A stretch of DNA of 36,362 bases. Source: Myxococcales bacterium. GTDB lineage: Bacteria; Myxococcota; Myxococcia; Myxococcales; Myxococcaceae. Position 1 is the first letter of the stretch. Each line of letters begins with the position of its first letter. Below the pieces are notes generated by a model. It did not search any database and was not told where the DNA came from. It worked only from the letters and a program-made list of their open reading frames with translations. This document shows positions 1 through 36,362 of this stretch, one piece after another. The stretch covers positions 102,984-139,345 of the forward strand of contig JAUXZV010000023.1 of NCBI GenBank assembly GCA_030693825.1, read 5' to 3'. Position numbers and translations under genes: made by a program.

Positions 1-536
1 TCCAGTGCGCGGCGAGCGGTGACGGCTACGGCCCGTCGGACCACATCAGCTTCTATTCGGCAGGCCTGCCGGTGCTGCACTTCTTCACCGGCGCGCACAA
101 CGACTACCACAAGCCCTCCGACACCCCGGACAAGCTCAACGCCATCGGTATCGCGAAGGTGGCTGAGGTGGTGAGCGCCATCGTCAACACCTCGAAGGAC
201 GTGACGCTGACGTACGCGAAGTTCCCCGCGCCGGTTCGTGGTGACTCACGCAGCTTCAACGCGTCACTCGGCACCGTGCCCAACTATGGCGGTGGCCTGC
301 CGGGCGTGAAGGGCGTGCTCCTCGACGACGTGCGGGCCGGTGGTGGCGCCGAGAAGGCCGGCATGCGGCGGGGCGACGTCATCGTGAAGCTCGGCAAGTA
401 CGACGTCGGCTCGGTCGAGGACCTGATGTTCGTGCTCATGCAGGCGAAGCCGGGCGAGACCGTGACGGGCGTCGTGGTGCGCGAGGGCCAACGCGTGGAG
501 CTCGAGGTGACGTTCCAGGAGGGCAAGCGCCGGTGA
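1..536 (+). CDS. Partial CDS, missing its 5' end: C-terminal part of an M28-family metallopeptidase with a C-terminal PDZ domain
   Basis: The frame stays open to the window start. The motif ISFYSAGLPVLHFFTGAHNDYHKPSDTPDKL matches the M28 peptidase metal-binding region. It is followed by a PDZ-like segment (GLPGVKGVLLDDV...GDVIVKLGKYDV). The stop is at 534-536. Confidence 0.6.
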   Translation, partial: QCAASGDGYGPSDHISFYSAGLPVLHFFTGAHNDYHKPSDTPDKLNAIGIAKVAEVVSAIVNTSKDVTLTYAKFPAPVRGDSRSFNASLGTVPNYGGGLPGVKGVLLDDVRAGGGAEKAGMRRGDVIVKLGKYDVGSVEDLMFVLMQAKPGETVTGVVVREGQRVELEVTFQEGKRR

Positions 537-790
537 AGCTCGGTGGCGATCTCACCAGCACGCGGTGGCTCGTCGGCAAGGGGCTTCTCTTCTTCGTCAT
601 CGTCGGCGTGAGTGGAGGTCTCCTCGTGTTCGAGGAGGACCGCCTCGTTCGCCTCGCGCTCGTCTGCCTCTGCGTCTGGTCGTCGGCGCGCTCGTACTAT
701 TTTCTGTTCTACGTGCTCGAGCGGTACGTCGGCGTCGAAGGGCGCTACGCGGGCCTGCTCGATCTCATCGCGCGACTTCGCAGGCGCTGA
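533..790 (+). CDS. Small hypothetical membrane protein (85 aa, two hydrophobic segments)
   Basis: A GTG start overlaps the stop of the upstream peptidase gene. GC3 is high and consistent with coding. Two predicted TM helices. No recognisable family. Confidence 0.35.
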   Translation: MKLGGDLTSTRWLVGKGLLFFVIVGVSGGLLVFEEDRLVRLALVCLCVWSSARSYYFLFYVLERYVGVEGRYAGLLDLIARLRRR

Positions 791-804
791 GGAGCGTCGT
801 CGGA

Positions 805-1110
805 TCAATCTTCGGCGTGCGGCTCGTCTTCCCCATCATCTTGAGCGAGCACCGCGACGTCCACCGCCTCCTCGAGCTCGACCGCGCTCAGCACCTTCTT
901 GCGCACGGCCTTGGGTGACTGATCACCGGTGTCGGCGACCGCGCAGCTGACGAACGCGAGGTCGGCGAGCGCACGAATCACCCGGGCCCTCCGCGCCGGG
1001 TTCTTTCCAGCCAGGTCCGCTGACGCCTTCTCGAGGAACGCCGCAGCGAGTGACTCGAACAGGTAGACGCGGTTCTCGATGGTGGCTTCGGTCTTGTCGT
1101 TCTTGCCCAT
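805..1110 (-). CDS. Hypothetical protein (101 aa)
   Basis: An ATG at 1108-1110 (minus) is preceded by GGGAGG 5 nt upstream. GC3 is high. The longer track ORF (to 1236) lacks an RBS. No family recognised. Confidence 0.5.
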   Translation of the reverse strand: MGKNDKTEATIENRVYLFESLAAAFLEKASADLAGKNPARRARVIRALADLAFVSCAVADTGDQSPKAVRKKVLSAVELEEAVDVAVLAQDDGEDEPHAED

Positions 1111-1195
1111 GGTGCCTCCCAGTGGAGCGCAAGTCCGCTCGCCAGCCAACCCATCTGCGCAACCCTTGCGCATCAGGTTCTCGGTCCTCCTCAGT

Positions 1196-1219
1196 CGTGC
1201 ATGGCGCGCGCCATGCACG
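1196..1219. promoter_or_regulatory. 24-bp perfect palindrome CGTGCATGGCGCGCGCCATGCACG in the ppdK leader, ending 10 nt before the ppdK ATG
   Basis: The reverse complement is identical to the forward sequence over 1196-1219. It sits where the RBS would be expected. It is either an operator for a dimeric regulator or an RBS-sequestering RNA hairpin. Confidence 0.5.
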
Positions 1220-1229
1220 CGTCGACGGC

Positions 1230-4001
<2,772 letters not shown>

Positions 4002-4021
4002 ACGGACGAAGCGAGATCGCC

Positions 4022-4046
4022 GGGGCGCCGCGTCGTGTGGCGCCTC
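4022..4046 (+). terminator. Candidate stem-loop downstream of ppdK (GGGGCGCC...GGCGCCTC, ~8-bp stem) without a clear U-tract
   Basis: Inverted repeat seen 21 nt after the ppdK stop. Weak as an intrinsic terminator because the trailing sequence is TCCCTTGTGG. Confidence 0.2.
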
Positions 4047-4083
4047 CCTTGTGGCGAGGGGCTGGAGCCCTGACAATCGAGCC

Positions 4084-4809
4084 ATGAGGCGCGACGACTT
4101 CCGCGAAGCCCTGCTCGGCGTGATGGAGCAGAAGCAGCACTGGGCGTGGGCGAGCTTCACGAATGGAACGGTGGCGAAGGCGCTGCTGCACGTGCACCTC
4201 GAGCAGGAGTACGCAGTCTTCGTGCGCGACTTCCCGGTGCTGGTGGGCCGCGCGTACGTGCAGTGCCCGATTCCGTTCGTGCGCCGCGAGCTCGCCGAGA
4301 ACCTCTACGAAGAAGAGACCGGTGGGCTGCACGCGGGCCGGCCGCACCCCGAGCTGTTCCTGGAGTACCCGAAGGGCCTCGGCTTCGAGCTGTCACGCTT
4401 CGAGGCCGTGACGTTGTTACCCGGGGCGAAGCTGTACCGCGGCCTGTTGGATGAGACGACGCAGGCGAGAGGCTGGAGCGTCGCGGCGGCGGTGGTGACG
4501 CTCTTCCTCGAGGGCACGCCGCACGAGCGCTCGCTGTTCGACGCGAACGCGCCGCCGAGGCCCGAGCCGGCGTTGTCGGAGCACCCACTCGTGAAGCACT
4601 ACGGACTGCCCATCGAGTCGCTCGCGTTGACGAAGGCGCATCGCGGGGTCGAGGGCGACCACCGCAAGGCCGCGTGGCGCGTGATGCTCGACCACGTGCC
4701 TGCGTCGGAGCACGCGAACGTCATCGCGTCGATGGAGCAGGTGCTCGCCGCGTGGCTCGTGTACCGCGACGACGTCGCGCTCGCGTGCGGGCTGTCACCG
4801 AGCGCGTGA
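4084..4809 (+). CDS. Heme-oxygenase-fold protein of the TenA/PqqC/CADD-like 'iron-containing redox enzyme' family
   Basis: EQKQHWAW...ALLHVHLEQEYAVFVRDFP...ELAENLYEEETGG resembles the PqqC/TenA/CADD helical-bundle family. Start chosen at ATG 4084 (MRRDDFREAL...). Family assignment is by motif recall only. Confidence 0.5.
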   Translation: MRRDDFREALLGVMEQKQHWAWASFTNGTVAKALLHVHLEQEYAVFVRDFPVLVGRAYVQCPIPFVRRELAENLYEEETGGLHAGRPHPELFLEYPKGLGFELSRFEAVTLLPGAKLYRGLLDETTQARGWSVAAAVVTLFLEGTPHERSLFDANAPPRPEPALSEHPLVKHYGLPIESLALTKAHRGVEGDHRKAAWRVMLDHVPASEHANVIASMEQVLAAWLVYRDDVALACGLSPSA

Positions 4810-4841
4810 CACCTGAGGCCGATTCCTGTGGGCTCCACGCC

Positions 4842-6179
4842 ATGCGAACTGCGCTCGCGGTGATGGCGGTGCTGGTGGCCGGGTGTGAGGCGACCGTGGC
4901 TGAGGTCGATGGAGGCGTTGCAGGAGGCTCCGCTGGAGGTGCAGTCATCGCCGGTGGTGGAGCTGCTGGCGGCGCGAGCGGTGGAAGCAGCGCAGGCGGC
5001 TCGGCTGGTGGAGGCGCGGCGGGAGGCAGCACGGCAGGTGGGGCGAGCGGCGGGAGCGCGGGTGGCTCGGCAGGCGGCGTCGTCGCCGGCGGTGGAAGCC
5101 CGGGTCCGGTCGACGGCGGTACACCCACCTGGAGGCAGGGACTCGCAGCCTGGCAGTGGGTCGAGATCCCGGGCTCGGCGTTGTCGAACCAGCGCGTGGC
5201 AGATCCCTTCAACGGAATGATGGTGGCGCCGACGCAGCGGATCAACGCGTGGAATGGACTCGCGGTGAATCGCGACAACAACCGCGTGTACCTCGCGGGT
5301 GCGGGAGGACACGCCGACTGGGCCGGGAACGAGGCGTACGAGATCGACCTGCAGGCTGATCAACCACGCTGGCGGTTGCTCCGAGGACCGACGCCGGGGA
5401 CGGCGATCAGCGTCGAGGTCGAGTACTACGCCGATGGCCGGCCGAGCTCGACGCACCTCTATTACGCGCTCCAGTACGTCCGGTCGCGCGGCCGCATCTT
5501 CAAGCTGTCGGCGGGGTCGAATTGGGGCTCTGGGAACTTCAGCAGCAGCAAGGTCGACGCGTTTAGCCTGACCAGCAACGATTGGGATCCTGCGGGCACG
5601 TGGGAGGGCGGGATGCCGGCAGGCGGCAACATCGGCCGGCCGTATGCGCAGCATGAGACGACTGACGACGCCTACACCTTCTTCGGAGGTGCGTTCCGCA
5701 AGTGGACCGCATCGACCGCGATGTGGAGCACGCTGGCCGCCCGGCCGAACTACGCCGGCAACGACGTGGTGACCGAGTCACCGTCGGCGGTCGACACGGT
5801 TCGCCAGCGCGTGCTCTTCACGCGAAACGCCTATCGCGTGATGCAGCGGCAGGGCCTCGTCGTGACCTTCAGCGGAACGTCGATGGCGAGCGACGTGACC
5901 TTCACCGGGCCGAGCGCGGCGAGCGCGATTCAGCAGCAGGCGGGCCTCGAGTTCCTCGCGCGTGACGACGCGTACTACTTGAAGACGTCGACTGGCGGCG
6001 CGGTGACGCGAATCAACGCCGACACGTTCGAAGCCACCGTGCAGCCGACGACGGGGCCGCCGCCGCCAGATGCGGTGAACGGCGTGTACAACCGCTGGCG
6101 GTACCTGCCGTTGCTTCGCGGCTTCATGTACCTGCCGTCGGGCTCGTCGAACTTCTGGTTCCTCGCGAGCGCGCCGTAG
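4842..6179 (+). CDS. Lipoprotein with a Gly/Ala/Ser-rich linker and a C-terminal domain of unknown function
   Basis: Start MRTALAVMAVLVAGCEA has a lipobox LVAGC. A ~70-aa GGSAGG low-complexity linker (DNA ~4905-5110) precedes a ~350-aa Trp/Tyr-rich domain with no recognised family. Confidence 0.6.
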   Translation: MRTALAVMAVLVAGCEATVAEVDGGVAGGSAGGAVIAGGGAAGGASGGSSAGGSAGGGAAGGSTAGGASGGSAGGSAGGVVAGGGSPGPVDGGTPTWRQGLAAWQWVEIPGSALSNQRVADPFNGMMVAPTQRINAWNGLAVNRDNNRVYLAGAGGHADWAGNEAYEIDLQADQPRWRLLRGPTPGTAISVEVEYYADGRPSSTHLYYALQYVRSRGRIFKLSAGSNWGSGNFSSSKVDAFSLTSNDWDPAGTWEGGMPAGGNIGRPYAQHETTDDAYTFFGGAFRKWTASTAMWSTLAARPNYAGNDVVTESPSAVDTVRQRVLFTRNAYRVMQRQGLVVTFSGTSMASDVTFTGPSAASAIQQQAGLEFLARDDAYYLKTSTGGAVTRINADTFEATVQPTTGPPPPDAVNGVYNRWRYLPLLRGFMYLPSGSSNFWFLASAP

Positions 6180-6209
6180 GACGCGCTCCATGCTTCCTCG
6201 CGCTGAACG

Positions 6210-9200
6210 TCAGGCCTTCGTCACCTTCACGGTGACGGCGTGGCCGTCGATGTCCATCGCTTCGCCGTCGCCGCTCGCCGGGACATCGAGCTTCACCGCG
6301 AGCACCTCGTCCTTGATGCGCGTGTCGTGCTCGCTGAAACAGAGCTTCAAGTCGGCGTCCGTCGTGGCGAGTGACAGCACGATGCGGTCGGAGACCTCGA
6401 GCCCGCCGTCCTTGCGGGCCTTCTGAACGCGCGACACGACTTCACGCATCAGGCCTTCGCGGCGCAACACGTCGGTGACCTTCGTGTCGAAGGCGACGGT
6501 GAGGTCTCCCGACGACTCGACGACGAACTCGCCCTTCGCGGTACGCGCGACGAGCACGTCGTCTTTCGAGATCGCCTCGCCCTGAACGGTCACGGTGCCG
6601 CCCTGCTCGAGCACCGCCCACTGCTCGCGGGTGAGCGCAGCGATCTCGACCGAGGCGTCTTTCAGCTTCTTGCCCAGCTTCTTTCCGAGCGTCTTGAGGT
6701 TGGGCTTGAAGCTCAAGGTGGCGAGCTCGGCGTCATCGGCCAGCGCGACCACCTGCTTCACGTTGAGCTCTTCTTCGAGCAACTCCGCATGGGCAGTGAG
6801 CGCCGCGCGAACGGCAGCGTCGGTCGAGACCACGGTGAGCGTCTGGAGCGGCTGCCGTGTCTTGAGCTTGTGCTTCTCACGCAGCGCACGGCCGAGGGTG
6901 ACGGTCTCTCGGGCCGACTTCATCGCCAGTTCGACGGCGCGATCGATCTTCTTCTCGTCGGGCTGCGGGTAGTTGCAGAGGTGAACGCTCTCTTCGCCCG
7001 CCTTCGCCATGCCGGTCTCGACGACCAGGTTCTGATGCAGCCGCTCCGCGAAGAACGGCAGCGCCGGAGCGATCACCTTCGAGAACGTCGTGAGCACCTC
7101 GTACAGCGTCGCGTACGCCGAGGCCTTGTCCGTCGCGTCATCGCTCTTCCAGAAACGACGGCGCGATCGACGGATGTACCAGTTCGTCAGATCGTCGATG
7201 AACCCCAGCATCGGCGGCACGACCTTGTCGAGGTAGTACCCCTCCATCTGCGTGTTGATCTCGCGTACCAGCGACTGCAGCACCGAGACGATCCACCGGT
7301 CGAGCTCCGGCCGCTGCTCGAGCGCCGGCGCCTTCGCGAGATCGGTCTTCGGGTTCCACCCATCGACGTTCGCGTAGGTGACGAAGAAGCTCCACGCGTT
7401 CTGGAGCGGCAGCAGCACGGTCCGCACGACTTCCTTCACGCCGGCTTCCGAGAAGCGCAGCGGCTCGGCGCGCACCAGCGGCGAGTTGATCAAGTACGCA
7501 CGCAGCGCATCGGCGCCGTGCTTCTCGATGACCGTGTTCGGGTCCGGGTAGTTCTGCTTGCTCTTCGACATCTTCGAGCCGTCCTCCGCGAGGACGAGCC
7601 CGTTCACGATGACGTTCTTGAACGGCGCCTTGTCGAACAGCGCCGTCGACAACACGAGCAGCGTGTAGAACCAGCCGCGCGTCTGATCGAGGCCCTCGGC
7701 GATGAACTGCGCGGGGAACGCCTGCTCGAACGCTTCCTTGTTCTCGAACGGGTAGTGCACCTGCGCGTACGGCATCGAGCCCGACTCGAACCAGCAGTCG
7801 AACACGTCGGTGATGCGCTTCATCGTCTTGCCGTTCTTCGTGAACGTCAGGTGATCGATCTTGTGTGGGTGCAGATCGGTCACCTTCTCGCCGGTGAGCT
7901 GCTCGAGCTCCTCGACCGACGTGACGCAGTGGAACTCGCTGCCGTCGTCACTGGTCCACAGCGGAATCGGCGTGCCCCAGAAGCGCGAGCGCGAGATCGA
8001 CCAGTCGCGCGCTTCTTTGAGCCAGTTCTCGAAGCGCTTCTCACCGACGAAGCCCGGCACCCAGTGGATGGAGGCGTTGTTCTTCACCATGCGCTCGCGC
8101 AATGGCTCGACCTTCACGTACCAGCTGGGCGTCGTCTTGTAGATGAGCGGCGTGCCGGACCGGTAACAGTACGGGTACTCGTGGCGGATCTGCGTGTGCT
8201 TGAAGAGCGACCCCTGCGCCTTGAGGTCGGCCATGATCTGCTTGTCGGCCTCCTTCACGTTCTTGCCCTGATACGGCGACACCTCGCCGGTGAAGTTGCC
8301 TTCAGCGTCCACCGGGTCGACCAGCTCGATGCCGTTGGCCTGGCACGCCGCGAAGTCGTCTTCACCGAACGCCGGCGCCATGTGCACGAGGCCGGTGCCG
8401 TCAGTGGTGGTGACGTGCGCGGAGTGGATGACGCGGAACGCGCCCTTCGCCTTACGGCTCGCGAAGAACGGGAACAGCGGCACGTACGTCTTGCCGATCA
8501 AGTCCTTGCCCTTGAGCGTCGCGACGACGGTCGCCTTCTCACCGAGCGTCTGCGTCAGCAGGTCCTTCGCGAGCACGTAGCGCTGGCCGTCTTCGTGATC
8601 GGCCACCACGTAGTCGATGTCGTCCTTCACGGCGACGCCGAGGTTCGACGGCAGCGTCCAGGGCGTCGTCGTCCAGATGAGCAGCGACGCCTTCTTCCCT
8701 TCCACCGGTTCATCGAGTGTCAGCCGCACCGTCAGCGCGGGATCGTCGACCGACCGGTAGTCGAGGCCAGCCTCGAAGTTCGACAGCGGCGTCGAGAGCC
8801 GCCACGAGTACGGCATCACGCGACGGCCCTGGTAGACGAGGCCCTTCTTCCACAGCTCGGCGAAGACCCACCAGACGCTCTCCATGAACGAGAGGTCCAT
8901 CGTCTTGTAGTCGTCGTCGAAGTCGACCCAGCGGCCGACGCGGGTGACGGTGCGGCGCCACTCCTCGACGTAGGTGAGCACGCTGCCGCGGCAGGCCTCG
9001 TTGAACTTCGCGACGCCGAACTCCCGAATGCTGCTCGGGCCGGTGAGGTTCAGCGTCTTCTCGACCTGCATCTCGATGGGCAGGCCGTGAGTGTCCCAGC
9101 CGAAGCGGCGCTCGACGCGAAAGCCGCGCATCGTCCAGTAGCGCGGCACGATGTCTTTGAGCGTCGAGGCCACGAGGTGGCCGTAGTGCGGCAGGCCGGT

Positions 9201-9356
9201 CGCGAACGGAGGGCCGTCGTAGAAGATGAAGTTCTTCGCGTCCTTCCGCTGGTCGACCGACCGCTCGAACGTCTTCTGCTGCTTCCAGAGCTCGATGACG
9301 CCGTGCTCCAGCGCTCCGAACTCACCTTCCGACGAGACTTCCTTGAACGAGCCCAC
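6210..9356 (-). CDS. ileS: Isoleucyl-tRNA synthetase, type 2 (eukaryote/archaeal-like)
   Basis: HIGH motif PHYGHLVAST, KMSKS motif GSKMSKSKQNYPDP, and an editing-domain region. Start placed at GTG (9354-9356, minus) with AGGAGG 7 nt upstream, giving MGSFKEVSSEGEF, a typical type-2 IleS N-terminus. An upstream ATG at 9416 is an alternative. Confidence 0.9.
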   Translation of the reverse strand: MGSFKEVSSEGEFGALEHGVIELWKQQKTFERSVDQRKDAKNFIFYDGPPFATGLPHYGHLVASTLKDIVPRYWTMRGFRVERRFGWDTHGLPIEMQVEKTLNLTGPSSIREFGVAKFNEACRGSVLTYVEEWRRTVTRVGRWVDFDDDYKTMDLSFMESVWWVFAELWKKGLVYQGRRVMPYSWRLSTPLSNFEAGLDYRSVDDPALTVRLTLDEPVEGKKASLLIWTTTPWTLPSNLGVAVKDDIDYVVADHEDGQRYVLAKDLLTQTLGEKATVVATLKGKDLIGKTYVPLFPFFASRKAKGAFRVIHSAHVTTTDGTGLVHMAPAFGEDDFAACQANGIELVDPVDAEGNFTGEVSPYQGKNVKEADKQIMADLKAQGSLFKHTQIRHEYPYCYRSGTPLIYKTTPSWYVKVEPLRERMVKNNASIHWVPGFVGEKRFENWLKEARDWSISRSRFWGTPIPLWTSDDGSEFHCVTSVEELEQLTGEKVTDLHPHKIDHLTFTKNGKTMKRITDVFDCWFESGSMPYAQVHYPFENKEAFEQAFPAQFIAEGLDQTRGWFYTLLVLSTALFDKAPFKNVIVNGLVLAEDGSKMSKSKQNYPDPNTVIEKHGADALRAYLINSPLVRAEPLRFSEAGVKEVVRTVLLPLQNAWSFFVTYANVDGWNPKTDLAKAPALEQRPELDRWIVSVLQSLVREINTQMEGYYLDKVVPPMLGFIDDLTNWYIRRSRRRFWKSDDATDKASAYATLYEVLTTFSKVIAPALPFFAERLHQNLVVETGMAKAGEESVHLCNYPQPDEKKIDRAVELAMKSARETVTLGRALREKHKLKTRQPLQTLTVVSTDAAVRAALTAHAELLEEELNVKQVVALADDAELATLSFKPNLKTLGKKLGKKLKDASVEIAALTREQWAVLEQGGTVTVQGEAISKDDVLVARTAKGEFVVESSGDLTVAFDTKVTDVLRREGLMREVVSRVQKARKDGGLEVSDRIVLSLATTDADLKLCFSEHDTRIKDEVLAVKLDVPASGDGEAMDIDGHAVTVKVTKA

Positions 9357-9548
9357 GGTGCGGCCTCCTGAGGTGTCGACGTGTTCGCCTCGACAGACGC
9401 ATGAGTCAACAGCCATCAGACGAGGCAGACCGCGGGTGGGAGGCAAAGTGGACGAACGGCCGGAGTGCCAGACCGTCGGCCTGATGTCGTCTGCGCGGCC
9501 GCGGCGCACGCAACGATGGCGGAACCGCGGGTGCAGCCAGGAGGTCGG

Positions 9549-10007
9549 CTACATCACCCAACCCGGCAACGCGGCTGCCTGCTTCACCCAGGCCACCAGC
9601 TGCGCCTCGTCGAGCGGCTCGTCTTCGCGCAGGTCCAGATAACGCGTGTCCGGGCTCTTGCTCTCACCCGGCGGCTTCGGGCGCAGCGAGGAGCCGCGAA
9701 AGAAGGCCACCTTCACGTACTTCGTGAAGACGTGCAGCCCGAGGAACCAGCTCTGGCCATCGAGGCCATAGAGCGGCGAGTTCCACTTCACGGCTTTGCG
9801 CACGGTGGGCACGCTCCGCACGATGAGCGCGTCGAGCCGCGCGCCCAGCTCACGTTTCCAGCCCGGCATGGCTGCGATGTACGCCTGTACCGGCGTGTCG
9901 CCGTCGCCCTTCGAGATCTGCGGGTTTCCGCCCGAGAGCAGCTTCACGGGCTTCGTTGACTTGCGTGGCGCCTGCTTCGGCTTGCTCGTCGTCCTCCTGG
10001 TGCTCAT
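9549..10007 (-). CDS. DUF1801 (YdhG-like) domain protein
   Basis: VQAYIAAMPGWKRELGARLDALI...AVKWNSPLYG...WFLGLHVFTKYVKVAFFRGSSL is the DUF1801 signature. The ATG at 10007 has AAGGAG 5 nt upstream. It lies 22 nt downstream of the pepN stop, on the same strand. Confidence 0.7.
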   Translation of the reverse strand: MSTRRTTSKPKQAPRKSTKPVKLLSGGNPQISKGDGDTPVQAYIAAMPGWKRELGARLDALIVRSVPTVRKAVKWNSPLYGLDGQSWFLGLHVFTKYVKVAFFRGSSLRPKPPGESKSPDTRYLDLREDEPLDEAQLVAWVKQAAALPGWVM

Positions 10008-10028
10008 CCGCACTCCTTCGTCAGACGG

Positions 10029-12701
10029 TCACGCCAGCGACTTGGTCACGATCTCGTACACGTCCTTGCTGCAGCCCTCGCGGTCGAGAATGCGCTGGAG
10101 CTCCTGCTTCATCAGCGCCTGCCTCGGTGGGTCCTGCCGCTTCCATCGCGTCAGCGGCGTCAGCATGCGCGCGGCGATCTGCGGGTTGAACACGTCGAGC
10201 GTGCGCACCTGCTCACCGAGGAACGCGTAGCCGCGGCCGCTGGCCTCGTGGAAGCGGAGCGGGTTGCTCATGCCGAGCGCCGCGATGAGCGAGCGCGCGC
10301 GGTTCGGGTTCTCGAGCGTGAACGCCTCGTGCTTCATCAGCGCCATCACGTCATCGAGCGTCTGCGGCCGCGTGCTCGTCGCCTGGAGCGCGAACCACTT
10401 GTCGACCATCAGCGCCTCGCCCTTCCACTGCGCGTAGAAGGTCTTGAAGGCCTCGTCGCGTGCAGGGCTGGTCGTCGCCGAGAGCAGTGACAACGCAGCC
10501 TGCGTGTCGGTCATCGAGCCAGCGCGGCGAAGATGCGCGAGGACTTGCGCTTCGCCATCGGCCAGCCGTGCACGCCACGCCACCATCACGTTGCGAAGGC
10601 TGCGACGGCCCACGTCATCGGGCGCGAAGCGATAGGCGACGCCATCGAGTGCCTTCGAGAGGTGCGCGTCGACCTGCGTGATGAGCGGGAGCAGCGCCGT
10701 CGCCAGCGTCGTCACGAGGTGCTCGCGGGCCCGGTGCGCGCTCGCGTAGTCGGCCCAGGCGAGGCGATCGCCGATGACGTCGATGCCGGGAACGCTGAGC
10801 GCGAGGGCGAGCAGCGCGGGATCTCCAGCAGGCGTGAGCGCGGTCGCGAGCGCCGTCTTCACTGCGTCGACGAGTTGGGCAGCCGGAGCGATGGGCTCCT
10901 TCCCACCCTGAATCGCCGCGATGCTCGCGAACAGGTGCCGCAGGAACAGCTCCTGGCCCGCCTCGACGCGGTTGAACGCATCGTCGTCATGCGCGAGCCG
11001 GAAGAGCAGGGCGGTCTCGTCGTCGTCGGTCTCGAGAATGATGGGCGCCGAGAAGCCACGCAGCAGCGACGGCACCGGAGCGTGCGAGAGCCCCGAGAAC
11101 ACGAAGCGCTGCTCCGCCTTCGTCAGCTCGAGCACGCACTCGGTGCCACGCGCGACGCCATCGACGGTGAGCTGCACCGGCTTGCCGTCCTTGCCGAGGA
11201 GCGACGTCACCACCGGCACCAGCATCGGCAGCTTCTCTGCTTGTCCCGGCGTCGGAGGAACGGTCTGCGTGAGCGTCAGCGTCCACGTGCCCTTCGCCGC
11301 GTCCCACGCGCCCTTCGACGTCACCTTCGGCGTCCCGGCCTGCGAGTACCACCGCGAGAACTGCGTGAAGTCGCGCCCGCTGACCTCGGCCATGCAGGCG
11401 AGGAAATCGTCGGTCGTCACCGCCTGGCCGTCGTGCCGGCTGAAGTACAGGTCGGTGCCTTTGCGGAAGAGCTCGTGCCCGAGCAGCGTCAAGTACATCC
11501 GGACGACCTCGGCGCCCTTCTCGTAGATGGTGACCGTGTAGAAGTTCGAGATCTCGACGTAGCTGTCGGGTCGAACCGGGTGCGCGGTCGGGCCCTGGTC
11601 TTCGGGGAACTGCAGGCTGCGCAGCCTCCGCACCTCTTCGATGCGCTTGACGGAGCGCGAGCCGACGTCGGCCGAGAACTCCTGGTCGCGGAAGACCGTG
11701 AAGCCTTCTTTGAGCGAGAGCTGGAACCAGTCACGACACGTCACGCGGTTGCCGGACCAGTGGTGGAAGTACTCGTGGCCGACGACGCCCTCGATGCCCG
11801 CGAAGTCGACGTCGGTCGCGGTGTCGGGTCGCGCGAGCACGAACTTGGTGTTGAAGACGTTGAGGCCCTTGTTCTCCATCGCGCCCATGTTGAAGTCCGA
11901 CACGGCGACGAGGTTGAAGACGTCGAGGTCGTACTCCCGGCCAAAGCGCGTCTCGTCCCACCGCATCGACTTCTTGAGGCTGTCCATGCAGTGCGCGGTC
12001 TGGTCGAGGTCGTGCGCGCGCACCCAGACGTTCAGCGCCACCTGCCTACCGCTCATCGTGGTGAACGCATCGGAGCGCGCCACCAGGTTCCCCGCGACGA
12101 CGGCGAACAGGTAGCAGGGCTTCTTGTGCGGGTCGTGCCACACGGCGACGCGGCGTTTCTTCCCGTCGATGACTTCGTCGCGCTCGCTCACCTTGTTGCC
12201 GTTGCTGAGCAGCACGGGGAAGCGCTCGGGGTCGGCGCGCAGCGTGACGGTGAAGACGCTCATCACGTCGGGGCGGTCGGCGTACCAGGTGATCTTGCGA
12301 AAGCCCTCGGCCTCGCACTGCGTGAAGAGGTTGCTCGACGATGCGTAGAGGCCCTCGAGGCTCTTGTTCTTCGATGGCGTCAGGCGCCGGCGCGTCTTCA
12401 GCGTGAAGCGGTCGGGCGGCGCGTGCAGCGTCAGCCCTCCATCGGTCACCGCGTAGGCCGACTCGGGGAGCGTCGCGCCGTCGATGGAGATGGACAGCAG
12501 CTGTCCCGAGCCCTCGGCGTCGTGGTCGCCGTCGAGCAGCACGGGGCCCTGGACGCCCGCGCGCCGGACGATGACGAGCTCCGACTCGACCTCGGTGTGG
12601 TCGAGCTCGAGGTCGAAGGTGAGCGTCACGCGCTCGATGGAGAACGGCGGCGGGGTGTATTCGGCGAGGCGAATCGTCTTCGGGGTCGCGTCTCTCGGCA
12701 T
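10029..12701 (-). CDS. pepN: Aminopeptidase N (M1 family)
   Basis: GAMENKGLNVFN exopeptidase motif. HEYFHHWSGNRVT...LSLKEGFTVFRDQEF zinc site HExxH-x18-E. N-terminus MPRDATPKTIRLAEYTPPPFSIERVTLTFDL aligns with E. coli PepN. Start at ATG 12699-12701 (minus). Confidence 0.9.
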   Translation of the reverse strand: MPRDATPKTIRLAEYTPPPFSIERVTLTFDLELDHTEVESELVIVRRAGVQGPVLLDGDHDAEGSGQLLSISIDGATLPESAYAVTDGGLTLHAPPDRFTLKTRRRLTPSKNKSLEGLYASSSNLFTQCEAEGFRKITWYADRPDVMSVFTVTLRADPERFPVLLSNGNKVSERDEVIDGKKRRVAVWHDPHKKPCYLFAVVAGNLVARSDAFTTMSGRQVALNVWVRAHDLDQTAHCMDSLKKSMRWDETRFGREYDLDVFNLVAVSDFNMGAMENKGLNVFNTKFVLARPDTATDVDFAGIEGVVGHEYFHHWSGNRVTCRDWFQLSLKEGFTVFRDQEFSADVGSRSVKRIEEVRRLRSLQFPEDQGPTAHPVRPDSYVEISNFYTVTIYEKGAEVVRMYLTLLGHELFRKGTDLYFSRHDGQAVTTDDFLACMAEVSGRDFTQFSRWYSQAGTPKVTSKGAWDAAKGTWTLTLTQTVPPTPGQAEKLPMLVPVVTSLLGKDGKPVQLTVDGVARGTECVLELTKAEQRFVFSGLSHAPVPSLLRGFSAPIILETDDDETALLFRLAHDDDAFNRVEAGQELFLRHLFASIAAIQGGKEPIAPAAQLVDAVKTALATALTPAGDPALLALALSVPGIDVIGDRLAWADYASAHRAREHLVTTLATALLPLITQVDAHLSKALDGVAYRFAPDDVGRRSLRNVMVAWRARLADGEAQVLAHLRRAGSMTDTQAALSLLSATTSPARDEAFKTFYAQWKGEALMVDKWFALQATSTRPQTLDDVMALMKHEAFTLENPNRARSLIAALGMSNPLRFHEASGRGYAFLGEQVRTLDVFNPQIAARMLTPLTRWKRQDPPRQALMKQELQRILDREGCSKDVYEIVTKSLA

Positions 12702-12740
12702 GGCGCGGGGTCTACCAGCTTCGGCCCAGGCGGTGCTGGC
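12625..12740. repeat. Direct repeat copy A (~116 bp): pepN codons 1-25 plus 39 nt of its 5' UTR
   Basis: About 86% identical (~15 mismatches plus 1 indel by hand alignment) to 19114-19230, in the same orientation. Confidence 0.7.
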
Positions 12741-12932
12741 AGTGCGGGCGACGCCAGCTGAACGGTGGAAGCCCTCGCGCGACGAATCGAGACCGACCAC
12801 TGAGGGTGCGCCGCTCACGTCGATCGCGCCGACTTCTGAGGCTCGGGGCGCGCAGTGGTCTCGCCCAGAAGCTCACCTGTCGGCGCGGTGAGATTTTTTC
12901 ATCGGCAAGCCCCGCACGTTGGAGCTATCTAG

Positions 12933-12967
12933 CGATTGTGCATTTGCGAATCGTTCTCAATATTGTC
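12933..12967. promoter_or_regulatory. AT-rich palindromic elements (CGATT-N11-AATCG; CAATATTG) at the start of the imelysin operon; candidate metalloregulator (Fur-like) operator
   Basis: Lies within a local low-GC island (12890-12990) in a ~70% GC genome. Contains the perfect 8-bp palindrome CAATATTG at 12958-12965 and a CGATT/AATCG inverted pair. Overlaps the predicted 5' end of the imelysin gene, where the codons show atypically low GC3. Confidence 0.3.
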
Positions 12968-14137
12968 CTGGTCTGGTGCGCGTCCTCCTGTACGACGCCC
13001 TCACCGAAGCCCGACCCCTCCGACGCGCCGCTCCAGCGCCAGGCGCTCGAGACGTTCGACACGGCGCTGGCGCGGCCGGCGCTCGAGAAGACGGTGACGG
13101 ACTTCGCGGCGCTCCGTGAGGCGGTCGACGGCTGGGCTCGCGCAGCGCAAGGGCAAGACGCGCAGGCGCTCACCTCGGCGAAGGCGGCGTTCGAGACGGC
13201 GTTCCTCACCTGGCAGCGGGTCGAGTTGCTTCAGCTCGGGCCCCTCGGCGCGGCGACGCAGGTGACGGCCGGTGAAGGGCTGCGAGACGAGATCTACTCA
13301 TGGCCGACGACAAACCTCTGCCGCGTCGACTCGGCGCTGGTGGCGAACACGACGCCTGACGACGCCTACTTCGCGACGGCGCTCGTCACCTCGAAGGGCC
13401 TCGCGGTGCTCGAGGAGCTGCTCTTCAACCAGTCGACGGCGAATGCGTGCCTGCCGAACGCCACCATCAACACCAACGGCAGCTGGGCCATGCTCGCGGG
13501 CTCGCCTGCGCTCGAGGAGCGGCGCAAGGCCTGGGCGCTCGGCGTGGCGCGGCACCTCGAGGCGACCGCGCGGCGCGCACGTGATGGGTGGAGCGCCCCG
13601 GGTGGCTTCGGCGACAAGCTCACGCAGGCCGGGGCCATGGGCTCGGTCTGGCGCACGCCGAAGGATGGCCTCGACGACGTCTACGCGGGGCTCTTCTATG
13701 CGGACCGCTGGGTGAAGGACTTCAAGCTGGGCGCACCAGCCGGCATCACCCCCGCGTGCATGGCGCAGTCGTGTCCCGCGCTCGCCGAGTCGCCGCGCGC
13801 CGGGCTGTCGACCAGGGCCCTGGTCGAGAACCTCGTCATGACGCGCGCCATCTTCACCGGCTCGTTCGAGCAGACCTCGAGCGCGGTGGGCTTCGACGAC
13901 CTGCTCGTCGAGCGTGGGGCCGGCGCGCTGAAGGACGAGATGCTCCAGAAGCTCGACGCAGCAGTGGCCGCCGCGCGCGCGCTCCAGCGTCCGGTCTCGG
14001 TCGCCGCCACCGAGGACCTCGACGGACTCCAGGCGCTCCACGCCGACGTCAAGGCCTTCACCGACCTCTTCAAGTCGCAGTTCGTCACCACGCTGTCGCT
14101 CAAGGTCCCCAGGGAGGGGGCCGGCGACAACGACTGA
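12938..14137 (+). CDS. Imelysin-like (Peptidase_M75 / IrpA-like) periplasmic or lipoprotein
   Basis: Helical-bundle protein with GLAVLEELLF-type and GVARHLEA motifs recalled from imelysin-like/EfeO-C family proteins. N-terminal hydrophobic signal IVLNIVLVWCASSC. Start uncertain: GTG 12938 or TTG 12944. GGAG lies 13 nt upstream of 12938. Confidence 0.6.
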   Translation: MHLRIVLNIVLVWCASSCTTPSPKPDPSDAPLQRQALETFDTALARPALEKTVTDFAALREAVDGWARAAQGQDAQALTSAKAAFETAFLTWQRVELLQLGPLGAATQVTAGEGLRDEIYSWPTTNLCRVDSALVANTTPDDAYFATALVTSKGLAVLEELLFNQSTANACLPNATINTNGSWAMLAGSPALEERRKAWALGVARHLEATARRARDGWSAPGGFGDKLTQAGAMGSVWRTPKDGLDDVYAGLFYADRWVKDFKLGAPAGITPACMAQSCPALAESPRAGLSTRALVENLVMTRAIFTGSFEQTSSAVGFDDLLVERGAGALKDEMLQKLDAAVAAARALQRPVSVAATEDLDGLQALHADVKAFTDLFKSQFVTTLSLKVPREGAGDND

Positions 14138-14168
14138 GCGCAGTGCACCCTTGTCACACAGAGGCACC

Positions 14169-15299
14169 ATGCATCGAGTTCTTCTGAGCCTGATCGTTCT
14201 TCCCGTCGCGGCCTGTGGCCCGATGGACATGCGTCTCGATGGCGGTGGTGGCGCAGGCGGCGGTTCGACCGGCTGCACCGTGACCCTCACCGGCGCCTAC
14301 CCCGACGCGGGCTTCGCGACGAACGCGGCCGCCGAGATCAGCCTCCTCGGCAAGCTCAACGCGCTCAACGCGCCGATGCGGGCCGCCGAGCTCGACGCGG
14401 GCTTCACGGTGACGCGCATGCAGCTCGACGAGCTCTTCAGCGCCGGCACGCCGTCGCTCTCGAGCCTCACCGCGGCGGGCTTCCAGCCAGTGGTCCAGGA
14501 GACCTTCACCGCCTTCCTCGCCTCCCAGGGCCGCGTGTGGACGCCGATGGACCCTCCGATGAGCGGCGGCATCTACGGCTCGGGCACCAGCCAGTGGATC
14601 TACAGTGAGCGCGGCGTCGACCTGCGGCAGGTCATCGACAAGGGGCTCTACGGCGCGCTGTTCTACGGCGAGGCGGTCAAGCGCATGCCGACGGCGACGA
14701 CGCCGGAGTCCATCGACCAGCTGCTCGCGCTCTACGGTGCCACGCCGAACTTCCCGCAGAACGACACCACGGCGCCCGGGCGCGACGAGCTGATGGCGAA
14801 GTACGCCAAGCGCCGCACGCCGCAGGGCATGACGGGGCAGTACACGACGATGCGAGATGCGTTCGTTCGCGCGCGGCTCGCGGCCGGTTCGGCCAGCTGC
14901 ACCGCCGAGCGCACGGCGGCGCTCGAGACCATCAAGAGCGAGTGGGAGGAGATGCTCGCGGCGACCGTCGTCTTCTACGTGAACTCGGCGGCGACGAAGC
15001 TGCAGGACCCGATGGCCGACGTGGCGAAGAAGTCTTCGGCGATGCACGACCTCGGGGAGGGCGCCTCGTTCTTCCTCGGGCTCAAGGCCGTGCCGCAGGC
15101 GAACCGGCGCATCACCGACGCGCAGATCGACCAGGTGCTCACGGCGATGAAGATCCCCTCGCTCGCGGGCTCGACGGCGTTCCAGTTGCTGACGACGGTG
15201 CCGCCTGACATCGACGCGCTGCTCGCGGCGAACATGCAGCTGCAGACCGTCTACGGCTTCACCGCCGATGAGATGGTGCGCTTCCGGACCAACTTCTGA
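14169..15299 (+). CDS. Lipoprotein of unknown function. Its position in imelysin/HTTM/TonB clusters suggests it could be the DUF4856-like lipoprotein of such loci (tentative).
   Basis: MHRVLLSLIVLPVAACG lipobox. Weak AGAGG RBS. Its stop overlaps the next start (TGATG), indicating translational coupling. Family assignment is from gene context only. Confidence 0.55.
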   Translation: MHRVLLSLIVLPVAACGPMDMRLDGGGGAGGGSTGCTVTLTGAYPDAGFATNAAAEISLLGKLNALNAPMRAAELDAGFTVTRMQLDELFSAGTPSLSSLTAAGFQPVVQETFTAFLASQGRVWTPMDPPMSGGIYGSGTSQWIYSERGVDLRQVIDKGLYGALFYGEAVKRMPTATTPESIDQLLALYGATPNFPQNDTTAPGRDELMAKYAKRRTPQGMTGQYTTMRDAFVRARLAAGSASCTAERTAALETIKSEWEEMLAATVVFYVNSAATKLQDPMADVAKKSSAMHDLGEGASFFLGLKAVPQANRRITDAQIDQVLTAMKIPSLAGSTAFQLLTTVPPDIDALLAANMQLQTVYGFTADEMVRFRTNF

Positions 15300-16609
15300 T
15301 GCGCGCGCGGTGGGAGCAGCTCGCGGGCTGGGCCGGCGCCTCGGAAGACGGCGCGTCGGTGCGGGTGTACCGCGCCCTCATCGGGCTGCTCCTCGCCGGA
15401 GCCCTCGTTCGCCTCCACCTGACGGGGTGGACGGGGCCGCTGTTCCTCGAGCCGACGTTCCGGTTCGAGTACGAGGCGTTCGCCTTCGTTCCCGTCATCC
15501 CGAAGGCGCTGGTGCCGTGGGCGCTCGCGGTGGGCGCGGTCGGCGCCGTGGTGCTGGGCTTCGGGGCCGGCTTGGCGCGCCGGCTGGGCGGTGTCGTCTT
15601 CCTCGCCTGCTTCGGGTGGCTCAAGCTGTATGACGTCACCAACTACCTGAACCACGACTACCTCGCGTTCCTGCTTGGGGCGCTGCTGACGGTGCTCCCG
15701 CTCGACGGCCCCTCGCTGCCGCGCTGGGCGCTGTGGCTCCTTCGTTTTCAGGTGGGCGTCGTCTACGTGCACGCCGGCCTCGCCAAGGTGAACACCGACT
15801 GGCTGCTGCACGGCCAGCCGCTCGAGACGTGGTTCGCGGCGAACCGGGGCCTGCCCGTGCTGGGCCCGTTGCTCGCGCTGCCGTTCGCGCCGCTCCTGGG
15901 GAGCTGGGCCGCTTGTCTCTACGACCTGACGATTCCGTTCTGGTTGTCGGCGCGGCGAACCCGGCCTTTCGCGCTGGTGGCGGTGCTCGTGTTCCACGGC
16001 GCGACGCACGCGCTCTTCGACATCGGCATCTTTCCCTTCCTGATGACGCTGAACGCAACGCTGTTCCTCGACCCGTCGTGGCCGCGGCGGCTCGGGTGGC
16101 GCCCGGTGGCCGTGGCGCAGGGCGGTCGGCCGCTCGGTGCAGCCCTGGCAGTTGGGCTCGCGATGTACGTCGCCTTCCAGGCGCTCTTCCCGCTGCGCTC
16201 GCACCTGCTCGGCGACGACGTGCTGTGGGACGAACAGGGCATGCGCTGGTCGTGGAAGGTGATGCTGCGCGAGAAGAACGGCGCGGTGAGCTACCGGGTG
16301 CGCGCGAAGGGCGAGACGCGCGAGTGGCAGATTGACCCTCGCGACGTGCTGACGGCGCGGCAGGCGAACGAGATGAGCGGCCAGCCGGACCTCATCGTGC
16401 AGCTTGGGCGGCACCTCGGGCGAGACCTCGCGCAGAAGCTCGGCCGGCCCGTCGAGGTGTTCGTCGACGCGAGGGTCTCGTTGAATCGGCGCGCGCCGAG
16501 GCTGCTCTTCAAGCCTGAGGTCGACCTGTTGACGCTCGAGAACCTTCGGCAGGCGCTGAACGAGTCTCCACGGCGGGCGTCTTCGCCAGAATCGGTCGCG
16601 GTGAGGTGA
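15299..16609 (+). CDS. HTTM-domain integral membrane protein (vitamin K-dependent gamma-carboxylase-like)
   Basis: VYRALIGLLLAGALVRLHL...LFLEPTFRFEYEAF...YVHAGLAKVNTDWLLHGQPLETWF matches the HTTM signature. At least 8 TM helices. Start is coupled to the upstream stop. Confidence 0.75.
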   Translation: MRARWEQLAGWAGASEDGASVRVYRALIGLLLAGALVRLHLTGWTGPLFLEPTFRFEYEAFAFVPVIPKALVPWALAVGAVGAVVLGFGAGLARRLGGVVFLACFGWLKLYDVTNYLNHDYLAFLLGALLTVLPLDGPSLPRWALWLLRFQVGVVYVHAGLAKVNTDWLLHGQPLETWFAANRGLPVLGPLLALPFAPLLGSWAACLYDLTIPFWLSARRTRPFALVAVLVFHGATHALFDIGIFPFLMTLNATLFLDPSWPRRLGWRPVAVAQGGRPLGAALAVGLAMYVAFQALFPLRSHLLGDDVLWDEQGMRWSWKVMLREKNGAVSYRVRAKGETREWQIDPRDVLTARQANEMSGQPDLIVQLGRHLGRDLAQKLGRPVEVFVDARVSLNRRAPRLLFKPEVDLLTLENLRQALNESPRRASSPESVAVR

Positions 16610-16610
16610 C

Positions 16611-19076
16611 GTGATGTGGTGGCCGGTCGTCGTGTCGTTGTTCGTCGCCCAGACGCCGACCGGTTCGGCTGACGGAGGCTCGTTCGACGAACCTCGCGGC
16701 CACTGGGAGTCCCGCACGCGAGTGAGCGAGCTGCCGCCGCTCGCCGACGGTGGCAGCTTCGAAGCGGATGAAGCTGCGGCACCGCGTGGCGTGACGGCGG
16801 CTGATCCCGACGGTGGCGGCTTCGACGCGGGAGAGGAAGCGACCCCGCGTGGCACGACGGTGGCTGACCCCGACGGTGGCGGCTTCGACGCGGGAGAGCA
16901 AGCCCGTGCCGCCACGGTGGCTGGCCCCGATGGTGGCGTGTGGGACGCCGAGGACGAAGCGGCGCCGGCCTCCGACGCCGGAGTGGGCTTCACCACGAAG
17001 GTGGTTGGGCAGCGGGGACCTGACGTTCGTCGCATCACCGGCAGCGCGGTGACGCTCGGCGAGGAAGACCTCGAGCGCCGCGAGCTCAACGACATTCATC
17101 GGGTCCTGGGTGAGGTGCCCGGCGTGTACTTTCGTGAAGAAGATGGGCTGGGCCTGCGGCCGAACATCGGCCTGCGCGGCGCGAACCCCGATCGGAGCGC
17201 GAAGGTCACGCTGATGGAAGACGGGGTGCTGCTCACGCCGGCGCCGTACTCCGCTCCCGCCGCGTACTACTTTCCGCTCGTCACCCGAATGGTGGGGCTC
17301 GAGGTCTACAAAGGGCCAGCGGCGATTCGGTTCGGCCCCCAGACGATTGGCGGCGCCATCAACCTGCGCACGCGCGAGGTGCCGAAGGAGCACCTCTTCA
17401 AGCTCGACGTCGCTGGAGGCAGCCGCTTTCAGGCGCGGGTGCACGGCGTCGCCGCGGTGGGCACGGAGCGCTGGGGCCTGCTCGCCGAGGGCGTGTTCCT
17501 GCGCGACGAGGGGTTCAAGGTGCTCGACCGCGGCGGCAACACCGGCTTCGAGCGCGGCGAGGTGATGCTGAAGGGGCGCGTGAGCCCCAACGACGCATGG
17601 CAACAGCAGCTCGAGGTGAAGGCGACGCTCTCGCTCGAGGACAGCCGGGAGACGTACCTGGGCGTGTCGACCGAGGACTTCGAGGCGACGCCGAACCGCC
17701 GGTACGCGACGACGGCGCTCGACCGGATGGAGTGGAACCGGCTCTCGGTGACGGCCCGCTGGAGCGCCCAACCGGCGTCGTGGTTGTCGTTGTCTGCGGC
17801 GGCGTACCGGCACTCGATGTTCCGCGCGTGGAATCGGCTCGATCGCTTCCGGCGGGGCCCGGGCCTGTACGAGCTGTTGGTGCAGCCGGTGCGCGGAGGA
17901 CTCGACGGTCAGTACCTCGGCGTGCTGCGCGGGGCGGTCGATTCGAGCAGCCTCGACGAGTCGCTCATCGTGCTGAACAACGCGCGCACCCTGGTGAGCC
18001 AGGGGGTGCAGGCCGAGGCGGTGGCGAAGCTGACGACGGGGCCAGTGCAGCACGAGCTCGAAGCGGGCCTGCGGTTCCACCACGACGAGGTTCGGCGCAA
18101 CCACACCGCCACCGGCTACGCAGTCGTCGGCGGCGCGCTCGAGCCTGACGCCTTGCCGGTGGCGCAGGACGCGCTCAACCGGGGGCTCTCGCGGGCCGGG
18201 GCGCTGCACCTGCATGACACCATGACGTGGGGGCGCCTGCTGGTGTCGCCGGGCATGCGCGTCGAGCTCATCGACACGGTGTTCAAGGACGACCTCTCGG
18301 GAAAGACGTCGCGGTCGCTCCAGGCGGTGCCGCTCTTCGGCGCGGGCGCGGTGGTGGCGTTGCCGCTGGGCCTCAACGTCTTTGGAGGTGTGCACCAGGG
18401 CTTCAGCCCCGTGACGCCCGGCCAGTCGGCGGACGTGCGGCCCGAGCGGGCGCTGCATGGCGAGCTCGGCGTTCGGTCGCCGTCGCGGCGTCGTCGGCTC
18501 GAGCTGGTGGGGTTCTGGAGCGAGTACTCGAACATCACCGGCGAGTGCACCGGCAGCACGGGCTGCGTCGACGACGCGCTCAACCGGCAGTTCAACGGGG
18601 GCGCGGCGCGCATCGTCGGGCTCGAGGCCCTGGCGTCGGTCGTGATTCCGCTCCCGGCCGACATCGAGCTGGTGCCTCAGGTGACGTACACCCTGACGAG
18701 CGCGCGGTTCTTGTCCGACTTCACCTCGTCGAACCCCATCTGGGGCGTGGTGCGGGCGGGCGACCTCATTCCGTACGTGCCGACGCACCAGGGCTCGGCG
18801 CGGCTCATCTTCAACCGCGACGCGCTGTCGCTGTCGGTGGGCGCGGAGTTCTCTGGTGGCGTCGTCGAGGAGGCGGGCGACGGCCTCTCGCAGCCGACGG
18901 TGCCGGGGCGGGTGTTGCTCGACGCGACGGCGAGCTACCGGGTGGGGCTGTTTCAGTTCTACGCGCAGGGCATGAACCTGACGAACCAGCAGGTGGTGGT
19001 GGCGCGGCGCCCATTCGGTGCGAGGCCGCTGGCTCCGCTCGCGGTGCAAGCCGGCGTGCGGGTGCAGTGGCCGTAG
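16611..19076 (+). CDS. TonB-dependent outer-membrane receptor with an N-terminal acidic repeat extension
   Basis: Plug domain (DIHRVLGEVPGVYF...NIGLRGANPDRSAKVTLMEDGVLL...YKGPAAIRFGPQTIGGAINLRTRE) followed by a long barrel ending ...RVQWP. The GTG at 16611 or ATG at 16614 follows GAGG. It starts 1 nt after the HTTM stop. Confidence 0.8.
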   Translation: MMWWPVVVSLFVAQTPTGSADGGSFDEPRGHWESRTRVSELPPLADGGSFEADEAAAPRGVTAADPDGGGFDAGEEATPRGTTVADPDGGGFDAGEQARAATVAGPDGGVWDAEDEAAPASDAGVGFTTKVVGQRGPDVRRITGSAVTLGEEDLERRELNDIHRVLGEVPGVYFREEDGLGLRPNIGLRGANPDRSAKVTLMEDGVLLTPAPYSAPAAYYFPLVTRMVGLEVYKGPAAIRFGPQTIGGAINLRTREVPKEHLFKLDVAGGSRFQARVHGVAAVGTERWGLLAEGVFLRDEGFKVLDRGGNTGFERGEVMLKGRVSPNDAWQQQLEVKATLSLEDSRETYLGVSTEDFEATPNRRYATTALDRMEWNRLSVTARWSAQPASWLSLSAAAYRHSMFRAWNRLDRFRRGPGLYELLVQPVRGGLDGQYLGVLRGAVDSSSLDESLIVLNNARTLVSQGVQAEAVAKLTTGPVQHELEAGLRFHHDEVRRNHTATGYAVVGGALEPDALPVAQDALNRGLSRAGALHLHDTMTWGRLLVSPGMRVELIDTVFKDDLSGKTSRSLQAVPLFGAGAVVALPLGLNVFGGVHQGFSPVTPGQSADVRPERALHGELGVRSPSRRRRLELVGFWSEYSNITGECTGSTGCVDDALNRQFNGGAARIVGLEALASVVIPLPADIELVPQVTYTLTSARFLSDFTSSNPIWGVVRAGDLIPYVPTHQGSARLIFNRDALSLSVGAEFSGGVVEEAGDGLSQPTVPGRVLLDATASYRVGLFQFYAQGMNLTNQQVVVARRPFGARPLAPLAVQAGVRVQWP
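16746..16980 (+). repeat. In-frame tandem repeat (~60-63 bp period, ~4 copies) encoding DGGGFDAGEE-A-PRGTTVADP units in the TonB receptor N-terminus
   Basis: Successive units beginning gacggtggc(a/g)gcttcga... are directly visible. Copies 2 and 3 are nearly identical over their first 30 nt. Confidence 0.6.
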
Positions 19077-19113
19077 TGCGCTGAAGGTGCCCGGCGCGCA
19101 GACTCACCACGGC

Positions 19114-19230
19114 GTCACGCGCTCGATGGAGAAGGGCGGTGGCGTGTATTCAGCGAGGCGAATCGTCTTTGGGGGTAGCGTCTCTCGGAATGGGTCGCGG
19201 TCGACCAGCTTCGGCGTGGGTGGTGCTGGC
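19114..19230 (-). pseudogene. Direct repeat copy B: a degenerate duplicate of the pepN 5' end (start region plus first ~25 codons), on the minus strand
   Basis: Minus-strand translation gives ...AEAGRPRPIPRDATPKDDSPR* versus the intact pepN ...AEAGRPRAMPRDATPKTIRLAEY. The start codon has mutated (CAT to AAT on the plus strand) and a frameshift follows. About 86% nucleotide identity to 12625-12740. Confidence 0.7.
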
Positions 19231-19579
19231 GCTGCTGCTGCCTGCCTGTTCGCGCGTGACGCCGTGCGAGCCGTGGAAGGGCTGGGAGCTGACAGCGCTG
19301 AGTGATGCGCCCGGCGAGCGCCTCGAGGTCTGCACCGAGGCGATGCTCCGTTGGCGCGTCATGCCCGGCGGCACGCCAGAGGCGTGGCTCCGTCAGCTCG
19401 AAGCCATGAAGCCCGATGGCCACTGGCGCGCGTGGCAGCGCCGCGCGCTCGTTCGCAGCGGCACCATCGGCGTCAGCCTCGACGTGCGCTCCGACGGAGA
19501 CGATCTCGTCATCACGCTCCGTCCCGACCGGCGCATCGACGTCGCCGCGGCGCTCCGCGAGCTCGAGCTGCAGCGGTAG
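19190..19579 (+). CDS. Small putative lipoprotein (129 aa) whose start and signal peptide lie inside repeat copy B
   Basis: MGRGRPASAWVVLALLLPACS lipobox. GC3 is high throughout. The ATG at 19190 is the plus-strand ATG that overlaps the former pepN start position. Confidence 0.45.
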   Translation: MGRGRPASAWVVLALLLPACSRVTPCEPWKGWELTALSDAPGERLEVCTEAMLRWRVMPGGTPEAWLRQLEAMKPDGHWRAWQRRALVRSGTIGVSLDVRSDGDDLVITLRPDRRIDVAAALRELELQR

Positions 19580-19596
19580 CCCTCACTCCGAGCGAG

Positions 19597-21234
19597 TCAC
19601 CACGGCAACAGCGGCTTGTTCGCGTCCGTCGCTCCCACCGGGCTCGACGCGACGTCGGTGCTCGCCTGCGCCATCGCGTGCTCCGCCGCCCGGCGCGCGA
19701 GCTCGGGCCACTCGGCCGCTGCACGCTTCACCGACGCGACCAGCTCCTTCTGCCCACTCGGGTACGCCGCGCCAGGCCCGCTCACCGCGAGGAAGCCATC
19801 CAACGCCTCACGGGCCGAGCGCGTGCGATTCGCCAGGTCACGCTCGAGCAGCTTCATCACCACGGTGTCGAGCGCCTCAGGGACCTCGGGTCGCAGCGCT
19901 GACGGCCGGGGAATCGGCATCGAGAAGACCGCGTGCAGCGACACCGGGTCGTCTCCCGTGGGGAAGAGGCGGGCCCCCGTCAACGCCTCGTGCAGCGTCA
20001 CGCCGAGCGCGAAGAGGTCGACGCGCCCATCGATGGGCTCACCGGCCGCCTGCTCCGGAGCGAGGTAGCCCGGCTTGCCCTTCACGATGCCGACCTGCGT
20101 GTGGTCGGCGCGGGTGGCCGCGCGCGCGATGCCGAAGTCGGCCACCTTCACCTCACCCAGCACCGACAAGAGAACGTTCGGTGGGTTCAGGTCGCGGTGA
20201 ATGAGGTTCATCGGCCGGCCATCGGGGCCGACACGCCGATGCACGTAGTCGAGCGCCTGGCACAGCTCGATGGCCAGAGTCGTCACCGCCGACAGCGGCA
20301 GGCCGACACCCTGGTACACGTCGAGCACGCGCTTGAGCGAGAGCCCGTCGACGTACTCCATGGCGAGGAAGAACGAGTCGCTGTGCCGGCCGAAGTCGAG
20401 CACCTGCACGATGTTCGGGTGATTGAGCCGGCTGCACAGCTCGGCCTCGAGACGGAACAAGCGCAGGAACTCGGCGTTCGCGCCCAGCGACGGCAGAATC
20501 TTCTTCAGCGCCACCGTCTTCTCGAAGCCGCCCTCGGGGCTGTACGTCGCCCTGAAGACCTCGGCCATGCCGCCCGAGCCCACGCGCTCGTGCAGCAGGT
20601 ACTTGCCCATCACGTCCTTCAAGCGCACCGCGGTCAGCGCCTCGGCCGCGCGCCGGTTGAAGTGCCCGACGAAGACGGCTGTCACGATGCCCGATGAGAA
20701 GAGGAGCAGGACCCGCACCGCGAAGAGGCCGGGCTGGAGCGTCACCAGCGCCTCGGGCGAGAGCCGGGGCCACGCCACGAGGAGATAGAGCAACGCATAC
20801 TCGACCGCCGCGATGGTGCCAGCGCCGATGGAGAGCGCGCGGCTGCCGCGAAACCCCGACAGCGCGACGAGCGTCGCCCACATCACGAGCGGCGGCGCGG
20901 TCAGCGCGTACTCGACGCTGTAGAGCTGGCTGTCGGCGAGGAAGAGAATCGACGGCGCCGAGACCTCGACGGCCACGTTCACCCAGCGCAGCTCGGGCCG
21001 GTACCAGCCGCGGCGCAGCGCGCGGTCCTGGATGAAGAAGTACACCGCGAGGACCGAAAGCACGACGCCCAGCACCACGCCGAGCGTCCAGCCGATGAGG
21101 GGCCCGAGCAGGAACGCAGCGACGGCCGACAGACTGCTCGCGACCGTCATGAAGCGTGCGACCGACGCCTCGCGCTGGGGCGCGTCGCGCATCAGGTGTT
21201 CTTCGAGCGCGCGCTGACCCGCTGAGGCTTGCAC
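19597..21234 (-). CDS. Membrane-anchored Ser/Thr protein kinase with a polytopic N-terminal domain
   Basis: GSGGMAEVF...VALKKI, HRDLNPPN, VADFGIA and YLAPEQ kinase subdomains. About 200 aa upstream of the kinase domain carry ~6 hydrophobic helices. Alternative start at 21192. Confidence 0.8.
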   Translation of the reverse strand: MQASAGQRALEEHLMRDAPQREASVARFMTVASSLSAVAAFLLGPLIGWTLGVVLGVVLSVLAVYFFIQDRALRRGWYRPELRWVNVAVEVSAPSILFLADSQLYSVEYALTAPPLVMWATLVALSGFRGSRALSIGAGTIAAVEYALLYLLVAWPRLSPEALVTLQPGLFAVRVLLLFSSGIVTAVFVGHFNRRAAEALTAVRLKDVMGKYLLHERVGSGGMAEVFRATYSPEGGFEKTVALKKILPSLGANAEFLRLFRLEAELCSRLNHPNIVQVLDFGRHSDSFFLAMEYVDGLSLKRVLDVYQGVGLPLSAVTTLAIELCQALDYVHRRVGPDGRPMNLIHRDLNPPNVLLSVLGEVKVADFGIARAATRADHTQVGIVKGKPGYLAPEQAAGEPIDGRVDLFALGVTLHEALTGARLFPTGDDPVSLHAVFSMPIPRPSALRPEVPEALDTVVMKLLERDLANRTRSAREALDGFLAVSGPGAAYPSGQKELVASVKRAAAEWPELARRAAEHAMAQASTDVASSPVGATDANKPLLPW

Positions 21235-21576
21235 AGTGCGCAGCCTACGGGAGACAGGGCATGTAGGATTTGTAGGTTTGACGGATCCAGCGACGGCGTC
21301 AGTGCTTCGTCGGCTCGGACGGCGGAGGGGCTCGCGGCACCGTCACTGCGAGCAGCACCGTCGCGTAGGGCGCGCCCGCGACCGTCACGCGCTTCACCTG
21401 CGCAACCGCTCCGCTGTCGAGCTTCACCAGTTCTCCGTCGGTCATGGCGAGAAAAGTACCAAAGCCCGAAAGCCCTCGGCAGCGCCCCTGTGAAAATCGG
21501 TAAATCAACGTCTCTGTCAAGGCGTTTACATAGATTCTTGTCTGCAAGAGCCCTGATTTATTGATTTTTATAGATG

Positions 21577-21598
21577 TCCTTCACAGCGCAGTGAAGGA
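21577..21598. promoter_or_regulatory. Perfect inverted repeat TCCTTCAC-agcgca-GTGAAGGA in a low-GC intergenic region
   Basis: 8-bp stem with a 6-nt loop. It lies 54 nt downstream of the stop of the 21652-22239 gene on the minus strand, but no U-tract follows on that strand. It could be a terminator or a regulator binding site for the kinase promoter region. Confidence 0.3.
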
Positions 21599-21651
21599 GT
21601 TGACCGTCTCCGAACGTCAATCGTTGCGCCGTATCAAGGCTCACGTGTGAA

Positions 21652-22239
21652 TCACTCGGCCAGCACGCGCTCCCTCAGCGTCGGCGCCACGAGCCCATCG
21701 GAGCGTTCCCTCGGATTCTCGAGCTTCGACGGGTTGACCCCGATCGCGCCGGTCTTCGTGAGCGCGGTCGGCATTCCGCCATCGGAGTCGATTCGCTCCC
21801 AGGCCGCGTAGACACCGCGTCTGCACAGATGGTTGGTCGGGTTTTCGTCGACGCAGCGCTGAAACACCTCGGCTGCCTTGCGCCACTCGTGCGGCCCGGT
21901 GGTCTCGCTCAACACCAGCTTCACGGCGTACTTCAGCTCGGGCGAGTCGGCGCTCTCGAACGGTGACGGCGCGAACTCGACGGTGGGGCCCGGCTTCGCG
22001 GCCGCGACGCCAGCGTCACTCCCTGCCTCGACGACAGCCGCGGTCGGGGCGCCCATCGCCGGCTGGGTAGGCGCGGCCACCGTTCCCGTCATGGCGGCAG
22101 GTGGAGCGCCGACCTCCGCGACCGGCGCTGGCGACGTCGCCGACGGAGCGGAGTCGTCGTCGCCCAGAATGAGAAAGAGTCCCAGGGCGATCATCACCAC
22201 CGCGACCGCGGCGAGCGCCAGACGCTGCGTGTTCGTCAC
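21652..22239 (-). CDS. Membrane-anchored hypothetical protein (N-terminal TM, Pro/Ala-rich linker, C-terminal globular domain)
   Basis: GTG start at 22237-22239 with AGGAGG 6 nt upstream. Its start overlaps the upstream stop (GTGA). No family recognised. Confidence 0.6.
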   Translation of the reverse strand: MTNTQRLALAAVAVVMIALGLFLILGDDDSAPSATSPAPVAEVGAPPAAMTGTVAAPTQPAMGAPTAAVVEAGSDAGVAAAKPGPTVEFAPSPFESADSPELKYAVKLVLSETTGPHEWRKAAEVFQRCVDENPTNHLCRRGVYAAWERIDSDGGMPTALTKTGAIGVNPSKLENPRERSDGLVAPTLRERVLAE

Positions 22240-23147
22240 GGCGTGCCTCCTGCCTTTTCGCCGATGCGCTGGCCACAGAGCTCCTCGAACACGGTCACCA
22301 CGGCCCCGATGTCCTGCTCGCCTTTCCCTGCGGCGCGCGCGACCGCGTAGGTCTCCTTCATCGCCGCCGCGGCGGGCATCGGCACCTTGTGCACGGCCGC
22401 GTTGTCGATGAGCAGGCTCAGGTCCTTGTGCATGAGGTCGATGGAGAAGTGCGTCGAGAAGTCCCGCTCGAGCAGCGCCTTGCCCTTGAAGTCGAAGTAC
22501 GGCGAGCGGAAGCCCGACGCCTGTACGACCTCGATGAAGCGGCGCGGGTCGACGCCGGCCTTCGTAGTGAGGAGCAGGCCCTCGGAGAACGACTGCAGCA
22601 TCGCCGCGATGAGGCCGTTGCCCGCGAGCTTCACCTGGGTGCCGGCACCGAGCGCGCCGCAGTGCACGACCTTCTCGCCCACCGCCTGGAAGACGGGCTG
22701 CGCGCGCGCCATCGCCGCGTCGGAGCCTCCCGTCATGATGACCAGCGTGCCCTTCTCGGCGCCGTTCTTCGAGCCCGTCACCGGCGCGTCGATGACGTCG
22801 ACGCCCTTCGCCCCGAACGCCGCGCCCAGCTCGTGCACCAGCGCGACCGAGACGGTGGAGAAGTCGATGAAGAGCTGGCCGGGCTTCGCGGCCGACAGCA
22901 GCCCGTTCGCGCCCATCGCCACCTCACGCAGCGCCGCCACGTCGGCCACGCAGGTGCAGAACGCGTCGACCCGCGCCGCCACCTCGGCAGGCGTGCTGGC
23001 GACGTGAAGACCGTCGGCCTCGAGCTCCTTCGCGCGCGCGGGCGTCCGGTTCCACACCGTCACCTCGAAGCCCTTCTTCTTCAGGTTCTTCGCCATTCGG
23101 GCGCCCATCAGGCCCAGGCCGAGGAAGCCCACGTGTCGGATGCTCAT
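22236..23147 (-). CDS. NAD(P)-dependent oxidoreductase of the 3-hydroxyisobutyrate dehydrogenase (HIBADH / beta-hydroxyacid dehydrogenase) family
   Basis: N-terminal Rossmann motif HVGFLGLGLMG. 6-phosphogluconate-dehydrogenase-like C-terminal half. ATG at 23147 with GGAG 6 nt upstream. Confidence 0.8.
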   Translation of the reverse strand: MSIRHVGFLGLGLMGARMAKNLKKKGFEVTVWNRTPARAKELEADGLHVASTPAEVAARVDAFCTCVADVAALREVAMGANGLLSAAKPGQLFIDFSTVSVALVHELGAAFGAKGVDVIDAPVTGSKNGAEKGTLVIMTGGSDAAMARAQPVFQAVGEKVVHCGALGAGTQVKLAGNGLIAAMLQSFSEGLLLTTKAGVDPRRFIEVVQASGFRSPYFDFKGKALLERDFSTHFSIDLMHKDLSLLIDNAAVHKVPMPAAAAMKETYAVARAAGKGEQDIGAVVTVFEELCGQRIGEKAGGTP

Positions 23148-23188
23148 GAATTGCTCCATCGGCGGGCGTAGAGTGCCCGCGTTCAGTC

Positions 23189-23398
23189 ATGCGCCTACCA
23201 CTGCTCTTCCGCCGCGAGAACTCCACCACTGCCCGGGCCGAGCGACAGGCCCGCCTCGAGCGCGCCGTCACCGATGGCCTGCGCCGGTTCGCCGACGTGT
23301 TGAAGCAGGCCGCCGACCTCATCGAGAAGCAGCGGCTGGCGCGCCAGGGCTACGACACGAAGAAGGACTACCTTCAGCGCACCGACGAGAAGCCCTGA
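23189..23398 (+). CDS. Small hypothetical protein (69 aa)
   Basis: High GC3. Its stop is 6 nt before the acyltransferase GTG start, suggesting coupling. No RBS seen. Confidence 0.3.
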   Translation: MRLPLLFRRENSTTARAERQARLERAVTDGLRRFADVLKQAADLIEKQRLARQGYDTKKDYLQRTDEKP

Positions 23399-23404
23399 CG
23401 ACGC

Positions 23405-24727
23405 GTGTTCTACCGAGCCTTCCGTCTGGTGGTGTCGCTGCTCTTGCGGAACTTCTTCCGCCTGGAGCCCGTCGTCGACCCGGCGCGCGCGCTCTCGGCC
23501 GAGGGGCCCGTCATCTTCGTGGGCAACCACCCCAACGGCCTCGTCGACCCCGGCCTGCTCTTCGTGCTCGTCGACCGCCACGTCACCTTCCTCGCGAAGG
23601 CGCCGCTCTTCCGCCTCCCGGTGCTGGGGTGGATTCTCAAAGGGCTCGACGCGCTGCCGGTGTTTCGCAAGCAGGACGGCGGCGGCGACACCTCGAAGAA
23701 CGACTCCACGCTGACGGCGAGCGTCGACGCGCTGGTGCGCGGCCGGGCCATCACGCTCTTCCCCGAGGGCAAGAGCCACTCGGAGCCCCAGCTGGCAGAC
23801 CTGAAGACCGGCTGCGCGCGCATCGCCCTCGACGCCGTCGCGAAGGGCGCGAAGGTGCGCATCGTGCCCATCGGCATCACCTACGCCGAGAAGAACCGCT
23901 TCAAGAGCCTGGTGCACGTCGAGGTCGGCGCCACGCTCGAGGTGACGTCGTTCTCGAAGGGGCAGGGGGCTGCTGACGCCGAGGCCGTGCGTCGCCTCAC
24001 CAACGCCATCGCCGCGTCGCTCTCGTCCATCACGCTCAACCTCGAGCAGTGGGAAGACCTGCCGCTCGTCGAGACCGCCGAGGCCCTGTACGCGCTCGAC
24101 AAAGGCGACCGCGCCGGCGACGTCGAGCGACAGAAGGCCTTCGCGCGCGGGCTCTCGCTGCTGCGGGCCGAGCAGCCGGAGCGCTTCGACGCGCTCAAGG
24201 CCGAGGTGACGAGCTTCCGCCGGCGCCTCGACCTCGTGCAGGTGCGCCCCGAGGAGCTGACGTTTCTGTACCGCCCGGCCACCGTCGCGCGCTTCGTCTT
24301 TCGCAACCTCGTCTGGCTGTTCGGCCTGCCTCTCTTCCTCGCCGGCATGGTCGTCTTCTTCGTGCCGTATTGGATTCCCATCTCTCTCGTGGTGGCGACG
24401 AAGCCCGAGAAGGATACCGAGTCGACGGTGAAGGTGCTGACGCTGCTGTTGCTCGCGCCTTTCTGGTGGGCGCTGCTGGTGGGCCTGGCGTGGTGGTGGG
24501 GAGGCTCCATCGCGGGGCTCGTCACGCTTGGCGCGGTGCCGGCCCTCGCGCTCTTCACGCGCTGGTACCTCGAGCGGCGCGCCGCGGCGTTCCGCGATGC
24601 GCGGGTGTTCTTCCTCTTCTTCTCGAGGCGACGGCTCAAGGCGCGGCTGCTGGCCGAAGGCGCGACGCTGGCGAAGCAGGTCGACGCGGTGGCGGAAGAG
24701 CTCCGCCCACGCGTCACTGGCAGTTGA
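23405..24727 (+). CDS. Lysophospholipid / glycerol-phosphate acyltransferase family protein (PlsC-like) with a C-terminal membrane extension
   Basis: Motif I VGNHPNGLVDP and motif III ITLFPEGKSH. The C-terminal ~150 aa contain 3-4 TM helices. GTG start at 23405. Confidence 0.7.
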   Translation: MFYRAFRLVVSLLLRNFFRLEPVVDPARALSAEGPVIFVGNHPNGLVDPGLLFVLVDRHVTFLAKAPLFRLPVLGWILKGLDALPVFRKQDGGGDTSKNDSTLTASVDALVRGRAITLFPEGKSHSEPQLADLKTGCARIALDAVAKGAKVRIVPIGITYAEKNRFKSLVHVEVGATLEVTSFSKGQGAADAEAVRRLTNAIAASLSSITLNLEQWEDLPLVETAEALYALDKGDRAGDVERQKAFARGLSLLRAEQPERFDALKAEVTSFRRRLDLVQVRPEELTFLYRPATVARFVFRNLVWLFGLPLFLAGMVVFFVPYWIPISLVVATKPEKDTESTVKVLTLLLLAPFWWALLVGLAWWWGGSIAGLVTLGAVPALALFTRWYLERRAAAFRDARVFFLFFSRRRLKARLLAEGATLAKQVDAVAEELRPRVTGS

Positions 24728-26419
24728 TCAGAGCCCGCCGAGCCCGGTGCAGTTCTGCGCCGTCAAAGGCGAGCTACTCGTGACGCAGCACTGGCCGTAC
24801 GTCGTGTTGCACTGGGTGGCGCCGGTCACGTTCGCGCAGTCCGAGTTGGTCGCGCACGCCTGCCGCCACACCATGCCGCCCTTGAGGCCGGCGTCGGGGA
24901 AGTAGACGGGCGTGCACCGGTAGCCCGTGCGCGGCGAGCTGCCGAGCGACAGGCAGGCCTGCCCACACCAGAAGTCCGAGCCGCCGTCAGCGCGGGTGCG
25001 GAGCAGCACCTCCATACCGTTGGCCTGCACGCAGTACGAGTCGGGCGCGAAGCCCGTGTAGGCGAAGCACTGGCCGCCGGGGAAACCCATGAACGGAAGC
25101 TCGGTGCCACCGAAGCAGACGCCCAGCGCCGGGTCCGGTGGGTTCGAGCAGCCTGCGTTGTTGGTGCACGTACCGCCGAGGTTCGTCGGCAGGCCACCGC
25201 CGGTGAAGGTCGCGTTGGTGCTGTTGAGGTTGAGCCAGCAGCCACCCGCCGACGTCGCAGCAGTGGCGTCGGAGATATCGGTGCACTCCAGCCCCGACGA
25301 GCACTGTCCCAACATCGTGCACCCGTTCACGCAGTAGCGGCCGGTCTCGTTGTACAGCGCGAGCGTCGAGCTGGTGCCACCGGCGCAGGTGTTGCCCGCG
25401 CCGCAGTTCGACTCACCGCTCGAGCTGCAGGGAAGGGTACAGAACCCCTGCGGGAAGAATGACGGCGCGAAGCCTGGCGTCGGGTTCGTCTGCGTCTTGC
25501 AAATCGCGGTGGAGCCAAGGCTGGCAGTGCACTGCGACGCGTTGGTGCAGGGTGCGCCGATGCCGCTGATGGGAGCGCCACCGCCGCTGCCGCCACCCGT
25601 CGCGCTGCCACCACCTGCGCTCCCGCCACCTGCTGCCGACCCCGTGCAGACGCCGTTGGTGCAGGCCGTGAAGCCGTTGCGCACGCAGTTCTGACAGAAG
25701 CTGCCGTTGGTGCCGCAGGTGGTGACGCTGATGTTCGCGAGGGGCACGCAGGCCAGCGTGCCGCCGGTCTGCGCGAGGCAGGTCGTGCACGCCGGGGCTC
25801 CACCGCCGCTACCGCCGCCCGCGCCGCCACCACCGGAACTGCCGGAGCACATGCCGAACGCGTTGCACACCGCGCCACCGCTGCACACGCTGCACTGATT
25901 TCCGGCGCGCCCGCACGCCAGGGCCGCGTTACCGTTCTGGCAGACGTTGTTGAGGCAGCAGCCCAGACAGTTCGCGGGTGAGCAGTTCGCCGTGCCGCCG
26001 CCGGTCGCGACGCCACCACCCGTCACCGTGCCGCCACCCGTCGCGAGTCCTCCGCCAGTCGCGAACCCACCACCGGTCGCCACTCCACCACCCGTCGAGA
26101 GCCCGCCGCCGGTCGCGAAGCCGCCGCCTGCACTGCCGCCGCCCGTCGTCGCGAAGCCGCCGCCAGCGTTGTTGCCACCCGAGCCGCCCGTGCAGACGCC
26201 GCCGAAGCTGCAGGCCTGCCCGAGGCTACACGACGTACAGGCTGCGCCCTTCGAGCCACACACGCTGTTCTGGTTGCCGAGCTGGCAGCGGTTGCTCGAG
26301 TCACAGCAGCCCGTGCAGGTCGTCGGGGTGCACTGCTGCGGGCCGCACGAGGCGCTCATCGACAGCAGCGCTCCGCAGATGAACCCCGTCATCACCCAAC
26401 GCGTCATCGTCATGGACAT
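24728..26419 (-). CDS. Secreted Cys-rich repeat protein with an internal GGGxAT repeat array
   Basis: ATG at 26419 with GGGAG 10 nt upstream. Signal peptide MSMTMTRWVMTGFICGALLSMSASC. At least 3 repeats of a ~48-aa module with 9 conserved Cys (C-x3-C-xGCC-...-CG-x4-C-x2-C...). An 8-copy GGG(F/L/V/T)(A/S/V)T array spans plus ~25995-26140. Confidence 0.7.
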   Translation of the reverse strand: MSMTMTRWVMTGFICGALLSMSASCGPQQCTPTTCTGCCDSSNRCQLGNQNSVCGSKGAACTSCSLGQACSFGGVCTGGSGGNNAGGGFATTGGGSAGGGFATGGGLSTGGGVATGGGFATGGGLATGGGTVTGGGVATGGGTANCSPANCLGCCLNNVCQNGNAALACGRAGNQCSVCSGGAVCNAFGMCSGSSGGGGAGGGSGGGAPACTTCLAQTGGTLACVPLANISVTTCGTNGSFCQNCVRNGFTACTNGVCTGSAAGGGSAGGGSATGGGSGGGAPISGIGAPCTNASQCTASLGSTAICKTQTNPTPGFAPSFFPQGFCTLPCSSSGESNCGAGNTCAGGTSSTLALYNETGRYCVNGCTMLGQCSSGLECTDISDATAATSAGGCWLNLNSTNATFTGGGLPTNLGGTCTNNAGCSNPPDPALGVCFGGTELPFMGFPGGQCFAYTGFAPDSYCVQANGMEVLLRTRADGGSDFWCGQACLSLGSSPRTGYRCTPVYFPDAGLKGGMVWRQACATNSDCANVTGATQCNTTYGQCCVTSSSPLTAQNCTGLGGL

Positions 26420-26593
26420 GGTGTTGCTGCTCCCGATGAAGCGCCCCGCCGGCCACGGAGAGAGCGCCTCTGAAGCAACCCTGTACCCGAAACACGGGGC
26501 TTGCTTCAAATCTTCGACCCGCACGCGTCACCGCCCTGCGTCGGACGTCTGGTGGATGGTGGGTTCGCAGTGGTCGGGTAGAACCACCTCGCG

Positions 26594-27373
26594 ATGACGA
26601 CGGCGGCGGTGGAAGCGAAGGGGCTCACCAAGCGGTTCGGCGACTTCACGGCCGTCAACGCGCTCGACATGACGATTCCCCGCGGCAGCTTCTACGCGTT
26701 CCTCGGGCCCAACGGCGCCGGCAAGTCGACGACCATCTCGCTGCTGACGGGCATCTATGCGCCCGATGGCGGCTCGTTGTCGTTGCTGGGCATCGACGCG
26801 GTGAAGGACCCGCTCGCGGTGAAGTCGCGCGTCGGCGTGGTGCCCGAGGAGCTCTCGTTGTTCGAGCGCCTCACCGGCCGGCAGTACCTGACGTTCTGCG
26901 GCCGCATGCACGGCCTTCTGGGTGACGAGTCCGAGCGGCGCGCGGACGAACTGCTGACGCTCACCGAGCTCTCGTACAAGGGTGGCGCGCTGGTGGCGGA
27001 GTACTCCAAGGGCATGCGCCGCCGGCTCGCCATCGCCGCTGCGCTCGTGCACGCGCCCGACCTGGTCTTCCTCGACGAGCCGTTCGAGGGCATCGACGTC
27101 ATCGCCGCTGGTGTCATTCGCGAGCTGTTGTCGGAGCTGTCGCGCCGCGGCGTCACCCTGCTGCTCACGACGCACGTGCTCGAGATCGCCGATCGCCTCG
27201 CCACCCACGCCGGCATCATTCGCGCTGGAAAGCTGGTGGACGAAGGGCCGGTGGCCGAGCTCGTCGCCCGGCACGAGGTGAAGTCGCTCGAGCAGGTGTT
27301 CGAGAAGCTCATCGGGGTGCCGGTGGCGCGAGACGCGAAGCTGTCGTTCTACGGAGCGGCGCGTGCAGGCTGA
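26594..27373 (+). CDS. ABC transporter ATP-binding protein (ABC-2 type)
   Basis: Walker A GPNGAGKSTT, signature YSKGMRRRL, Walker B LVFLDEPFEGID. Confidence 0.85.
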   Translation: MTTAAVEAKGLTKRFGDFTAVNALDMTIPRGSFYAFLGPNGAGKSTTISLLTGIYAPDGGSLSLLGIDAVKDPLAVKSRVGVVPEELSLFERLTGRQYLTFCGRMHGLLGDESERRADELLTLTELSYKGGALVAEYSKGMRRRLAIAAALVHAPDLVFLDEPFEGIDVIAAGVIRELLSELSRRGVTLLLTTHVLEIADRLATHAGIIRAGKLVDEGPVAELVARHEVKSLEQVFEKLIGVPVARDAKLSFYGAARAG

Positions 27374-29042
27374 GCGGGCCGTACAGCCTTCAAGGCCCGG
27401 ACCTCCGTCGTTCTTCCAGCACCTCGTCCTCCTCTGGCAGCTGCGCCTCACCATCGGCTTCAACCGCAGCGATGGCAGACACCGCTGGTTCTCGGTCGTC
27501 GCGTTCGTGTTCTCGGCCTCGCCGTCGGTCGTGCTCGCGCTGATGTTCTACCGCTTCATGCAGCACCCGGTAGTGGCGGGCTCCGACGCGTGGGGCGACT
27601 TCCTGGTTCGCCTCTTGTTGTTCGTCACGAGCGCGACGTGGGTGACGTGGCCGGTGTTGTCGGCTGGCGTCGACGACCACTCGGAGCTGTCGCGCTACTC
27701 GGCGTTCCCCATCTCGAGCTTCCGCCTCATGTTGGCGTCGACGCTGGCGAGCCTGTTCGAGCCACGCACCTTCGTCTTCTACGGCCCGCTCGTCGGCGCG
27801 ACGGTGGGGTACCTGAAGAACCGGCCGCCCGAGTCGTGGGCGCTGGTGGTGGTCGGCTTCGCCTCGTACGTGCTGCTGAACGCGGCGCTCTCACGCGTCG
27901 GCCTGCACGTGATGTTGAACCTGCTGCGGCAGGCGCGCTCGGCCGAGCTGATTGGCGGTGGCTTCGTGGTGAGCCTCGTGGTGGCGGCGTTCATTCCCGC
28001 CGTCGACACCGAGTGGCTGCTCCACCTCAACGAGGTCGGCGCCGCAGCGGTGCCCGACACCATCATCGAGAACGCGGCGCTGGCGCTGGGGCGGTTTCCC
28101 ACCGGGTGGTTCGGCCATCTGTTGCGCGCGAACTGGGCGGGGCGGCTCGAGCTCGCGGCGGCCGACGCGCTCGCCACGCTGGAGCTCAGCCTCGTCGCGC
28201 TCGTGGTGGCGTGGGGGCTCTTGCTGCAGTTCCACCGCTTCTCGGGGCGCGCGGGCTCCATCTCGAACCAGGCGCGGGCGTCGAACCCGTTCGCGCACAC
28301 GAAGAGCACGTTCTCGACGTTGGTCGTGCGTGAGGCCATCGACCTCTGGAACAACCCGCGCGCGCGGCTGCTGGCCTCGGTGCCGTTCGTGCTCGCGATT
28401 CTGCTCAAGCTGCTGTCTGGCCGCGCGCTGTTCGTCTTCCTTCTCGGGGCCTCAGCCGACGCCTGGGTGATGGGCGGCCTCACGGTGTACGGGGCCATCG
28501 TCTTGTCCTCGACGTTCTCGCAGAACGCGTTCGCCTACGACGGCCACGGCTTCACGGTGTTCCTCTCCTCGCCGGTGCCGGTGGGAGAGGTGCTGCGCGC
28601 GAAGAACGTGGTGCACGGCGCGGTCGGCGGCGTGATGGGCGTGCTCGTCGTCGTCTTCTACTTGGCGTACTTCCGGGCCGGGAGCGCGCTCGACGTTACG
28701 TGCGCGCTGCTCTCGGTCATCGCGCTGGTGCCGGTCTTGCTCACCGCGGGCAACTTCCTGTCGCTGTATTTCCCCGTGAAGTTCCACGCCAACCTGAAGC
28801 GTCGCGACACGCTGCCGTTCGCGGCGTCGATGCTGGGGCTCGCGGCGGCGTCGATTGGCACCGCGCCGTTCGCGACCGCGATGAAGCTCGTCGGGAAGCA
28901 GGGGCCGAACGTGATGACGGCGTTGCTCATCGTCTTCTCGGCCGTGCTCGCCTGGGCCGTGTACCGGCTCACGTTGCCCGTGGTGCTGAGGCTGCTCGAT
29001 CAGCGGCGGGAGCGCATTCTTCGCGCCGTCACCCGGGAGTAG
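27363..29042 (+). CDS. Putative ABC-2-type transporter permease (polytopic membrane protein, 559 aa)
   Basis: GTG start overlapping the ATPase stop by 11 nt. About 10-12 hydrophobic helices. No specific family recognised. Confidence 0.6.
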   Translation: MQAERAVQPSRPGPPSFFQHLVLLWQLRLTIGFNRSDGRHRWFSVVAFVFSASPSVVLALMFYRFMQHPVVAGSDAWGDFLVRLLLFVTSATWVTWPVLSAGVDDHSELSRYSAFPISSFRLMLASTLASLFEPRTFVFYGPLVGATVGYLKNRPPESWALVVVGFASYVLLNAALSRVGLHVMLNLLRQARSAELIGGGFVVSLVVAAFIPAVDTEWLLHLNEVGAAAVPDTIIENAALALGRFPTGWFGHLLRANWAGRLELAAADALATLELSLVALVVAWGLLLQFHRFSGRAGSISNQARASNPFAHTKSTFSTLVVREAIDLWNNPRARLLASVPFVLAILLKLLSGRALFVFLLGASADAWVMGGLTVYGAIVLSSTFSQNAFAYDGHGFTVFLSSPVPVGEVLRAKNVVHGAVGGVMGVLVVVFYLAYFRAGSALDVTCALLSVIALVPVLLTAGNFLSLYFPVKFHANLKRRDTLPFAASMLGLAAASIGTAPFATAMKLVGKQGPNVMTALLIVFSAVLAWAVYRLTLPVVLRLLDQRRERILRAVTRE

Positions 29043-29203
29043 CGCCGAACGGTGGGGCGGCTCCGCCCTGACGGATGAATGAGGATCAGGTGACGCCCTT
29101 TCGGGGGGGCCCTCGCCTTTTCGTCTGTCGCCGTGTGTCACACTCCAGCCCACCACTCGTTCCGCTCCCTGGGCAGTGAACAACGCAGTCGTGTGAGGCA
29201 TCG

Positions 29204-29770
29204 ATGGAGCCCATGGTCGACGAAGAGTTGGTCTGTCTCAGGGAGCGGCGGCTGGTGAAGGTCAGCCCCGACGGAGAACGTTCCATCAGCTGCACGGAGC
29301 GCTGCCCGCTCGAGGCATGTGCCCATGGTGTGGCCGCCGGGCGCTGTGGGCTTCGCTTGTGCGGTGAGCTGGTCAGCCCGCTGGTGACCGTGCTGGATGC
29401 AGAGCTCTCGGTCGCCGAGGCGCTCTCCGTGCTCGACGCCGCCCACCTCTCGTCTGCTCCCGTCGTCGACGACAACCTGGTGCTCGTGGGTCTGGTCTCG
29501 ACCTCCGAGCTCCACGCCGCTGAAGCCGGACTCGACGTGGAGGTCGAGGACGCGATGACGACGTCGGTGGTGGCCGTGTCGGACCGCGCCACCGTCGCAG
29601 AGATTGCCCAGGTGATGGACGAGCACGACCTCGACCGCGTCCCCGTCGTCACCAGCGAAGGTCAGCTGCGCGGCATGGTGACGGCCATGGACCTGGTGCG
29701 GTGGTTCCGGCGGCACGCGCTCCCCGTCGAGGTCGACGCGCCGGAGCAGGCCGTGGGCGCGCATCGCTGA
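29204..29770 (+). CDS. CBS-pair domain protein with an N-terminal Cys-rich (possible zinc-ribbon) segment
   Basis: Two CBS-like segments (LVTVLDAELSVAEALSVLD...APVVDDNLVLVGLVSTSEL and MTTSVVAVSDRATVAEIAQVMDEHDLDRVPVVTSEGQLRGMVTAMDL) are preceded by 6 Cys within 45 aa. GAGG RBS. Confidence 0.7.
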   Translation: MEPMVDEELVCLRERRLVKVSPDGERSISCTERCPLEACAHGVAAGRCGLRLCGELVSPLVTVLDAELSVAEALSVLDAAHLSSAPVVDDNLVLVGLVSTSELHAAEAGLDVEVEDAMTTSVVAVSDRATVAEIAQVMDEHDLDRVPVVTSEGQLRGMVTAMDLVRWFRRHALPVEVDAPEQAVGAHR

Positions 29771-29778
29771 ACGTCGAC

Positions 29779-30243
29779 TCAGTCGCAGGTGACAACGGTG
29801 CACGCGCCCCACAAGCCAATGCGGCTCGTCTTCGCCTGCGACTCGTACGTCTCGAACTCGTCGCGCCGCGCGCCGCCCGATGGAGACACGTACAGCGTGC
29901 ACGCGTAGCCCTGCTCGACGAGCGTGCGGTTCAGGTCGACGCCGTTGACCTTCACGTAGGCCAACGTTCGCCCGAACCGGTCGGTGCAGCCGGCCTCGTC
30001 GTAGCTGAGCTCCACCGTCTTGCCCGTCACGGTGTCCGAGGTGAACTGCGCGGCTTGCTGGCCGAAGCAGTCGGTCTTGCCGTTGGTCGACTCGGGCGTG
30101 TCGACGAGGAGCAGGCGCACCCGCTTGCCGTCAGACAGCTCGAGCGTATCGCCATCGATGGCGCGGCTGACGACGGCGGTCGAGGGCCCGCAGAGGCTGG
30201 GTGGCGTGGGCATTCCACAGGCCGCCACCATGGGCATCATCAC
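29779..30243 (-). CDS. Thermonuclease (staphylococcal nuclease / SNase fold), probably secreted or lipoprotein
   Basis: IDGDTLEL (Ca ligand Asp), RVRLLLVDTPES (Arg35, Asp40, Thr41, Glu43 equivalents), DRFGRTLAYV (Arg87 equivalent) and IGLWG align with SNase catalytic residues. The start is unclear: GTG 30243 gives a short MMMPMVAAC lipobox, and there is no canonical start upstream in frame. Confidence 0.8.
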   Translation of the reverse strand: MMMPMVAACGMPTPPSLCGPSTAVVSRAIDGDTLELSDGKRVRLLLVDTPESTNGKTDCFGQQAAQFTSDTVTGKTVELSYDEAGCTDRFGRTLAYVKVNGVDLNRTLVEQGYACTLYVSPSGGARRDEFETYESQAKTSRIGLWGACTVVTCD

Positions 30244-30272
30244 CAGCGCTGCGCTCCAGGGCTTCGAGCGCG

Positions 30273-32588
30273 TCAGGGCGCGCCGCCGTCACAGAGGGGG
30301 TTCAGCTCGGTCGGGCTGCCGTAGTCGCCGGGCCCGGCGTCGGTGGCGAAACGGTTCGGCGCGATGCACAGGTTCGCCGGCACGTCGTTGATGGCGGGCG
30401 TGATGAGCATCGGGTCGATCAGCAGCTCACCGGGCACCTGCCATGACTTGCCGCTCGTCGACCGGAAGAAGGCGATCTCGTCGATGCCGGCGTCACCGCG
30501 GAAGAGCCGCAGCAGCTCGTTGCCCGAGCTGCTGATGCCGATGGTGAAGGTGGCGATGGGGGGCGGTAGCCCGCCGTTGAGGAACGCGTTCGCGCTGCGC
30601 GCGAGAATCGCGTACGTCGTCGCCGGCACGCGCAGGCAGTTCGACGAGGCGATGGTGTTGCGCGTGCCTGCACCGTTGGCGACCGAGAGGCCATTCAGGT
30701 CGACGTCGGTCGTGGCGTACACCTCGAACCAGGTTCCGACCGTGGTGCTGACCGACGGGCTTGGCATCACCTCGGTGATGACGAGGTCGCCCGGCTCTGC
30801 GGCGACGATGGGCCGCGGGGTGCCGTTGTCGAGGCAGGTGCCCGTCATGGCTTCCGGAGCGCAGACCGGGTTCGCCGCGCCAGGGGTGCCAGAGCTGCCA
30901 GGCGTGTACTCGCTGCTGGTCGGCGTGTCGCACCAGTTGGCCTCGACCGCAGCGAGCGCAGTCGTGGGCGTCGCAGGCCCACCGAGCATGCGGCTTCGCC
31001 CGGAGCGCGCCGTGCGCACCCACGTGTATTCACCGACGACCTTCGTGTCGCAGCGAACGCCCACGGTGCCCGACGAGTTGTTCAACGCGCCCAGGTCTGC
31101 GCCGTAGGCGTAGCTGATCCACGCGGGGTTCGGCCCGGTGCGCACGTCGCCGACCGCGACCGCCTGGCCCGGCGGCACGATGACGGAGCTGCGCACGACG
31201 TGGGACCTGGGGGTCGTCGCGCCCTGGCGGTAGGTGAGCGTGAGGCCCGCGAGGTCGATGGGCGCGGCCGTCGTGTTGAAGAGCTCGAACCACTCGAGGC
31301 CGGTGTCGGTGCTGGGCGGGTCGACCATCACCTCGGTGACGACGAGGTCGCCCCCGTCGATGGCGTTGCAGTCGAAGGTCGGCAGGCCGCCGTCGGGCAC
31401 CACCACGACGCCAGAGTCCGCCGCGCAGGCTCCGTTGGCCGCGGCGGGCGTTCCGAAGTCGCCCGCGCTCCCCATCCACGCTGAGCTGGCTTTGCAGAAC
31501 GAGTCAGGGGTGTCGTTGAGGCTGGGCAGAATCTCGTCGGGGTTGGCGAGCAGCTCGGGTCGCACCTGCCATGAGACGCCGGTCTGCGAGGCGAAGAAGG
31601 TGGCGTCGTCGATGCCGGCATCACCACGCACCAGCCGCAGCCGCTCATTGGCCGACGAGAGGCTGACCGAGAACGTCGCCACGGCCTTCGGCAGGCCGCC
31701 GTTGACGAAGGCGTCGTTCGAGCGCGCGATGATGTTGTACGACTGCGCCGCCACCGTGAGGCACTCAGGCGAGGTGAGCGTGGCGCGGCTGGTGCTCGTC
31801 GCGATGGCGAGGCCGTTGAGGTCGACGTCGGTGGTGGCGTAGAGCTCGATCCACTCGCCGAGGGTGTCGGTGACGGCCCTCGGGCTCGCCATGACCTCGG
31901 TGATGAGCAGGTCTCCGGCCTCGGCCGCGACGATGGGGCGGGGCATGCCGTTCTGCAGGCAGGTGCCGACCATCGCCTCGGGAGCGCACTGCGGGTTGGG
32001 GCCGCCGGGCGTGCCGTAGCCGCGCGGCGTGTACTCGGTCGAGGTGGGCGTGTCGCACCAGTTGGCCTCGTTCGAGACGCGCGAGGCATCGGGGTCGACG
32101 CCACCGCCGAGCATGCGGGAGCGGCCCGAGCGCGCGGCGCGCGAGTAGCTGTACTCGTTGATGGCCGTCATGCCGCAGCGAATGGCGACGGTGCCTGAGG
32201 TCTGGCTGAGCGCGCCGAGATCGTCTCCGTAGCTGTAGCCAATCCACGAGGGGTTGGGGCCCGAGCGCACGTCACCGAGCGCGAGGTAGCCGCGGGCCGG
32301 CACCTGCACCGAGGCACGAACGGTGTGCGACTTCGCCGTCGAGGTGCCTTGCCGGTAGGTGATGGTGTAGCCGCGCAGGTCGATCGGCGTGCCGAGGGTG
32401 TTGAAGATCTCGATCCACTCGGCGCCGGTGTCGGTGCCCTCGGGGTCGAGCATCAGCTCGGTGATGACGAGGTCTCCAGCCACGCGGCCTTTGCAGGCGT
32501 CGGTGGGCATCTCGACGGGCGGGGTACACGACACGGCCGCGACGGCCGCCACCAGGAACATCACTCGAATTGAAGGCACGTTAGTCAT
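30273..32588 (-). CDS. Lipoprotein composed of four lamin-tail domains (LTD) arranged as a tandem A-B-A-B duplication
   Basis: Four LTD signatures (GDLVITELMLDPEGTDTGAEWIEIFN...IDLRGY; GDLLITEVMASP...GEWIELYATTDVDLNGL; GDLVVTEVMVDPPSTDTGLEWFELFN...IDLAGL; GDLVITEVMPSP...GTWFEVYATTDVDLNGL). Start ATG 32588 (MTNVPSIRVMFLVAAVAAVSC) overlaps the upstream stop within ATGACTAA. Confidence 0.75.
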   Translation of the reverse strand: MTNVPSIRVMFLVAAVAAVSCTPPVEMPTDACKGRVAGDLVITELMLDPEGTDTGAEWIEIFNTLGTPIDLRGYTITYRQGTSTAKSHTVRASVQVPARGYLALGDVRSGPNPSWIGYSYGDDLGALSQTSGTVAIRCGMTAINEYSYSRAARSGRSRMLGGGVDPDASRVSNEANWCDTPTSTEYTPRGYGTPGGPNPQCAPEAMVGTCLQNGMPRPIVAAEAGDLLITEVMASPRAVTDTLGEWIELYATTDVDLNGLAIATSTSRATLTSPECLTVAAQSYNIIARSNDAFVNGGLPKAVATFSVSLSSANERLRLVRGDAGIDDATFFASQTGVSWQVRPELLANPDEILPSLNDTPDSFCKASSAWMGSAGDFGTPAAANGACAADSGVVVVPDGGLPTFDCNAIDGGDLVVTEVMVDPPSTDTGLEWFELFNTTAAPIDLAGLTLTYRQGATTPRSHVVRSSVIVPPGQAVAVGDVRTGPNPAWISYAYGADLGALNNSSGTVGVRCDTKVVGEYTWVRTARSGRSRMLGGPATPTTALAAVEANWCDTPTSSEYTPGSSGTPGAANPVCAPEAMTGTCLDNGTPRPIVAAEPGDLVITEVMPSPSVSTTVGTWFEVYATTDVDLNGLSVANGAGTRNTIASSNCLRVPATTYAILARSANAFLNGGLPPPIATFTIGISSSGNELLRLFRGDAGIDEIAFFRSTSGKSWQVPGELLIDPMLITPAINDVPANLCIAPNRFATDAGPGDYGSPTELNPLCDGGAP
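30300..32480 (-). repeat. Internal ~1.08-kb tandem duplication (two LTD-pair modules) within the LTD lipoprotein gene
   Basis: Protein halves (residues ~50-385 and ~415-770) are collinear and highly similar, including the RSGRSRMLGG and NWCDTPTS(T/S)EYTP segments. Nucleotide identity not computed. Confidence 0.6.
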
Positions 32589-33711
32589 CCTCTTCACTGC
32601 GGTCGGCCCGTTTCTGATCATCAGTCAGCAGCTTCTCGAGCGAGGTCGACGGCGCGAGCACCTGCCCGGGGAGTGAGACGACCACCTGCAGCCGCTCCCA
32701 GCCCTTCTCGTTCTTGTACTTCTGCACGGTGCCGCGCACCTGCACGTATTCACTCTTCTTGAACTGCACGCCGGTGGACAACAAGACGTCGCGGTCGAAG
32801 AAGACGACGTCGAAGTCGTTGGTGCGGGTGCGGGCGAGCTTCACCACCGAGGGCCCGGTGCCTTCGCTGTATTTCAGGTCGCTGACCGAGCCGAGAATCG
32901 TCACCTCCTGGCCGACCTTGCTCTCGAGCTTCAGCATCGCGTCCCAGCGGGTGAGCGCGATGTAGTGCTCCGGGTCTTCGACGGCGGCCTTCTCGAAGCG
33001 GGTGATGACGGCCGCGCGCTCGGCCCACCACTTCAGGCGCTCCTCGTAGTCGGGGTAGGCCATGGCGCCCTGCTTCCAGATGCCGCGCTGGCCTTCACGC
33101 GCCTCGCGCTCGGCGTCGACGAACTCTTTGTGGAAGCGGCGGCTGCGGCCGTACTTCACGAAGTAGGGCGAGAAGCCGGCCCGCACACACTCGACGTTGT
33201 AGTTCACCCACTGGCCGTTCTTCTTCGCGAACACGTAGGCGAGGTAGCGGTTGTAGAAGTCGCGGATCTCGCCGGGGTGGTCGCGCTCCATGCGCACCTC
33301 GCGAACGTCTTCGAAGAAGGCCTGCGCGTAGTGCTTGGCGTCTTCGCCCAGTGGCGTGGCGTACTTCGCCGGCCGCGACGACGTTCCCTGCATCTGCTTC
33401 TTGTATTGCTCCCAGCCCGCCGCGAACGCCGCGCGCTCGGAGTCCTTCTTGAACGTCTCTTCGGTGTCGAGGCCCAGCAGACGCAGCGACGCTGGCAGGC
33501 CCTTGACCTTGATGGTGTCGCCGTCGAGCACCGACGAGGCGCCCTCGATGGGGAACTCGCCGAGCTCGAGGCTGACGGTCTCGAGGCGCTTGAGCAGCGA
33601 GCGGGTCTCGTCCTTCGTGAAGCGCTTGGACTGCTCCGTGGTGACGCCAGCGCACGAGAGCGCCAGGAGGAGCGCGGTGACGGCGAGAAGGCGAAGGGGG
33701 AGCGAGATCAT
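32581..33711 (-). CDS. SNase-fold nuclease lipoprotein with a C-terminal ~200-aa extension (possible OB-fold / nucleic-acid binding)
   Basis: Lipobox LLLALSC. VLDGDTIKVKG, LRLLGLDTEE, FYNRYLAYVF and GIW conserve the SNase catalytic and Ca-binding positions. It starts 6 nt after the upstream OMP stop. Confidence 0.75.
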   Translation of the reverse strand: MISLPLRLLAVTALLLALSCAGVTTEQSKRFTKDETRSLLKRLETVSLELGEFPIEGASSVLDGDTIKVKGLPASLRLLGLDTEETFKKDSERAAFAAGWEQYKKQMQGTSSRPAKYATPLGEDAKHYAQAFFEDVREVRMERDHPGEIRDFYNRYLAYVFAKKNGQWVNYNVECVRAGFSPYFVKYGRSRRFHKEFVDAEREAREGQRGIWKQGAMAYPDYEERLKWWAERAAVITRFEKAAVEDPEHYIALTRWDAMLKLESKVGQEVTILGSVSDLKYSEGTGPSVVKLARTRTNDFDVVFFDRDVLLSTGVQFKKSEYVQVRGTVQKYKNEKGWERLQVVVSLPGQVLAPSTSLEKLLTDDQKRADRSEEDD

Positions 33712-33717
33712 GGTGGG

Positions 33718-35925
33718 TCAGAAGCTGGTGCGGAGGTCGAGGAGGAAACGATGCTCTGGAGAGGGCTGCCGGCGCAAGGTCGAGGCCCGTTGGTCGAGCC
33801 ACACGAACAGGTCGTAGCGCGCCGCGACGCGCGTGCCCTTGAACGGAATCCACGCGGCCTCGAAGAACGTCCACAGCGAGTCTTCGTAGGTGGTGGGGCT
33901 GTCGATGCCCTCGGCGCGCAGGCGTGAGCGCAGCCGCAGCGAGAGCCAGTCGACCGGCTGACTCATCGCCTCGACCCAGACCTGCAGGTCGTTGCGAAAG
34001 TTCTCGCGGTACGCGCTCGAGAGGTCGTCGCGCCACGAGAACGAGGCCTGCTCGGTGAAGCCCAGGCGCTTGCCGAAGGGGCGCACGTCGATGCGCTGCA
34101 CGACGCGGTACGAGTCGCAGGTGAAGAAGGTGACCTCGCCGTCGAAGTCGTCCGGGGTGTTGAAGAACTCGGGCATGCCCGAGACCACCTGGGTCTGGCT
34201 GCAGACCCCGCGTTGGCTGACGGCGAGGTTTCTGTCGCTCAGGCGGAACCAGATGCTGGGCTTCAAGCCCCTGAAGCCCGTGAAGTCGACGCGCGTGAGG
34301 AGGATGAGGTTGGTGGTGCCTGCGCGGCCTCCCCGGCCGGCGAAGGGCAGCGTCCAGAAGTCGGCGGTGGCGCGAAACTGCCAGTCGCGACTGAACTTGC
34401 CGAAGTAGCGCACCCGCGCGCCGAGCTCGTTGCGCGCCCGCTGGCCGGCGTCTTCGTCGGGCCCTGAGAACGGCCGTGCGTAGGGGTTGAGGAACCGGTT
34501 GTCGTAATAGCGGAAGACGACCTCGAGCTCGTGGCCCTTGGGCGCCCAGGTGGTGCGCTGCACGGCGCCGAAGCCGCCGCCCTGGTTGTTGATGGCCTTG
34601 TCGAAGCTGCGCGTCACCTCGAGGTGCAGGTTGACGGGGCCGAGCACGGCCTGCGCGTCGACGCCGATGGCTCCGTAGGCGCCCCCGTTGGGGTAGCGCG
34701 AGGTGTCCTGGAAGTCGGGCTGCACCGCGCTGCCTGGAGGCACGGTGTTGAAGAAGGGCACCGCGCCGTACCCCGTGATGCCGAAGCGAAGGGCGTAGTT
34801 GGGCTTGAAGTCGACGTGGCCGCCGGCCGAGAGCTCGTCGAAGAAGCCAGGCAGGGTGGCGTAGCGAAGCCGCCATGGGGTGCTCGGGTCCTGCGGGTTC
34901 AGGATGGAGATGCGCGGCGAGCTGCAGTCCGAGTCGGTCGACGAAGGGTCGAGGCAGGTGGCGCGATCGTACAGATCGTACTGGTACACGCCGCGCGACT
35001 GGTACGAGAGGAAACCGTAGAGCGAGAGCGAGCGCTGGTCGCCGAGGTCGAGGTTCTCGATGCTGCCGGCGACGCCGCGGAAGGCGTCGCGCGTCGCGTA
35101 GTCGGCGGTGACGTAGCGGCTGCCGTCCTGGCACTCGGGTGGCGGGGTCGCGCCGGTGTCGACGCTGGTGCGGCAGAGGGTCGAGAGGTCCTGGTTTCGC
35201 CTGAAGTCGTCGGTGAGGTAGAGGCCACGCGGGGTCACCCGGCGCGTGTTGTCGAGGGTGAGGCGCTCGCCGAAGCCGATGGTGAAGGTGCCGACGATGA
35301 CGCGGCGGTTGCCGTTGAGCCACTGCAGGAACAGGCGCGGCGCGTCGAGGCGGTACCTGTAGCCTTCGGTCGCGAGGCCCTGGAGCGTCTGGTCGAAGCG
35401 GGGCTGCACCGGGTCGAGCCGGCTGGTGACGAGCATGGCGCCGGCGGTCAGGTCGAGCGGGCCCCTGAGCCGGGCCGCGAAGAGCGCCGGCGGCGCGAGC
35501 GAATCGGTCAGCGTGTATTGGGTGAGCAGGCGAAGCTTGCCGCCGATCGGCAGCTTCTCTTTCACCGGCTCGAGCGAGATGTAGACGGCGATGCCGATGA
35601 GCTGCTCGGCGGTCATCACCCCGGCGCCGACGAGCTCGGCCGGGTCTTCGATGCGGCCCTTCTGCGTGCGGTAGAGGATGAGCTTGTCGACGTCGTCGTA
35701 GGTGAGGCCGGGCAAGTCATAGAGCCTCTCGCGCGGCGCCGAGTTCAGGTCGACGCCTTCACGAAGCAGCTCGAGCAGGGTGTCGCCGGTGTCCTGCGAG
35801 ATGTCGCCTCGCTGCACCATCGCGAAGATGTCTTCTTCGTCGTCGGCGTCGACGACGGCCTCGTAGATGGCCCCGAACGCGGAGGCCGACCACAGGCAGG
35901 CTGCAAAGGCGATGACCGGGCGCAT
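33718..35925 (-). CDS. Predicted outer-membrane beta-barrel protein with an N-terminal ComEA-like helix-hairpin-helix DNA-binding domain
   Basis: Signal peptide MRPVIAFAACLWSASAFGA. The HhH segment DLNSAPRERLYDLPGLTYDDVDKLILYRTQKGRIEDPAELVGAGVMTAEQL matches the ComEA-type pattern (DLNTA...LPGIG...I..YR...G.F...EDL..V.GIG). The remaining ~600 aa are rich in alternating aromatic/Gly beta-strand patterns and end in a terminal Phe (...LDLRTSF). ATG at 35925 with a GGGTGG SD-like sequence upstream. Confidence 0.65.
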   Translation of the reverse strand: MRPVIAFAACLWSASAFGAIYEAVVDADDEEDIFAMVQRGDISQDTGDTLLELLREGVDLNSAPRERLYDLPGLTYDDVDKLILYRTQKGRIEDPAELVGAGVMTAEQLIGIAVYISLEPVKEKLPIGGKLRLLTQYTLTDSLAPPALFAARLRGPLDLTAGAMLVTSRLDPVQPRFDQTLQGLATEGYRYRLDAPRLFLQWLNGNRRVIVGTFTIGFGERLTLDNTRRVTPRGLYLTDDFRRNQDLSTLCRTSVDTGATPPPECQDGSRYVTADYATRDAFRGVAGSIENLDLGDQRSLSLYGFLSYQSRGVYQYDLYDRATCLDPSSTDSDCSSPRISILNPQDPSTPWRLRYATLPGFFDELSAGGHVDFKPNYALRFGITGYGAVPFFNTVPPGSAVQPDFQDTSRYPNGGAYGAIGVDAQAVLGPVNLHLEVTRSFDKAINNQGGGFGAVQRTTWAPKGHELEVVFRYYDNRFLNPYARPFSGPDEDAGQRARNELGARVRYFGKFSRDWQFRATADFWTLPFAGRGGRAGTTNLILLTRVDFTGFRGLKPSIWFRLSDRNLAVSQRGVCSQTQVVSGMPEFFNTPDDFDGEVTFFTCDSYRVVQRIDVRPFGKRLGFTEQASFSWRDDLSSAYRENFRNDLQVWVEAMSQPVDWLSLRLRSRLRAEGIDSPTTYEDSLWTFFEAAWIPFKGTRVAARYDLFVWLDQRASTLRRQPSPEHRFLLDLRTSF

Positions 35926-36011
35926 CGAGCGGCGCCACCCTACCCGCAAACAGCAGGCAGGATCGTGACCCTTTCACTCGTCAGGAAACGGCAAGGTGAC
36001 GCCACTGAAAC

Positions 36012-36362
36012 CTAGTTGTTGGGCGCGCCGGCGTTGATCCAGTCGCGAATGAGGTCGATCTGCACTTGAGGCAGACAGGAATTGCCCGAGCAGCCTCGGG
36101 GCATACGTCCGCCACACGTCTGCGTCCCTGCGACTTTCTGGAAGAGCAAGCTCGCCGTGGCGTCGCTCGCGACGAGGCGCGGGCCACCGCATGAGCTCGT
36201 GCCGCGCACGTAGGTGTTGGCCGCGGCGACGGTGTCGGTCGAATGGCAGGTGCTACATCGTGCCGCGAGAATCGGTGCGACCTGCGACATGAAGCTGACT
36301 TGTGCGGTTCCCCCTCCGGCAGCGCCACCTGCCGCCGAGCCACCTGCTGCCGAGCCACCTGC
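36012..36362 (-). CDS. Partial CDS, 5' end outside the window: protein with a Gly/Ala/Ser-rich linker and a C-terminal PSCyt1-like (planctomycete cytochrome c-type) domain
   Basis: VAPILAARCSTCHS...LIRDWINAGA matches the PSCyt1 domain pattern, including CxxCH. The frame stays open upstream to the window end through AGGSAAGGSAAGG (15-nt direct DNA repeats at 36320-36362). Confidence 0.5.
   Translation of the reverse strand, partial: AGGSAAGGSAAGGAAGGGTAQVSFMSQVAPILAARCSTCHSTDTVAAANTYVRGTSSCGGPRLVASDATASLLFQKVAGTQTCGGRMPRGCSGNSCLPQVQIDLIRDWINAGAPNN

Follow-up and report, generated by a model that had tools for sequence, protein, structure and literature searches.

A four-gene imelysin operon between two diverged copies of the pepN/lipoprotein start region in a Myxococcales bacterium

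The aminopeptidase gene pepN (minus strand) and a small lipoprotein gene (plus strand) ancestrally lie back to back, and a 6.3-kb insert separates them only in the species to which the window (the whole 36,362-nucleotide stretch of a Myxococcales contig analysed here) belongs, a conclusion held with high confidence from the gene order of relatives. The insert is flanked by two copies of a junction segment (~150–170 nt), which is the head-to-head start region of pepN and the lipoprotein gene with its shared CATG. The best explanation as a whole, given an even chance, is the insertion of a resident module combined with a two-lineage juxtaposition of the junctions; the narrower proposal that orthologous junctions of two diverged lineages were brought together by homologous plus illegitimate recombination is tentatively favoured over duplication in situ, at a little under an even chance. 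Involvement of a site-specific recombinase is very unlikely, and the insertion looks like ordinary recombination, not a new kind of mobile element.

The start region shared by pepN and a lipoprotein gene

The junction comprises the following features, in window coordinates.
10029–12701, minus strand: pepN, aminopeptidase N, 890 aa, intact (Pfam Peptidase_M1, DUF3458, DUF3458_C)
12623–12771, no strand: copy A of the junction segment (repeat search, blastn, alignments of relatives)
19112–19279, no strand: copy B of the junction segment (repeat search, translation, alignments of relatives)
19190–19579, plus strand: small lipoprotein gene, 129 aa (translation MGRGRPASAWVVLALLLPAC..., signal peptide, lipobox LLPAC)

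A preliminary description of this DNA had reported a direct repeat of ~117 bp (12625–12740 and 19114–19230, ~86% identity) derived from the 5' end of pepN. The similarity held, far beyond chance and over a longer extent than first reported: blastn aligns 12623–12740 with 19112–19230 at 86.6% identity over 119 columns (E = 1.6e-36), and a repeat search resolves a first block (12623–12685 vs 19112–19174, 92%) and a second (12679–12745 vs 19169–19235, 81%) offset from the first by one base, with no comparable match found elsewhere in the flanks by blastn. Once past 18 nt missing in frame from copy A, the match runs on to 12771 and 19279 (nucleotide local score p ~0.03); six-frame translation totalling 4.0 million residues yields just 7 instances of the peptide TP.E.WK, all of them in a lipoprotein N-terminus or in the relic of copy A. 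The attribution to the pepN 5' end was correct in that pepN codons are included, and incomplete in that the repeat also takes in the lipoprotein start and is a two-gene region; the plus-strand gene at 19190–19579, at the downstream copy, had been overlooked, and the '39 nt of leader' is not mere leader, being also N-terminal coding sequence of that 129-aa lipoprotein.

In the window's subclade the ATGs of the two genes overlap in the palindrome CATG, the pepN ATG here being the complement of 12699–12701 (translation MPRDATPKTIRLAEYTPPPFSIERVT...), and each copy of the junction holds the live start of one gene and a relic of the other. In copy A, positions 12623–12701 are live pepN codons 1–27 (26–27 codons covered), as expected from the earlier statement that the upstream copy supports an intact pepN, and 12700–12771 carry a plus-strand relic of the lipoprotein N-terminus (MARGLPASAQAVLAV, six deleted codons, then RATPAERWK) which lacks the lipobox and in which the conserved TPCEPWKGW motif is destroyed; copy A also includes TCTACCAGCTTCGGCC (12711–12726), a sequence that every relative retains upstream of pepN. 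Copy B begins with a minus-strand relic of pepN codons 1–27 (19112–19192), in which ATT replaces ATG and a +1 frameshift is present, and the live lipoprotein start follows from 19190 on. The start loss and frameshift previously ascribed to the downstream copy are features of this strain and are absent from the conspecific metagenome-assembled genome (MAG) L085, where copy B retains CATG without a frameshift and the pepN relic is still a perfect 27-codon ORF. With this arrangement, the control region upstream of each gene would lie inside the first codons of the other, and both genes would stay alive only if the junction segment were kept on both sides of the insert; no promoter consensus was detected for the two relics, whose promoter roles are putative.

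Homologues of pepN occur in Myxococcota MAGs at 96% down to 57% identity; the 129-aa lipoprotein matched no Pfam family, and its 13 homologues all come from Myxococcales/Myxococcaceae MAGs. Judged from gene order in relatives, the lipoprotein gene is the ancestral divergent neighbour of pepN. Alignment of the relatives' pepN upstream regions, as proposed in the preliminary description, bears out its reading of the operon as an insertion, with a precise empty site and a single repeat copy: the alignment of L081 (87–92% nucleotide identity) breaks off at 12739, picks up again at 19117 and contains one junction copy, and in L086, L089 and L090, which likewise lack the segment, pepN directly adjoins the lipoprotein gene across a single junction copy. 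The simple adjacent arrangement is present in part in L084, and the filled structure was found only in L085, which is 98.4% identical over 19.5 kb.

The inserted module

The insert (12772–19111, 6.3 kb) lies between copies A and B and contains the following features.
12772–12866, no strand: filler, ~95 nt, between the relic and the module's upstream motifs (no homologue found)
12867–12937, plus strand: module upstream region, presumed promoter region (alignment of operon copies)
12938–14137, plus strand: imelysin-like lipoprotein (Peptidase_M75; Pfam PF09375, E 6e-22; lipobox, N-terminal alignment)
12945–12959, no strand: candidate Fur-type operator, palindrome TGCGAAT-C-GTTCTCA (7-1-7)
14151–15299, plus strand: DUF4856-family protein, start uncertain by a few codons (Pfam PF16148, E 3.8e-9)
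15299–16609, plus strand: HTTM / vitamin-K-dependent gamma-carboxylase-like membrane protein (Pfam PF05090, E 4.7e-51; PF22777)
16611–19076, plus strand: TonB-dependent outer-membrane receptor (Pfam Plug, TonB_dep_Rec_b-barrel)
19077–19111, no strand: module 3' flank, 35 nt, carried with the module

The four operon genes occupy the insert, leaving ~165 nt spare at the 5' end and 35 nt at the 3' end. Neither the window nor the 122 fetched loci, conspecific L085 excepted, contain a homologue of the filler, which is not alignable with the upstream regions of other operon copies. Downstream of it, AGAAGC (12867–12872) and GAG-TTTTTTCATCG (12890–12904) are conserved in all operon copies aligned (window, L085, L091, L093, L095 and L096), and no sigma-70 consensus was found in the module upstream region. 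This part of the insert had been described as unusually AT-rich; the dip is mild (GC 0.61 in 12800–12999) and contains the conserved promoter/operator motifs of the operon. The candidate operator overlaps codons 3–7 of the imelysin gene, which starts at GTG 12938 (MHLRIVLNIVLVWCASSC...) or at TTG 12944 as called in L085; it is conserved at the nucleotide level in all operon copies though built of A/T-ending codons in a genome with GC3 of ~0.91, is unique in the window at 0 mismatches, and matches 10/14 positions of the E. coli Fur 7-1-7 consensus. The DUF4856 gene stands second in all module copies, and the receptor features a species-specific N-terminal 21-aa tandem repeat (16744–16960). The module, which brings along ~70 nt of upstream sequence and the 35-nt 3' flank, is predicted to be a self-contained uptake unit, probably under Fur/iron regulation.

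The four genes recur in unchanged order beside an aldehyde dehydrogenase gene in L091–L094 and L096, and beside mevalonate genes in L095, which belongs to the same assembly (GCA_016793095.1) as the empty site L089. Homology among the module copies spans the stretch from the shared upstream motifs to the stop codon at 19076, and no flanking direct repeats were found around the module in L091, L093, L094, L095 or L096 (best 15–30 nt, E > 0.007). The module has long been resident in this myxobacterial clade and moves between chromosomal positions. A comparison of composition, suggested earlier on the supposition that the operon might be foreign, returned native values: GC is 0.69–0.71, as in the flanks, GC3 is 0.89–0.93 (flanks 0.85–0.94) and relative synonymous codon usage correlates with that of the flanks at r = 0.98. 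Amino-acid identity to GCA_016793095.1 is 74–82% for the operon, 81% for pepN and 87% for IleRS; since operon protein divergence brackets that of pepN and codon usage is native, the operon carries no sign of being foreign to the clade. The name HTTM, previously cited in support of operon mobility, lends none, as it refers to inter-kingdom transfer of the domain.

Pfam scans of all large ORFs, both those between the repeats and those in the rest of the 36-kb window, identified no integrase, transposase, recombinase or excisionase, confirming the earlier remark on the missing integrase; no tRNA was found, and searches recovered no close plasmid copies (all matches at 34% identity or below) and no phage matches. 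A transposon- or IS-mobilised segment was considered and rejected, there being no transposase, no terminal inverted repeats between the insert ends (longest 8–9 nt), and a duplication of at least 149 nt against the 2–14 bp expected for a transposon or IS target site.

Origin of the two junction copies

The preliminary description rightly left the mechanism open. Under the two-lineage reading, the repeats would be orthologous junction segments of two diverged lineages and would not stem from duplication of a target on the spot. The module would first have entered the lipoprotein gene of a donor lineage around codon 28, beside pepN, and thereby inactivated the lipoprotein gene, and the old lipoprotein relic of copy A would date from that landing. 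Donor-lineage DNA would later have recombined into a genome whose pepN/lipoprotein junction was intact, through an exchange that was homologous on the pepN side and, on the other side, an illegitimate join at CGTCAC between the module 3' flank and recipient pepN codons 25–27. Such an event would be of the homology-facilitated illegitimate recombination type or, equivalently, the RecA-mediated integration of an illegitimately excised circle, and the recipient's first 27 pepN codons and intact lipoprotein gene would remain downstream as copy B. No fetched contig showed the proposed donor arrangement of pepN, relic and module followed by non-junction DNA.

The evidence in favour of a two-lineage origin comprises third-position-only changes between the copies, unequal decay of the relics, the CGTCAC junction, and the exchange of diverged pepN alleles within this population. 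In the 79-nt pepN part, the five A/B substitutions common to the window and L085 are all synonymous third-position changes (copy B states G/T/C/A/A at the equivalents of 12645/12651/12654/12663/12687); with two strain-specific changes included, 7/7 substitutions fall at third positions, a pattern with p of 0.004 to 0.06 by null model for these 5–7 substitutions. Third-position identity between the copies is 21/26 (0.81), with no first- or second-position changes, and is likened to the 0.83–0.85 between window and L081 pepN, a species-level divergence. The pepN relic is now decaying in the window strain (2 substitutions and 1 indel) and intact in L085, so constraint does not explain its earlier conservation. 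The lipoprotein relic of copy A, a copy identical in the window and L085, has accumulated ~15 substitutions in 70 nt, the 18-nt deletion and small indels, and the two relics differ 3–4 fold in decay (asymmetry p = 0.005–0.01).

At the right junction, CGTCAC is common to pepN codons 25–27 and the module 3' flank of L091/L096 at the same offset (window, ...CCCGGCGCGCAGACTCACCACG followed directly by GCGTCACGCGC; L091, ...CCGGCGCTCATCACGACGTCACTCGC; pepN target, GAGCGTCACGCGC). The end of the 3' flank, TCACCACG, continues the homology with the L091 3' flank up to CGTCAC, the two flanks matching at 16/19 positions at the same offset from the stop; the microhomology reading draws on the 3' flank of 1–2 relatives whose divergence from the real donor is ~15%. 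The left junction lies at 12771/12772, where the ~95-nt filler begins, and neither is accounted for by the two-lineage model.

The principal alternative, judged possible but on balance unlikely, is that the module was inserted in situ and its target truly duplicated within one genome, the copies being identical at birth and the relics decaying thereafter. The module, with another locus or incoming DNA as its source, would have been inserted, and the ~170-nt junction segment copied twice, by a template switch (MMBIR/FoSTeS-like), staggered-break fill-in, or a large tandem duplication followed by deletion. Such a duplication calls for a single rearrangement class, one familiar from microhomology junctions (compare Hastings et al. 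2009, PMC2621351), and is consistent with the CGTCAC microhomology, the missing recombinase, and a module of the same clade with native codon usage. Outgroup polarisation places 4–5 changes on the copy B relic and 0–1 on the live pepN copy, the ratio predicted by neutral decay; however, the relic changes are all at pepN third positions and none at first or second (p 0.004–0.06), the two relics, of equal age under this reading, differ 3–4 fold in decay (p 0.005–0.01), the L085 relic is still an unbroken ORF, and a stagger or re-copied tract of ~170 nt would be unusually long. The two-lineage model, for its part, needs two events where in-situ duplication needs one. That most changes load on copy B and are not spread evenly over the two alleles fits that model and does not demand it; the small number of substitutions (5–7) and p of ~0.03–0.06 under generous null models count against the inference. 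So does third-position divergence to L081, which is not clearly different between left and right flanks, so that no donor tract or breakpoint is visible inside pepN.

Improbable, at about one step further down, is insertion by any mechanism followed by import from a diverged strain that overwrote the live pepN 5' end, leaving copy B as a fossil of the original allele. This would account for the synonymous-only A/B differences, and pepN imports are visible between the conspecific strains: third-position identity between the window and L085 is 0.90 in the 3' half of pepN against 0.97–1.00 in the flanking genes, a contrast demonstrating that diverged pepN alleles are exchanged within this population, which speaks for the two-lineage model too. 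Overwriting leaves the near-undecayed copy B relic beside the heavily decayed lipoprotein relic unexplained, however; the import would have had to stop inside ~80–150 nt of copy A, and, copy A being identical in the two strains, would predate their split.

Still less probable is that the filled state is ancestral for the subclade of the window, L081 and L082, with L081, L082 and L083 emptied by RecA-mediated deletion between A and B and no insertion of recent date. Recombination between the copies would give a junction with A on the left and B on the right, exactly as in L081, and the locus is prone to deletion (L081 has a lipoprotein pseudogene, L082 has lost the gene by deletion, and L083 lacks both the kinase and lipoprotein genes), but the more distant L086, L089, L090 and, in part, L084 have the simple adjacent arrangement, the module stands elsewhere in GCA_016793095.1, L091, L093 and L096, and it would still have had to be inserted here, which changes the timing and not the nature of the event. 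The least probable reading, a site-specific island in the manner of the att-site analogy drawn earlier, whose integrase was later deleted after the element targeted the pepN 5' end with a replacement target copy (attL/attR), is suggested by direct repeats of which one regenerates the target gene and by synonymous-only divergence typical of elements that bring their own target, and is largely refuted by the lack of any recombinase, excisionase or remnant between the repeats or in the 36-kb window, an insert filled by the four operon genes, the lack of a tRNA, module copies at two other loci without att-like repeats, the lack of an identical core distinguishable from diverged repeat arms, and a native composition without plasmid or phage relatives.

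A further reading, to be regarded as a long shot, is that the module is a recombinase-free 'hitch-hiking cassette': flanked by two junction copies, it would loop out as a circle via RecA or CGTCAC, move into related genomes and be reinserted through homologous recombination at the corresponding conserved pepN/lipoprotein junction. Were this so, the cassette would constitute a general route for operon spread among myxobacteria by host recombination alone, and the duplicated start region would serve both as an 'att site' and as a device keeping both neighbouring genes expressed.

Implications and comparison with known systems

An operon that changes chromosomal position without mobile-element machinery provides a clean, datable case in GC-rich, recombination-active bacteria, and demonstrates that insertion into a zero-length intergenic region (the shared CATG start) can spare both genes. 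If the two-lineage reading is true, what look like long 'target-site duplications' can consist of orthologous donor and recipient segments placed side by side, a caution for island-finding software, in which direct repeats at the flanks count as att sites. The module (imelysin, DUF4856, HTTM and TonB-dependent receptor) is an uncharacterised and probably iron-regulated uptake system, conserved across Myxococcaceae, that lends itself to study as a unit.

Imelysin operons are Fur-regulated in other bacteria, including P. aeruginosa PA4370–PA4373 and EfeUOB (Xu et al. 2011, PMC3143127), and the association with an EfeB/DUF1111-type peroxidase is stated to be nearly universal (PMC3143127). The present module resembles these in combining a Peptidase_M75 gene with an iron-transport partner, the TonB-dependent receptor, in one operon and in a conserved Fur-box-like palindrome predicted at the operon start, but differs from the operons of PMC3143127 in having no EfeB/DUF1111 peroxidase or EfeU permease, its partners being DUF4856, HTTM and the receptor. 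No paper joining imelysin with DUF4856 was found in the literature searched.

With integrase islands (attL/attR) the locus shares flanking direct repeats, a target regenerated by one copy, a displaced fragment that decays, and copies that would differ through their origin in different genomes; unlike such islands, it features no integrase, tRNA or conserved core, the same cargo occurs elsewhere without repeats, and, its target being the start region of two genes, a gene is regenerated at either end. The MMBIR/FoSTeS model was developed mainly for eukaryotic copy-number variation. Likeness to this model extends to a putative short-microhomology junction, a distant segment inserted with duplication of flanking sequence, and the lack of mobile-element genes. 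Copies made in this manner are identical at birth, in contrast to the third-position-only divergence and unequal relic decay observed here.

Homology-facilitated illegitimate recombination, in which a homologous anchor is combined with a microhomology join, is known from natural transformation in Acinetobacter and Streptococcus; it is not known from experiments on Myxococcota. The proposed event would resemble it in comprising one homologous crossover and one illegitimate join of a few bases, with a related donor and no dedicated recombinase, and the CGTCAC junction, synonymous-only allele differences and native composition all fit. Unlike the usual case, the join here would lie inside the region homologous to the anchor, and the outcome would therefore mimic a long target-site duplication in place of the usual replacement or deletion.

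Gene starts repeated around the operon

The direct repeat described on either side of a four-gene operon in the preliminary description is real, and longer than was noted there. A repeat search matched 12623–12685 with 19112–19174 (92% identity) and 12679–12745 with 19169–19235 (81%), the register slipping by one base between the two blocks, and blastn aligned the copies at 86.6% identity over 119 columns (E = 1.6e-36). Similarity resumes beyond an 18-nt gap in the pepN-side copy (copy A), where the in-frame peptide TPAERWK stands opposite TPCEPWK in the copy beside a lipoprotein gene (copy B). The pattern TP.E.WK occurs seven times in 4.0 million residues (six-frame translation of all retrieved sequences), on each occasion in the pepN-adjacent lipoprotein or its relic; this match beyond the gap is decisive in setting the repeat unit at 12623–12771 (A) and 19112–19279 (B), with 12772–19111 (6340 nt) as the inserted DNA.

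Features of the junctions and the inserted operon
10029–12701, minus strand: pepN, with Pfam M1 domains; its ATG reads CAT on the plus strand (12699–12701)
12623–12771: copy A
12772–12866: filler of 95 nt between the copy A relic and the upstream motifs of the operon; no homologue in any retrieved sequence
Operon gene 1: imelysin-like lipoprotein (PF09375)
Operon gene 2: DUF4856 protein
Operon gene 3: HTTM/gamma-carboxylase-like membrane protein (PF05090, PF22777)
Operon gene 4, 16611–19076: TonB-dependent receptor
19112–19279: copy B
19190 (ATG)–19579, plus strand: 129-aa lipoprotein gene, translation MGRGRPASAWVVLALLLPAC followed by S...; no Pfam family matched

Both gene starts sit in each copy: what is repeated is the region where two genes start head to head, with one live start and one relic (dead gene start) per copy. 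Its derivation from the pepN 5' end was correctly recognised, pepN codons 1–27 being present in both copies, but the lipoprotein gene start was overlooked. The start codons of the lipoprotein gene and, formerly, of pepN overlap in copy B within the palindrome CATG, changed by mutation to AATG in the window strain; in copy A the arrangement is the same but the roles are swapped, the pepN start being intact. Read on the plus strand, copy A gives MARGLPASAQAVLAV-RATPAERWKPS..., the relic of a lipoprotein N-terminus from which six codons have gone, the lipobox cysteine among them, and in which the conserved TPCEPWKGW motif is destroyed. The reported loss and frameshift of the downstream pepN start apply to the window strain (AATG and one inserted base) but not to a conspecific strain (L085), where the copy B relic retains a perfect ORF of all 27 codons. 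All 13 homologues of the 129-aa lipoprotein lie in Myxococcales/Myxococcaceae MAGs.

A paralogous gene start is ruled out, as copy B holds just 27 pepN codons and then gives way to the receptor gene's 3' flank, as is a regulatory element common to two plus-strand genes, the plus-strand reading of copy A being a dead relic. No Rfam family matched the whole window, and the repeat is therefore not a known RNA element.

The 16-nt sequence TCTACCAGCTTCGGCC (12711–12726) lies about 10–25 nt ahead of the pepN ATG and probably serves pepN as a leader or promoter element; it is kept in five loci from relatives (L081–L084, L090), with or without the lipoprotein gene, and is present just in a diverged version in L086 and L089, and its copy B equivalent (19201–19216) is mutated to TCGACCAGCTTCGGCG. 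Because the start codons overlap, the upstream control region of each gene sits in the first codons of the other, and both genes would presumably stay expressed only if the segment flanks the insert on both sides. Consensus scans around copies A and B found no intrinsic terminator and no sigma-70 promoter, so that promoter roles for both relics are something we infer rather than observe. The 113 nt from the receptor stop to the lipoprotein ATG (19077–19189) hold no terminator-like structure; the inserted operon, itself probably iron-regulated, may therefore read through into the lipoprotein gene, and the two could be co-transcribed.

Empty sites, filled sites and other locations of the operon

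Synteny was established from protein searches and contig look-ups, in which the pepN relatives form a graded series from 96% to 57% identity. The site is filled in L085 (GCA_030696265.1), which shares 98.4% identity with the window across 19.5 kb and has the same structure with both copies. It is empty in the closer relative L081 (GCA_040400045.1; pepN 96% identical in amino acids, flanks 87–92% in nucleotides), which has a single junction copy and whose alignment to the window stops at 12739 and picks up at 19117, and in L086, L089 (GCA_016793095.1) and L090, where pepN and the lipoprotein gene adjoin as a simple divergent pair. These single-copy empty sites bear out the earlier reading of an inserted islet, and the insertion is younger than the split from L081 and older than that between the window strain and L085. 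L081 (9700–10003) has a frameshifted, truncated lipoprotein gene; the gene is reduced by deletion to about 49 nt in L082 (9951–10001) and missing, together with the Ser/Thr kinase gene, from L083 (9579–10001), decay and loss that mark the site upstream of pepN as a rearrangement hot spot in the clade. Between the kinase gene and a 195-aa ORF, the window has a low-GC patch (21400–21700; 0.51 versus about 0.70), the equivalent of which is annotated with a 48-aa ORF in L085; in L083 the homologous region, this ORF included, lies directly upstream of pepN.

Related MAGs carry these four genes at other loci with their order unchanged: flanked by an aldehyde dehydrogenase gene on one side and P-II/Sbt genes on the other in L091–L094 (HTTM 87% and 82%) and in L096 (GCA_033763395.1; four proteins 84–89% identical to those of the window), and adjoining mevalonate-pathway genes in L095 (HTTM 80%). 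Subject to MAG binning, the L095 operon and the L089 empty site belong to one assembly. The L081 and L082 assemblies gave no HTTM homologue above 60% identity, but as MAGs they are too incomplete for this to bear on loss; a metagenome scan with HTTM gave a best match of 73% identity on a 3.4-kb contig and no further close contexts. Nucleotide homology among the operon copies starts at AGAAGC (12867–12872) and GAG-TTTTTTCATCG (12890–12904), and stops at the receptor stop codon. The suggestion of foreign origin fails on composition: GC, GC3 and codon usage of the operon match the flanks (RSCU r = 0.984; the two halves of the flanks correlate with each other at 0.993). In divergence from GCA_016793095.1, the operon proteins are 74–82%, pepN 81% and IleRS 87% identical. 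The operon is an old resident of the clade that shifts position, and close relatives may also exchange it.

A 7-1-7 palindrome, TGCGAAT-C-GTTCTCA (12945–12959), overlaps codons 3–7 of the imelysin gene and is kept at the nucleotide level in all operon copies despite its A/T-ending codons (genome GC3 about 0.91); we take it to resemble a Fur box, matching 10 of the 14 positions of the E. coli consensus. Elsewhere in the window, Fur-like motifs are found just at chance level. Imelysin operons elsewhere are Fur-regulated and tied to iron uptake (PMC3143127), and this operon too is presumably regulated by iron.

The N-terminal extension of the receptor (16744–16960) carries three to four copies of a 63-nt (21-aa) tandem repeat, ADPDGGGFDAGE..PRG.T., with one unit fewer in L085 and a single DGGYWE unit in the receptors of L091, L093, L095 and L096, indicating a species-specific, copy-number-polymorphic expansion. 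Two further ORFs of the window contain internal repeats: a 782-aa ORF (30273–32621, minus strand) with two Lamin Tail Domain matches and a tandem duplication of about 1.1 kb (30412–31384 versus 31540–32509, 71–76% identity), and a 598-aa ORF without a Pfam family (24728–26524, minus strand), in which an 18-nt periodic repeat of at least six units (25995–26164) encodes a glycine/threonine-rich hexapeptide repeat, and whose homologues vary in length (562 aa in L081, 594 aa in L082).

Origin of the two junction copies

In the 79-nt pepN part, all substitutions between copies A and B fall on pepN third-codon positions and none on first or second positions (p = 0.004–0.06, varying with the null model). 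Five of these, all synonymous, are common to the window and L085, and two more, one of which kills the ATG, are confined to the window; third-position identity between the copies is 21/26 (0.81), the same level as the 0.83–0.85 between the window and L081 pepN. Constraint on the copy B pepN relic is unlikely, since its decay is evident in the window strain. The two relics have decayed to different degrees, with about 15 substitutions in 70 nt and an 18-nt deletion in the lipoprotein relic of copy A, and 4–5 substitutions in 79 nt in the pepN relic, an asymmetry unexpected at equal age (p = 0.005–0.01). At the right junction, the 35 nt past the receptor stop share homology with the sequence 3' of the L091 operon (16/19 matches, same offset) up to and into CGTCAC; pepN codons 25–27 contain this hexamer too, and it falls exactly at the start of copy B.

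Taken together, the third-position-only differences, the unequal decay and the right-junction microhomology lead us to favour, tentatively, an origin of copies A and B as orthologous junction segments of two diverged lineages. Copy A and the old lipoprotein relic that it contains would have come with the operon from a lineage having the operon beside pepN, a configuration not found among the contigs retrieved; copy B would be the recipient's own junction, its pepN codons turned relic only at that moment, and the join would have been homologous on the pepN side and illegitimate, by microhomology, on the other. Third-position identity between the window and L085 is 0.90 in the 3' half of pepN (10029–11364), 0.97 in its 5' half and 0.97–1.00 in the genes to the right; the 3' half of one strain is likely a homologous-recombination import from a diverged lineage, and the population does exchange diverged pepN alleles. 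Left and right flanks do not differ clearly in third-position divergence to L081 and L082, which speaks neither for nor against a donor tract.

Generation of both copies within a single genome, by template switching, by the filling in of a staggered break or by tandem duplication and subsequent deletion, would be simpler, although it fits poorly with the third-position-only differences and the unequal decay, and we consider it rather unlikely. A later recombinational overwrite of copy A, in a population exchanging pepN alleles, is improbable, and secondary excision in relatives that now carry a single junction copy is more improbable still. Least credible is a decayed integrase island: the earlier analogy with att-site islands is not borne out, as no integrase, transposase or excisionase was found between the copies or elsewhere in the 36-kb window, a tRNA scan found none, and neither terminal inverted repeats of the insert nor flanking repeats at the other operon loci were detected. 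Plasmid or phage carriage is likewise rejected, no close copies of the operon having been found there. The event is of a well-documented and ordinary kind, namely that a resident operon is relocated or imported independently of any recombinase, with the instructive twist that the flanking 'duplication' probably represents the donor and recipient versions of a two-gene start region.

What the first reader, a model, noticed from the sequence alone, without database searches (positions are those of the whole stretch)
12938..19076. Imelysin-like / lipoprotein / HTTM / TonB-dependent receptor operon
Four translationally coupled genes (stop/start overlaps TGATG, and GTG 1 nt after a stop). This neighbourhood (imelysin-like protein with a conserved lipoprotein, an HTTM membrane protein and a TonB-dependent receptor) has been noted in comparative analyses, mostly in Bacteroidetes. 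It is proposed to act in iron acquisition, but no biochemical function is known. HTTM is the bacterial counterpart of the vitamin K-dependent gamma-glutamyl carboxylase membrane domain, so a post-translational modification (carboxylation or epoxidation-like) of a secreted partner is conceivable. An operon instance in a high-GC probable myxobacterium, with an AT-rich palindrome-bearing promoter, is a good handle for functional study.
Basis: partly seen in the sequence, partly recalled or inferred. Interest (0 to 1): 0.65.

Follow-up and report, generated by a model that had tools for sequence, protein, structure and literature searches.

The report
Iron-regulated operon with carboxylase-like enzyme
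This is a real four-gene operon in a myxobacterium, preceded by an iron-repressor (Fur) binding site, that pairs an outer-membrane iron-type receptor and two lipoproteins with a bacterial relative of the human vitamin-K-dependent carboxylase; the cluster recurs in hundreds of genomes, yet nobody knows what its enzyme does.

Summary
Four co-directional + strand genes (12938-19076) match Pfam above the curated thresholds:
- imelysin (Peptidase_M75)
- DUF4856
- HTTM plus the VKGC lumenal domain
- a TonB-dependent receptor (Plug plus barrel)

Two junctions are tight (TGATG overlap; GTG 1 nt after a stop). The first junction has a 31-nt spacer.

The "AT-rich palindrome" is a Fur-type box (12945-12959). 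Equivalent boxes sit in front of the same cluster in many Myxococcota, and a Bacteroidota-type Fur box precedes it in Ekhidna. In Riemerella the homologous four genes are induced by iron restriction.

The imelysin-HTTM-receptor core is conserved in 75 of 76 informative genome loci. DUF4856 is a frequent fourth gene.

The enzyme models confidently as a compact GGCX. The catalytic Lys218 equivalent, His160, Asn159 and the naphthoquinone pocket are invariant. The propeptide clamp is absent and part of the Glu site has diverged.

My best reading is a Fur-repressed TonB-dependent iron-acquisition module. In it, a menaquinol/O2-dependent VKGC-like enzyme works in the periplasm on, or with, its imelysin-like partner. 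The chemistry and the substrate are inferred, not shown. The locus is one member of a large, uncharacterised cluster family, so the interest lies in the family rather than in this instance.

The parts
12944..12964 (.). Fur-type operator TTGCGAATCGTTCTCAATATT, with the 7-1-7 core TGCGAAT-C-GTTCTCA at 12945-12959. It overlaps codons 3-9 of g1.
   Evidence: It is the only match with at most 4 mismatches to TGATAATNATTATCA in the window. It has 1 mismatch to the cluster consensus, against 0.14 matches (up to 2 mismatches) expected by chance. The same box lies at the same position in L001-L012, and boxes lie upstream of the cluster in about half of 73 loci.
12938..14137 (+). g1: imelysin-like lipoprotein (399 aa) of the His-less GxxxxE type, with the motif G-L-A-V-L-E.
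   Evidence: Pfam PF09375, 79.4 bits. A family profile hits PIBO 3n8u, IPPA 3pf0, 4ecg and ICMP 7xrx. A lipobox is present in nearly all orthologues. In L005 an ATG lies at the same position relative to the Fur box as the window's GTG at 12938.
14114..14134 (+). Acidic extreme C-terminal tail of g1, E-G-A-G-D-N-D. The final D-N-D is invariant.
   Evidence: DND-stop is present in all 71 loci whose hit reaches the C-terminus and is invariant in alignment A2. Related DGD tails occur in the imelysin-2 genes of Chondrinema, Azospirillum and Ekhidna.
14169..15299 (+). g2: DUF4856 lipoprotein (376 aa, lipobox VAAC), all-helical.
   Evidence: Pfam PF16148, 36.4 bits. The AlphaFold2 model has pLDDT 89.8. 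It has no significant solved relative.
15299..16609 (+). [quoted passage not shown]
   Evidence: Pfam HTTM 174 bits plus VKGC_lumenal 118 bits. phmmer to human GGCX gives E 5e-18. The AlphaFold2 model has pLDDT 87.4. Foldseek hits only GGCX, with TM 0.75-0.78. K163, H119 and N118 are invariant.
16611..19076 (+). g4: TonB-dependent outer-membrane receptor (821 aa), FecA-like, without an N-terminal signalling domain.
   Evidence: Pfam Plug plus barrel. The best NCBIfam and PDB relative is FecA.
16744..16903 (+). A 63-bp tandem repeat (2.5 copies) encoding the acidic repeats D-P-D-G-G-G-F-D-A-G-E-E...P-R-G in the periplasmic N-terminal extension of g4.
   Evidence: Tandem Repeats Finder and the translation. 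Acidic low-complexity N-terminal extensions are present in many of the receptors of the related loci.

Best explanation
The locus is a Fur-repressed operon for TonB-dependent iron acquisition.

Regulation. When iron is scarce, Fur leaves the operator that overlaps the start of g1, and the four genes are expressed as one unit.

Components. g4 is a FecA-like outer-membrane receptor that brings an iron source into the periplasm. g1 (a His-less imelysin-like protein) and g2 (DUF4856) are lipoproteins that handle this iron source. g3 is an inner-membrane enzyme of the vitamin-K-dependent carboxylase family whose active site faces the periplasm.

Proposed chemistry. g3 binds menaquinol, deprotonates it with Lys163 and lets it react with O2. 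It then uses the strong base so formed on a carboxylate-bearing substrate held next to Asn118/His119. The most likely reaction is carboxylation of an acidic residue of its invariably adjacent partner g1. Candidates are its invariant flexible ...EGAGDND tail, or another exported partner, with g1 also replacing the missing clamp domain of GGCX. The product would be a malonate-type metal-chelating group used in iron capture or hand-over.

Status of each step.
- Shown: gene content, conservation of the cluster, the Fur box, and conservation of the vitamin-K oxygenase residues and fold.
- Shown only in a homologous cluster (Riemerella): induction by iron limitation.
- Inferred: co-transcription, periplasmic orientation, menaquinol use, carboxylation, and the identity of the substrate.
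For: - Family assignments pass the Pfam thresholds.
- Cluster conservation: imelysin lies directly upstream of the HTTM gene in 65 loci (including L028 and L078, where the two genes overlap) and upstream with DUF4856 in between in 10 more, giving 75 of 76 informative genome loci. A TonB receptor is adjacent in 70 of 75.
- The two genes often overlap by 8 nt.
- Five of seven informative contexts of more divergent family members sampled with the look-up of encoding contigs also carry an adjacent imelysin gene, TonB receptor or both.
- Fur boxes: 37 of 76 matches with at most 3 mismatches in 1.34 Mb fall in the 2% of sequence just upstream of imelysin (about 1.5 expected). Of two distal cases checked, both lie upstream of a preceding DUF4856 gene. 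Myxococcus sp. Y35 has a perfect TGATAATCATTATCA.
- Ekhidna (Bacteroidota) has TTTAGAATGATTCTAAA 55 nt upstream of the cluster, matching the Fur box proposed for Riemerella (PMC5609570).
- Riemerella RAYM_09779-09794 (receptor, 'vitamin K-dependent gamma-carboxylase', imelysin lipoprotein, hypothetical) are up under iron restriction and are listed as Fur-regulated.
- GGCX residues described in 10.1101/2025.02.09.637231 map onto invariant residues of the bacterial family: K218->K163, H160->H119, N159->N118, V210, A214, W223, F286, F294, F299.
- The model matches GGCX only, with TM 0.75-0.78.
- The receptor's closest solved relative is FecA.
- Precedents for bacterial HTTM enzymes that work with a partner or on non-Glu substrates: DUF5819-HTTM and MloH.
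Against: - No experiment exists on this family.
- Positions that bind the substrate Glu or its backbone in GGCX are not conserved: Y395->M315, N158->L117, R436->E358 in a low-confidence part of the alignment.
- The propeptide-binding clamp is absent, because the protein ends near human residue 490.
- The acidic tail of g1 is not specific to HTTM-linked clusters. Azospirillum imelysin-2 ends ...ELDGD in an operon with no HTTM gene.
- The one bacterial GGCX orthologue I know to have been assayed (Leptospira, Rishavy et al. 2005; from my own knowledge, not read here) epoxidised vitamin K but did not carboxylate.
- Bacterial VKOR homologues studied so far lack epoxide reductase activity (PMC4555120). 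Each turnover may therefore destroy a menaquinone, which fits a low-flux modification but argues against any high-flux role.
- Two of the seven sampled family members stand alone, away from any iron genes.
- No inner-membrane iron transporter is encoded in the operon.
Confidence: 0.4

Rival explanations
1. Iron redox enzyme. g3 uses menaquinol as an electron donor (or the vitamin-K oxygenation chemistry as an oxidant) to change the redox state of iron delivered by the receptor and held by the imelysin-like protein. It would act as a quinol:Fe(III) reductase or a ferroxidase-like step. That is the niche filled by EfeB in EfeUOB and by the di-haem oxidoreductase in classical imelysin clusters. 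No protein is modified.
For: [quoted passage not shown]
- Myxococcota and Ekhidna clusters have HTTM but no di-haem enzyme, so HTTM could substitute for it.
- The quinone pocket and the catalytic Lys are conserved, while part of the Glu site is not.
- This avoids the problem of epoxide recycling.
Against: - Chondrinema carries both the di-haem oxidoreductase and HTTM in one operon, so they are not simple alternatives.
- N118/H119, which hold the substrate carboxylate in GGCX, are invariant.
- No HTTM-fold enzyme is known to reduce or oxidise metals.
Confidence: 0.2
2. Small-molecule carboxylase. As MloH does in malonomycin biosynthesis, g3 carboxylates (or otherwise base-activates) a low-molecular-weight carboxylate ligand in the periplasm. 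This could be an imported iron chelate of the citrate or peptide type, or an exported chelator. The imelysin-like protein would act as the binding protein for that ligand.
For: - MloH is a bacterial VKGC orthologue that acts on an aspartyl unit of a polyketide-peptide intermediate (cited).
- The receptor is FecA-like, that is, related to a carboxylate-chelate importer.
- The divergent Glu-peptide site and the absence of a propeptide clamp fit a non-protein substrate.
Against: - No siderophore or other biosynthetic genes lie in or next to the cluster in the window or in the loci inspected.
- A stoichiometric loss of menaquinone per molecule of ligand would be costly if the epoxide cannot be recycled.
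Confidence: 0.15
3. The regulator or the metal is not Fur or iron. The palindrome would be bound by another Fur-family protein (Zur, Mur, Nur or PerR), and the operon would serve zinc or manganese uptake or the response to peroxide stress.
For: - Fur-family boxes are similar to one another, and the window's box differs from the classical Fur consensus at 4 positions.
- Leptospira imelysin genes respond to peroxide as well as to iron (PMC7567364).
Against: - Boxes in related loci match the Fur 7-1-7 consensus exactly or nearly (TGATAATCATTATCA in L048, TGATAATGATTATCA in L043).
- They do not match the PerR or Zur variants as I recall them (TTATAATNATTATAA and TCGTAATNATTACGA; from my own knowledge).
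- The Riemerella cluster responds to iron and to deletion of fur.
- A ferritin gene and a second box lie next to the Ekhidna cluster.
Confidence: 0.1
4. g3 is not catalytic here. It would serve as a membrane scaffold or as the inner-membrane conduit for the imported iron, since the operon encodes no permease.
For: - The operon lacks any inner-membrane transporter.
- g3 is a polytopic membrane protein.
Against: - The catalytic Lys, His160, Asn159 and nine quinone-pocket residues are invariant across 20 sequences that share as little as 45% identity with g3, and are visible in the 31%-identical Chondrinema protein.
- The only structural relatives are GGCX entries. Transporters score E > 0.5.
Confidence: 0.07

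Closest known systems
[quoted passage not shown] PDB 9l6s, 9bvq, 9wfc)
   Same: - Same fold for the membrane domain and the first part of the lumenal domain: Foldseek TM 0.75-0.78, E about 1e-18.
- The catalytic Lys218, His160, Asn159 and the naphthoquinone and isoprenyl pocket residues V210, A214, W223, F286, F294, F299 are conserved.
   Different: - 436 aa instead of 758 aa.
- It lacks the C-terminal propeptide-binding clamp.
- The Glu-site positions Y395, N158 and R436 are not conserved.
- It is encoded in an iron-regulated operon with a TonB receptor and lipoproteins, and no Gla-domain substrate is evident.
Riemerella anatipestifer RAYM_09779-09794 (PMC5609570, Table 4)
   Same: - The same four annotated products in a row: TonB-dependent receptor, 'vitamin K-dependent gamma-carboxylase', imelysin lipoprotein, hypothetical protein.
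- They are induced by iron restriction and listed among Fur-regulated genes.
   Different: - Bacteroidota rather than Myxococcota.
- The paper lists the genes without comment.
- I could not retrieve the sequences, so orthology rests on the annotation and on the Ekhidna and Chondrinema clusters.
Classical imelysin clusters: P. aeruginosa PA4370-4373, Leptospira lruB operon, Azospirillum plasmid locus L084
   Same: - Fur- or iron-regulated clusters built around imelysin-like lipoproteins (PMC3143127).
- g1's best matches in annotated records are the second, His-less imelysin gene of such clusters, which also end in an acidic D-G-D tail.
   Different: - Those clusters carry a His-containing imelysin, a di-haem oxidoreductase and often DUF1513. 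The window has none of these.
- The window has DUF4856, a VKGC-like enzyme and a TonB receptor instead.
- Chondrinema combines both sets.
EfeUOB (E. coli, B. subtilis)
   Same: An imelysin-like (M75) metal-handling protein works with a redox enzyme and a membrane transporter in iron uptake (as summarised in PMC3143127).
   Different: - EfeO has a cupredoxin domain and the HxxE motif.
- The redox partner is a DyP peroxidase.
- The transporter is the inner-membrane permease EfeU, not an outer-membrane TonB receptor.
MloH (malonomycin biosynthesis) and DUF5819-HTTM pairs
   Same: - These are bacterial HTTM/VKGC-like enzymes.
- MloH carboxylates a non-Glu substrate.
- DUF5819 is predicted to supply in trans the part of the GGCX clamp that the HTTM protein lacks (bioRxiv 10.64898/2026.08.19.745780).
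   Different: - Their genomic contexts differ: a biosynthetic gene cluster for MloH, and Firmicutes with a DCC1-like domain for DUF5819.
- No iron regulation, imelysin or TonB receptor is involved.
FecA ferric-dicitrate receptor
   Same: It is the best solved and the best NCBIfam relative of g4: 95 bits across the plug and the first barrel strands.
   Different: - The score is far below the equivalog cutoff (95.8 against 1100).
- g4 lacks the N-terminal signalling domain.
- g4 carries an acidic repeat extension instead.

Membership tests
Imelysin / Peptidase_M75 (PF09375) | Sequence match above Pfam's gathering score across the two four-helix-bundle domains | tested here: met
   79.4 bits against a cutoff of 23.5, profile positions 3-283 of 288. 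The family profile hits 3n8u (1e-24), 3pf0 (1e-15), 4ecg and 7xrx.
Imelysin / Peptidase_M75 (PF09375) | GxHxxE motif with the histidine (imelysin/IrpA/EfeO branches, PMC3143127) | tested here: not met
   The window has G-L-A-V-L-E and the family consensus is G-L-D-A-L-E, aligned to PIBO G-F-H-T-L-E. This corresponds to the His-less GxxxxE branch described for IPPA and PA4372.
Imelysin / Peptidase_M75 (PF09375) | Metallopeptidase activity | not testable with these tools
   [quoted passage not shown] Nothing here bears on activity.
DUF4856 (PF16148) | Sequence match above Pfam's gathering score | tested here: met
   36.4 bits against a cutoff of 22.3, but only profile positions 209-328 of 358. 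Most close homologues carry the precomputed PF16148 hit. The larger upstream versions in L014 and L020 match other parts of the profile.
DUF4856 (PF16148) | Relationship to the imelysin fold (considered as a hidden second imelysin) | tested here: not met
HTTM / vitamin-K-dependent carboxylase family (PF05090 + PF22777) | HTTM membrane domain and VKGC lumenal domain above the gathering scores; GGCX fold | tested here: met
   174.3 and 118.4 bits. The model has pLDDT 87.4. All 16 significant PDB matches are GGCX entries.
HTTM / vitamin-K-dependent carboxylase family (PF05090 + PF22777) | Catalytic base Lys218 and the vitamin-K hydroquinone pocket | tested here: met
   K163, V155, A159, W168, F232, F240 and F245 align to K218, V210, A214, W223, F286, F294 and F299, and are invariant in 20 family members.
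HTTM / vitamin-K-dependent carboxylase family (PF05090 + PF22777) | Glu-binding pocket (N158, N159, H160, Y395, R436) | tested here: inconclusive
   N159 and H160 are conserved and invariant (N118, H119). N158->L117, Y395->M315 and R436->E358 are not, but the last two lie in a weakly aligned stretch (domain 2, 12 bits).
HTTM / vitamin-K-dependent carboxylase family (PF05090 + PF22777) | Propeptide-binding exosite (the PBD clamp, about residues 495-700 of GGCX) | tested here: not met
   The protein ends at residue 436, aligned to about human residue 490. TM-score normalised to the target is only about 0.5.
HTTM / vitamin-K-dependent carboxylase family (PF05090 + PF22777) | Vitamin K epoxidase and carboxylase activity | not testable with these tools
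   This needs enzyme assays.
TonB-dependent receptor | Plug domain followed by a 22-strand barrel domain, with a signal peptide | tested here: met
   Plug at 139-249 and barrel at 358-790, with a hydrophobic N-terminus.
TonB-dependent receptor | TonB box before the plug | tested here: inconclusive
   A candidate F-T-T-K-V-V-G lies just before the plug. Similar x-V-V-V-G/I-x-I-V-G strands occur in orthologues. No model was applied.
FecA equivalog (NF041676) | Score above the NCBIfam equivalog cutoff | tested here: not met
   95.8 bits against a cutoff of 1100. g4 is FecA-like only in a general sense.
Fur regulon | Fur box at the promoter | tested here: met
   TGCGAATCGTTCTCA at 12945-12959. Boxes are conserved and enriched upstream of the cluster across loci: 37 observed against about 1.5 expected. 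An equivalent box is present in Ekhidna.
Fur regulon | Fur binding and derepression under iron limitation | not testable with these tools
   This is shown only for the homologous Riemerella genes, at the RNA level.
Operon | Same strand, short or overlapping junctions, no internal terminator | tested here: met
   Junctions are +31 nt, -1 nt and +1 nt. Terminator-like sites are not above the shuffled expectation (3 found against 2.8 expected). Co-transcription itself was not tested.

The most novel reading that the evidence does not exclude
The ancestral, still widespread bacterial job of the vitamin-K-dependent carboxylase family would be iron acquisition. In this reading the compact VKGC-like enzyme uses menaquinol and O2 to carboxylate the invariant flexible acidic C-terminal tail (...EGAGDND) of its imelysin-like lipoprotein partner, or another exported partner. 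This creates Gla- or carboxy-Asp-type malonate ligands that bind Fe(III) delivered by the TonB receptor. It would be the first vitamin-K-dependent protein carboxylation described in bacteria. It would also give imelysin-like proteins a biochemical role.
Probability: 0.12. Interest if true: 0.9.

Novelty: new variant of a known kind. Interest (0 to 1): 0.6.

Why it matters
Two long-standing unknowns meet in one small operon: what imelysin-like 'iron-regulated proteins' do, and what bacterial homologues of the vitamin-K-dependent carboxylase are for.

The cluster is abundant. A profile search found 2,425 cluster representatives at 50% identity with E <= 1e-30 for the enzyme. A single genome scan found at least 475 species-level genomes. 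It spans at least two phyla.

It carries Fur boxes, and its enzyme keeps an intact vitamin-K oxygenase site.

It occurs in cultured organisms that could be used for experiments: Myxococcus, Corallococcus, Hyalangium and Riemerella.

That makes a clean experiment possible: iron starvation, then wild type versus an enzyme mutant, then mass spectrometry of three exported partners. If a modification is found, it would extend vitamin-K-dependent carboxylation to bacteria and suggest where the animal enzyme came from. If none is found, it would point to a new use of quinol oxygenation chemistry in metal uptake.

Tried and rejected
2. The GDND tail of g1 as a signature specific to HTTM-linked imelysins. 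Rejected: imelysin-2 of an HTTM-less Azospirillum operon ends ...ELDGD. The tail is a trait of the His-less imelysin branch. It remains only a candidate substrate.
3. Tail conservation as an artefact of overlap with the next gene. Only partly true. In about half of the loci the Asn codon is AAT and supplies the ATG of the HTTM gene (GACAATGACTGA). However, DND is invariant also where the codon is AAC, and where DUF4856 follows instead, as in the window.
4. Rosetta-stone fusions of HTTM with imelysin or with a receptor. None was found among ten unusually long family members. One carries C-terminal TPR repeats.
5. Single-sequence PDB searches for g1, g2 and the tail peptide. Nothing useful.
6. 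A sigma-70 consensus promoter and intrinsic terminators in 12600-19700. None above chance. A possible -10 (TATCTA, 12926-12931) close to the GTG would imply a leaderless or very short-leader mRNA, but this is only my reading of the sequence.
7. A fifth gene, the small lipoprotein ORF 19190-19579. It was found only in the near-identical L001, but my query was translated one base out of frame, so the test is not valid beyond near-identical DNA.
8. Literature. No paper in the library contains both imelysin and HTTM, or mentions DUF4856. Nothing links vitamin-K carboxylase with Myxococcus.
9. The receptor N-terminal acidic repeats as a conserved motif. The sequences are not conserved, although many of them are acidic and of low complexity.
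10. Universality of the context. Two of the seven informative sampled family members stand alone among housekeeping genes.

Full report
WHAT IS THERE

Between a divergent pepN-like aminopeptidase gene (10029-12818, - strand) and a convergent Ser/Thr kinase gene (19597-21234, - strand) lie four + strand genes. Pfam places all four above its curated thresholds.
- g1 (12938-14137): imelysin/Peptidase_M75, 79 bits.
- g2 (14169-15299): DUF4856, 36 bits, over only a third of the profile.
- g3 (15299-16609): HTTM, 174 bits, plus the lumenal domain of the vitamin-K-dependent gamma-carboxylase, 118 bits.
- g4 (16611-19076): a TonB-dependent receptor, Plug plus barrel.

g1 and g2 start with lipoprotein signal peptides.

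The junctions, read directly, are:
- a 31-nt spacer with an AGAGG ribosome-binding site between g1 and g2;
- TGATG between g2 and g3;
- TGA-C-GTG between g3 and g4.

No terminator-like site exceeds the shuffled expectation inside the unit.

The window comes from a myxobacterial metagenome-assembled genome. g3 is identical to an NCBI 'Myxococcales bacterium' protein, and the whole locus is 97-99% identical at protein level to a MAG labelled Archangium sp..

THE PALINDROME IS A FUR BOX

The AT-rich stretch at the start of g1 contains TGCGAAT-C-GTTCTCA (12945-12959), a 7-1-7 inverted repeat.

I scanned 80 related genome loci (1.34 Mb) with the textbook Fur consensus TGATAATNATTATCA, allowing up to 3 mismatches. 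This gave 76 hits. Of these, 37 fall within -300 to +60 of the imelysin start. That interval is about 2% of the sequence, so about 1.5 hits were expected.

Many of the remaining hits lie 1.2-2.8 kb upstream. In the two loci I checked by Pfam (L014, L020), that is the promoter of a DUF4856 gene preceding imelysin.

Myxococcus sp. Y35 has a perfect TGATAATCATTATCA and L043 a perfect TGATAATGATTATCA. The cluster-wide consensus is TTGAGAATCGTTCTCAATTTC. The window differs from the core of that consensus at one base, and a match that good is not expected by chance in this window.

In the window's clade the box overlaps codons 3-9 of g1. A relative with an ATG at the same position (L005) supports the GTG start at 12938.

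The Bacteroidota version of the cluster in Ekhidna has TTTAGAATGATTCTAAA 55 nt upstream. That is the box proposed for Riemerella Fur (PMC5609570).

In Riemerella itself, four consecutive genes appear in the table of Fur-regulated genes, with ratios of about 2-3 under iron restriction. They are annotated as TonB-dependent receptor, vitamin K-dependent gamma-carboxylase, imelysin lipoprotein and hypothetical protein. The iron link is therefore supported both by sequence here and by expression data in a homologous cluster.

HOW CONSERVED THE CLUSTER IS

A scan of one genome per species with an alignment of g3 relatives found at least 475 encoded relatives. The best 80 are almost all Myxococcota or close allies.

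In those 80 loci:
- An imelysin-like gene lies directly upstream of the HTTM gene in 65, counting L028 and L078 where the two genes overlap. It lies upstream with DUF4856 in between in 10. The locus is cut in 4. It is absent in 1.
- A TonB receptor follows on the same strand in 57, is divergent a few kb upstream in 13, and cannot be assessed in 5 because the locus is cut.

Gene orders vary:
- imelysin-DUF4856-HTTM-receptor in the window's clade;
- DUF4856-imelysin-HTTM-receptor in L014 and L020 and in Ekhidna;
- imelysin-HTTM-receptor alone, with overlapping reading frames;
- in Myxococcus sp. Y35 (L048), a divergent receptor plus DUF5122 propeller, and an M48 peptidase after HTTM. The other Myxococcus and Corallococcus loci share the divergent receptor.

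In the Bacteroidota genus Chondrinema the operon is imelysin - di-haem oxidoreductase - imelysin - HTTM - receptor. That is the classical Pseudomonas/Leptospira-type imelysin cluster with HTTM and a receptor appended. Its HTTM protein is 31% identical to g3 over the full length.

A profile search of 1.84 billion cluster representatives found 2,425 with E <= 1e-30.

Of seven informative neighbourhoods of more divergent family members that I sampled, five have imelysin and/or a receptor next to the gene and two stand alone.

The core is thus imelysin + VKGC-like enzyme + TonB receptor, and DUF4856 is a frequent accessory.

THE ENZYME

phmmer aligns g3 to human GGCX (E 5e-18). I combined that alignment with the residues described in the cryo-EM study 10.1101/2025.02.09.637231 and with the invariant columns of a 20-member alignment.

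Conserved and invariant:
- the catalytic base Lys218 (K163);
- His160 and Asn159 (H119, N118), which hold the substrate carboxylate in GGCX;
- quinone-pocket residues V210, A214, W223, F286, F294 and F299.

Not conserved:
- Lys217, Asn158 and Tyr395;
- Arg436, although this lies in a weak stretch of the alignment.

The protein ends near human residue 490, so it lacks the propeptide-binding clamp.

An AlphaFold2 model is confident (pLDDT 87.4, pTM 0.86). Its only significant structural matches are GGCX entries, with TM 0.75-0.78 normalised to the query.

By homology the active site should open to the periplasm. That orientation is an inference.

I conclude that g3 is a true member of the carboxylase family with an intact vitamin-K (here presumably menaquinol) oxygenase half-site. 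Its second substrate need not be a Gla-domain-type Glu peptide.

THE PARTNERS

g1 belongs to the His-less branch of imelysin-like proteins.
- Its motif is G-L-A-V-L-E where PIBO has G-F-H-T-L-E.
- Its best matches in annotated records are the second imelysin gene of imelysin - di-haem - imelysin clusters.
- All 71 orthologues whose match reaches the C-terminus end in D-N-D, usually ...P-x-E-G-A-G-D-N-D.
- Related D-G-D tails end the corresponding proteins of Chondrinema, Ekhidna and also Azospirillum, whose operon has no HTTM gene.

The tail is therefore a trait of this imelysin branch rather than a marker of HTTM linkage. Its C-terminal position, its acidity and its invariance keep it on the list of candidate substrates or metal ligands.

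g2 models confidently as an all-helical protein (pLDDT 89.8). It has no significant solved relative and no detectable relationship to imelysin.

g4's closest solved and curated relative is FecA, far below equivalog level. It has no signalling domain. It carries an acidic N-terminal extension built from a 63-bp tandem repeat. Many of the receptors of related loci also have acidic low-complexity extensions, of unrelated sequence.

HOW IT MOST LIKELY WORKS

I am confident of the following.
- This is a Fur-type-regulated unit.
- It is an outer-membrane uptake unit with two lipoproteins.
- Its enzyme keeps the vitamin-K oxygenase site.

The chemistry is inferred. The favoured model (about 0.3-0.4) is this: the enzyme uses the strong base made from menaquinol and O2 to carboxylate an acidic residue of an exported partner. 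The most economical candidate is the always-adjacent and often translationally overlapping imelysin-like protein. That protein may also stand in for the missing clamp, as proposed for DUF5819-HTTM pairs. The result would be a malonate-type iron ligand.

Bacterial VKOR homologues studied so far do not reduce the epoxide. That argues for a low-flux reaction such as a protein modification.

The rivals are:
- a quinol-linked iron redox step, replacing the peroxidase or di-haem partner of other imelysin systems;
- an MloH-like reaction on a small carboxylate ligand;
- regulation by a Fur paralogue for another metal or stress;
- a non-catalytic role.

The invariant catalytic residues argue against the non-catalytic role. 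The co-occurrence of HTTM and the di-haem enzyme in Chondrinema argues against simple substitution.

NOVELTY AND VERDICT

It is now better founded, with family memberships, conservation, Bacteroidota examples, a Fur box and iron regulation in a homologue.

I could not find any paper that discusses this neighbourhood. It surfaces only as four uncommented rows in a Riemerella table.

This particular locus is one ordinary member of a large cluster family. The family itself is an uncharacterised variant of the imelysin-type iron systems, and it recruits a vitamin-K-carboxylase homologue. That makes it a good experimental lead rather than a surprise in its own right. Interest: 0.6.

Noticed in passing
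window 16744-16903: A 63-bp tandem repeat (2.5 copies, 85% matches) encodes acidic repeats (DPDGGGFDAGEE..PRG) in the N-terminal extension of the TonB receptor. Receptors of related loci carry unrelated N-terminal extensions, many of them acidic and of low complexity (runs of D, E, DA, DS).
   Followed up: partly
window 19190-19579 (+): A small ORF with a lipoprotein signal (MGRGRPASAWVVLALLLPAC...) lies 115 nt after the receptor gene. It was found only in the near-identical locus L001, but my tblastn query was one base out of frame, so conservation elsewhere is not properly tested.
   Followed up: partly
related loci, last codons of the imelysin gene (e.g. L081 10001-10008): In about half of 71 loci the Asn codon of the terminal D-N-D is AAT, which is unusual for genomes with about 90% GC3. 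GACAATGACTGA then contains the ATG of the overlapping HTTM gene. One short sequence thus encodes an invariant protein tail, a stop and the next gene's start.
   Followed up: partly
L048 7046-8548 (-) and 11393-12514 (+); divergent receptor also in L034, L044, L046, L056, L071: Myxococcus and Corallococcus versions of the cluster place the receptor divergently. In L048 the receptor is accompanied by a DUF5122 beta-propeller protein, and an M48 peptidase gene follows HTTM. Several of these loci (e.g. L048, L044, L046, L056, L071) have two Fur boxes in the shared intergenic region.
   Followed up: partly
L037 13896-13916, L042 7865-7885, L064 13937-13957, L077 13898-13918: A double overlapping Fur-like box, TGAAGATGATTATCAATGTCA, lies just downstream of the receptor gene in four loci. 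This suggests a further iron-regulated gene next to the cluster.
   Followed up: no
L085 14669 and 15297-15824: In Ekhidna a second perfect Bacteroidota-type Fur box (TAGAATAATTCTA) lies after the receptor, ahead of small ORFs and a ferritin gene. An ECF sigma/anti-sigma pair lies upstream of the cluster.
   Followed up: no
window 22170-22184 (-): A second, weaker match to the cluster Fur-box consensus (TGGGACTCTTTCTCA, 2 mismatches) lies inside or near the ORF 21652-22239. It is probably chance.
   Followed up: no
window 4051-4809 (+): A Haem_oxygenas_2 ('iron-containing redox enzyme') gene lies next to a pyruvate phosphate dikinase gene. No Fur box is nearby.
   Followed up: no
window 29779-35949 (-): A run of - strand genes for secreted-nuclease-type proteins: SNase, a 782-aa protein with four lamin-tail domains, a second SNase protein, and a 743-aa protein with a helix-hairpin-helix motif.
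   Followed up: no
window 24728-26597: The coding strand is ambiguous here. A 598-aa - strand ORF has an atypical codon-position GC pattern (GC2 > GC1) and no Pfam hit, and + strand ORFs overlap it.
   Followed up: no
L088 and L092: Some compact VKGC-like genes of the same family stand alone among housekeeping genes (ribosomal proteins, skp/lpxC; rnpA/yidD), with no imelysin or receptor nearby. The family may therefore have more than one role.
   Followed up: partly

Follow-up and report, generated by a model that had tools for sequence, protein, structure and literature searches.

A conserved four-gene module of Myxococcota that joins nuclease and lamin-tail lipoproteins to an outer-membrane barrel with a ComEA-fold domain

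What could a bacterium gain from keeping two SNase lipoproteins, a lipoprotein made of lamin-tail domains (LTDs) and an outer-membrane barrel with an HhH domain in one gene cluster? This question is raised by positions 29779-36362 on the minus strand of the window, i.e., the whole stretch of 36,362 nucleotides from a Myxococcales bacterium that was analyzed here. An earlier note, made from the sequence alone, had described five co-directional genes with tight or overlapping junctions and had read them as a surface machine for extracellular DNA (eDNA). All five open reading frames were found at the coordinates given in that note, and all of their junctions were confirmed. The genes are listed below.

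29779..30243 (GTG start, 154 aa) or 29779..30276 (CTG start), minus strand: short SNase lipoprotein (PF00565)
30273..32621 (782 aa), or from ATG 32588 (771 aa), minus strand: four-LTD lipoprotein (PF00932)
32581..33711, minus strand: long SNase lipoprotein, 376 aa (PF00565 and an OB fold)
33718..35949, minus strand: outer-membrane barrel protein, 743 aa (signal peptide, HHH_3, C-terminal Phe)
36012..36362, minus strand: 3' part of a CxxCH gene that runs past the window end (from its translation)

The CxxCH and barrel genes are separated by 62 nt, and the barrel and long SNase genes by 6 nt. The long SNase and LTD genes overlap by 8 nt (or 41 nt), and the LTD and short SNase genes lie 29 nt apart or, should the short SNase be translated from the in-frame CTG at 30276, overlap in CTGA. 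A terminator scan detected nothing terminator-like on the minus strand within the cluster, and a promoter scan no promoter-like site, both being weak evidence. No Rfam families or tRNAs are present in the window.

Analysis of 80 related loci demonstrated that the genes for the barrel, the LTD protein, the long SNase and the short SNase form a module that is kept together wherever the flank sufficed, with every match on the strand of the barrel gene. The LTD gene adjoins the barrel gene in every locus with enough flank, at least one SNase gene is present in all such loci except one, and the median span of the module is 6.1 kb. This clustering is far beyond chance. The carriers belong to Myxococcaceae, Archangiaceae, Nannocystaceae, Polyangia, Haliangiales and Anaeromyxobacter-labelled genomes. 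Myxococcaceae-type and Nannocystaceae-type loci have the same members in different orders, and the distant locus L081 has a third order (SNase, barrel, LTD). In another distant locus, L082, the SNase has a non-orthologous replacement, a lipoprotein with a PLD-type nuclease domain (PLDc_2) that lies next to the barrel and an LTD-like protein; this exchange ties the module to nucleic acid. No pairing is tighter or more universal than that of the barrel and the LTD protein, and the type and number of nucleases vary. Moreover, the identities of the module proteins co-vary between loci (r 0.92-0.96), which suggests vertical, phylum-wide inheritance, unlike that of mobile defence islands. The barrel family has 341 representatives at E<=1e-30. 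A profile search with alignment A2 in a set of 5.8 billion proteins returned the identical 130 proteins to a single-sequence search.

The earlier note had treated the genes as one unit and suggested a check of synteny; over the 80 loci this view holds for four of them, and the fifth falls outside. The CxxCH gene occurs in 9 of the 80 loci, in close relatives only, and is an accessory neighbour. Its product is a small lipoprotein that contains a CxxCH motif and a linker rich in Gly, Ser and Ala. An exact look-up of the long SNase gave no record that would extend the sequence past the window end, and the close relatives L001 and L003 were used in its stead; a full-length relative in locus L003 has 162 aa and the lipobox LAIAAC. 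The PSCyt1 domain attributed to the gene could not be reproduced, as neither the window fragment nor the 162-aa relative has a Pfam match to PSCyt1; both gave marginal matches to PccH, Haem_bd and Cytochrome_CBB3 (E about 0.03-0.06). Further examination of the 80 module neighbourhoods revealed no pilus, secretin or comEC genes and no linked comF or dprA, nor were inner-membrane transporter or phosphatase genes found linked to the module. A TonB_2-domain gene lies upstream of the module in 23 Myxococcaceae/Archangiaceae-type loci, an ExbB-ExbD-TonB set adjoins it in L082, and Nannocystaceae-type loci have no TonB-type genes. TonB coupling is an unexplained hint that we do not count in the unit.

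Pfam profiles and structure comparison gave the SNase, LTD, HhH and barrel folds just as the earlier note had guessed. The parts of the two SNases are as follows.

29806-30177, minus strand: SNase domain of the short SNase
Within 32581..33711, minus strand: lipobox LALSC of the long SNase (Cys20)
33067-33576, minus strand: SNase domain of the long SNase with an insertion of ~25 residues, then a helical linker
32674-32964, minus strand: C-terminal nucleic-acid-type OB fold of the long SNase

The short SNase matches PF00565 with 81.8 bits (E 5.9e-23) and aligns to the S. aureus nuclease over residues 23-146; in phmmer, it matched 1snq_A and others at E 4e-20, with AIDGDT, VRLLLVDTPE and FGRTLAY aligned. 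The long SNase matches PF00565 at E 3.9e-11 and has, in addition, a weak OB match. Membership of the SNase class was judged by an OB-like fold, the Ca2+ ligands D21/D40 and catalytic R35/E43/R87, and both proteins have equivalents of D21, R35, D40, E43 and R87. The intact catalytic residues reported earlier for the short SNase thus extend to both, and both look catalytically competent. For the short SNase (lipobox VAAC; pI 4.7), the annotatable start is GTG 30243; the in-frame CTG 30276, which overlaps the LTD stop codon, would provide a full lipoprotein signal peptide, and the upstream sequence is conserved in L003. The C-terminal extension of the long SNase (pI 9.3) is an OB fold of the type seen in MCM, RPA and AsnRS; its barrel has five strands, a helix lies between the third and the fourth, and its structure resembles known nucleic-acid binders. 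It strengthens the link with nucleic acid. The M. xanthus nuclease MXAN_0366, which is found in outer-membrane vesicles, was rejected as an orthologue, since it belongs to the EEP family and is therefore unrelated to the module nucleases.

The LTD protein matches PF00932 in four stretches (139.7 bits against a cut-off of 34.3, E 6e-41), and the repeat motif GDL[LV][IV]TE[LV]M recurs at aa 49, 236, 424 and 611.

~31986-32495, minus strand: LTD unit
~31422-31940, minus strand: LTD unit
~30861-31370, minus strand: LTD unit
~30291-30815, minus strand: LTD unit

Its probable start is ATG 32588. The protein has the lipobox AAVSC, 17 Cys in its mature form and a pI of 4.4, and its length ranges from ~330 to 1360 aa among module loci. 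The earlier note had assigned it the tethering of eDNA. The four LTDs and the lipobox stand, but tethering is conjecture for this acidic protein, considering that Xds does not need its LTD for activity and that ExeM can largely do without its own (PMC6085458, PMC6746945).

None of the three lipoboxes (LTD protein and both SNases) has Lys at +2 or Ala at +7, which in M. xanthus lipoproteins are the inner-membrane and matrix signals, respectively (PMC3222651). On these signals, the three lipoproteins are probably anchored in the outer membrane, in an orientation that we infer.

The barrel protein can be divided into the following parts.

35872-35949, minus strand: signal peptide
35761-35871, minus strand: mature N-terminus AIYE (conserved), then acidic helices
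35575-35760, minus strand: ComEA-fold HhH domain
33721-35544, minus strand: beta-barrel of ~24 strands with a C-terminal Phe

The match to HHH_3 at residues 64-114 scores 24.4 bits, slightly below the Pfam cut-off of 27. The region is an (HhH)2 domain of the HHH_3 type, the fold of ComEA, and is kept in distant members of the barrel family with up to 56 bits. The beta part is basic (pI 8.8); its strands are joined by short turns at one end of the barrel and by long loops at the opposite end, and the most conserved motifs are located in the predicted extracellular loops. With this predicted topology, the N-terminal HhH domain would lie on the periplasmic side, whereas the earlier note had it hold eDNA at the surface. 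The ComEA likeness claimed there survives as a fold, but the DNA binding claimed with it is doubtful for this subfamily, given the acidic charge and degenerate hairpins of the domain. It is acidic in 91 of 91 family members (median pI 4.27, net charge about -6; none with a pI above 7), and thus more so than the ComEA domains in PDB that were aligned for comparison (about -2 to +1). The family has PG(L/I)T and AG(V/A)(L/M)T in place of the GIG hairpins, and Asp/Glu at the post-hairpin positions where ComEA has Lys; the domain of the present barrel has PGLT, AGVMT and a net charge of -5. The argument from charge is softened by the Geobacillus ComEA domain, which is slightly acidic too.

In fold comparison, the barrel is nearest in class to FimD/PapC, MtrB and TonB-dependent transporters, and it shares its size class and strand number with FimD/PapC (24 strands), MtrB, TonB-dependent transporters and SusC. 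FimD/PapC were the top Foldseek matches, but with a TM of only 0.33-0.38 and 6-10% identity. A chaperone-usher usher was rejected, there being no usher Pfam match and no chaperone or pilin neighbour, and so was a TonB-dependent transporter: the plug PF07715 and the 22-strand TonB_dep_Rec barrel with a TonB box are not what this protein presents.

We propose that the module may be an outer-membrane-associated unit for nucleic-acid processing and acquisition, characteristic of Myxococcota, a reading to which we give about an even chance. From their anchor in the outer membrane, the two Ca2+-type SNase lipoproteins would cut DNA or RNA from prey, lysed kin or matrix, with the OB fold of the long SNase as its own substrate-binding domain. 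The multi-LTD lipoprotein would be the obligate partner of the barrel, an extended scaffold or spacer that keeps substrate or enzymes near it. Fragments would cross the outer membrane in the ~24-strand barrel, whose lumen would be in the pilus-usher size class and whose long extracellular loops are highly conserved, and the periplasmic ComEA-fold domain may receive the incoming nucleic acid or gate the channel. The likely benefit would be a supply of phosphorus, nitrogen or nucleotides to organisms whose way of life is the lysis of other cells. Transport of products through the barrel is purely inferred in this scheme, as are the role of the LTD protein and DNA binding by the HhH domain. Beside the observed folds, intact catalytic residues, export signals and conserved co-directional linkage, the independent nucleic-acid-type parts (two SNases, OB fold, ComEA fold and the PLDc_2 swap) argue for an acquisition unit. 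Against it, we count the mono- and dinucleotides that are the end products of SNases and would need no 24-strand channel, the acidity of the HhH domain (91/91), the LTD protein and the short SNase, and the lack of a linked inner-membrane transporter, phosphatase or ComEC gene. A bolder form of the proposal is that the HhH-barrel is a new, monomeric outer-membrane translocon of ~24 strands that would import DNA or oligonucleotides without a type IV pilus or secretin, fed by surface nuclease and LTD lipoproteins, with the ComEA-derived periplasmic domain as a receiver, ratchet or DNA-mimicking gate and possibly with TonB-like coupling in some lineages. We put it forward tentatively and consider that the chances lie against it.

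The earlier note knew of no described system of this composition, and our literature search likewise found no description of the module. ExeM of Shewanella oneidensis and Xds of Vibrio cholerae resemble it in combining LTD, OB fold and nuclease at the cell envelope. These enzymes, with the pathway in which Dns/Xds are followed by periplasmic phosphatases, serve to degrade eDNA, remodel biofilms and supply phosphate (PMC6085458, PMC6746945, PMC4714964, PMC3212620). However, each is a single polypeptide with an EEP catalytic domain and without a dedicated barrel or HhH domain, whereas the module divides its domains among three lipoproteins, is genetically fixed to a barrel and relies on SNase catalysis. 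Pfam detected no EEP domain in the module proteins, and the NCBIfam model exonuc_ExeM-GG, which has a cut-off of 1300 bits, matched only the LTD and scored 20 bits. PMC6085458 also mentions YhcR of Bacillus subtilis. This wall-anchored, sugar-non-specific nuclease with OB, SNase and nucleotidase domains is another surface-anchored combination of OB folds and SNase; unlike the module, it unites its several domains in one protein, is a sortase substrate of a Gram-positive bacterium and has neither an LTD partner nor a barrel. In its logic, the module resembles SusCD-type utilisation, in which a barrel is paired with lipoproteins at the surface for binding or cutting a polymer. ComEA itself is soluble or anchored in the inner membrane and works with a pilus/secretin and ComEC, whereas the HhH domain here is the N-terminus of an outer-membrane barrel not linked to such genes.

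The barrel might instead be an export or assembly device that brings the LTD lipoprotein and nucleases to the surface or holds them there, the nucleases acting outside (in predation, remodelling of matrix eDNA or escape from DNA traps) with no import. Models are available in LptDE and MtrAB, which are plug-and-barrel or lipoprotein-sheathing complexes. The tight barrel-LTD pairing amid varying nucleases would fit such a device, as would the size class of the barrel, that of ushers and MtrB, which let proteins through or surround them. Conserved motifs in extracellular loops are what a docking surface predicts, and the acidic HhH domain resembles a protein-binding more than a DNA-binding module. 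Yet the invariant ComEA-fold domain would be left without a reason, and the barrel is unlike known lipoprotein exporters and BamA/TamA-type proteins save as a generic barrel; overall, we regard this explanation as unlikely.

Another possibility is pilus-independent uptake for natural transformation, in which long DNA would enter via the barrel, the ComEA-like domain in the periplasm would hold it, and the nucleases would just create ends or trim. A parallel comes from transformation in Riemerella anatipestifer, which involves the barrel RA0C_RS04915, the surface protein RA0C_RS04920 and the periplasmic HhH protein RA0C_RS02645 (PMC8459023). The logic proposed there, though speculative as a model, is like that of the module: DNA passes from a surface binder through an outer-membrane barrel to a periplasmic HhH protein without a secretin. 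The Riemerella proteins are encoded by separate genes of other families (a carboxypeptidase-regulatory-like barrel, DUF5689/DUF5017) with no nucleases in the unit; the likeness drawn here is one of logic. Moreover, the two non-specific endo/exonucleases of the module would destroy transforming DNA, its HhH hairpins are degenerate and acidic, and comEC, comF and dprA are not linked to it, all of which makes this use quite improbable.

A known anti-phage defence system was rejected, the only PADLOC match being a candidate single-protein model, 'SNc+LTD', to both SNases. That match and the periplasmic orientation that is the default of Lol-sorted lipoproteins would suit an envelope barrier, in which inward-facing lipoproteins destroy leaked or injected nucleic acid and the barrel is an unrelated porin, but this is hardly credible, as the barrel and LTD protein match no PADLOC model, inheritance is unlike that of mobile defence islands, and the strict linkage of the barrel is left unexplained.

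If the module is indeed an acquisition unit, it would bear on how nucleic acid passes the outer membrane. To our knowledge, passage of nucleic acid or larger fragments in Gram-negative bacteria is known only for secretin/pilus competence systems, together with the small nucleoside channel Tsx. The module centres on an uncharacterised family of outer-membrane barrels, which, if they conduct nucleic acid, would also be interesting nanopore scaffolds, and it offers a natural system for learning what bacterial lamin-tail domains do. Myxobacteria are major predators of soil and sediment and release much prey DNA, and we know of no description of how they recover its phosphorus and nitrogen. Genetically fixed and phylum-wide, the module is a concrete, deletable candidate for this step.

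The earlier note had described five consecutive minus-strand ORFs between 29779 and 36362 of the window, and all of them are present in the ORF listing, as follows in order of transcription.

36012-36362, minus strand: fifth gene, partial, running off the window edge (ORF)
33718-35949, minus strand: barrel, 743 aa (ORF; HHH_3 and AlphaFold2 strands)
32581-33711, minus strand: long SNase, 376 aa (ORF; PF00565, E 3.9e-11, and a weak OB match)
30273-32621, minus strand: LTD protein, 782 aa, or 771 aa from ATG 32588 (ORF; four LTD stretches, Pfam E 6e-41)
29779-30243, minus strand: short SNase, 154 aa (ORF; Pfam SNase, E 5.9e-23)

The junctions are tight, with gaps of 62 nt (fifth gene to barrel), 6 nt (barrel to long SNase) and 29 nt (LTD to short SNase) and an overlap of 8 nt between the long SNase and LTD genes (41 nt with the longer LTD start). 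GC of the window is high (about 0.64-0.72), and a terminator scan of the window found no minus-strand terminator-like sites inside the cluster. One of the window's products has a 100% identical protein on record from a metagenome-assembled genome of Myxococcales. On the plus strand (26594-29770), genes for an ABC ATPase, an overlapping 559-aa multi-pass membrane protein that lacks a Pfam match, and a CBS-pair protein run convergently towards the 3' end of the short SNase gene; outside close relatives they are not conserved with the unit. Further away, co-directional plus-strand genes for an imelysin (Peptidase_M75), a DUF4856 protein, an HTTM/vitamin-K-carboxylase-like membrane protein and a TonB-dependent receptor (12806-19076) look like a metal-uptake cluster unrelated to the nuclease-barrel unit.

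To compare neighbourhoods, the window proteins were searched by tblastn over the best 80 of 112 loci (hereafter the best 80) from a scan in which each species was represented by one genome. All module matches lie on the strand of the barrel, and the unit spans a median of 6.1 kb. The LTD gene adjoins the barrel in every locus with sufficient flank, and at least one SNase is found in all such loci except one (L036). On the synteny check that the earlier note proposed, the unit is kept together and co-directional across the best 80 wherever the flank suffices. Gene order varies with lineage: barrel, long SNase, LTD, short SNase in 29 loci of the Myxococcaceae/Archangiaceae type; long SNase, LTD, short SNase, barrel, optionally preceded by a single-LTD gene, in 23 loci (Nannocystaceae, Polyangia and Haliangiales); long SNase, LTD, barrel in seven; and barrel, LTD, short SNase in three, including Cystobacter fuscus Cbf 10 and Corallococcus carmarthensis. 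Sequence conservation within the unit is highest for the long SNase, and the identities of the partners rise and fall with that of the barrel (r 0.92-0.96), the pattern that vertical co-inheritance would give. Clustering of all neighbouring ORFs found no further genes that travel with the unit across lineages. A TonB_2-domain membrane protein gene lies co-directionally upstream in 23 Myxococcaceae/Archangiaceae-type loci (including 7564-9158 of locus L001, which corresponds to sequence beyond the window end), usually together with a small methyltransferase-like gene in the same orientation (17 loci); neither occurs in any Nannocystaceae-type locus among the best 80, and they may reflect lineage synteny or hint at energised transport. 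In the metagenome-assembled genome CALNBU01 (uncultured Archangium sp.), two paralogous units were observed on separate contigs (L019 and L069), whose barrels show 50% and 37% identity to that of the window; thus, the module has been duplicated in some lineages.

The fifth gene had also been counted as part of the operon. It is indeed a co-directional neighbour, but not a member of the conserved unit: it was found in 9 of the best 80 loci, all close relatives, lying upstream of the barrel in 9 of the 29 loci with the Myxococcaceae/Archangiaceae-type order, and it is treated here as an accessory neighbour. The fragment encodes the C-terminal end of a small lipoprotein that has a linker rich in Gly, Ser and Ala and a single CxxCH motif. 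Its proposed PSCyt1 identity was not supported: no Pfam PSCyt1 match was obtained with the fragment or with a full-length relative of 162 aa, and both give only marginal cytochrome-like matches (E 0.03-0.06). A short tandem repeat in the DNA (36291-36362, minus strand) encodes the GGSAA-type low-complexity linker. At the corresponding place in L001 (9330-9430), the assembly has a run of N, which suggests that assembly across the repeat is difficult and that its length may vary.

Alignment to nuclease A confirmed that the catalytic residues (equivalents of D21, R35, D40, E43 and R87) are intact in both SNases. The LTD protein and the two SNases carry lipoboxes. In M. xanthus lipoproteins, Lys at +2 is an inner-membrane retention signal and Ala at +7 a matrix signal (PMC3222651); none of the three proteins has either residue, so that all are predicted, by default, to be outer-membrane lipoproteins. 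From GTG 30243, the short SNase has just eight residues ahead of the lipobox Cys. An in-frame CTG at 30276 (minus strand) overlaps the LTD stop codon (CTGA) and would add LTRSKPWSAAL, giving the complete lipoprotein signal LTRSKPWSAALVMMPMVAAC. The stretch between the two codons is conserved in the related locus L003, which suggests a non-canonical CTG start with translation coupled to the LTD gene. Computed pI values are 4.7 for the short SNase, 8.6 for the long SNase domain and 9.3 for its OB fold.

The acidic LTD protein (pI 4.4) ranges from about 330 to 1360 aa across the best 80 loci, with about two to seven domains depending on the locus. In Nannocystaceae/Polyangia-type loci, an extra small single-LTD-like gene (tblastn stretch of about 104-212 aa) was observed directly upstream of the long SNase (L044, L047, L050, L052, L058, L062, L063, L066, L070 and L072; about 4400-6800 in each). 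The LTD contributes modestly to activity in ExeM, is dispensable for activity and membrane association in Xds, and is stated to have an unknown role by papers on both (PMC6085458, PMC6746945). Tethering of extracellular DNA by the LTD protein, as proposed earlier, is therefore conjecture.

Barrel relatives number about 130 in a 90%-clustered protein set, all from Myxococcota where named, and a profile search returned 341 representatives at E<=1e-30 among 1.84 billion. HHH_3 at residues 64-114 scores 24.4 bits, just under the Pfam cut-off of 27; ten representatives taken from the lowest-scoring of the matches listed all keep it at the N-terminus (up to 56 bits). A confident AlphaFold2 model built on 91 relatives (pLDDT 86.6, pTM 0.84) has helices at 38-123, then about 24 long beta strands and a C-terminal Phe, with short turns (2-6 residues) alternating with long loops (up to 64 residues). 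Since the two ends of an even-stranded outer-membrane barrel both lie in the periplasm, the modelled topology would place the HhH domain on the periplasmic side, which argues against the surface DNA tether of the earlier note. All 91 aligned relatives have an acidic HhH domain (median pI 4.27, net charge about -6), in which the hairpins read PG(L/I)T and AG(V/A)(L/M)T in place of GIG, and Asp/Glu occupy the Lys positions of ComEA. Because ComEA domains in the PDB carry only about -2 to +1, this acidity is better read as a shift than as grounds for disqualification. A canonical-looking HhH is seen in some distant relatives (e.g., LPGLS...VPGVGP in P0371). The photosystem protein PsbU has the same fold yet does not bind DNA. 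The strands are basic (pI 8.8), and the loops contain highly conserved motifs (GFGERLTLDNTRR, YQYxLYDRxxCxDP, DFQExSRYPxGG and NPYARPxSxPDExxGQRARNE). The mature N-terminus bears a near-invariant AIYE motif (xYxVPIxV in distant members) that resembles a beta-augmentation or TonB-box-like handle. Within residues 27-63 (35761-35871, minus strand), the motif segment is disordered in the model, and the helices after it, ahead of the HhH domain, are more strongly acidic than that domain (pI about 4.05).

The strongest argument for a nucleic-acid substrate comes from a distant locus, L082 (Myxococcales bacterium AMXMBFR64, 7481-12417), in which a 172-aa PLDc_2 lipoprotein of the Nuc-type nuclease family (E 3e-28) takes the place of the SNase beside the same pair, a barrel followed by a 745-aa LTD-like repeat protein. 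Immediately downstream, this unit faces a convergent ExbB-ExbD-TonB triplet. In L081 the order is SNase, barrel, LTD, the LTD gene being apparently frameshifted, and the barrel neighbours in L083 and L084 were unannotatable.

Taken together, the genes probably form a single functional unit of the envelope that acts on nucleic acid. For its specific role, we favour, at about an even chance, an outer-membrane unit that would degrade extracellular DNA or RNA, the resulting fragments passing via the barrel into the periplasm for nutrition. That the barrel instead exports or docks the lipoproteins, with no import, seems rather unlikely. A pilus-independent transformation route is more doubtful still; a proposed analogue in Riemerella combines an outer-membrane barrel with a periplasmic HhH protein (PMC8459023). 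A periplasmic anti-DNA barrier is the least probable reading, PADLOC offering for the SNases solely the candidate model 'SNc+LTD'.

The domain vocabulary of the unit is also that of ExeM/Xds and B. subtilis YhcR, each of which is one polypeptide, has an EEP or other catalytic domain and lacks a barrel. ComEA shares the fold of the HhH domain in a different context, and the likeness of the barrel to ushers, MtrB and TonB-dependent transporters is one of size class only. No published description of the unit or the barrel family was found in the literature. We classify the unit as a cell-envelope system for nucleic-acid degradation and acquisition, a known kind of system with an undescribed central component; conduction of nucleic acid by the barrel, if demonstrated, would make the unit categorically new.

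Follow-up and report, generated by a model that had tools for sequence, protein, structure and literature searches.

A minus-strand gene of a Myxococcales bacterium encodes a protein made up of lamin-tail domains (LTDs) and nothing else, and it lies between two nuclease genes. The locus raises the question of how such a protein arose and what it may do beside the nucleases. We analyzed the window (the whole 36,362-nt stretch of DNA that holds the gene) together with homologous proteins and loci.

Start site and export signal of the LTD gene

A minus-strand ORF covers 30273..32621 and encodes 782 aa counted from its first ATG (32621); its stop codon is at 30273-30275. ATG 32588 gives a protein of 771 aa, and GTG 32579 one of 768 aa. 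On the basis of sequence, GTG 32579 is more likely to be the start than ATG 32588, a still possible start that had been assigned in an earlier, sequence-only reading. GTG 32579 is favored because it lies 1 nt past the TAA of the upstream gene (the SNase-OB gene described below), GAAGAGGA is found 9-10 nt upstream of it, and it corresponds to the start of database protein P0001 (768 aa, 99% identical). Residue numbers below follow the 782-aa ORF unless otherwise noted.

30273..32579, minus strand: LTD-only lipoprotein gene (ORF and four Pfam LTD matches; 768 aa from GTG 32579)
32526..32579, minus strand: putative lipoprotein signal peptide with lipobox AAVS/C, read in the sequence (Cys codon 32526-32528)

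The Cys of the lipobox VAAVS/C is residue 32. A Cys at this position was invariant in an alignment of 39 sequences, and the lipobox itself was present in most homologues. The LTD protein is predicted to be a lipid-anchored lipoprotein. No sigma-70-like promoter was found for the operon, and no terminator-like site on its minus strand. Antisense ORFs within the LTD gene (e.g. 30343-31107, plus strand) were rejected for lack of homology support; their high GC3 arises because their third positions are common with those of the real frame.

Domain content and predicted fold

As the sequence-only reading had proposed, the protein consists of four LTDs: Pfam detected PF00932 alone, in four separate stretches (E=6e-41; 139.7 bits vs a cut-off of 34.3). 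Neither Pfam nor NCBIfam revealed a catalytic or other domain, and a PDB sequence search gave no match. The LTD units tile residues 43-777, the sole interruption being an 18-residue linker. Two LTD subtypes alternate in the order A1-B1-A2-B2:

31986..32495, minus strand: LTD unit A1 (residues 43-212; A-type, with RSGRSRMLGG and NWCDTPTS motifs and four Cys; beta-sandwich in the model)
31425..31985, minus strand: LTD unit B1 (residues 213-399; B-type, net charge about -11)
31371..31424, minus strand: predicted flexible linker between the A-B modules (residues 400-417; low pLDDT, outside the repeat)
30861..31370, minus strand: LTD unit A2 (residues 418-587; copy of A1 at 59% protein identity and an offset of 1125 nt)
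30291..30860, minus strand: LTD unit B2 (residues 588-777; copy of B1 at 58% protein identity)

The AlphaFold model of the protein (pLDDT 80.5) comprised four all-beta domains. At the domain level, Foldseek matched it only to the Ig-folds of lamin A/C and B1 (1ifr, 3jt0, also 3gef and 3umn; probability 1.0), with TM-scores (normalized to target length) of 0.6-0.75 overall and 0.72-0.75 for 1ifr and 3jt0. As modeled, the LTD units adopt the lamin-type Ig-like beta-sandwich. Whole-chain matches (GhpA, SpyCEP, complement proteins) had TM-scores <0.15 and low probability, and were treated as generic multi-Ig matches. pLDDT fell below 50 at residues 387-400 of the 768-aa model (401-414 of the 782-aa ORF), i.e., in the linker, which lies outside the repeat because the local alignment of the two halves ends, in each, at its final Cys (C399, C777). 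In the model, the four LTDs are strung out like beads, and the two A-B modules are separated by a flexible linker. Four Cys are conserved per unit, and the Arg-rich motif RSGRSRML is conserved in A-type units. The mature protein has a pI of 4.39 and a net charge of about -33, every unit being acidic; family-wide, the median pI is 4.3 and the median charge is -12 for B units and -5 for A units.

Divergence and age of the internal repeat

The gene had been described as the product of a ~1.1-kb internal tandem duplication of a two-LTD module. Nucleotide comparison confirmed this: collinear direct repeats, spaced 1125 nt apart (1122-1128 nt), span nearly the whole gene in blocks that are 74-215 nt long and 71-76% identical. 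The motifs RSGRSRMLGG, NWCDTPTS.EYTP and CAPEAM.GTCL, cited earlier as near-identical stretches, do occur in both halves. However, near-identity does not extend to the halves overall: their alignment (366 columns, 5 gap columns) contained 211 identities (58% at the protein level), identity over aligned codons was 67%, and the longest exact run in common was 24 nt. Nor do these motifs imply a recent origin, as they are conserved in A and B units throughout the family. Tandem Repeats Finder, which handles periods of up to 500 nt, reported nothing relevant for the gene, since the copies lie further apart than this and have diverged too much. Self-BLASTP of the protein gave the identity match only.

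Between the halves, NG86 values were about 0.70 for dS and about 0.37 for dN, at a GC3 of 92%. We counted 133 identical codons, vs 129.7 expected from codon usage, and the synonymous-identity repeat test gave z=0.5. In P0015, a homologue with three A-B modules that served as positive control, the same test gave z=5.1 and z=3.2 for its younger repeats; this excess of codon identity indicates that younger duplications do occur in the family. In the LTD gene, synonymous sites between the halves are saturated and retain no residual signal; the duplication is therefore old.

Comparison of orthologues pointed to the same conclusion. The layout A-B-A-B(-B) was present in all orthologues of ≥65% identity, and A-B-A-B in 7 further GTDB species. 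The halves were equally diverged in 14 of 14 A-B-A-B(-B) orthologues (A1/A2 52-61%, B1/B2 53-60%), as expected for an ancient rather than a recent event. Orthology was position-specific, with identities of 69-96% for A1-A1 and 68-88% for A2-A2 vs 54-60% for A1-A2. In the unit trees, all built by neighbor-joining only, bootstrap support was 100% for the A1 clade, 100% for the A2 clade and 98% for A1+A2; B1 and B2 grouped together at 99%, and a terminal-B class stood apart at 91%. Judged from these comparisons, the duplication evidently falls on the stem of a small clade of myxobacteria, before its radiation into at least 8 lineages at species level. The same unit-tree topology would result from an older duplication whose copies were homogenized on that stem through gene conversion.

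The sequence-only reading had taken the duplication to be recent, with halves near-identical in many stretches and forming a recombination hotspot that could lead to a collapsed or mis-assembled array. The repeat is indeed real, collinear and tandem, unit number varies in the family, and P0015 has younger duplications; but for this gene a recent origin is refuted by the divergence of the halves, by synonymous identity equal to the codon-usage expectation, by the fully supported A1 and A2 clades, and by a layout with equally diverged halves shared by at least 7 other species, the outcome that this reading had itself named as speaking for an ancient event. Collapse or mis-assembly was rejected on the length of the longest exact run and on the agreement of independent assemblies: the repeat structure was recovered in assemblies of other species, and the 9.4-Mb long-read contig of a relative carries the same kind of array. 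The duplication itself is ordinary: a domain array in a large family was enlarged long ago, and the repeat poses no assembly risk.

The four-domain form would have arisen by a single tandem duplication of the A-B module (1125 nt). The likely path would lead from A-B-Bterm to A-B-A-B-Bterm, a state still present in P0012 and P0014, and then to A-B-A-B by loss of the terminal B unit. The B tree suggests, with 83% support, that A-B-B orthologues lost a module; the A tree gave no resolution within the A1 clade.

Family size and array length

The sequence-only reading had called multi-LTD proteins lacking a catalytic domain uncommon. LTD-only proteins are not rare, however: we obtained 663 word-indexed hits and, at E≤1e-30, 496 clusters formed at 50% identity. 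Mans et al. 2004, as quoted in PMC6085458, had already remarked on LTDs repeated in tandem within one protein. LTD-only proteins carry 2 to >20 units; the largest has 6922 aa with 22 matched stretches. NCBI names such proteins 'lamin tail domain-containing protein'; the LTD protein is already correctly named in databases. Across Myxococcota, the orthologous gene encodes 2 to 7 units, in the architectures AB, ABB, ABBB, ABAB, ABABB, and up to ABBBBBB and ABABABB. Array length thus varies over evolutionary time as units are gained and lost.

A four-gene cassette encoding envelope-targeted proteins

The window holds the LTD gene and three others contiguously on the minus strand (29779-35949):

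33718..35949, minus strand: HhH-barrel gene, first in the cassette (743 aa; signal peptide, ComEA-like HhH, predicted beta-barrel ending in Phe)
32581..33711, minus strand: SNase-OB lipoprotein gene, upstream of the LTD gene (376 aa; SNase domain and C-terminal OB-like domain)
29779..30243, minus strand: small SNase gene, downstream of the LTD gene (154 aa from GTG 30243; Pfam SNase E=5.9e-23)

The 376-aa protein matched Pfam SNase (E=3.9e-11) and, weakly, tRNA_anti-codon (OB; E=0.0023). It had thermonuclease matches in the PDB, and its lipobox LALSC is conserved among orthologues. In the small SNase, the equivalents of D21/R35/D40/T41/E43/R87 are conserved. Both SNases retain the catalytic and Ca2+-ligand residues, and both active sites are predicted to be intact. 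Orthologues of the small SNase have clear lipoprotein signals; the signal of the copy in the window is very short. The HhH domain of the barrel protein gave a sub-threshold HHH_3 match (E=3.2e-5; 24.4 bits vs a cut-off of 27) that was recorded for most homologues. The barrel model (pLDDT 84.4, pTM 0.83) has an N-terminal HhH domain and roughly 24-26 strands, and Foldseek matched it to large barrels (ushers, MtrB, TonB-dependent transporters). Barrel orthologues have a signal peptide and a C-terminal Phe. Envelope-targeting signals were thus found in orthologues of all four products, with lipoboxes on the LTD protein and both SNases.

All four genes lie on the same strand in 29 of 39 well-flanked species loci (barrel ~740 aa). 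Loci L001-L006 and L087 contain the same four genes, and many of their junctions overlap or have gaps of 0-10 nt. There are two main gene orders, a Myxococcaceae/Archangiaceae type and a Sandaracinaceae/Nannocystaceae type, the taxa being the names in record titles. A similar LTD array without any partner gene was found in 4 of the 39 well-flanked loci; LTD arrays therefore exist outside the cassette too. A TonB_2 gene and two small upstream genes looked like members in four loci; they were dropped from the core cassette because they occur in close relatives only (20 of 87 loci). No description of the cassette, or of LTD proteins in myxobacteria, was found in the literature searched. As far as we could find, the nuclease/LTD/barrel operon context is apparently undescribed. 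In Myxococcota, an LTD array that stands alone as a protein thus belongs regularly to a conserved operon for nucleases and a predicted outer-membrane barrel, and the large HhH-fused barrel is a candidate non-secretin route for nucleic acid across the outer membrane.

Possible role of the LTD array

The explanation that we favor, with some confidence, is that the gene encodes an envelope LTD lipoprotein that acquired its second A-B module by an ancient duplication on the clade stem and is the non-catalytic member of the cassette. The four products may form a complex, may be located at the surface and may take part in DNA use. As an envelope system, the cassette would act at the cell surface, capturing and cleaving extracellular nucleic acid and perhaps importing fragments. 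The nucleases, or the complex, would be held or spaced by the acidic, disulfide-rich LTD array as an extended scaffold or stalk. The sequence-only reading had suggested a non-catalytic DNA- or surface-binding scaffold from the position of the gene between two nucleases. That position is functionally meaningful, as it proved to be conserved across Myxococcota, and a scaffold is plausible; DNA binding does not fit the acidic charge. Because of this strong acidity, direct binding of DNA by the array is less likely than a role as scaffold or stalk in an apparatus that degrades DNA at the envelope.

Myxococcota is a phylum of predatory bacteria that form DNA-rich matrices. A more specific and more tentative possibility is that the four genes encode an undescribed, Myxococcota-wide outer-membrane machine for foraging extracellular DNA. 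In such a machine, DNA would be cut at the surface by the two SNases, which would be lipid-anchored and Ca2+-dependent, and fragments would move inward through the barrel (roughly 24-26 strands) under the pull of its ComEA-like HhH. An LTD stalk of adjustable length (2-7 units) would position the nucleases, and duplication or loss of A-B modules, as in the LTD gene here, would tune its reach. The LTD is genetically separable from the catalytic parts in cultivable species, so that its role can be tested by single-gene deletion. Cultivable carriers include Archangium gephyra SDU49 (L079), which has a 2-unit form, Pyxidicoccus caerfyrddinensis CA032A (L075) and Paraliomyxa miuraensis (L060).

Other roles are conceivable. 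The array itself could be a multivalent DNA-capture protein that feeds the flanking nucleases, by analogy with DNA and chromatin binding by the lamin Ig-fold. The conserved synteny with nucleases and the conserved Arg-rich motif of A-type units would suit such a role; LTDs fused to secreted nucleases in several lineages were proposed to aid DNA binding (PMC4486849), and removal of the LTD slows DNA degradation by ExeM in vitro (PMC6085458). However, ExeM can do without its LTD when degrading extracellular DNA in vivo (PMC6085458), the cassette already has dedicated nucleic-acid-binding modules (OB, HhH), and the net charge is far from positive, here as in the family. Capture by the array is therefore an unlikely reading.

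Disulfide-bearing acidic Ig-like arrays are typical of adhesins and stalks. The protein could therefore be a general surface adhesin or matrix protein, directed at polysaccharide or a prey surface, with its nuclease linkage reflecting co-regulation in predation or biofilm formation; the arrays away from the cassette and the giant members of the family would agree with this. Against it, two classes of Myxococcota share the conserved gene order and have tight or overlapping junctions, a pattern that points to more than loose co-regulation, and we consider a general adhesin quite unlikely.

Finally, the strong negative charge, and the translational coupling of the LTD gene between two nuclease genes, could mean that the array is a DNA mimic, an inhibitor or a chaperone that keeps the SNases inactive or targeted across the envelope in an immunity-like manner. 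Known nuclease inhibitors of the barstar and NuiA types are small, whereas the LTD protein has 770 aa and its family 2-7 units. It also has a lipoprotein signal of its own and, in each unit, four Cys, as is typical of an exported structural protein, and unit number does not follow the number of nuclease genes, loci without SNase-OB still having 2-3 units. A mimic or inhibitor is improbable on these grounds, and a scaffold in the envelope remains the reading that we prefer.

Comparison with known systems

YhcR of Bacillus subtilis combines OB folds, an SNase domain and a 5′-nucleotidase and is anchored to the cell wall. The 376-aa neighbor of the LTD gene resembles it in having SNase and an OB fold on an envelope-anchored nuclease. 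YhcR, by contrast, is a single Gram-positive polypeptide without LTD or outer-membrane partner; it is also cited in PMC6085458.

The HHH_3-type domain of the cassette barrel recalls ComEA; the best PDB sequence match of the barrel protein was ComEA 8dss, at a score that was not significant. In natural competence, ComEA is the HhH receptor for DNA, located in the periplasm or bound to the membrane. The cassette HhH differs in being fused to a barrel of ~24-26 strands and in its sub-threshold similarity, and no competence genes are adjacent to the cassette.

Xds of Vibrio cholerae is, like ExeM, an extracellular nuclease of LTD-OB-EEP organization. ExeM of Shewanella oneidensis shares with the cassette an LTD, an OB-type module and a divalent-cation-dependent, secreted envelope nuclease. 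ExeM carries all of its modules, including just one LTD and an EEP catalytic domain, on the same polypeptide, whereas the cassette has four LTDs as a separate protein, SNase-type nucleases, and the OB module on one of these nucleases. The NCBIfam model for ExeM, NF033680, scored 20.1 bits on the LTD protein vs a cut-off of 1300, matching the first LTD only, and Pfam detected no EEP or OB domain in the protein, which therefore does not belong to the ExeM/Xds type. Secreted nucleases repeatedly have LTDs as accessory domains, as in ExeM (PMC6085458), in DNase I-family enzymes (PMC4486849) and with an Izemoplasma nuclease (PMC8289736).

The closest likeness is to multi-LTD bacterial proteins, in which PF00932 in tandem is the sole recognizable domain, the protein is directed to the envelope or secreted, and the fold is the Ig-like fold of lamin A/C and B1. 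The LTD gene product shows no difference in kind from these proteins. It is a member of a large Myxococcota subfamily characterized by alternating LTD subtypes, a predicted lipid anchor and a fixed operon context.

Unit structure of the LTD array

The sequence-only reading described a protein composed solely of four lamin-tail domains (LTDs), generated by duplication of a two-LTD module. The open reading frame and its units, which fall into subtypes A and B, are as follows.

30273-32621, minus strand: LTD array ORF, 782 aa counted from the first ATG
Residues 43-212 of the 782-aa ORF: unit A1
Residues 213-399 of the 782-aa ORF: unit B1
Residues 418-587 of the 782-aa ORF: unit A2
Residues 588-777 of the 782-aa ORF: unit B2

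Collinear direct repeats with a spacing of 1125 nt (1122-1128 nt) spanned nearly the whole gene in blocks of 74-215 nt (71-76% identity). The two protein halves aligned over 366 columns, of which 5 held gaps and 211 were identical (58%). A1 and A2 were 59% identical and B1 and B2 58%, whereas A and B units shared only ~30% identity even though both are LTDs; the duplicated piece was therefore the two-LTD A-B module, as proposed.

Pfam detected LTD (PF00932) alone, in four stretches (E=6e-41). The sole NCBIfam match was ExeM, far below threshold and spanning the first LTD, and a PDB sequence search matched no chain. An AlphaFold model (39-sequence input) had a mean pLDDT of 80.5 and a pTM of 0.36, a pair of values consistent with four well-folded all-beta domains of undefined mutual orientation; a disordered linker was present at model residues 387-400. 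In Foldseek the domains matched the Ig-folds of lamins A/C and B1 (probability 1.0; target-length-normalised TM-score at most 0.75). The description "solely four LTDs" was therefore correct. Each unit contained four Cys residues. The protein belongs to the LTD family and, within it, to a class already known, the LTD-only tandem arrays; identity as an ExeM/Xds-type nuclease was rejected on a membership test.

Of three candidate starts, GTG 32579 fits better than ATG 32588, the earlier choice, because it lies 1 nt past the TAA stop of the upstream gene (32581-32583), because GAAGAGGA sits 9-10 nt upstream, and because a database protein of 99% identity (P0001, 768 aa) starts there. The N-terminus ended in a lipobox (VAAVS-C). 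Most LTD homologues had a lipobox, and the matching Cys was invariant in a 39-sequence alignment.

Age of the duplication

The duplication had been taken as recent; sequence divergence between the halves does not bear this out. Their nucleotide identity was 67% (361 aligned codons), the longest exact run common to both was 24 nt, and Nei-Gojobori estimates were dS ~0.70 and dN ~0.37. Third-position GC of the gene was 92%, so synonymous divergence has little room to grow further. As a more sensitive test, we compared codons at the 211 positions with the same amino acid, taking the expectation from the gene's own codon usage and relatives as control. The same codon was used at 133 positions, vs. 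129.7 expected (z=0.5 for module 1 vs. 2). Control z values were 5.1 (module 1 vs. 2) and 3.2 (module 2 vs. 3) in the three-module relative P0015, and 2.6 (module 1 vs. 2) in Archangium protein P0025. A synonymous trace of shared ancestry is absent between the halves of the window gene. The near-identical stretches cited as a sign of recency occupy positions conserved family-wide in A and B units (including RSRML.G, EANWCDTP, GTPG..NP.C, and GDLvITEvM); this conservation reflects constraint, not youth.

P0015 (1283 aa; contig L087, 1647-5498) comprises three A-B modules and a terminal B. Protein identity between its modules is 61-69%, and identical codons are in clear excess (z as high as 5.1). 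Here the A-B module has expanded more recently, and the gene is flanked by SNase genes as the window gene is.

With no more than 24 identical bases in common, the halves offer little for homologous recombination or assembly collapse to act on, although both had been suspected here. The same architecture was recovered from independent NCBI, ENA, JGI, and Logan assemblies, including a 9.4-Mb long-read contig with an ABABB relative. Over evolutionary time unit number clearly does vary, with arrays of 2 to 7 units in this same operon.

Orthologues and history of the array

A word-indexed search gave 663 relatives. Among the best 120, LTD was the main Pfam domain, a few had one extra family, and all source-named members were labelled as Myxococcota or Deltaproteobacteria MAGs. 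Unit decomposition of these proteins gave architectures ABBB (27), ABB (25), ABABB (22), ABBBB (19), ABAB (13), ABBBBB (7), ABBBBBB (3), AABB (2), and ABABABB (1). Among one-genome-per-species contigs, A-B-A-B occurred in 7 further species (L007-L013) and ABABB at five loci (L014-L017, L021). The minimal array, with two units (A-B, ~400 aa), came from L079 (Archangium gephyra SDU49) and L082, a MAG related to it.

All orthologues with at least 65% identity were A-B-A-B or A-B-A-B-B, and their halves are as diverged as those of the window protein (A1/A2 52-61%, B1/B2 53-60%). Equal divergence of this kind is what the sequence-only reading itself had named as refuting a recent duplication, although the orthologues are not uniformly four-unit. 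Identity was higher between corresponding positions (A1-A1 69-96%, A2-A2 68-88%) than between A1 and A2 (54-60%).

Bootstrapped neighbour-joining trees were built for A and B units separately. In the A tree, support was 100% for window-clade A2 units, 100% for A1 units with the single A of A-B-B relatives, and 98% for A1 and A2 jointly; internal A units of Archangium-type ABABB proteins formed a separate clade (100%). In the B tree, window-clade B1 and B2 grouped together (99%) and a terminal B class (Bterm) was set apart (91%). In the simplest history, an ancestral A-B-Bterm array would have duplicated A-B to give A-B-A-B-Bterm, the state kept in relatives P0012 and P0014, and loss of Bterm would then have produced the A-B-A-B form of the window. 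A-B modules or single A units duplicated independently in the Archangium-type proteins, P0015, P0039, and P0058. An older duplication whose units gene conversion had homogenised on the clade stem would leave the same pattern; with or without conversion, the duplication is older than the radiation of the clade.

The view that multi-LTD proteins lacking a catalytic domain are uncommon is not supported. When 1.84 billion cluster representatives were scanned in full with HMMER, cut-offs of E<=0.001, E<=1e-10, and E<=1e-30 left 5831, 1862, and 496 matches, respectively, and some proteins reached 22 matched stretches over 6922 aa. That LTDs can recur in tandem within one bacterial protein had already been pointed out by Mans et al. 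2004, in the statement quoted in PMC6085458. Giant relatives (P0245, P0289, P0249, P0326) have 4000-6900 aa and 12-22 LTD-like matched stretches, indicating that arrays of the unit can become very long.

A conserved four-gene cassette

The LTD array gene stands third in a contiguous run of four genes on the same strand.

33718-35949, minus strand: 743-aa HHH_3-domain protein (barrel)
32581-33711, minus strand: 376-aa protein with SNase and OB-like domains
30273-32579, minus strand: LTD array
29779-30243, minus strand: 154-aa SNase

Intergenic gaps were 6, 1, and ~29 nt in order; at other loci the junctions often overlap by 1-10 nt. The same set was present in a 99%-identical MAG, in an Archangium genome, and around a three-unit LTD orthologue. 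A Sandaracinaceae genome had it in permuted order with PLD-like and phosphodiesterase genes added, and the P0015 contig carried SNase-OB, LTD, and small SNase genes.

Gene context was counted at the 39 of 80 species-level loci that had 4.5 kb or more of flanking sequence in each direction. All four genes lay on one strand at 29; four lacked the SNase-OB gene (cultured Pyxidicoccus, Archangium gephyra, and similar), four had no partner genes, and two had other partial sets. Among the 29 complete loci, the order was barrel > SNase-OB > LTD > SNase in 19 and SNase-OB > LTD > SNase > barrel in 8; two had an extra LTD gene upstream. Among the papers searched, we found no account of a fixed operon of LTD array, two SNase lipoproteins, and HhH-fused barrel across Myxococcota.

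Several neighbouring features were observed. An upstream TonB_2 gene was rejected as a core member, being restricted to close relatives. Just upstream of the cassette, 36012-36290 (minus strand, continuing past the window end) encodes the C-terminal part of a ~195-aa protein with a CSTCH (CxxCH-like) motif and faint Pfam haem-binding matches (E ~0.1), kept in close relatives only. Genes at 13932-19076 (plus strand) for a DUF4856 protein, an HTTM/vitamin-K-dependent-carboxylase-like protein, and a TonB-dependent receptor are unrelated to the LTD finding. In the Sandaracinaceae MAG (L005; 4355-6778 and 14100-15623), genes for a type I phosphodiesterase (PF01663), a PLD-like (PLDc_2) protein, and an extra 221-aa single-LTD protein flank the cassette, in agreement with a nucleic-acid or phosphate-scavenging locus. 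Contig BNCN01000008.1 (L086), titled "Comamonas sp. KCTC 72670", has the myxobacterial barrel/LTD/SNase arrangement; its organism label may be wrong. In A. gephyra SDU49, the A-B gene (NZ_CP102578.1, 8001-9194) sits between the HhH-barrel and small SNase genes, without an SNase-OB gene, as in L082; this cultured strain with a complete genome is a convenient experimental system.

Partner proteins

In an alignment with a staphylococcal nuclease reference sequence, both SNases retain the Ca2+ ligands and catalytic residues (D21, R35, D40, T41, E43, and R87), and both are apparently active. Lipoboxes occur in orthologues of both. At the small SNase start (30243-30288, minus strand), the window clade has no canonical start giving a lipoprotein signal of normal length: the stop-to-stop frame reads TRSKPWSAALVMMPMVAAC, and from the first ATG/GTG/TTG just MMMPMVAAC stands before the Cys. 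Lipoprotein signals are ordinary in the orthologues of other clades. The short signal could mean that translation begins at a non-canonical codon or re-initiates after the LTD stop, or that export has been lost.

The 743-aa outer-membrane protein has a signal peptide, a C-terminal Phe, and a ComEA-like helix-hairpin-helix domain fused to a beta-barrel. Its model was confident (pLDDT 84.4, pTM 0.83) and showed a helical HhH domain at the N-terminus as well as some 24-26 strands. Foldseek returned generic large barrels only (ushers, MtrB, TonB-dependent transporters; TM-scores ~0.35), and no characterised relative was found. The family (130 matches; all source-named members Myxococcota) almost always adjoins SNase/LTD genes. 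A role as nucleic-acid conduit is possible.

Possible role of the LTD array

The LTD array is an exported, predicted lipid-anchored, non-catalytic protein. Its gene is tightly linked to two SNase genes and a barrel gene bearing a DNA-binding domain, and we infer it to be a structural partner of the nuclease/barrel apparatus; a rival possibility is an adhesin unrelated to these neighbours. A non-catalytic DNA- or surface-binding scaffold had been suggested. The scaffold part of this proposal is favoured: the array would serve as a scaffold or stalk whose length is set by gain and loss of units. The DNA-binding part fares less well. The array is strongly acidic (pI 4.39, net charge ~-33; family median pI 4.3; median charge of B units -12), so simple electrostatic DNA binding is unlikely, and OB and HhH modules are in any case available in the cassette. 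Direct DNA capture is a less likely rival to the scaffold or stalk, as is an acidic inhibitor or chaperone. The duplication is real yet old and ordinary, and the cassette context adds modest interest.

LTDs accompany secreted nucleases in known systems. In PMC6085458, ExeM without its LTD is described as slower in vitro but nearly normal in vivo. PMC4486849 and PMC8289736 describe, respectively, LTD fusions of halophile DNase I-family enzymes and an LTD-bearing nuclease in DNA-degradation loci of Izemoplasma.

Follow-up and report, generated by a model that had tools for sequence, protein, structure and literature searches.

To our knowledge, few outer-membrane routes for DNA or its fragments have been described in Gram-negative bacteria: the secretin acting together with a pilus and ComEA in transformation, small nucleoside channels, and the TonB-dependent Ddb transporters of Bacteroidota (2025). 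Depletion of DNA by Bacteroidales requires the ddbABCDEF locus, in which lipoprotein nucleases are encoded together with an outer-membrane transporter and a lipoprotein that binds (PMC12478041). A related vocabulary of domains is found in Xds of Vibrio cholerae, in which lamin-tail (LTD), OB and nuclease domains are combined and whose products cross the outer membrane via OmpK (PMC6746945), and in ExeM of Shewanella (PMC6085458). Both are associated with the cell surface and make extracellular DNA available as a nutrient, the products crossing the outer membrane by a barrel, and the module described below may be likened to them.

This study concerns a module of four genes, not described previously, that encodes a large outer-membrane barrel with an N-terminal helix-hairpin-helix (HhH) domain and three putative lipoproteins. 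It was located in a 36,362-nucleotide stretch of DNA from a Myxococcales bacterium, hereafter the window. The organisation of the module is of the ddb type. With the ddb loci and the locus of Riemerella anatipestifer (PMC12478041, PMC8459023), it shares a barrel, SPII nucleases and a non-enzymatic, likely substrate-binding lipoprotein. Like ddb, it has the layout of a polymer-utilisation locus, and no inner-membrane transporter was found among the barrel, nuclease and LTD genes. The components, in contrast, are different. DdbC is a plug-bearing TonB-dependent transporter and DdbD a DUF5689 protein, whereas the module encodes a 24-strand barrel with an acidic HhH domain and an LTD repeat protein; neither the barrel nor its partners matched the DUF5689 or TonB-dependent transporter models, and no ddb component was homologous. 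The nucleases are of the SNase or PLD type and the host phylum is Myxococcota. Xds and ExeM differ in being single polypeptides with an EEP nuclease domain, whereas here the domains are split over three lipoproteins, and OmpK is a small unlinked barrel, whereas the barrel here is dedicated and genetically tied to the nucleases. Given that the function of ddb was demonstrated experimentally and that the myxobacterial module is known from sequence alone, it is tentatively that we favour regarding the latter as the myxobacterial counterpart of the ddb DNA-utilisation loci, built from unrelated parts and serving nutrient scavenging.

The HhH-barrel gene and its product

The barrel gene lies in the sole long frame of its region with a coding-type GC3 (0.93 for the ORF at 33718..35949 on the minus strand). 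The initial annotation had placed the start at the ATG at 35925, and the homologues, more than 200 of which are full-length, begin there too (MRxx...). It had also proposed a large outer-membrane barrel whose mature N-terminus carries a ComEA-type HhH module, and this architecture proved to be genuine and old. The features of the module are listed in Table 1. Since the contig extends only 437 bp beyond the upstream side of the gene, its upstream neighbours were read from relatives only. Scanning positions 29000-36362 for promoters and terminators revealed no promoter-like site, and terminator-like sites occurred at chance level.

Table 1. Features of the HhH-barrel module in the window
Feature	Position	Strand	Basis
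HhH-barrel gene, 735 aa	33718..35925 (stop codon 33718-33720)	-	GC3, homologues, AF2 model
Signal peptide, residues 1-19, MRPVIAFAACLWSASAFGA	35869..35925	-	Sequence reading; low-pLDDT helix in AF2 model
Mature N-terminus, residues 20-55: IYE..V strand-like motif and acidic helical hairpin	35761..35868	-	AF2 model, alignment
Degenerate acidic ComEA-type (HhH)2 domain, residues 56-118	35572..35760	-	HHH_3, N-domain profile
Predicted 24-strand outer-membrane beta-barrel, residues 128-735	33721..35544	-	Ends ...LDLRTSF
SNase-OB lipoprotein nuclease, 376 aa	32581..33711	-	SNase with insertion, long helix, C-terminal OB fold
Lipoprotein with four LTDs (4xLTD), 782 aa as listed	30273..32621	-	Pfam LTD, lipobox ...AAVSC
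Small SNase lipoprotein, 154 aa, last operon gene	29779..30243	-	Pfam SNase E=5.9e-23

The signal peptide, recognised by reading the sequence directly, is followed by IYE. A hydrophobic leader is common to the homologues, with A-x-A at its end before (A)IYE, and this mature N-terminus is almost invariant within the family. The acidic helical hairpin reads DADDEEDIF...GDIS..T.DTLLELL, and the AF2 model (pLDDT 82.7, pTM 0.81) places helices at residues 30-39 and 44-56. Conserved positions in this part of the protein are Y21, E22, E30, D32, R39 and L50. The region comprising residues 20-55 is kept even in members without an HhH part and in the distant subfamily B.

With regard to the barrel, structure prediction with AF2 agrees with the initial annotation and gives 24 strands. 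The protein has a Sec signal peptide, an even number of amphipathic strands that are predicted to close and a C-terminal aromatic residue (Phe), and in the model short turns on the periplasmic side alternate with long outer loops. The extracellular loops L3 (219-281), L4 (315-356) and L9 (565-604) are long and carry one Cys pair apiece. The lumen-facing strand residues are net positive, with +31/-18 in the window protein and +25..35/-17..23 in ten sampled family members. As modelled, the barrel is of usher/TBDT size and thus transporter-sized. Mean-field DCA on 409 family sequences (Meff 256) returned mostly gap and local artefacts as top pairs; adjacent-strand pairs showed no clear enrichment, so that the method did not pass its own validation and the near absence of couplings between the N-domain and the barrel carries no weight. 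Before gappy columns were removed, the top pair outside the signal-peptide region was formed by residues 251 and 265, both Cys of loop L3 in the window protein.

The barrel belongs to no Pfam or NCBIfam family (searched at E<=0.1), and the structural matches to its fold, which include MtrB and LptD, are generic. The similarity to FadL/OmpP1 or porin families raised initially was not found; FadL/OmpP1 proteins are characterised by 14 strands, an N-terminal hatch and the Toluene_X model in Pfam, and the barrel does not conform to this description. The nearest solved fold is the chaperone-usher pore FimD/PapC at 6-10% identity, a likeness in size and not in family: there was no usher Pfam match, no plug or usher N- or C-terminal domain, and no chaperone or pilin gene nearby. 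Slam/type XI proteins also consist of an outer-membrane barrel with an N-terminal periplasmic domain and are encoded beside lipoproteins, but they possess 14 strands and TPR repeats, as opposed to the 24 predicted strands and helical HhH domain here, and no DUF560 match was obtained.

TonB-dependent and SusC-type transporters resemble the protein in having a large gated barrel whose first strand is preceded by an N-terminal domain of some 100-150 aa. They work with surface lipoproteins, and the barrel, likewise paired with lipoproteins, might operate in an analogous manner. Nevertheless, they are built of 22 strands and contain a beta-rich plug that includes a TonB box, whereas 24 strands and an all-helical acidic HhH domain are predicted here, and neither the Plug (PF07715) nor the TonB_dep_Rec (PF00593) model matched. 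A genuine TonB-dependent transporter elsewhere in the window matches both models; it has a long N-terminal extension, which makes a comparison of TonB boxes uninformative. No recognisable TonB box was found in the barrel protein, whose strand-like motif at the mature N-terminus reads IYExxV in subfamily A and YDVPILV in subfamily B.

The fusion of HhH domain and barrel recurs in no fewer than 317 clusters at 50% identity and 189 species genomes. Its named carriers are Myxococcota only, cultured Nannocystis and Enhygromyxa among them. Because this conservation spans hundreds of lineages, the fusion is no artefact of a frameshift, an origin that had been considered at the outset. The HhH part is wholly absent from some members of the barrel family. 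Subfamily B comprises distant relatives with about 30% identity (E=1e-70 to 1e-93), for which a metagenome scan yielded 11 loci, all short.

One may ask whether such a barrel is open at all. Loops L3 and L4, which are long, confidently modelled and disulfide-bearing, could fill the lumen together with the N-domain of about 100 aa, and both MtrB and LptD house partner proteins. The barrel might then be a surface platform without transport that holds the LTD protein and the nucleases in the outer membrane and arranges them there, which we regard as very unlikely. On this reading, the lumen would stay closed by the loops, the N-domain or a lipoprotein plug, as in LptD-LptE, and the platform would serve matrix-DNA remodelling, attack on prey DNA or vesicle loading. 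Extracellular DNA is reportedly used by myxobacteria as part of their matrix, which would suit the first of these uses. On the other hand, anchoring of lipoproteins requires no barrel, and scaffolding alone poorly explains a conserved 24-strand barrel with a net-positive lumen. A barrel that takes part in the utilisation of extracellular DNA is the reading followed below.

A degenerate ComEA-type domain

The Pfam model HHH_3 (PF12836) matched residues 56-106 of the window protein with E=3.2e-5 and 24.4 bits, slightly below the gathering score of 27, and it matched 37 of 39 barrel-family members with a best E-value of 1.5e-12. In a search against structures, the profile of the N-domain matched ComEA 8dss (E=1e-7), ComEA 8dfk (E=1e-3) and the HhH domain of EEPD1 (E=3e-8). 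Judged by these similarities, residues 56-118 are homologous to ComEA, with which they share the layout of two HhH motifs and an invariant structural arginine (R86 here, R71 in V. cholerae ComEA). ComEA/ComE is the periplasmic DNA receptor of competence, and barrel topology would place the N-domain on the periplasmic side as well. ComEA is soluble or membrane-anchored, whereas the HhH domain here is fused to a barrel.

The Gly-h-Gly hairpins expected of such a domain are retained in part by hairpin 2 and lost from hairpin 1, as judged from 330 members. Hairpin 1, which contains GIG in ComEA, reads LPGLT(YDDVD) in the window protein and L-P-(N/G)-L-(T/S) in the family, with N in 167 and G in 146 members and T in 231 and S in 67; the second glycine is missing in 325 of the 330 and present in 5. 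In hairpin 2 (VGAGV in the window protein), G102 is retained in 252 members and G100 in 68. A further difference is observed at the residues equivalent to K62 and K63 of V. cholerae ComEA, the essential basic pair that contacts DNA after hairpin 1, which were placed by their spacing from the invariant arginine and correspond to D77 and D78 in the window protein. An acidic residue (Asp or Glu) occupies position 78 in 255 of the 330 members, position 77 is Ala in most members of the family, and Asp80 is almost invariant (315/330). The net charge of the N-domain is -15 in the window protein and -13.8 on average across the 330 members. In Vibrio ComEA, the single change K63E abolishes DNA binding (PMC3879209).

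As the lysines of ComEA are lost, the net charge is about -14 and some members lack the HhH part altogether, binding of DNA by the fused domain is unlikely, and the domain is probably not a DNA clamp. The original idea that the barrel carries its own DNA-binding module is thus not upheld: the GIG of hairpin 1 is gone, the lysine pair has been replaced by Asp-Asp and the domain is strongly acidic. A ComEA domain that was kept through hundreds of lineages without its DNA-binding face represents a clear case of domain repurposing.

Partner genes and their conservation

The two nucleases reported beside the barrel were correctly recognised, and the LTD gene lies between them. The SNase-OB gene starts 6 nt past the stop codon of the barrel gene on the same strand. 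Its product matched Pfam SNase with E=3.9e-11 and, weakly, an OB fold, and its AF2 model (pLDDT 75) matches SNase (TMt 0.75) and the OB fold of AsnRS. Residues D21, R35, D40, T41, E43 and R87 align with the catalytic residues of the S. aureus nuclease. The gene adjoins that of the barrel in all sufficiently long loci except 4, with a lipobox cysteine in at least 60 of 71. The LTD protein, whose true start is probably a few codons downstream of the listed one, matched Pfam LTD in 4 stretches (E=6e-41) and is no nuclease itself; its gene is present at every locus with enough flanking sequence and encodes a lipobox in at least 54 of 69. The small SNase, in which the motifs DGDT...RLLLVDTPE...GRTLAY can be read directly, follows the LTD gene in 60 loci, with a lipobox in at least 52 of them, and the next gene in the window is convergent. 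Given that the catalytic residues are conserved and that all three partners have lipoboxes, the nucleases look active and extracytoplasmic.

The order barrel, SNase-OB, LTD and small SNase was observed in 80 genome loci. Polyangia and Nannocystaceae show a cyclic permutation of this order (SNase-OB, LTD, SNase, barrel), with different flanking genes. In ten subfamily B loci, a PLD nuclease of about 180 aa with a single HKD motif is encoded directly upstream of the barrel and an LTD-repeat protein downstream. These single-HKD proteins matched Nuc 1byr (E=2e-15), Zucchini (E=3e-17) and H. pylori NucT (E=7.5e-7), which rules out a cardiolipin synthase. One further subfamily B locus has divergent LTD and SNase genes. 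At another, that of P0499, the neighbour is a cardiolipin-synthase-like gene of 473 aa with two HKD motifs, and no nuclease or LTD gene is adjacent.

The isolated position of P0499, together with the generic structural matches of the barrel fold, would suit a general porin or structural outer-membrane protein whose nuclease neighbours have no functional meaning. This reading is disfavoured and deserves hardly any credence, as the linkage to LTD and nuclease genes persists through permutation, strand inversion and nuclease replacement at about 30% identity. Architecture, family, gene linkage, intact nuclease active sites, lipoprotein signals and the degenerate HhH face were all demonstrated computationally.

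Other neighbours are less regular. One locus lies directly downstream of genes for a response regulator, PhoU_div and a PHO4 phosphate permease, and another has a true ComEA-like gene with two HHH_3 domains directly upstream. Two independent lineages have TonB-family genes close by, at 30 loci of Myxococcia and 4 of subfamily B; this may be plain synteny, and those of subfamily B stand beside the housekeeping genes rho, rpmE and prfA. The phosphate-gene, ComEA-like and TonB-family neighbours provide hints of uptake, of which the first two count little, being a single case each.

The ComEA-like gene, the ComEA origin of the N-domain and the similarity of the PLD nuclease to H. pylori NucT also recall natural transformation. 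The barrel would then be the port of entry in the outer membrane as has been proposed for the outer-membrane transporter of Riemerella, and the nucleases would act in entry or processing. The Bacteroidota ddb loci are related to a transformation system made up of such a transporter and an adjacent nuclease (PMC12478041, PMC8459023). We consider such a role quite unlikely. The presence in each operon of two non-specific SNases whose active sites are intact speaks for degradation, comEC, comF and dprA were absent from the neighbourhoods examined, and the fused HhH domain has lost its DNA-binding residues.

A possible role in the utilisation of extracellular DNA

A channel related to DNA or oligonucleotides, as proposed in the initial annotation, is still the best explanation, and the support for it comes from the gene context and not from the HhH domain. 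Several observations led us to a DNA-handling reading: the gene linkage holds across deep divergence, an unrelated type of nuclease (PLD) replaces the SNases in subfamily B, the nucleases look active and extracytoplasmic, and the barrel is predicted to be transporter-sized with a net-positive lumen. The direction in which the barrel transports, what it carries, whether the lipoproteins are exposed at the cell surface and what the N-domain does are, by comparison, inferred. The barrel may constitute the outer-membrane part of a four-gene module for extracellular DNA, comprising the barrel, SNase-OB, 4xLTD and the small SNase, a proposal we hold with some reservation. Extracellular or prey DNA would be captured and cut by lipoproteins attached to the outer membrane, namely the nucleases and the LTD-repeat protein, and the fragments would pass the outer membrane through the 24-strand barrel with its net-positive lumen. 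Digestion would be completed in the periplasm and the products imported by general transporters. The N-terminal domain would reside on the periplasmic side, or enter the lumen from there. As its ComEA-derived fold has lost the DNA-binding lysines and turned strongly acidic, it could serve as a gate, a plug or a docking site for basic partner proteins rather than as a DNA ratchet.

There are grounds for caution. The HhH domain that first prompted the idea of DNA uptake has lost the DNA-binding residues of ComEA, and the lipoprotein nature of all three partners suits export or display equally well. In that case, the barrel would be a dedicated translocon, working like Slam/type XI secretion or like the barrel platforms that expose lipoproteins, by which the nucleases and the LTD protein encoded beside it reach the surface or vesicles; this seems to us rather unlikely. 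In the same, somewhat doubtful scenario, the HhH domain, acidic and DNA-like, would act in the periplasm as a receptor or chaperone that binds the DNA-binding clefts of the cargo; in this role it may also keep the nucleases inactive until export. Besides the lipoboxes, a constant barrel beside a cargo that varies (SNase or PLD nuclease) is a pattern typically seen in dedicated secretion partners, no inner-membrane transporter belongs to the module, an acidic N-domain without DNA-binding lysines suits the binding of basic nucleic-acid-binding proteins, and the mature N-terminus of SNase-OB is basic (C-xTTxxKRFTRD). Conversely, neither Slam/DUF560, TpsB and BamA nor any other known translocon is homologous to the barrel, the known lipoprotein translocons are far smaller than a 24-strand pore, and import better explains the phosphate-uptake and ComEA-like neighbours.

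If the module does take up DNA, a bolder variant can be envisaged, although we judge it improbable: the barrel would be a new channel for polymeric nucleic acid, neither a secretin nor TonB-dependent, and its gate would be a DNA mimic derived from ComEA. The acidic HhH domain (about -14) would plug the electropositive 24-strand lumen, and incoming DNA would displace the plug competitively, or an adjacent TonB-family protein would pull the conserved N-terminal strand motif. Opening of the pore would thereby be coupled to DNA capture by the LTD and nuclease lipoproteins at the surface.

Soil, sludge and sediments, in which extracellular DNA forms a major reservoir of both phosphorus and nitrogen, harbour Myxococcota in abundance as predators and decomposers. 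Since cultured Nannocystis and Enhygromyxa carry the barrel locus, the system is open to direct testing. If the proposed role is true, this barrel family would represent an independent solution in Myxococcota to the handling of DNA at the outer membrane.

The barrel protein and its family

The fusion of an outer-membrane beta-barrel to a ComEA-type helix-hairpin-helix (HhH) domain, proposed in the initial annotation, was found to be real and to occur widely. The window itself matches, at 100%, contig JALHMW010000039.1 of the metagenome-assembled genome Archangium sp. Bin_47_5. When 5.8 billion proteins were searched with the window protein, 211 full-length relatives were returned, and 588 were obtained with a Nannocystaceae member as query. 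Among 1.84 billion cluster representatives, a profile search detected 317 clusters at E<=1e-30, rising to 645 at E<=1e-10. With one genome per species, relatives are encoded at 189 loci. All named sources are Myxococcota. Some carriers are in culture, among them Nannocystis sp., Enhygromyxa salina, Pseudenhygromyxa and a Nannocystaceae isolate; of the best matches to the window protein, none comes from a cultured Myxococcus or Archangium strain.

The start codon of the barrel gene, ATG at 35925, matches the starts of its homologues. The AF2 model of the protein is good (pLDDT 82.7, pTM 0.81, 39-sequence alignment), with turns of 2-6 residues alternating with loops of 8-63 residues. This asymmetry is classical for outer-membrane proteins, and in the model it would place the N-domain, comprising the mature N-terminus, the acidic helical hairpin and the HhH segment, in the periplasm or in a lumen entered from the periplasmic side. 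The strand residues facing the lumen are net positive (+31/-18 in the window protein), which is similar throughout the family. Ushers exhibit the nearest fold, yet they are not relatives. Membership of the TonB-dependent transporters, FadL and Slam was tested, and the barrel was found to belong to none of them.

The cysteine pairs 251/265, 324/334 and 575/603 are located one each in the long extracellular loops L3, L4 and L9, and probably form loop disulfides. Five of the six residues (251, 324, 334, 575 and 603) are conserved in the family, and, with the signal-peptide region set aside, 251/265 ranks as the top coevolving pair in a DCA that was otherwise uninformative and failed its own validation. 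A barrel this large must be gated, and the acidic N-domain, the long loops L3 and L4 with their putative disulfides, or a partner lipoprotein could fulfil this role.

Features of the barrel protein, its gene neighbours and related loci (L-numbers are genome loci of relatives, in their own coordinates)
Feature	Position	Strand	Remarks
Barrel gene	33718-35925	minus	735 aa; frame GC3 0.93, coding-type
Signal peptide	residues 1-19		barrel protein
Conserved mature N-terminus			barrel protein; (A)IYE..V
Acidic helical hairpin	residues ~30-56		barrel protein
Two-HhH segment	residues 56-118		barrel protein
Linker	between HhH segment and barrel strands		short, low-confidence
24 long beta-strands	residues 128-734		protein end ...LDLRTSF
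Equivalent of ComEA G60	T75		T/S in 298/330, Gly in 5/330
Equivalent of ComEA K62	D77		Ala, Glu or Asp in 244/330, Lys in 13/330
Equivalent of ComEA K63	D78		Asp/Glu in 255/330; Lys/Arg outside the six commonest residues
No ComEA counterpart	D80		Asp in 315/330
SNase+OB lipoprotein	32581-33711		starts 6 nt past barrel stop codon
LTD (lamin-tail-domain) lipoprotein	30273-32621		four lamin-tail domains
Small SNase lipoprotein	29779-30243
Extra ~240-aa LTD-like lipoprotein	L068 2391-3023; L074 412-1311; L077 507-1238; L078 671-1417
TonB-family genes near module	L002 5561-6700; L012 6702-7832; L041 7101-7862 (directly before barrel)
TonB-family genes near module	L101 10418-12418; L090 5192-6344

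ComEA origin of the HhH domain

At the family level, the homology of the HhH domain to ComEA is secure by sequence. HHH_3 is matched by 37 of 39 family members (best E-value 1.5e-12), and the N-domain profile matches the ComEA structures 8dss (E=1e-7) and 8dfk (E=1e-3), as well as EEPD1 and Tex. In V. cholerae ComEA, the GIG hairpin (G60) and the K62/K63 pair are needed for DNA binding, which is abolished by either K63E or K62/63A, and R71 is structural (PMC3879209). The residue corresponding to R71 is R86, invariant in 330/330 family N-domains, and the other ComEA positions were mapped by their spacing from this arginine. The equivalents of G60, K62 and K63 are all replaced in the window protein, and its N-domain is strongly acidic, with a net charge of -15 (family mean -13.8, range -22 to -2), which argues against the HhH domain being a DNA-binding module. 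The domain is thus of ComEA descent but, judged from these residues, has lost the look of a DNA binder. A few members from the profile search (P0405, P0436, P0428, P0437 and P0466) lack a matching HhH segment. On visual inspection, P0405 and P0436 nevertheless retain the acidic helices, so that the acidic part, rather than the HhH, seems to make up the conserved N-domain core.

The module and its nucleases

Three tightly packed genes lie downstream of the barrel gene, followed by a convergent gene. All three products carry lipoboxes, family-wide. The SNase-OB protein conserves the S. aureus nuclease residues D21, R35, D40, T41, E43 and R87, and in its AF2 model the SNase fold is accompanied by a long helix and a five-strand OB fold. 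At 33709-33720, the barrel and SNase-OB genes share a reading frame and are separated only by the stop and two codons, which suggests translational coupling. Just upstream of the barrel, a small ORF (36012-36290, minus strand) has a CxxCH motif (CSTCH) and weak cytochrome-c-like Pfam matches; it is kept only in close relatives (L001-L004, L006-L011, L013) and is probably outside the module. Elsewhere, the window is housekeeping: PPDK, IleRS, PepN, a Ser/Thr kinase, an ABC ATPase and an imelysin-DUF4856-HTTM-TBDT cluster. This cluster, at 12806-19076 on the plus strand, encodes an imelysin (Peptidase_M75), a DUF4856 protein, a membrane protein of HTTM/vitamin-K-carboxylase-like type and a TonB-dependent receptor whose N-terminal extension is long and Gly/Asp-rich, and looks like a separate uptake locus.

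The association of the barrel with two nucleases, SNase-OB and the small SNase, was traced across 80 genome loci. The LTD gene is present at every locus with enough contig, SNase-OB is absent from only four that are long enough to show it, and the small SNase was found at 60. The genes flanking the module are unrelated between lineages, and no inner-membrane transporter belonging to it was found when neighbourhoods were compared across lineages. Polyangia and Nannocystaceae show a cyclic permutation of the gene order (SNase-OB, LTD, SNase, barrel) with extra LTD lipoproteins added. One of these, with a single LTD by motif, precedes SNase-OB, and a second large LTD protein is often present, indicating that the LTD component has expanded in these groups.

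Subfamily B, a distant branch (~30% identity to the window protein, E=1e-70 to 1e-93), has an unchanged N-domain plan and a mature end reading YDVPILV. At ten of its loci, a ~180-aa single-HKD PLD-family protein, bearing a signal peptide or lipobox wherever a full-length copy was read, is encoded directly upstream of the barrel, and an LTD-repeat protein downstream. For the former, matches were obtained to two bacterial nucleases, the Nuc endonuclease 1byr (E=2e-15) and H. pylori NucT (E=7.5e-7), and to Zucchini (E=3e-17). Another locus has divergent LTD and SNase genes adjoining the barrel, and in P0499 the barrel stands alone beside a cardiolipin-synthase-like gene. As the barrel and LTD protein remain constant when unrelated nuclease superfamilies are exchanged, the case is strong that the barrel acts on nucleic acid together with secreted nucleases. 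The initial view of a DNA-binding barrel or DNA channel is supported in its link to nucleases and nucleic acid, but not for the HhH as DNA binder.

Possible function of the module

A true ComEA-like protein of 174 aa with two canonical HHH_3 domains (E=2e-41) is encoded at L085 1793-2317, on the same strand as a subfamily B barrel and 72 nt upstream of it. At L102 2270-6041, the PLD nuclease, barrel and LTD genes directly follow, on one strand, those of an OmpR-type response regulator, PhoU_div and a PHO4 phosphate permease, which hints at a link to phosphate starvation. TonB-family genes adjoin the module in two lineages, independently of each other. At 30 Myxococcia loci, a ~380-aa protein (TM helix, Pro-rich spacer, TonB_2 domain) is encoded upstream of the barrel, and in subfamily B the LTD gene has convergent ExbB, ExbD and TonB_C protein genes downstream of it. 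The barrel could be TonB-dependent, or this could be plain synteny.

We tentatively propose that the module serves DNA scavenging, a reading that may well prove wrong. The outer-membrane lipoprotein nucleases and the LTD protein would capture extracellular or prey DNA and cut it, the pieces would cross via the 24-strand barrel, and digestion would be completed in the periplasm. Weaker support comes from the net-positive lumen, the phosphate-gene and ComEA-like neighbours, and the nearby TonB-family genes. The main rival, which we consider rather unlikely, assigns to the acidic, DNA-like N-domain the role of a cargo receptor, the barrel exporting or displaying the lipoproteins.

For DNA scavenging, the nearest functional counterpart is Bacteroidales ddbABCDEF, which comprises lipoprotein nucleases, the outer-membrane transporter DdbC and the binding lipoprotein DdbD, is required for exogenous DNA depletion and has a relative in the Riemerella transformation locus (PMC12478041, PMC8459023). 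The organisation is alike, whereas all parts are non-homologous. In Vibrio Xds, LTD, OB and nuclease domains are combined in one surface-associated protein, whose products pass the outer membrane through OmpK (PMC6746945). We regard the module as a candidate outer-membrane DNA-utilisation locus, in which the barrel family is new and the ComEA domain has been repurposed.
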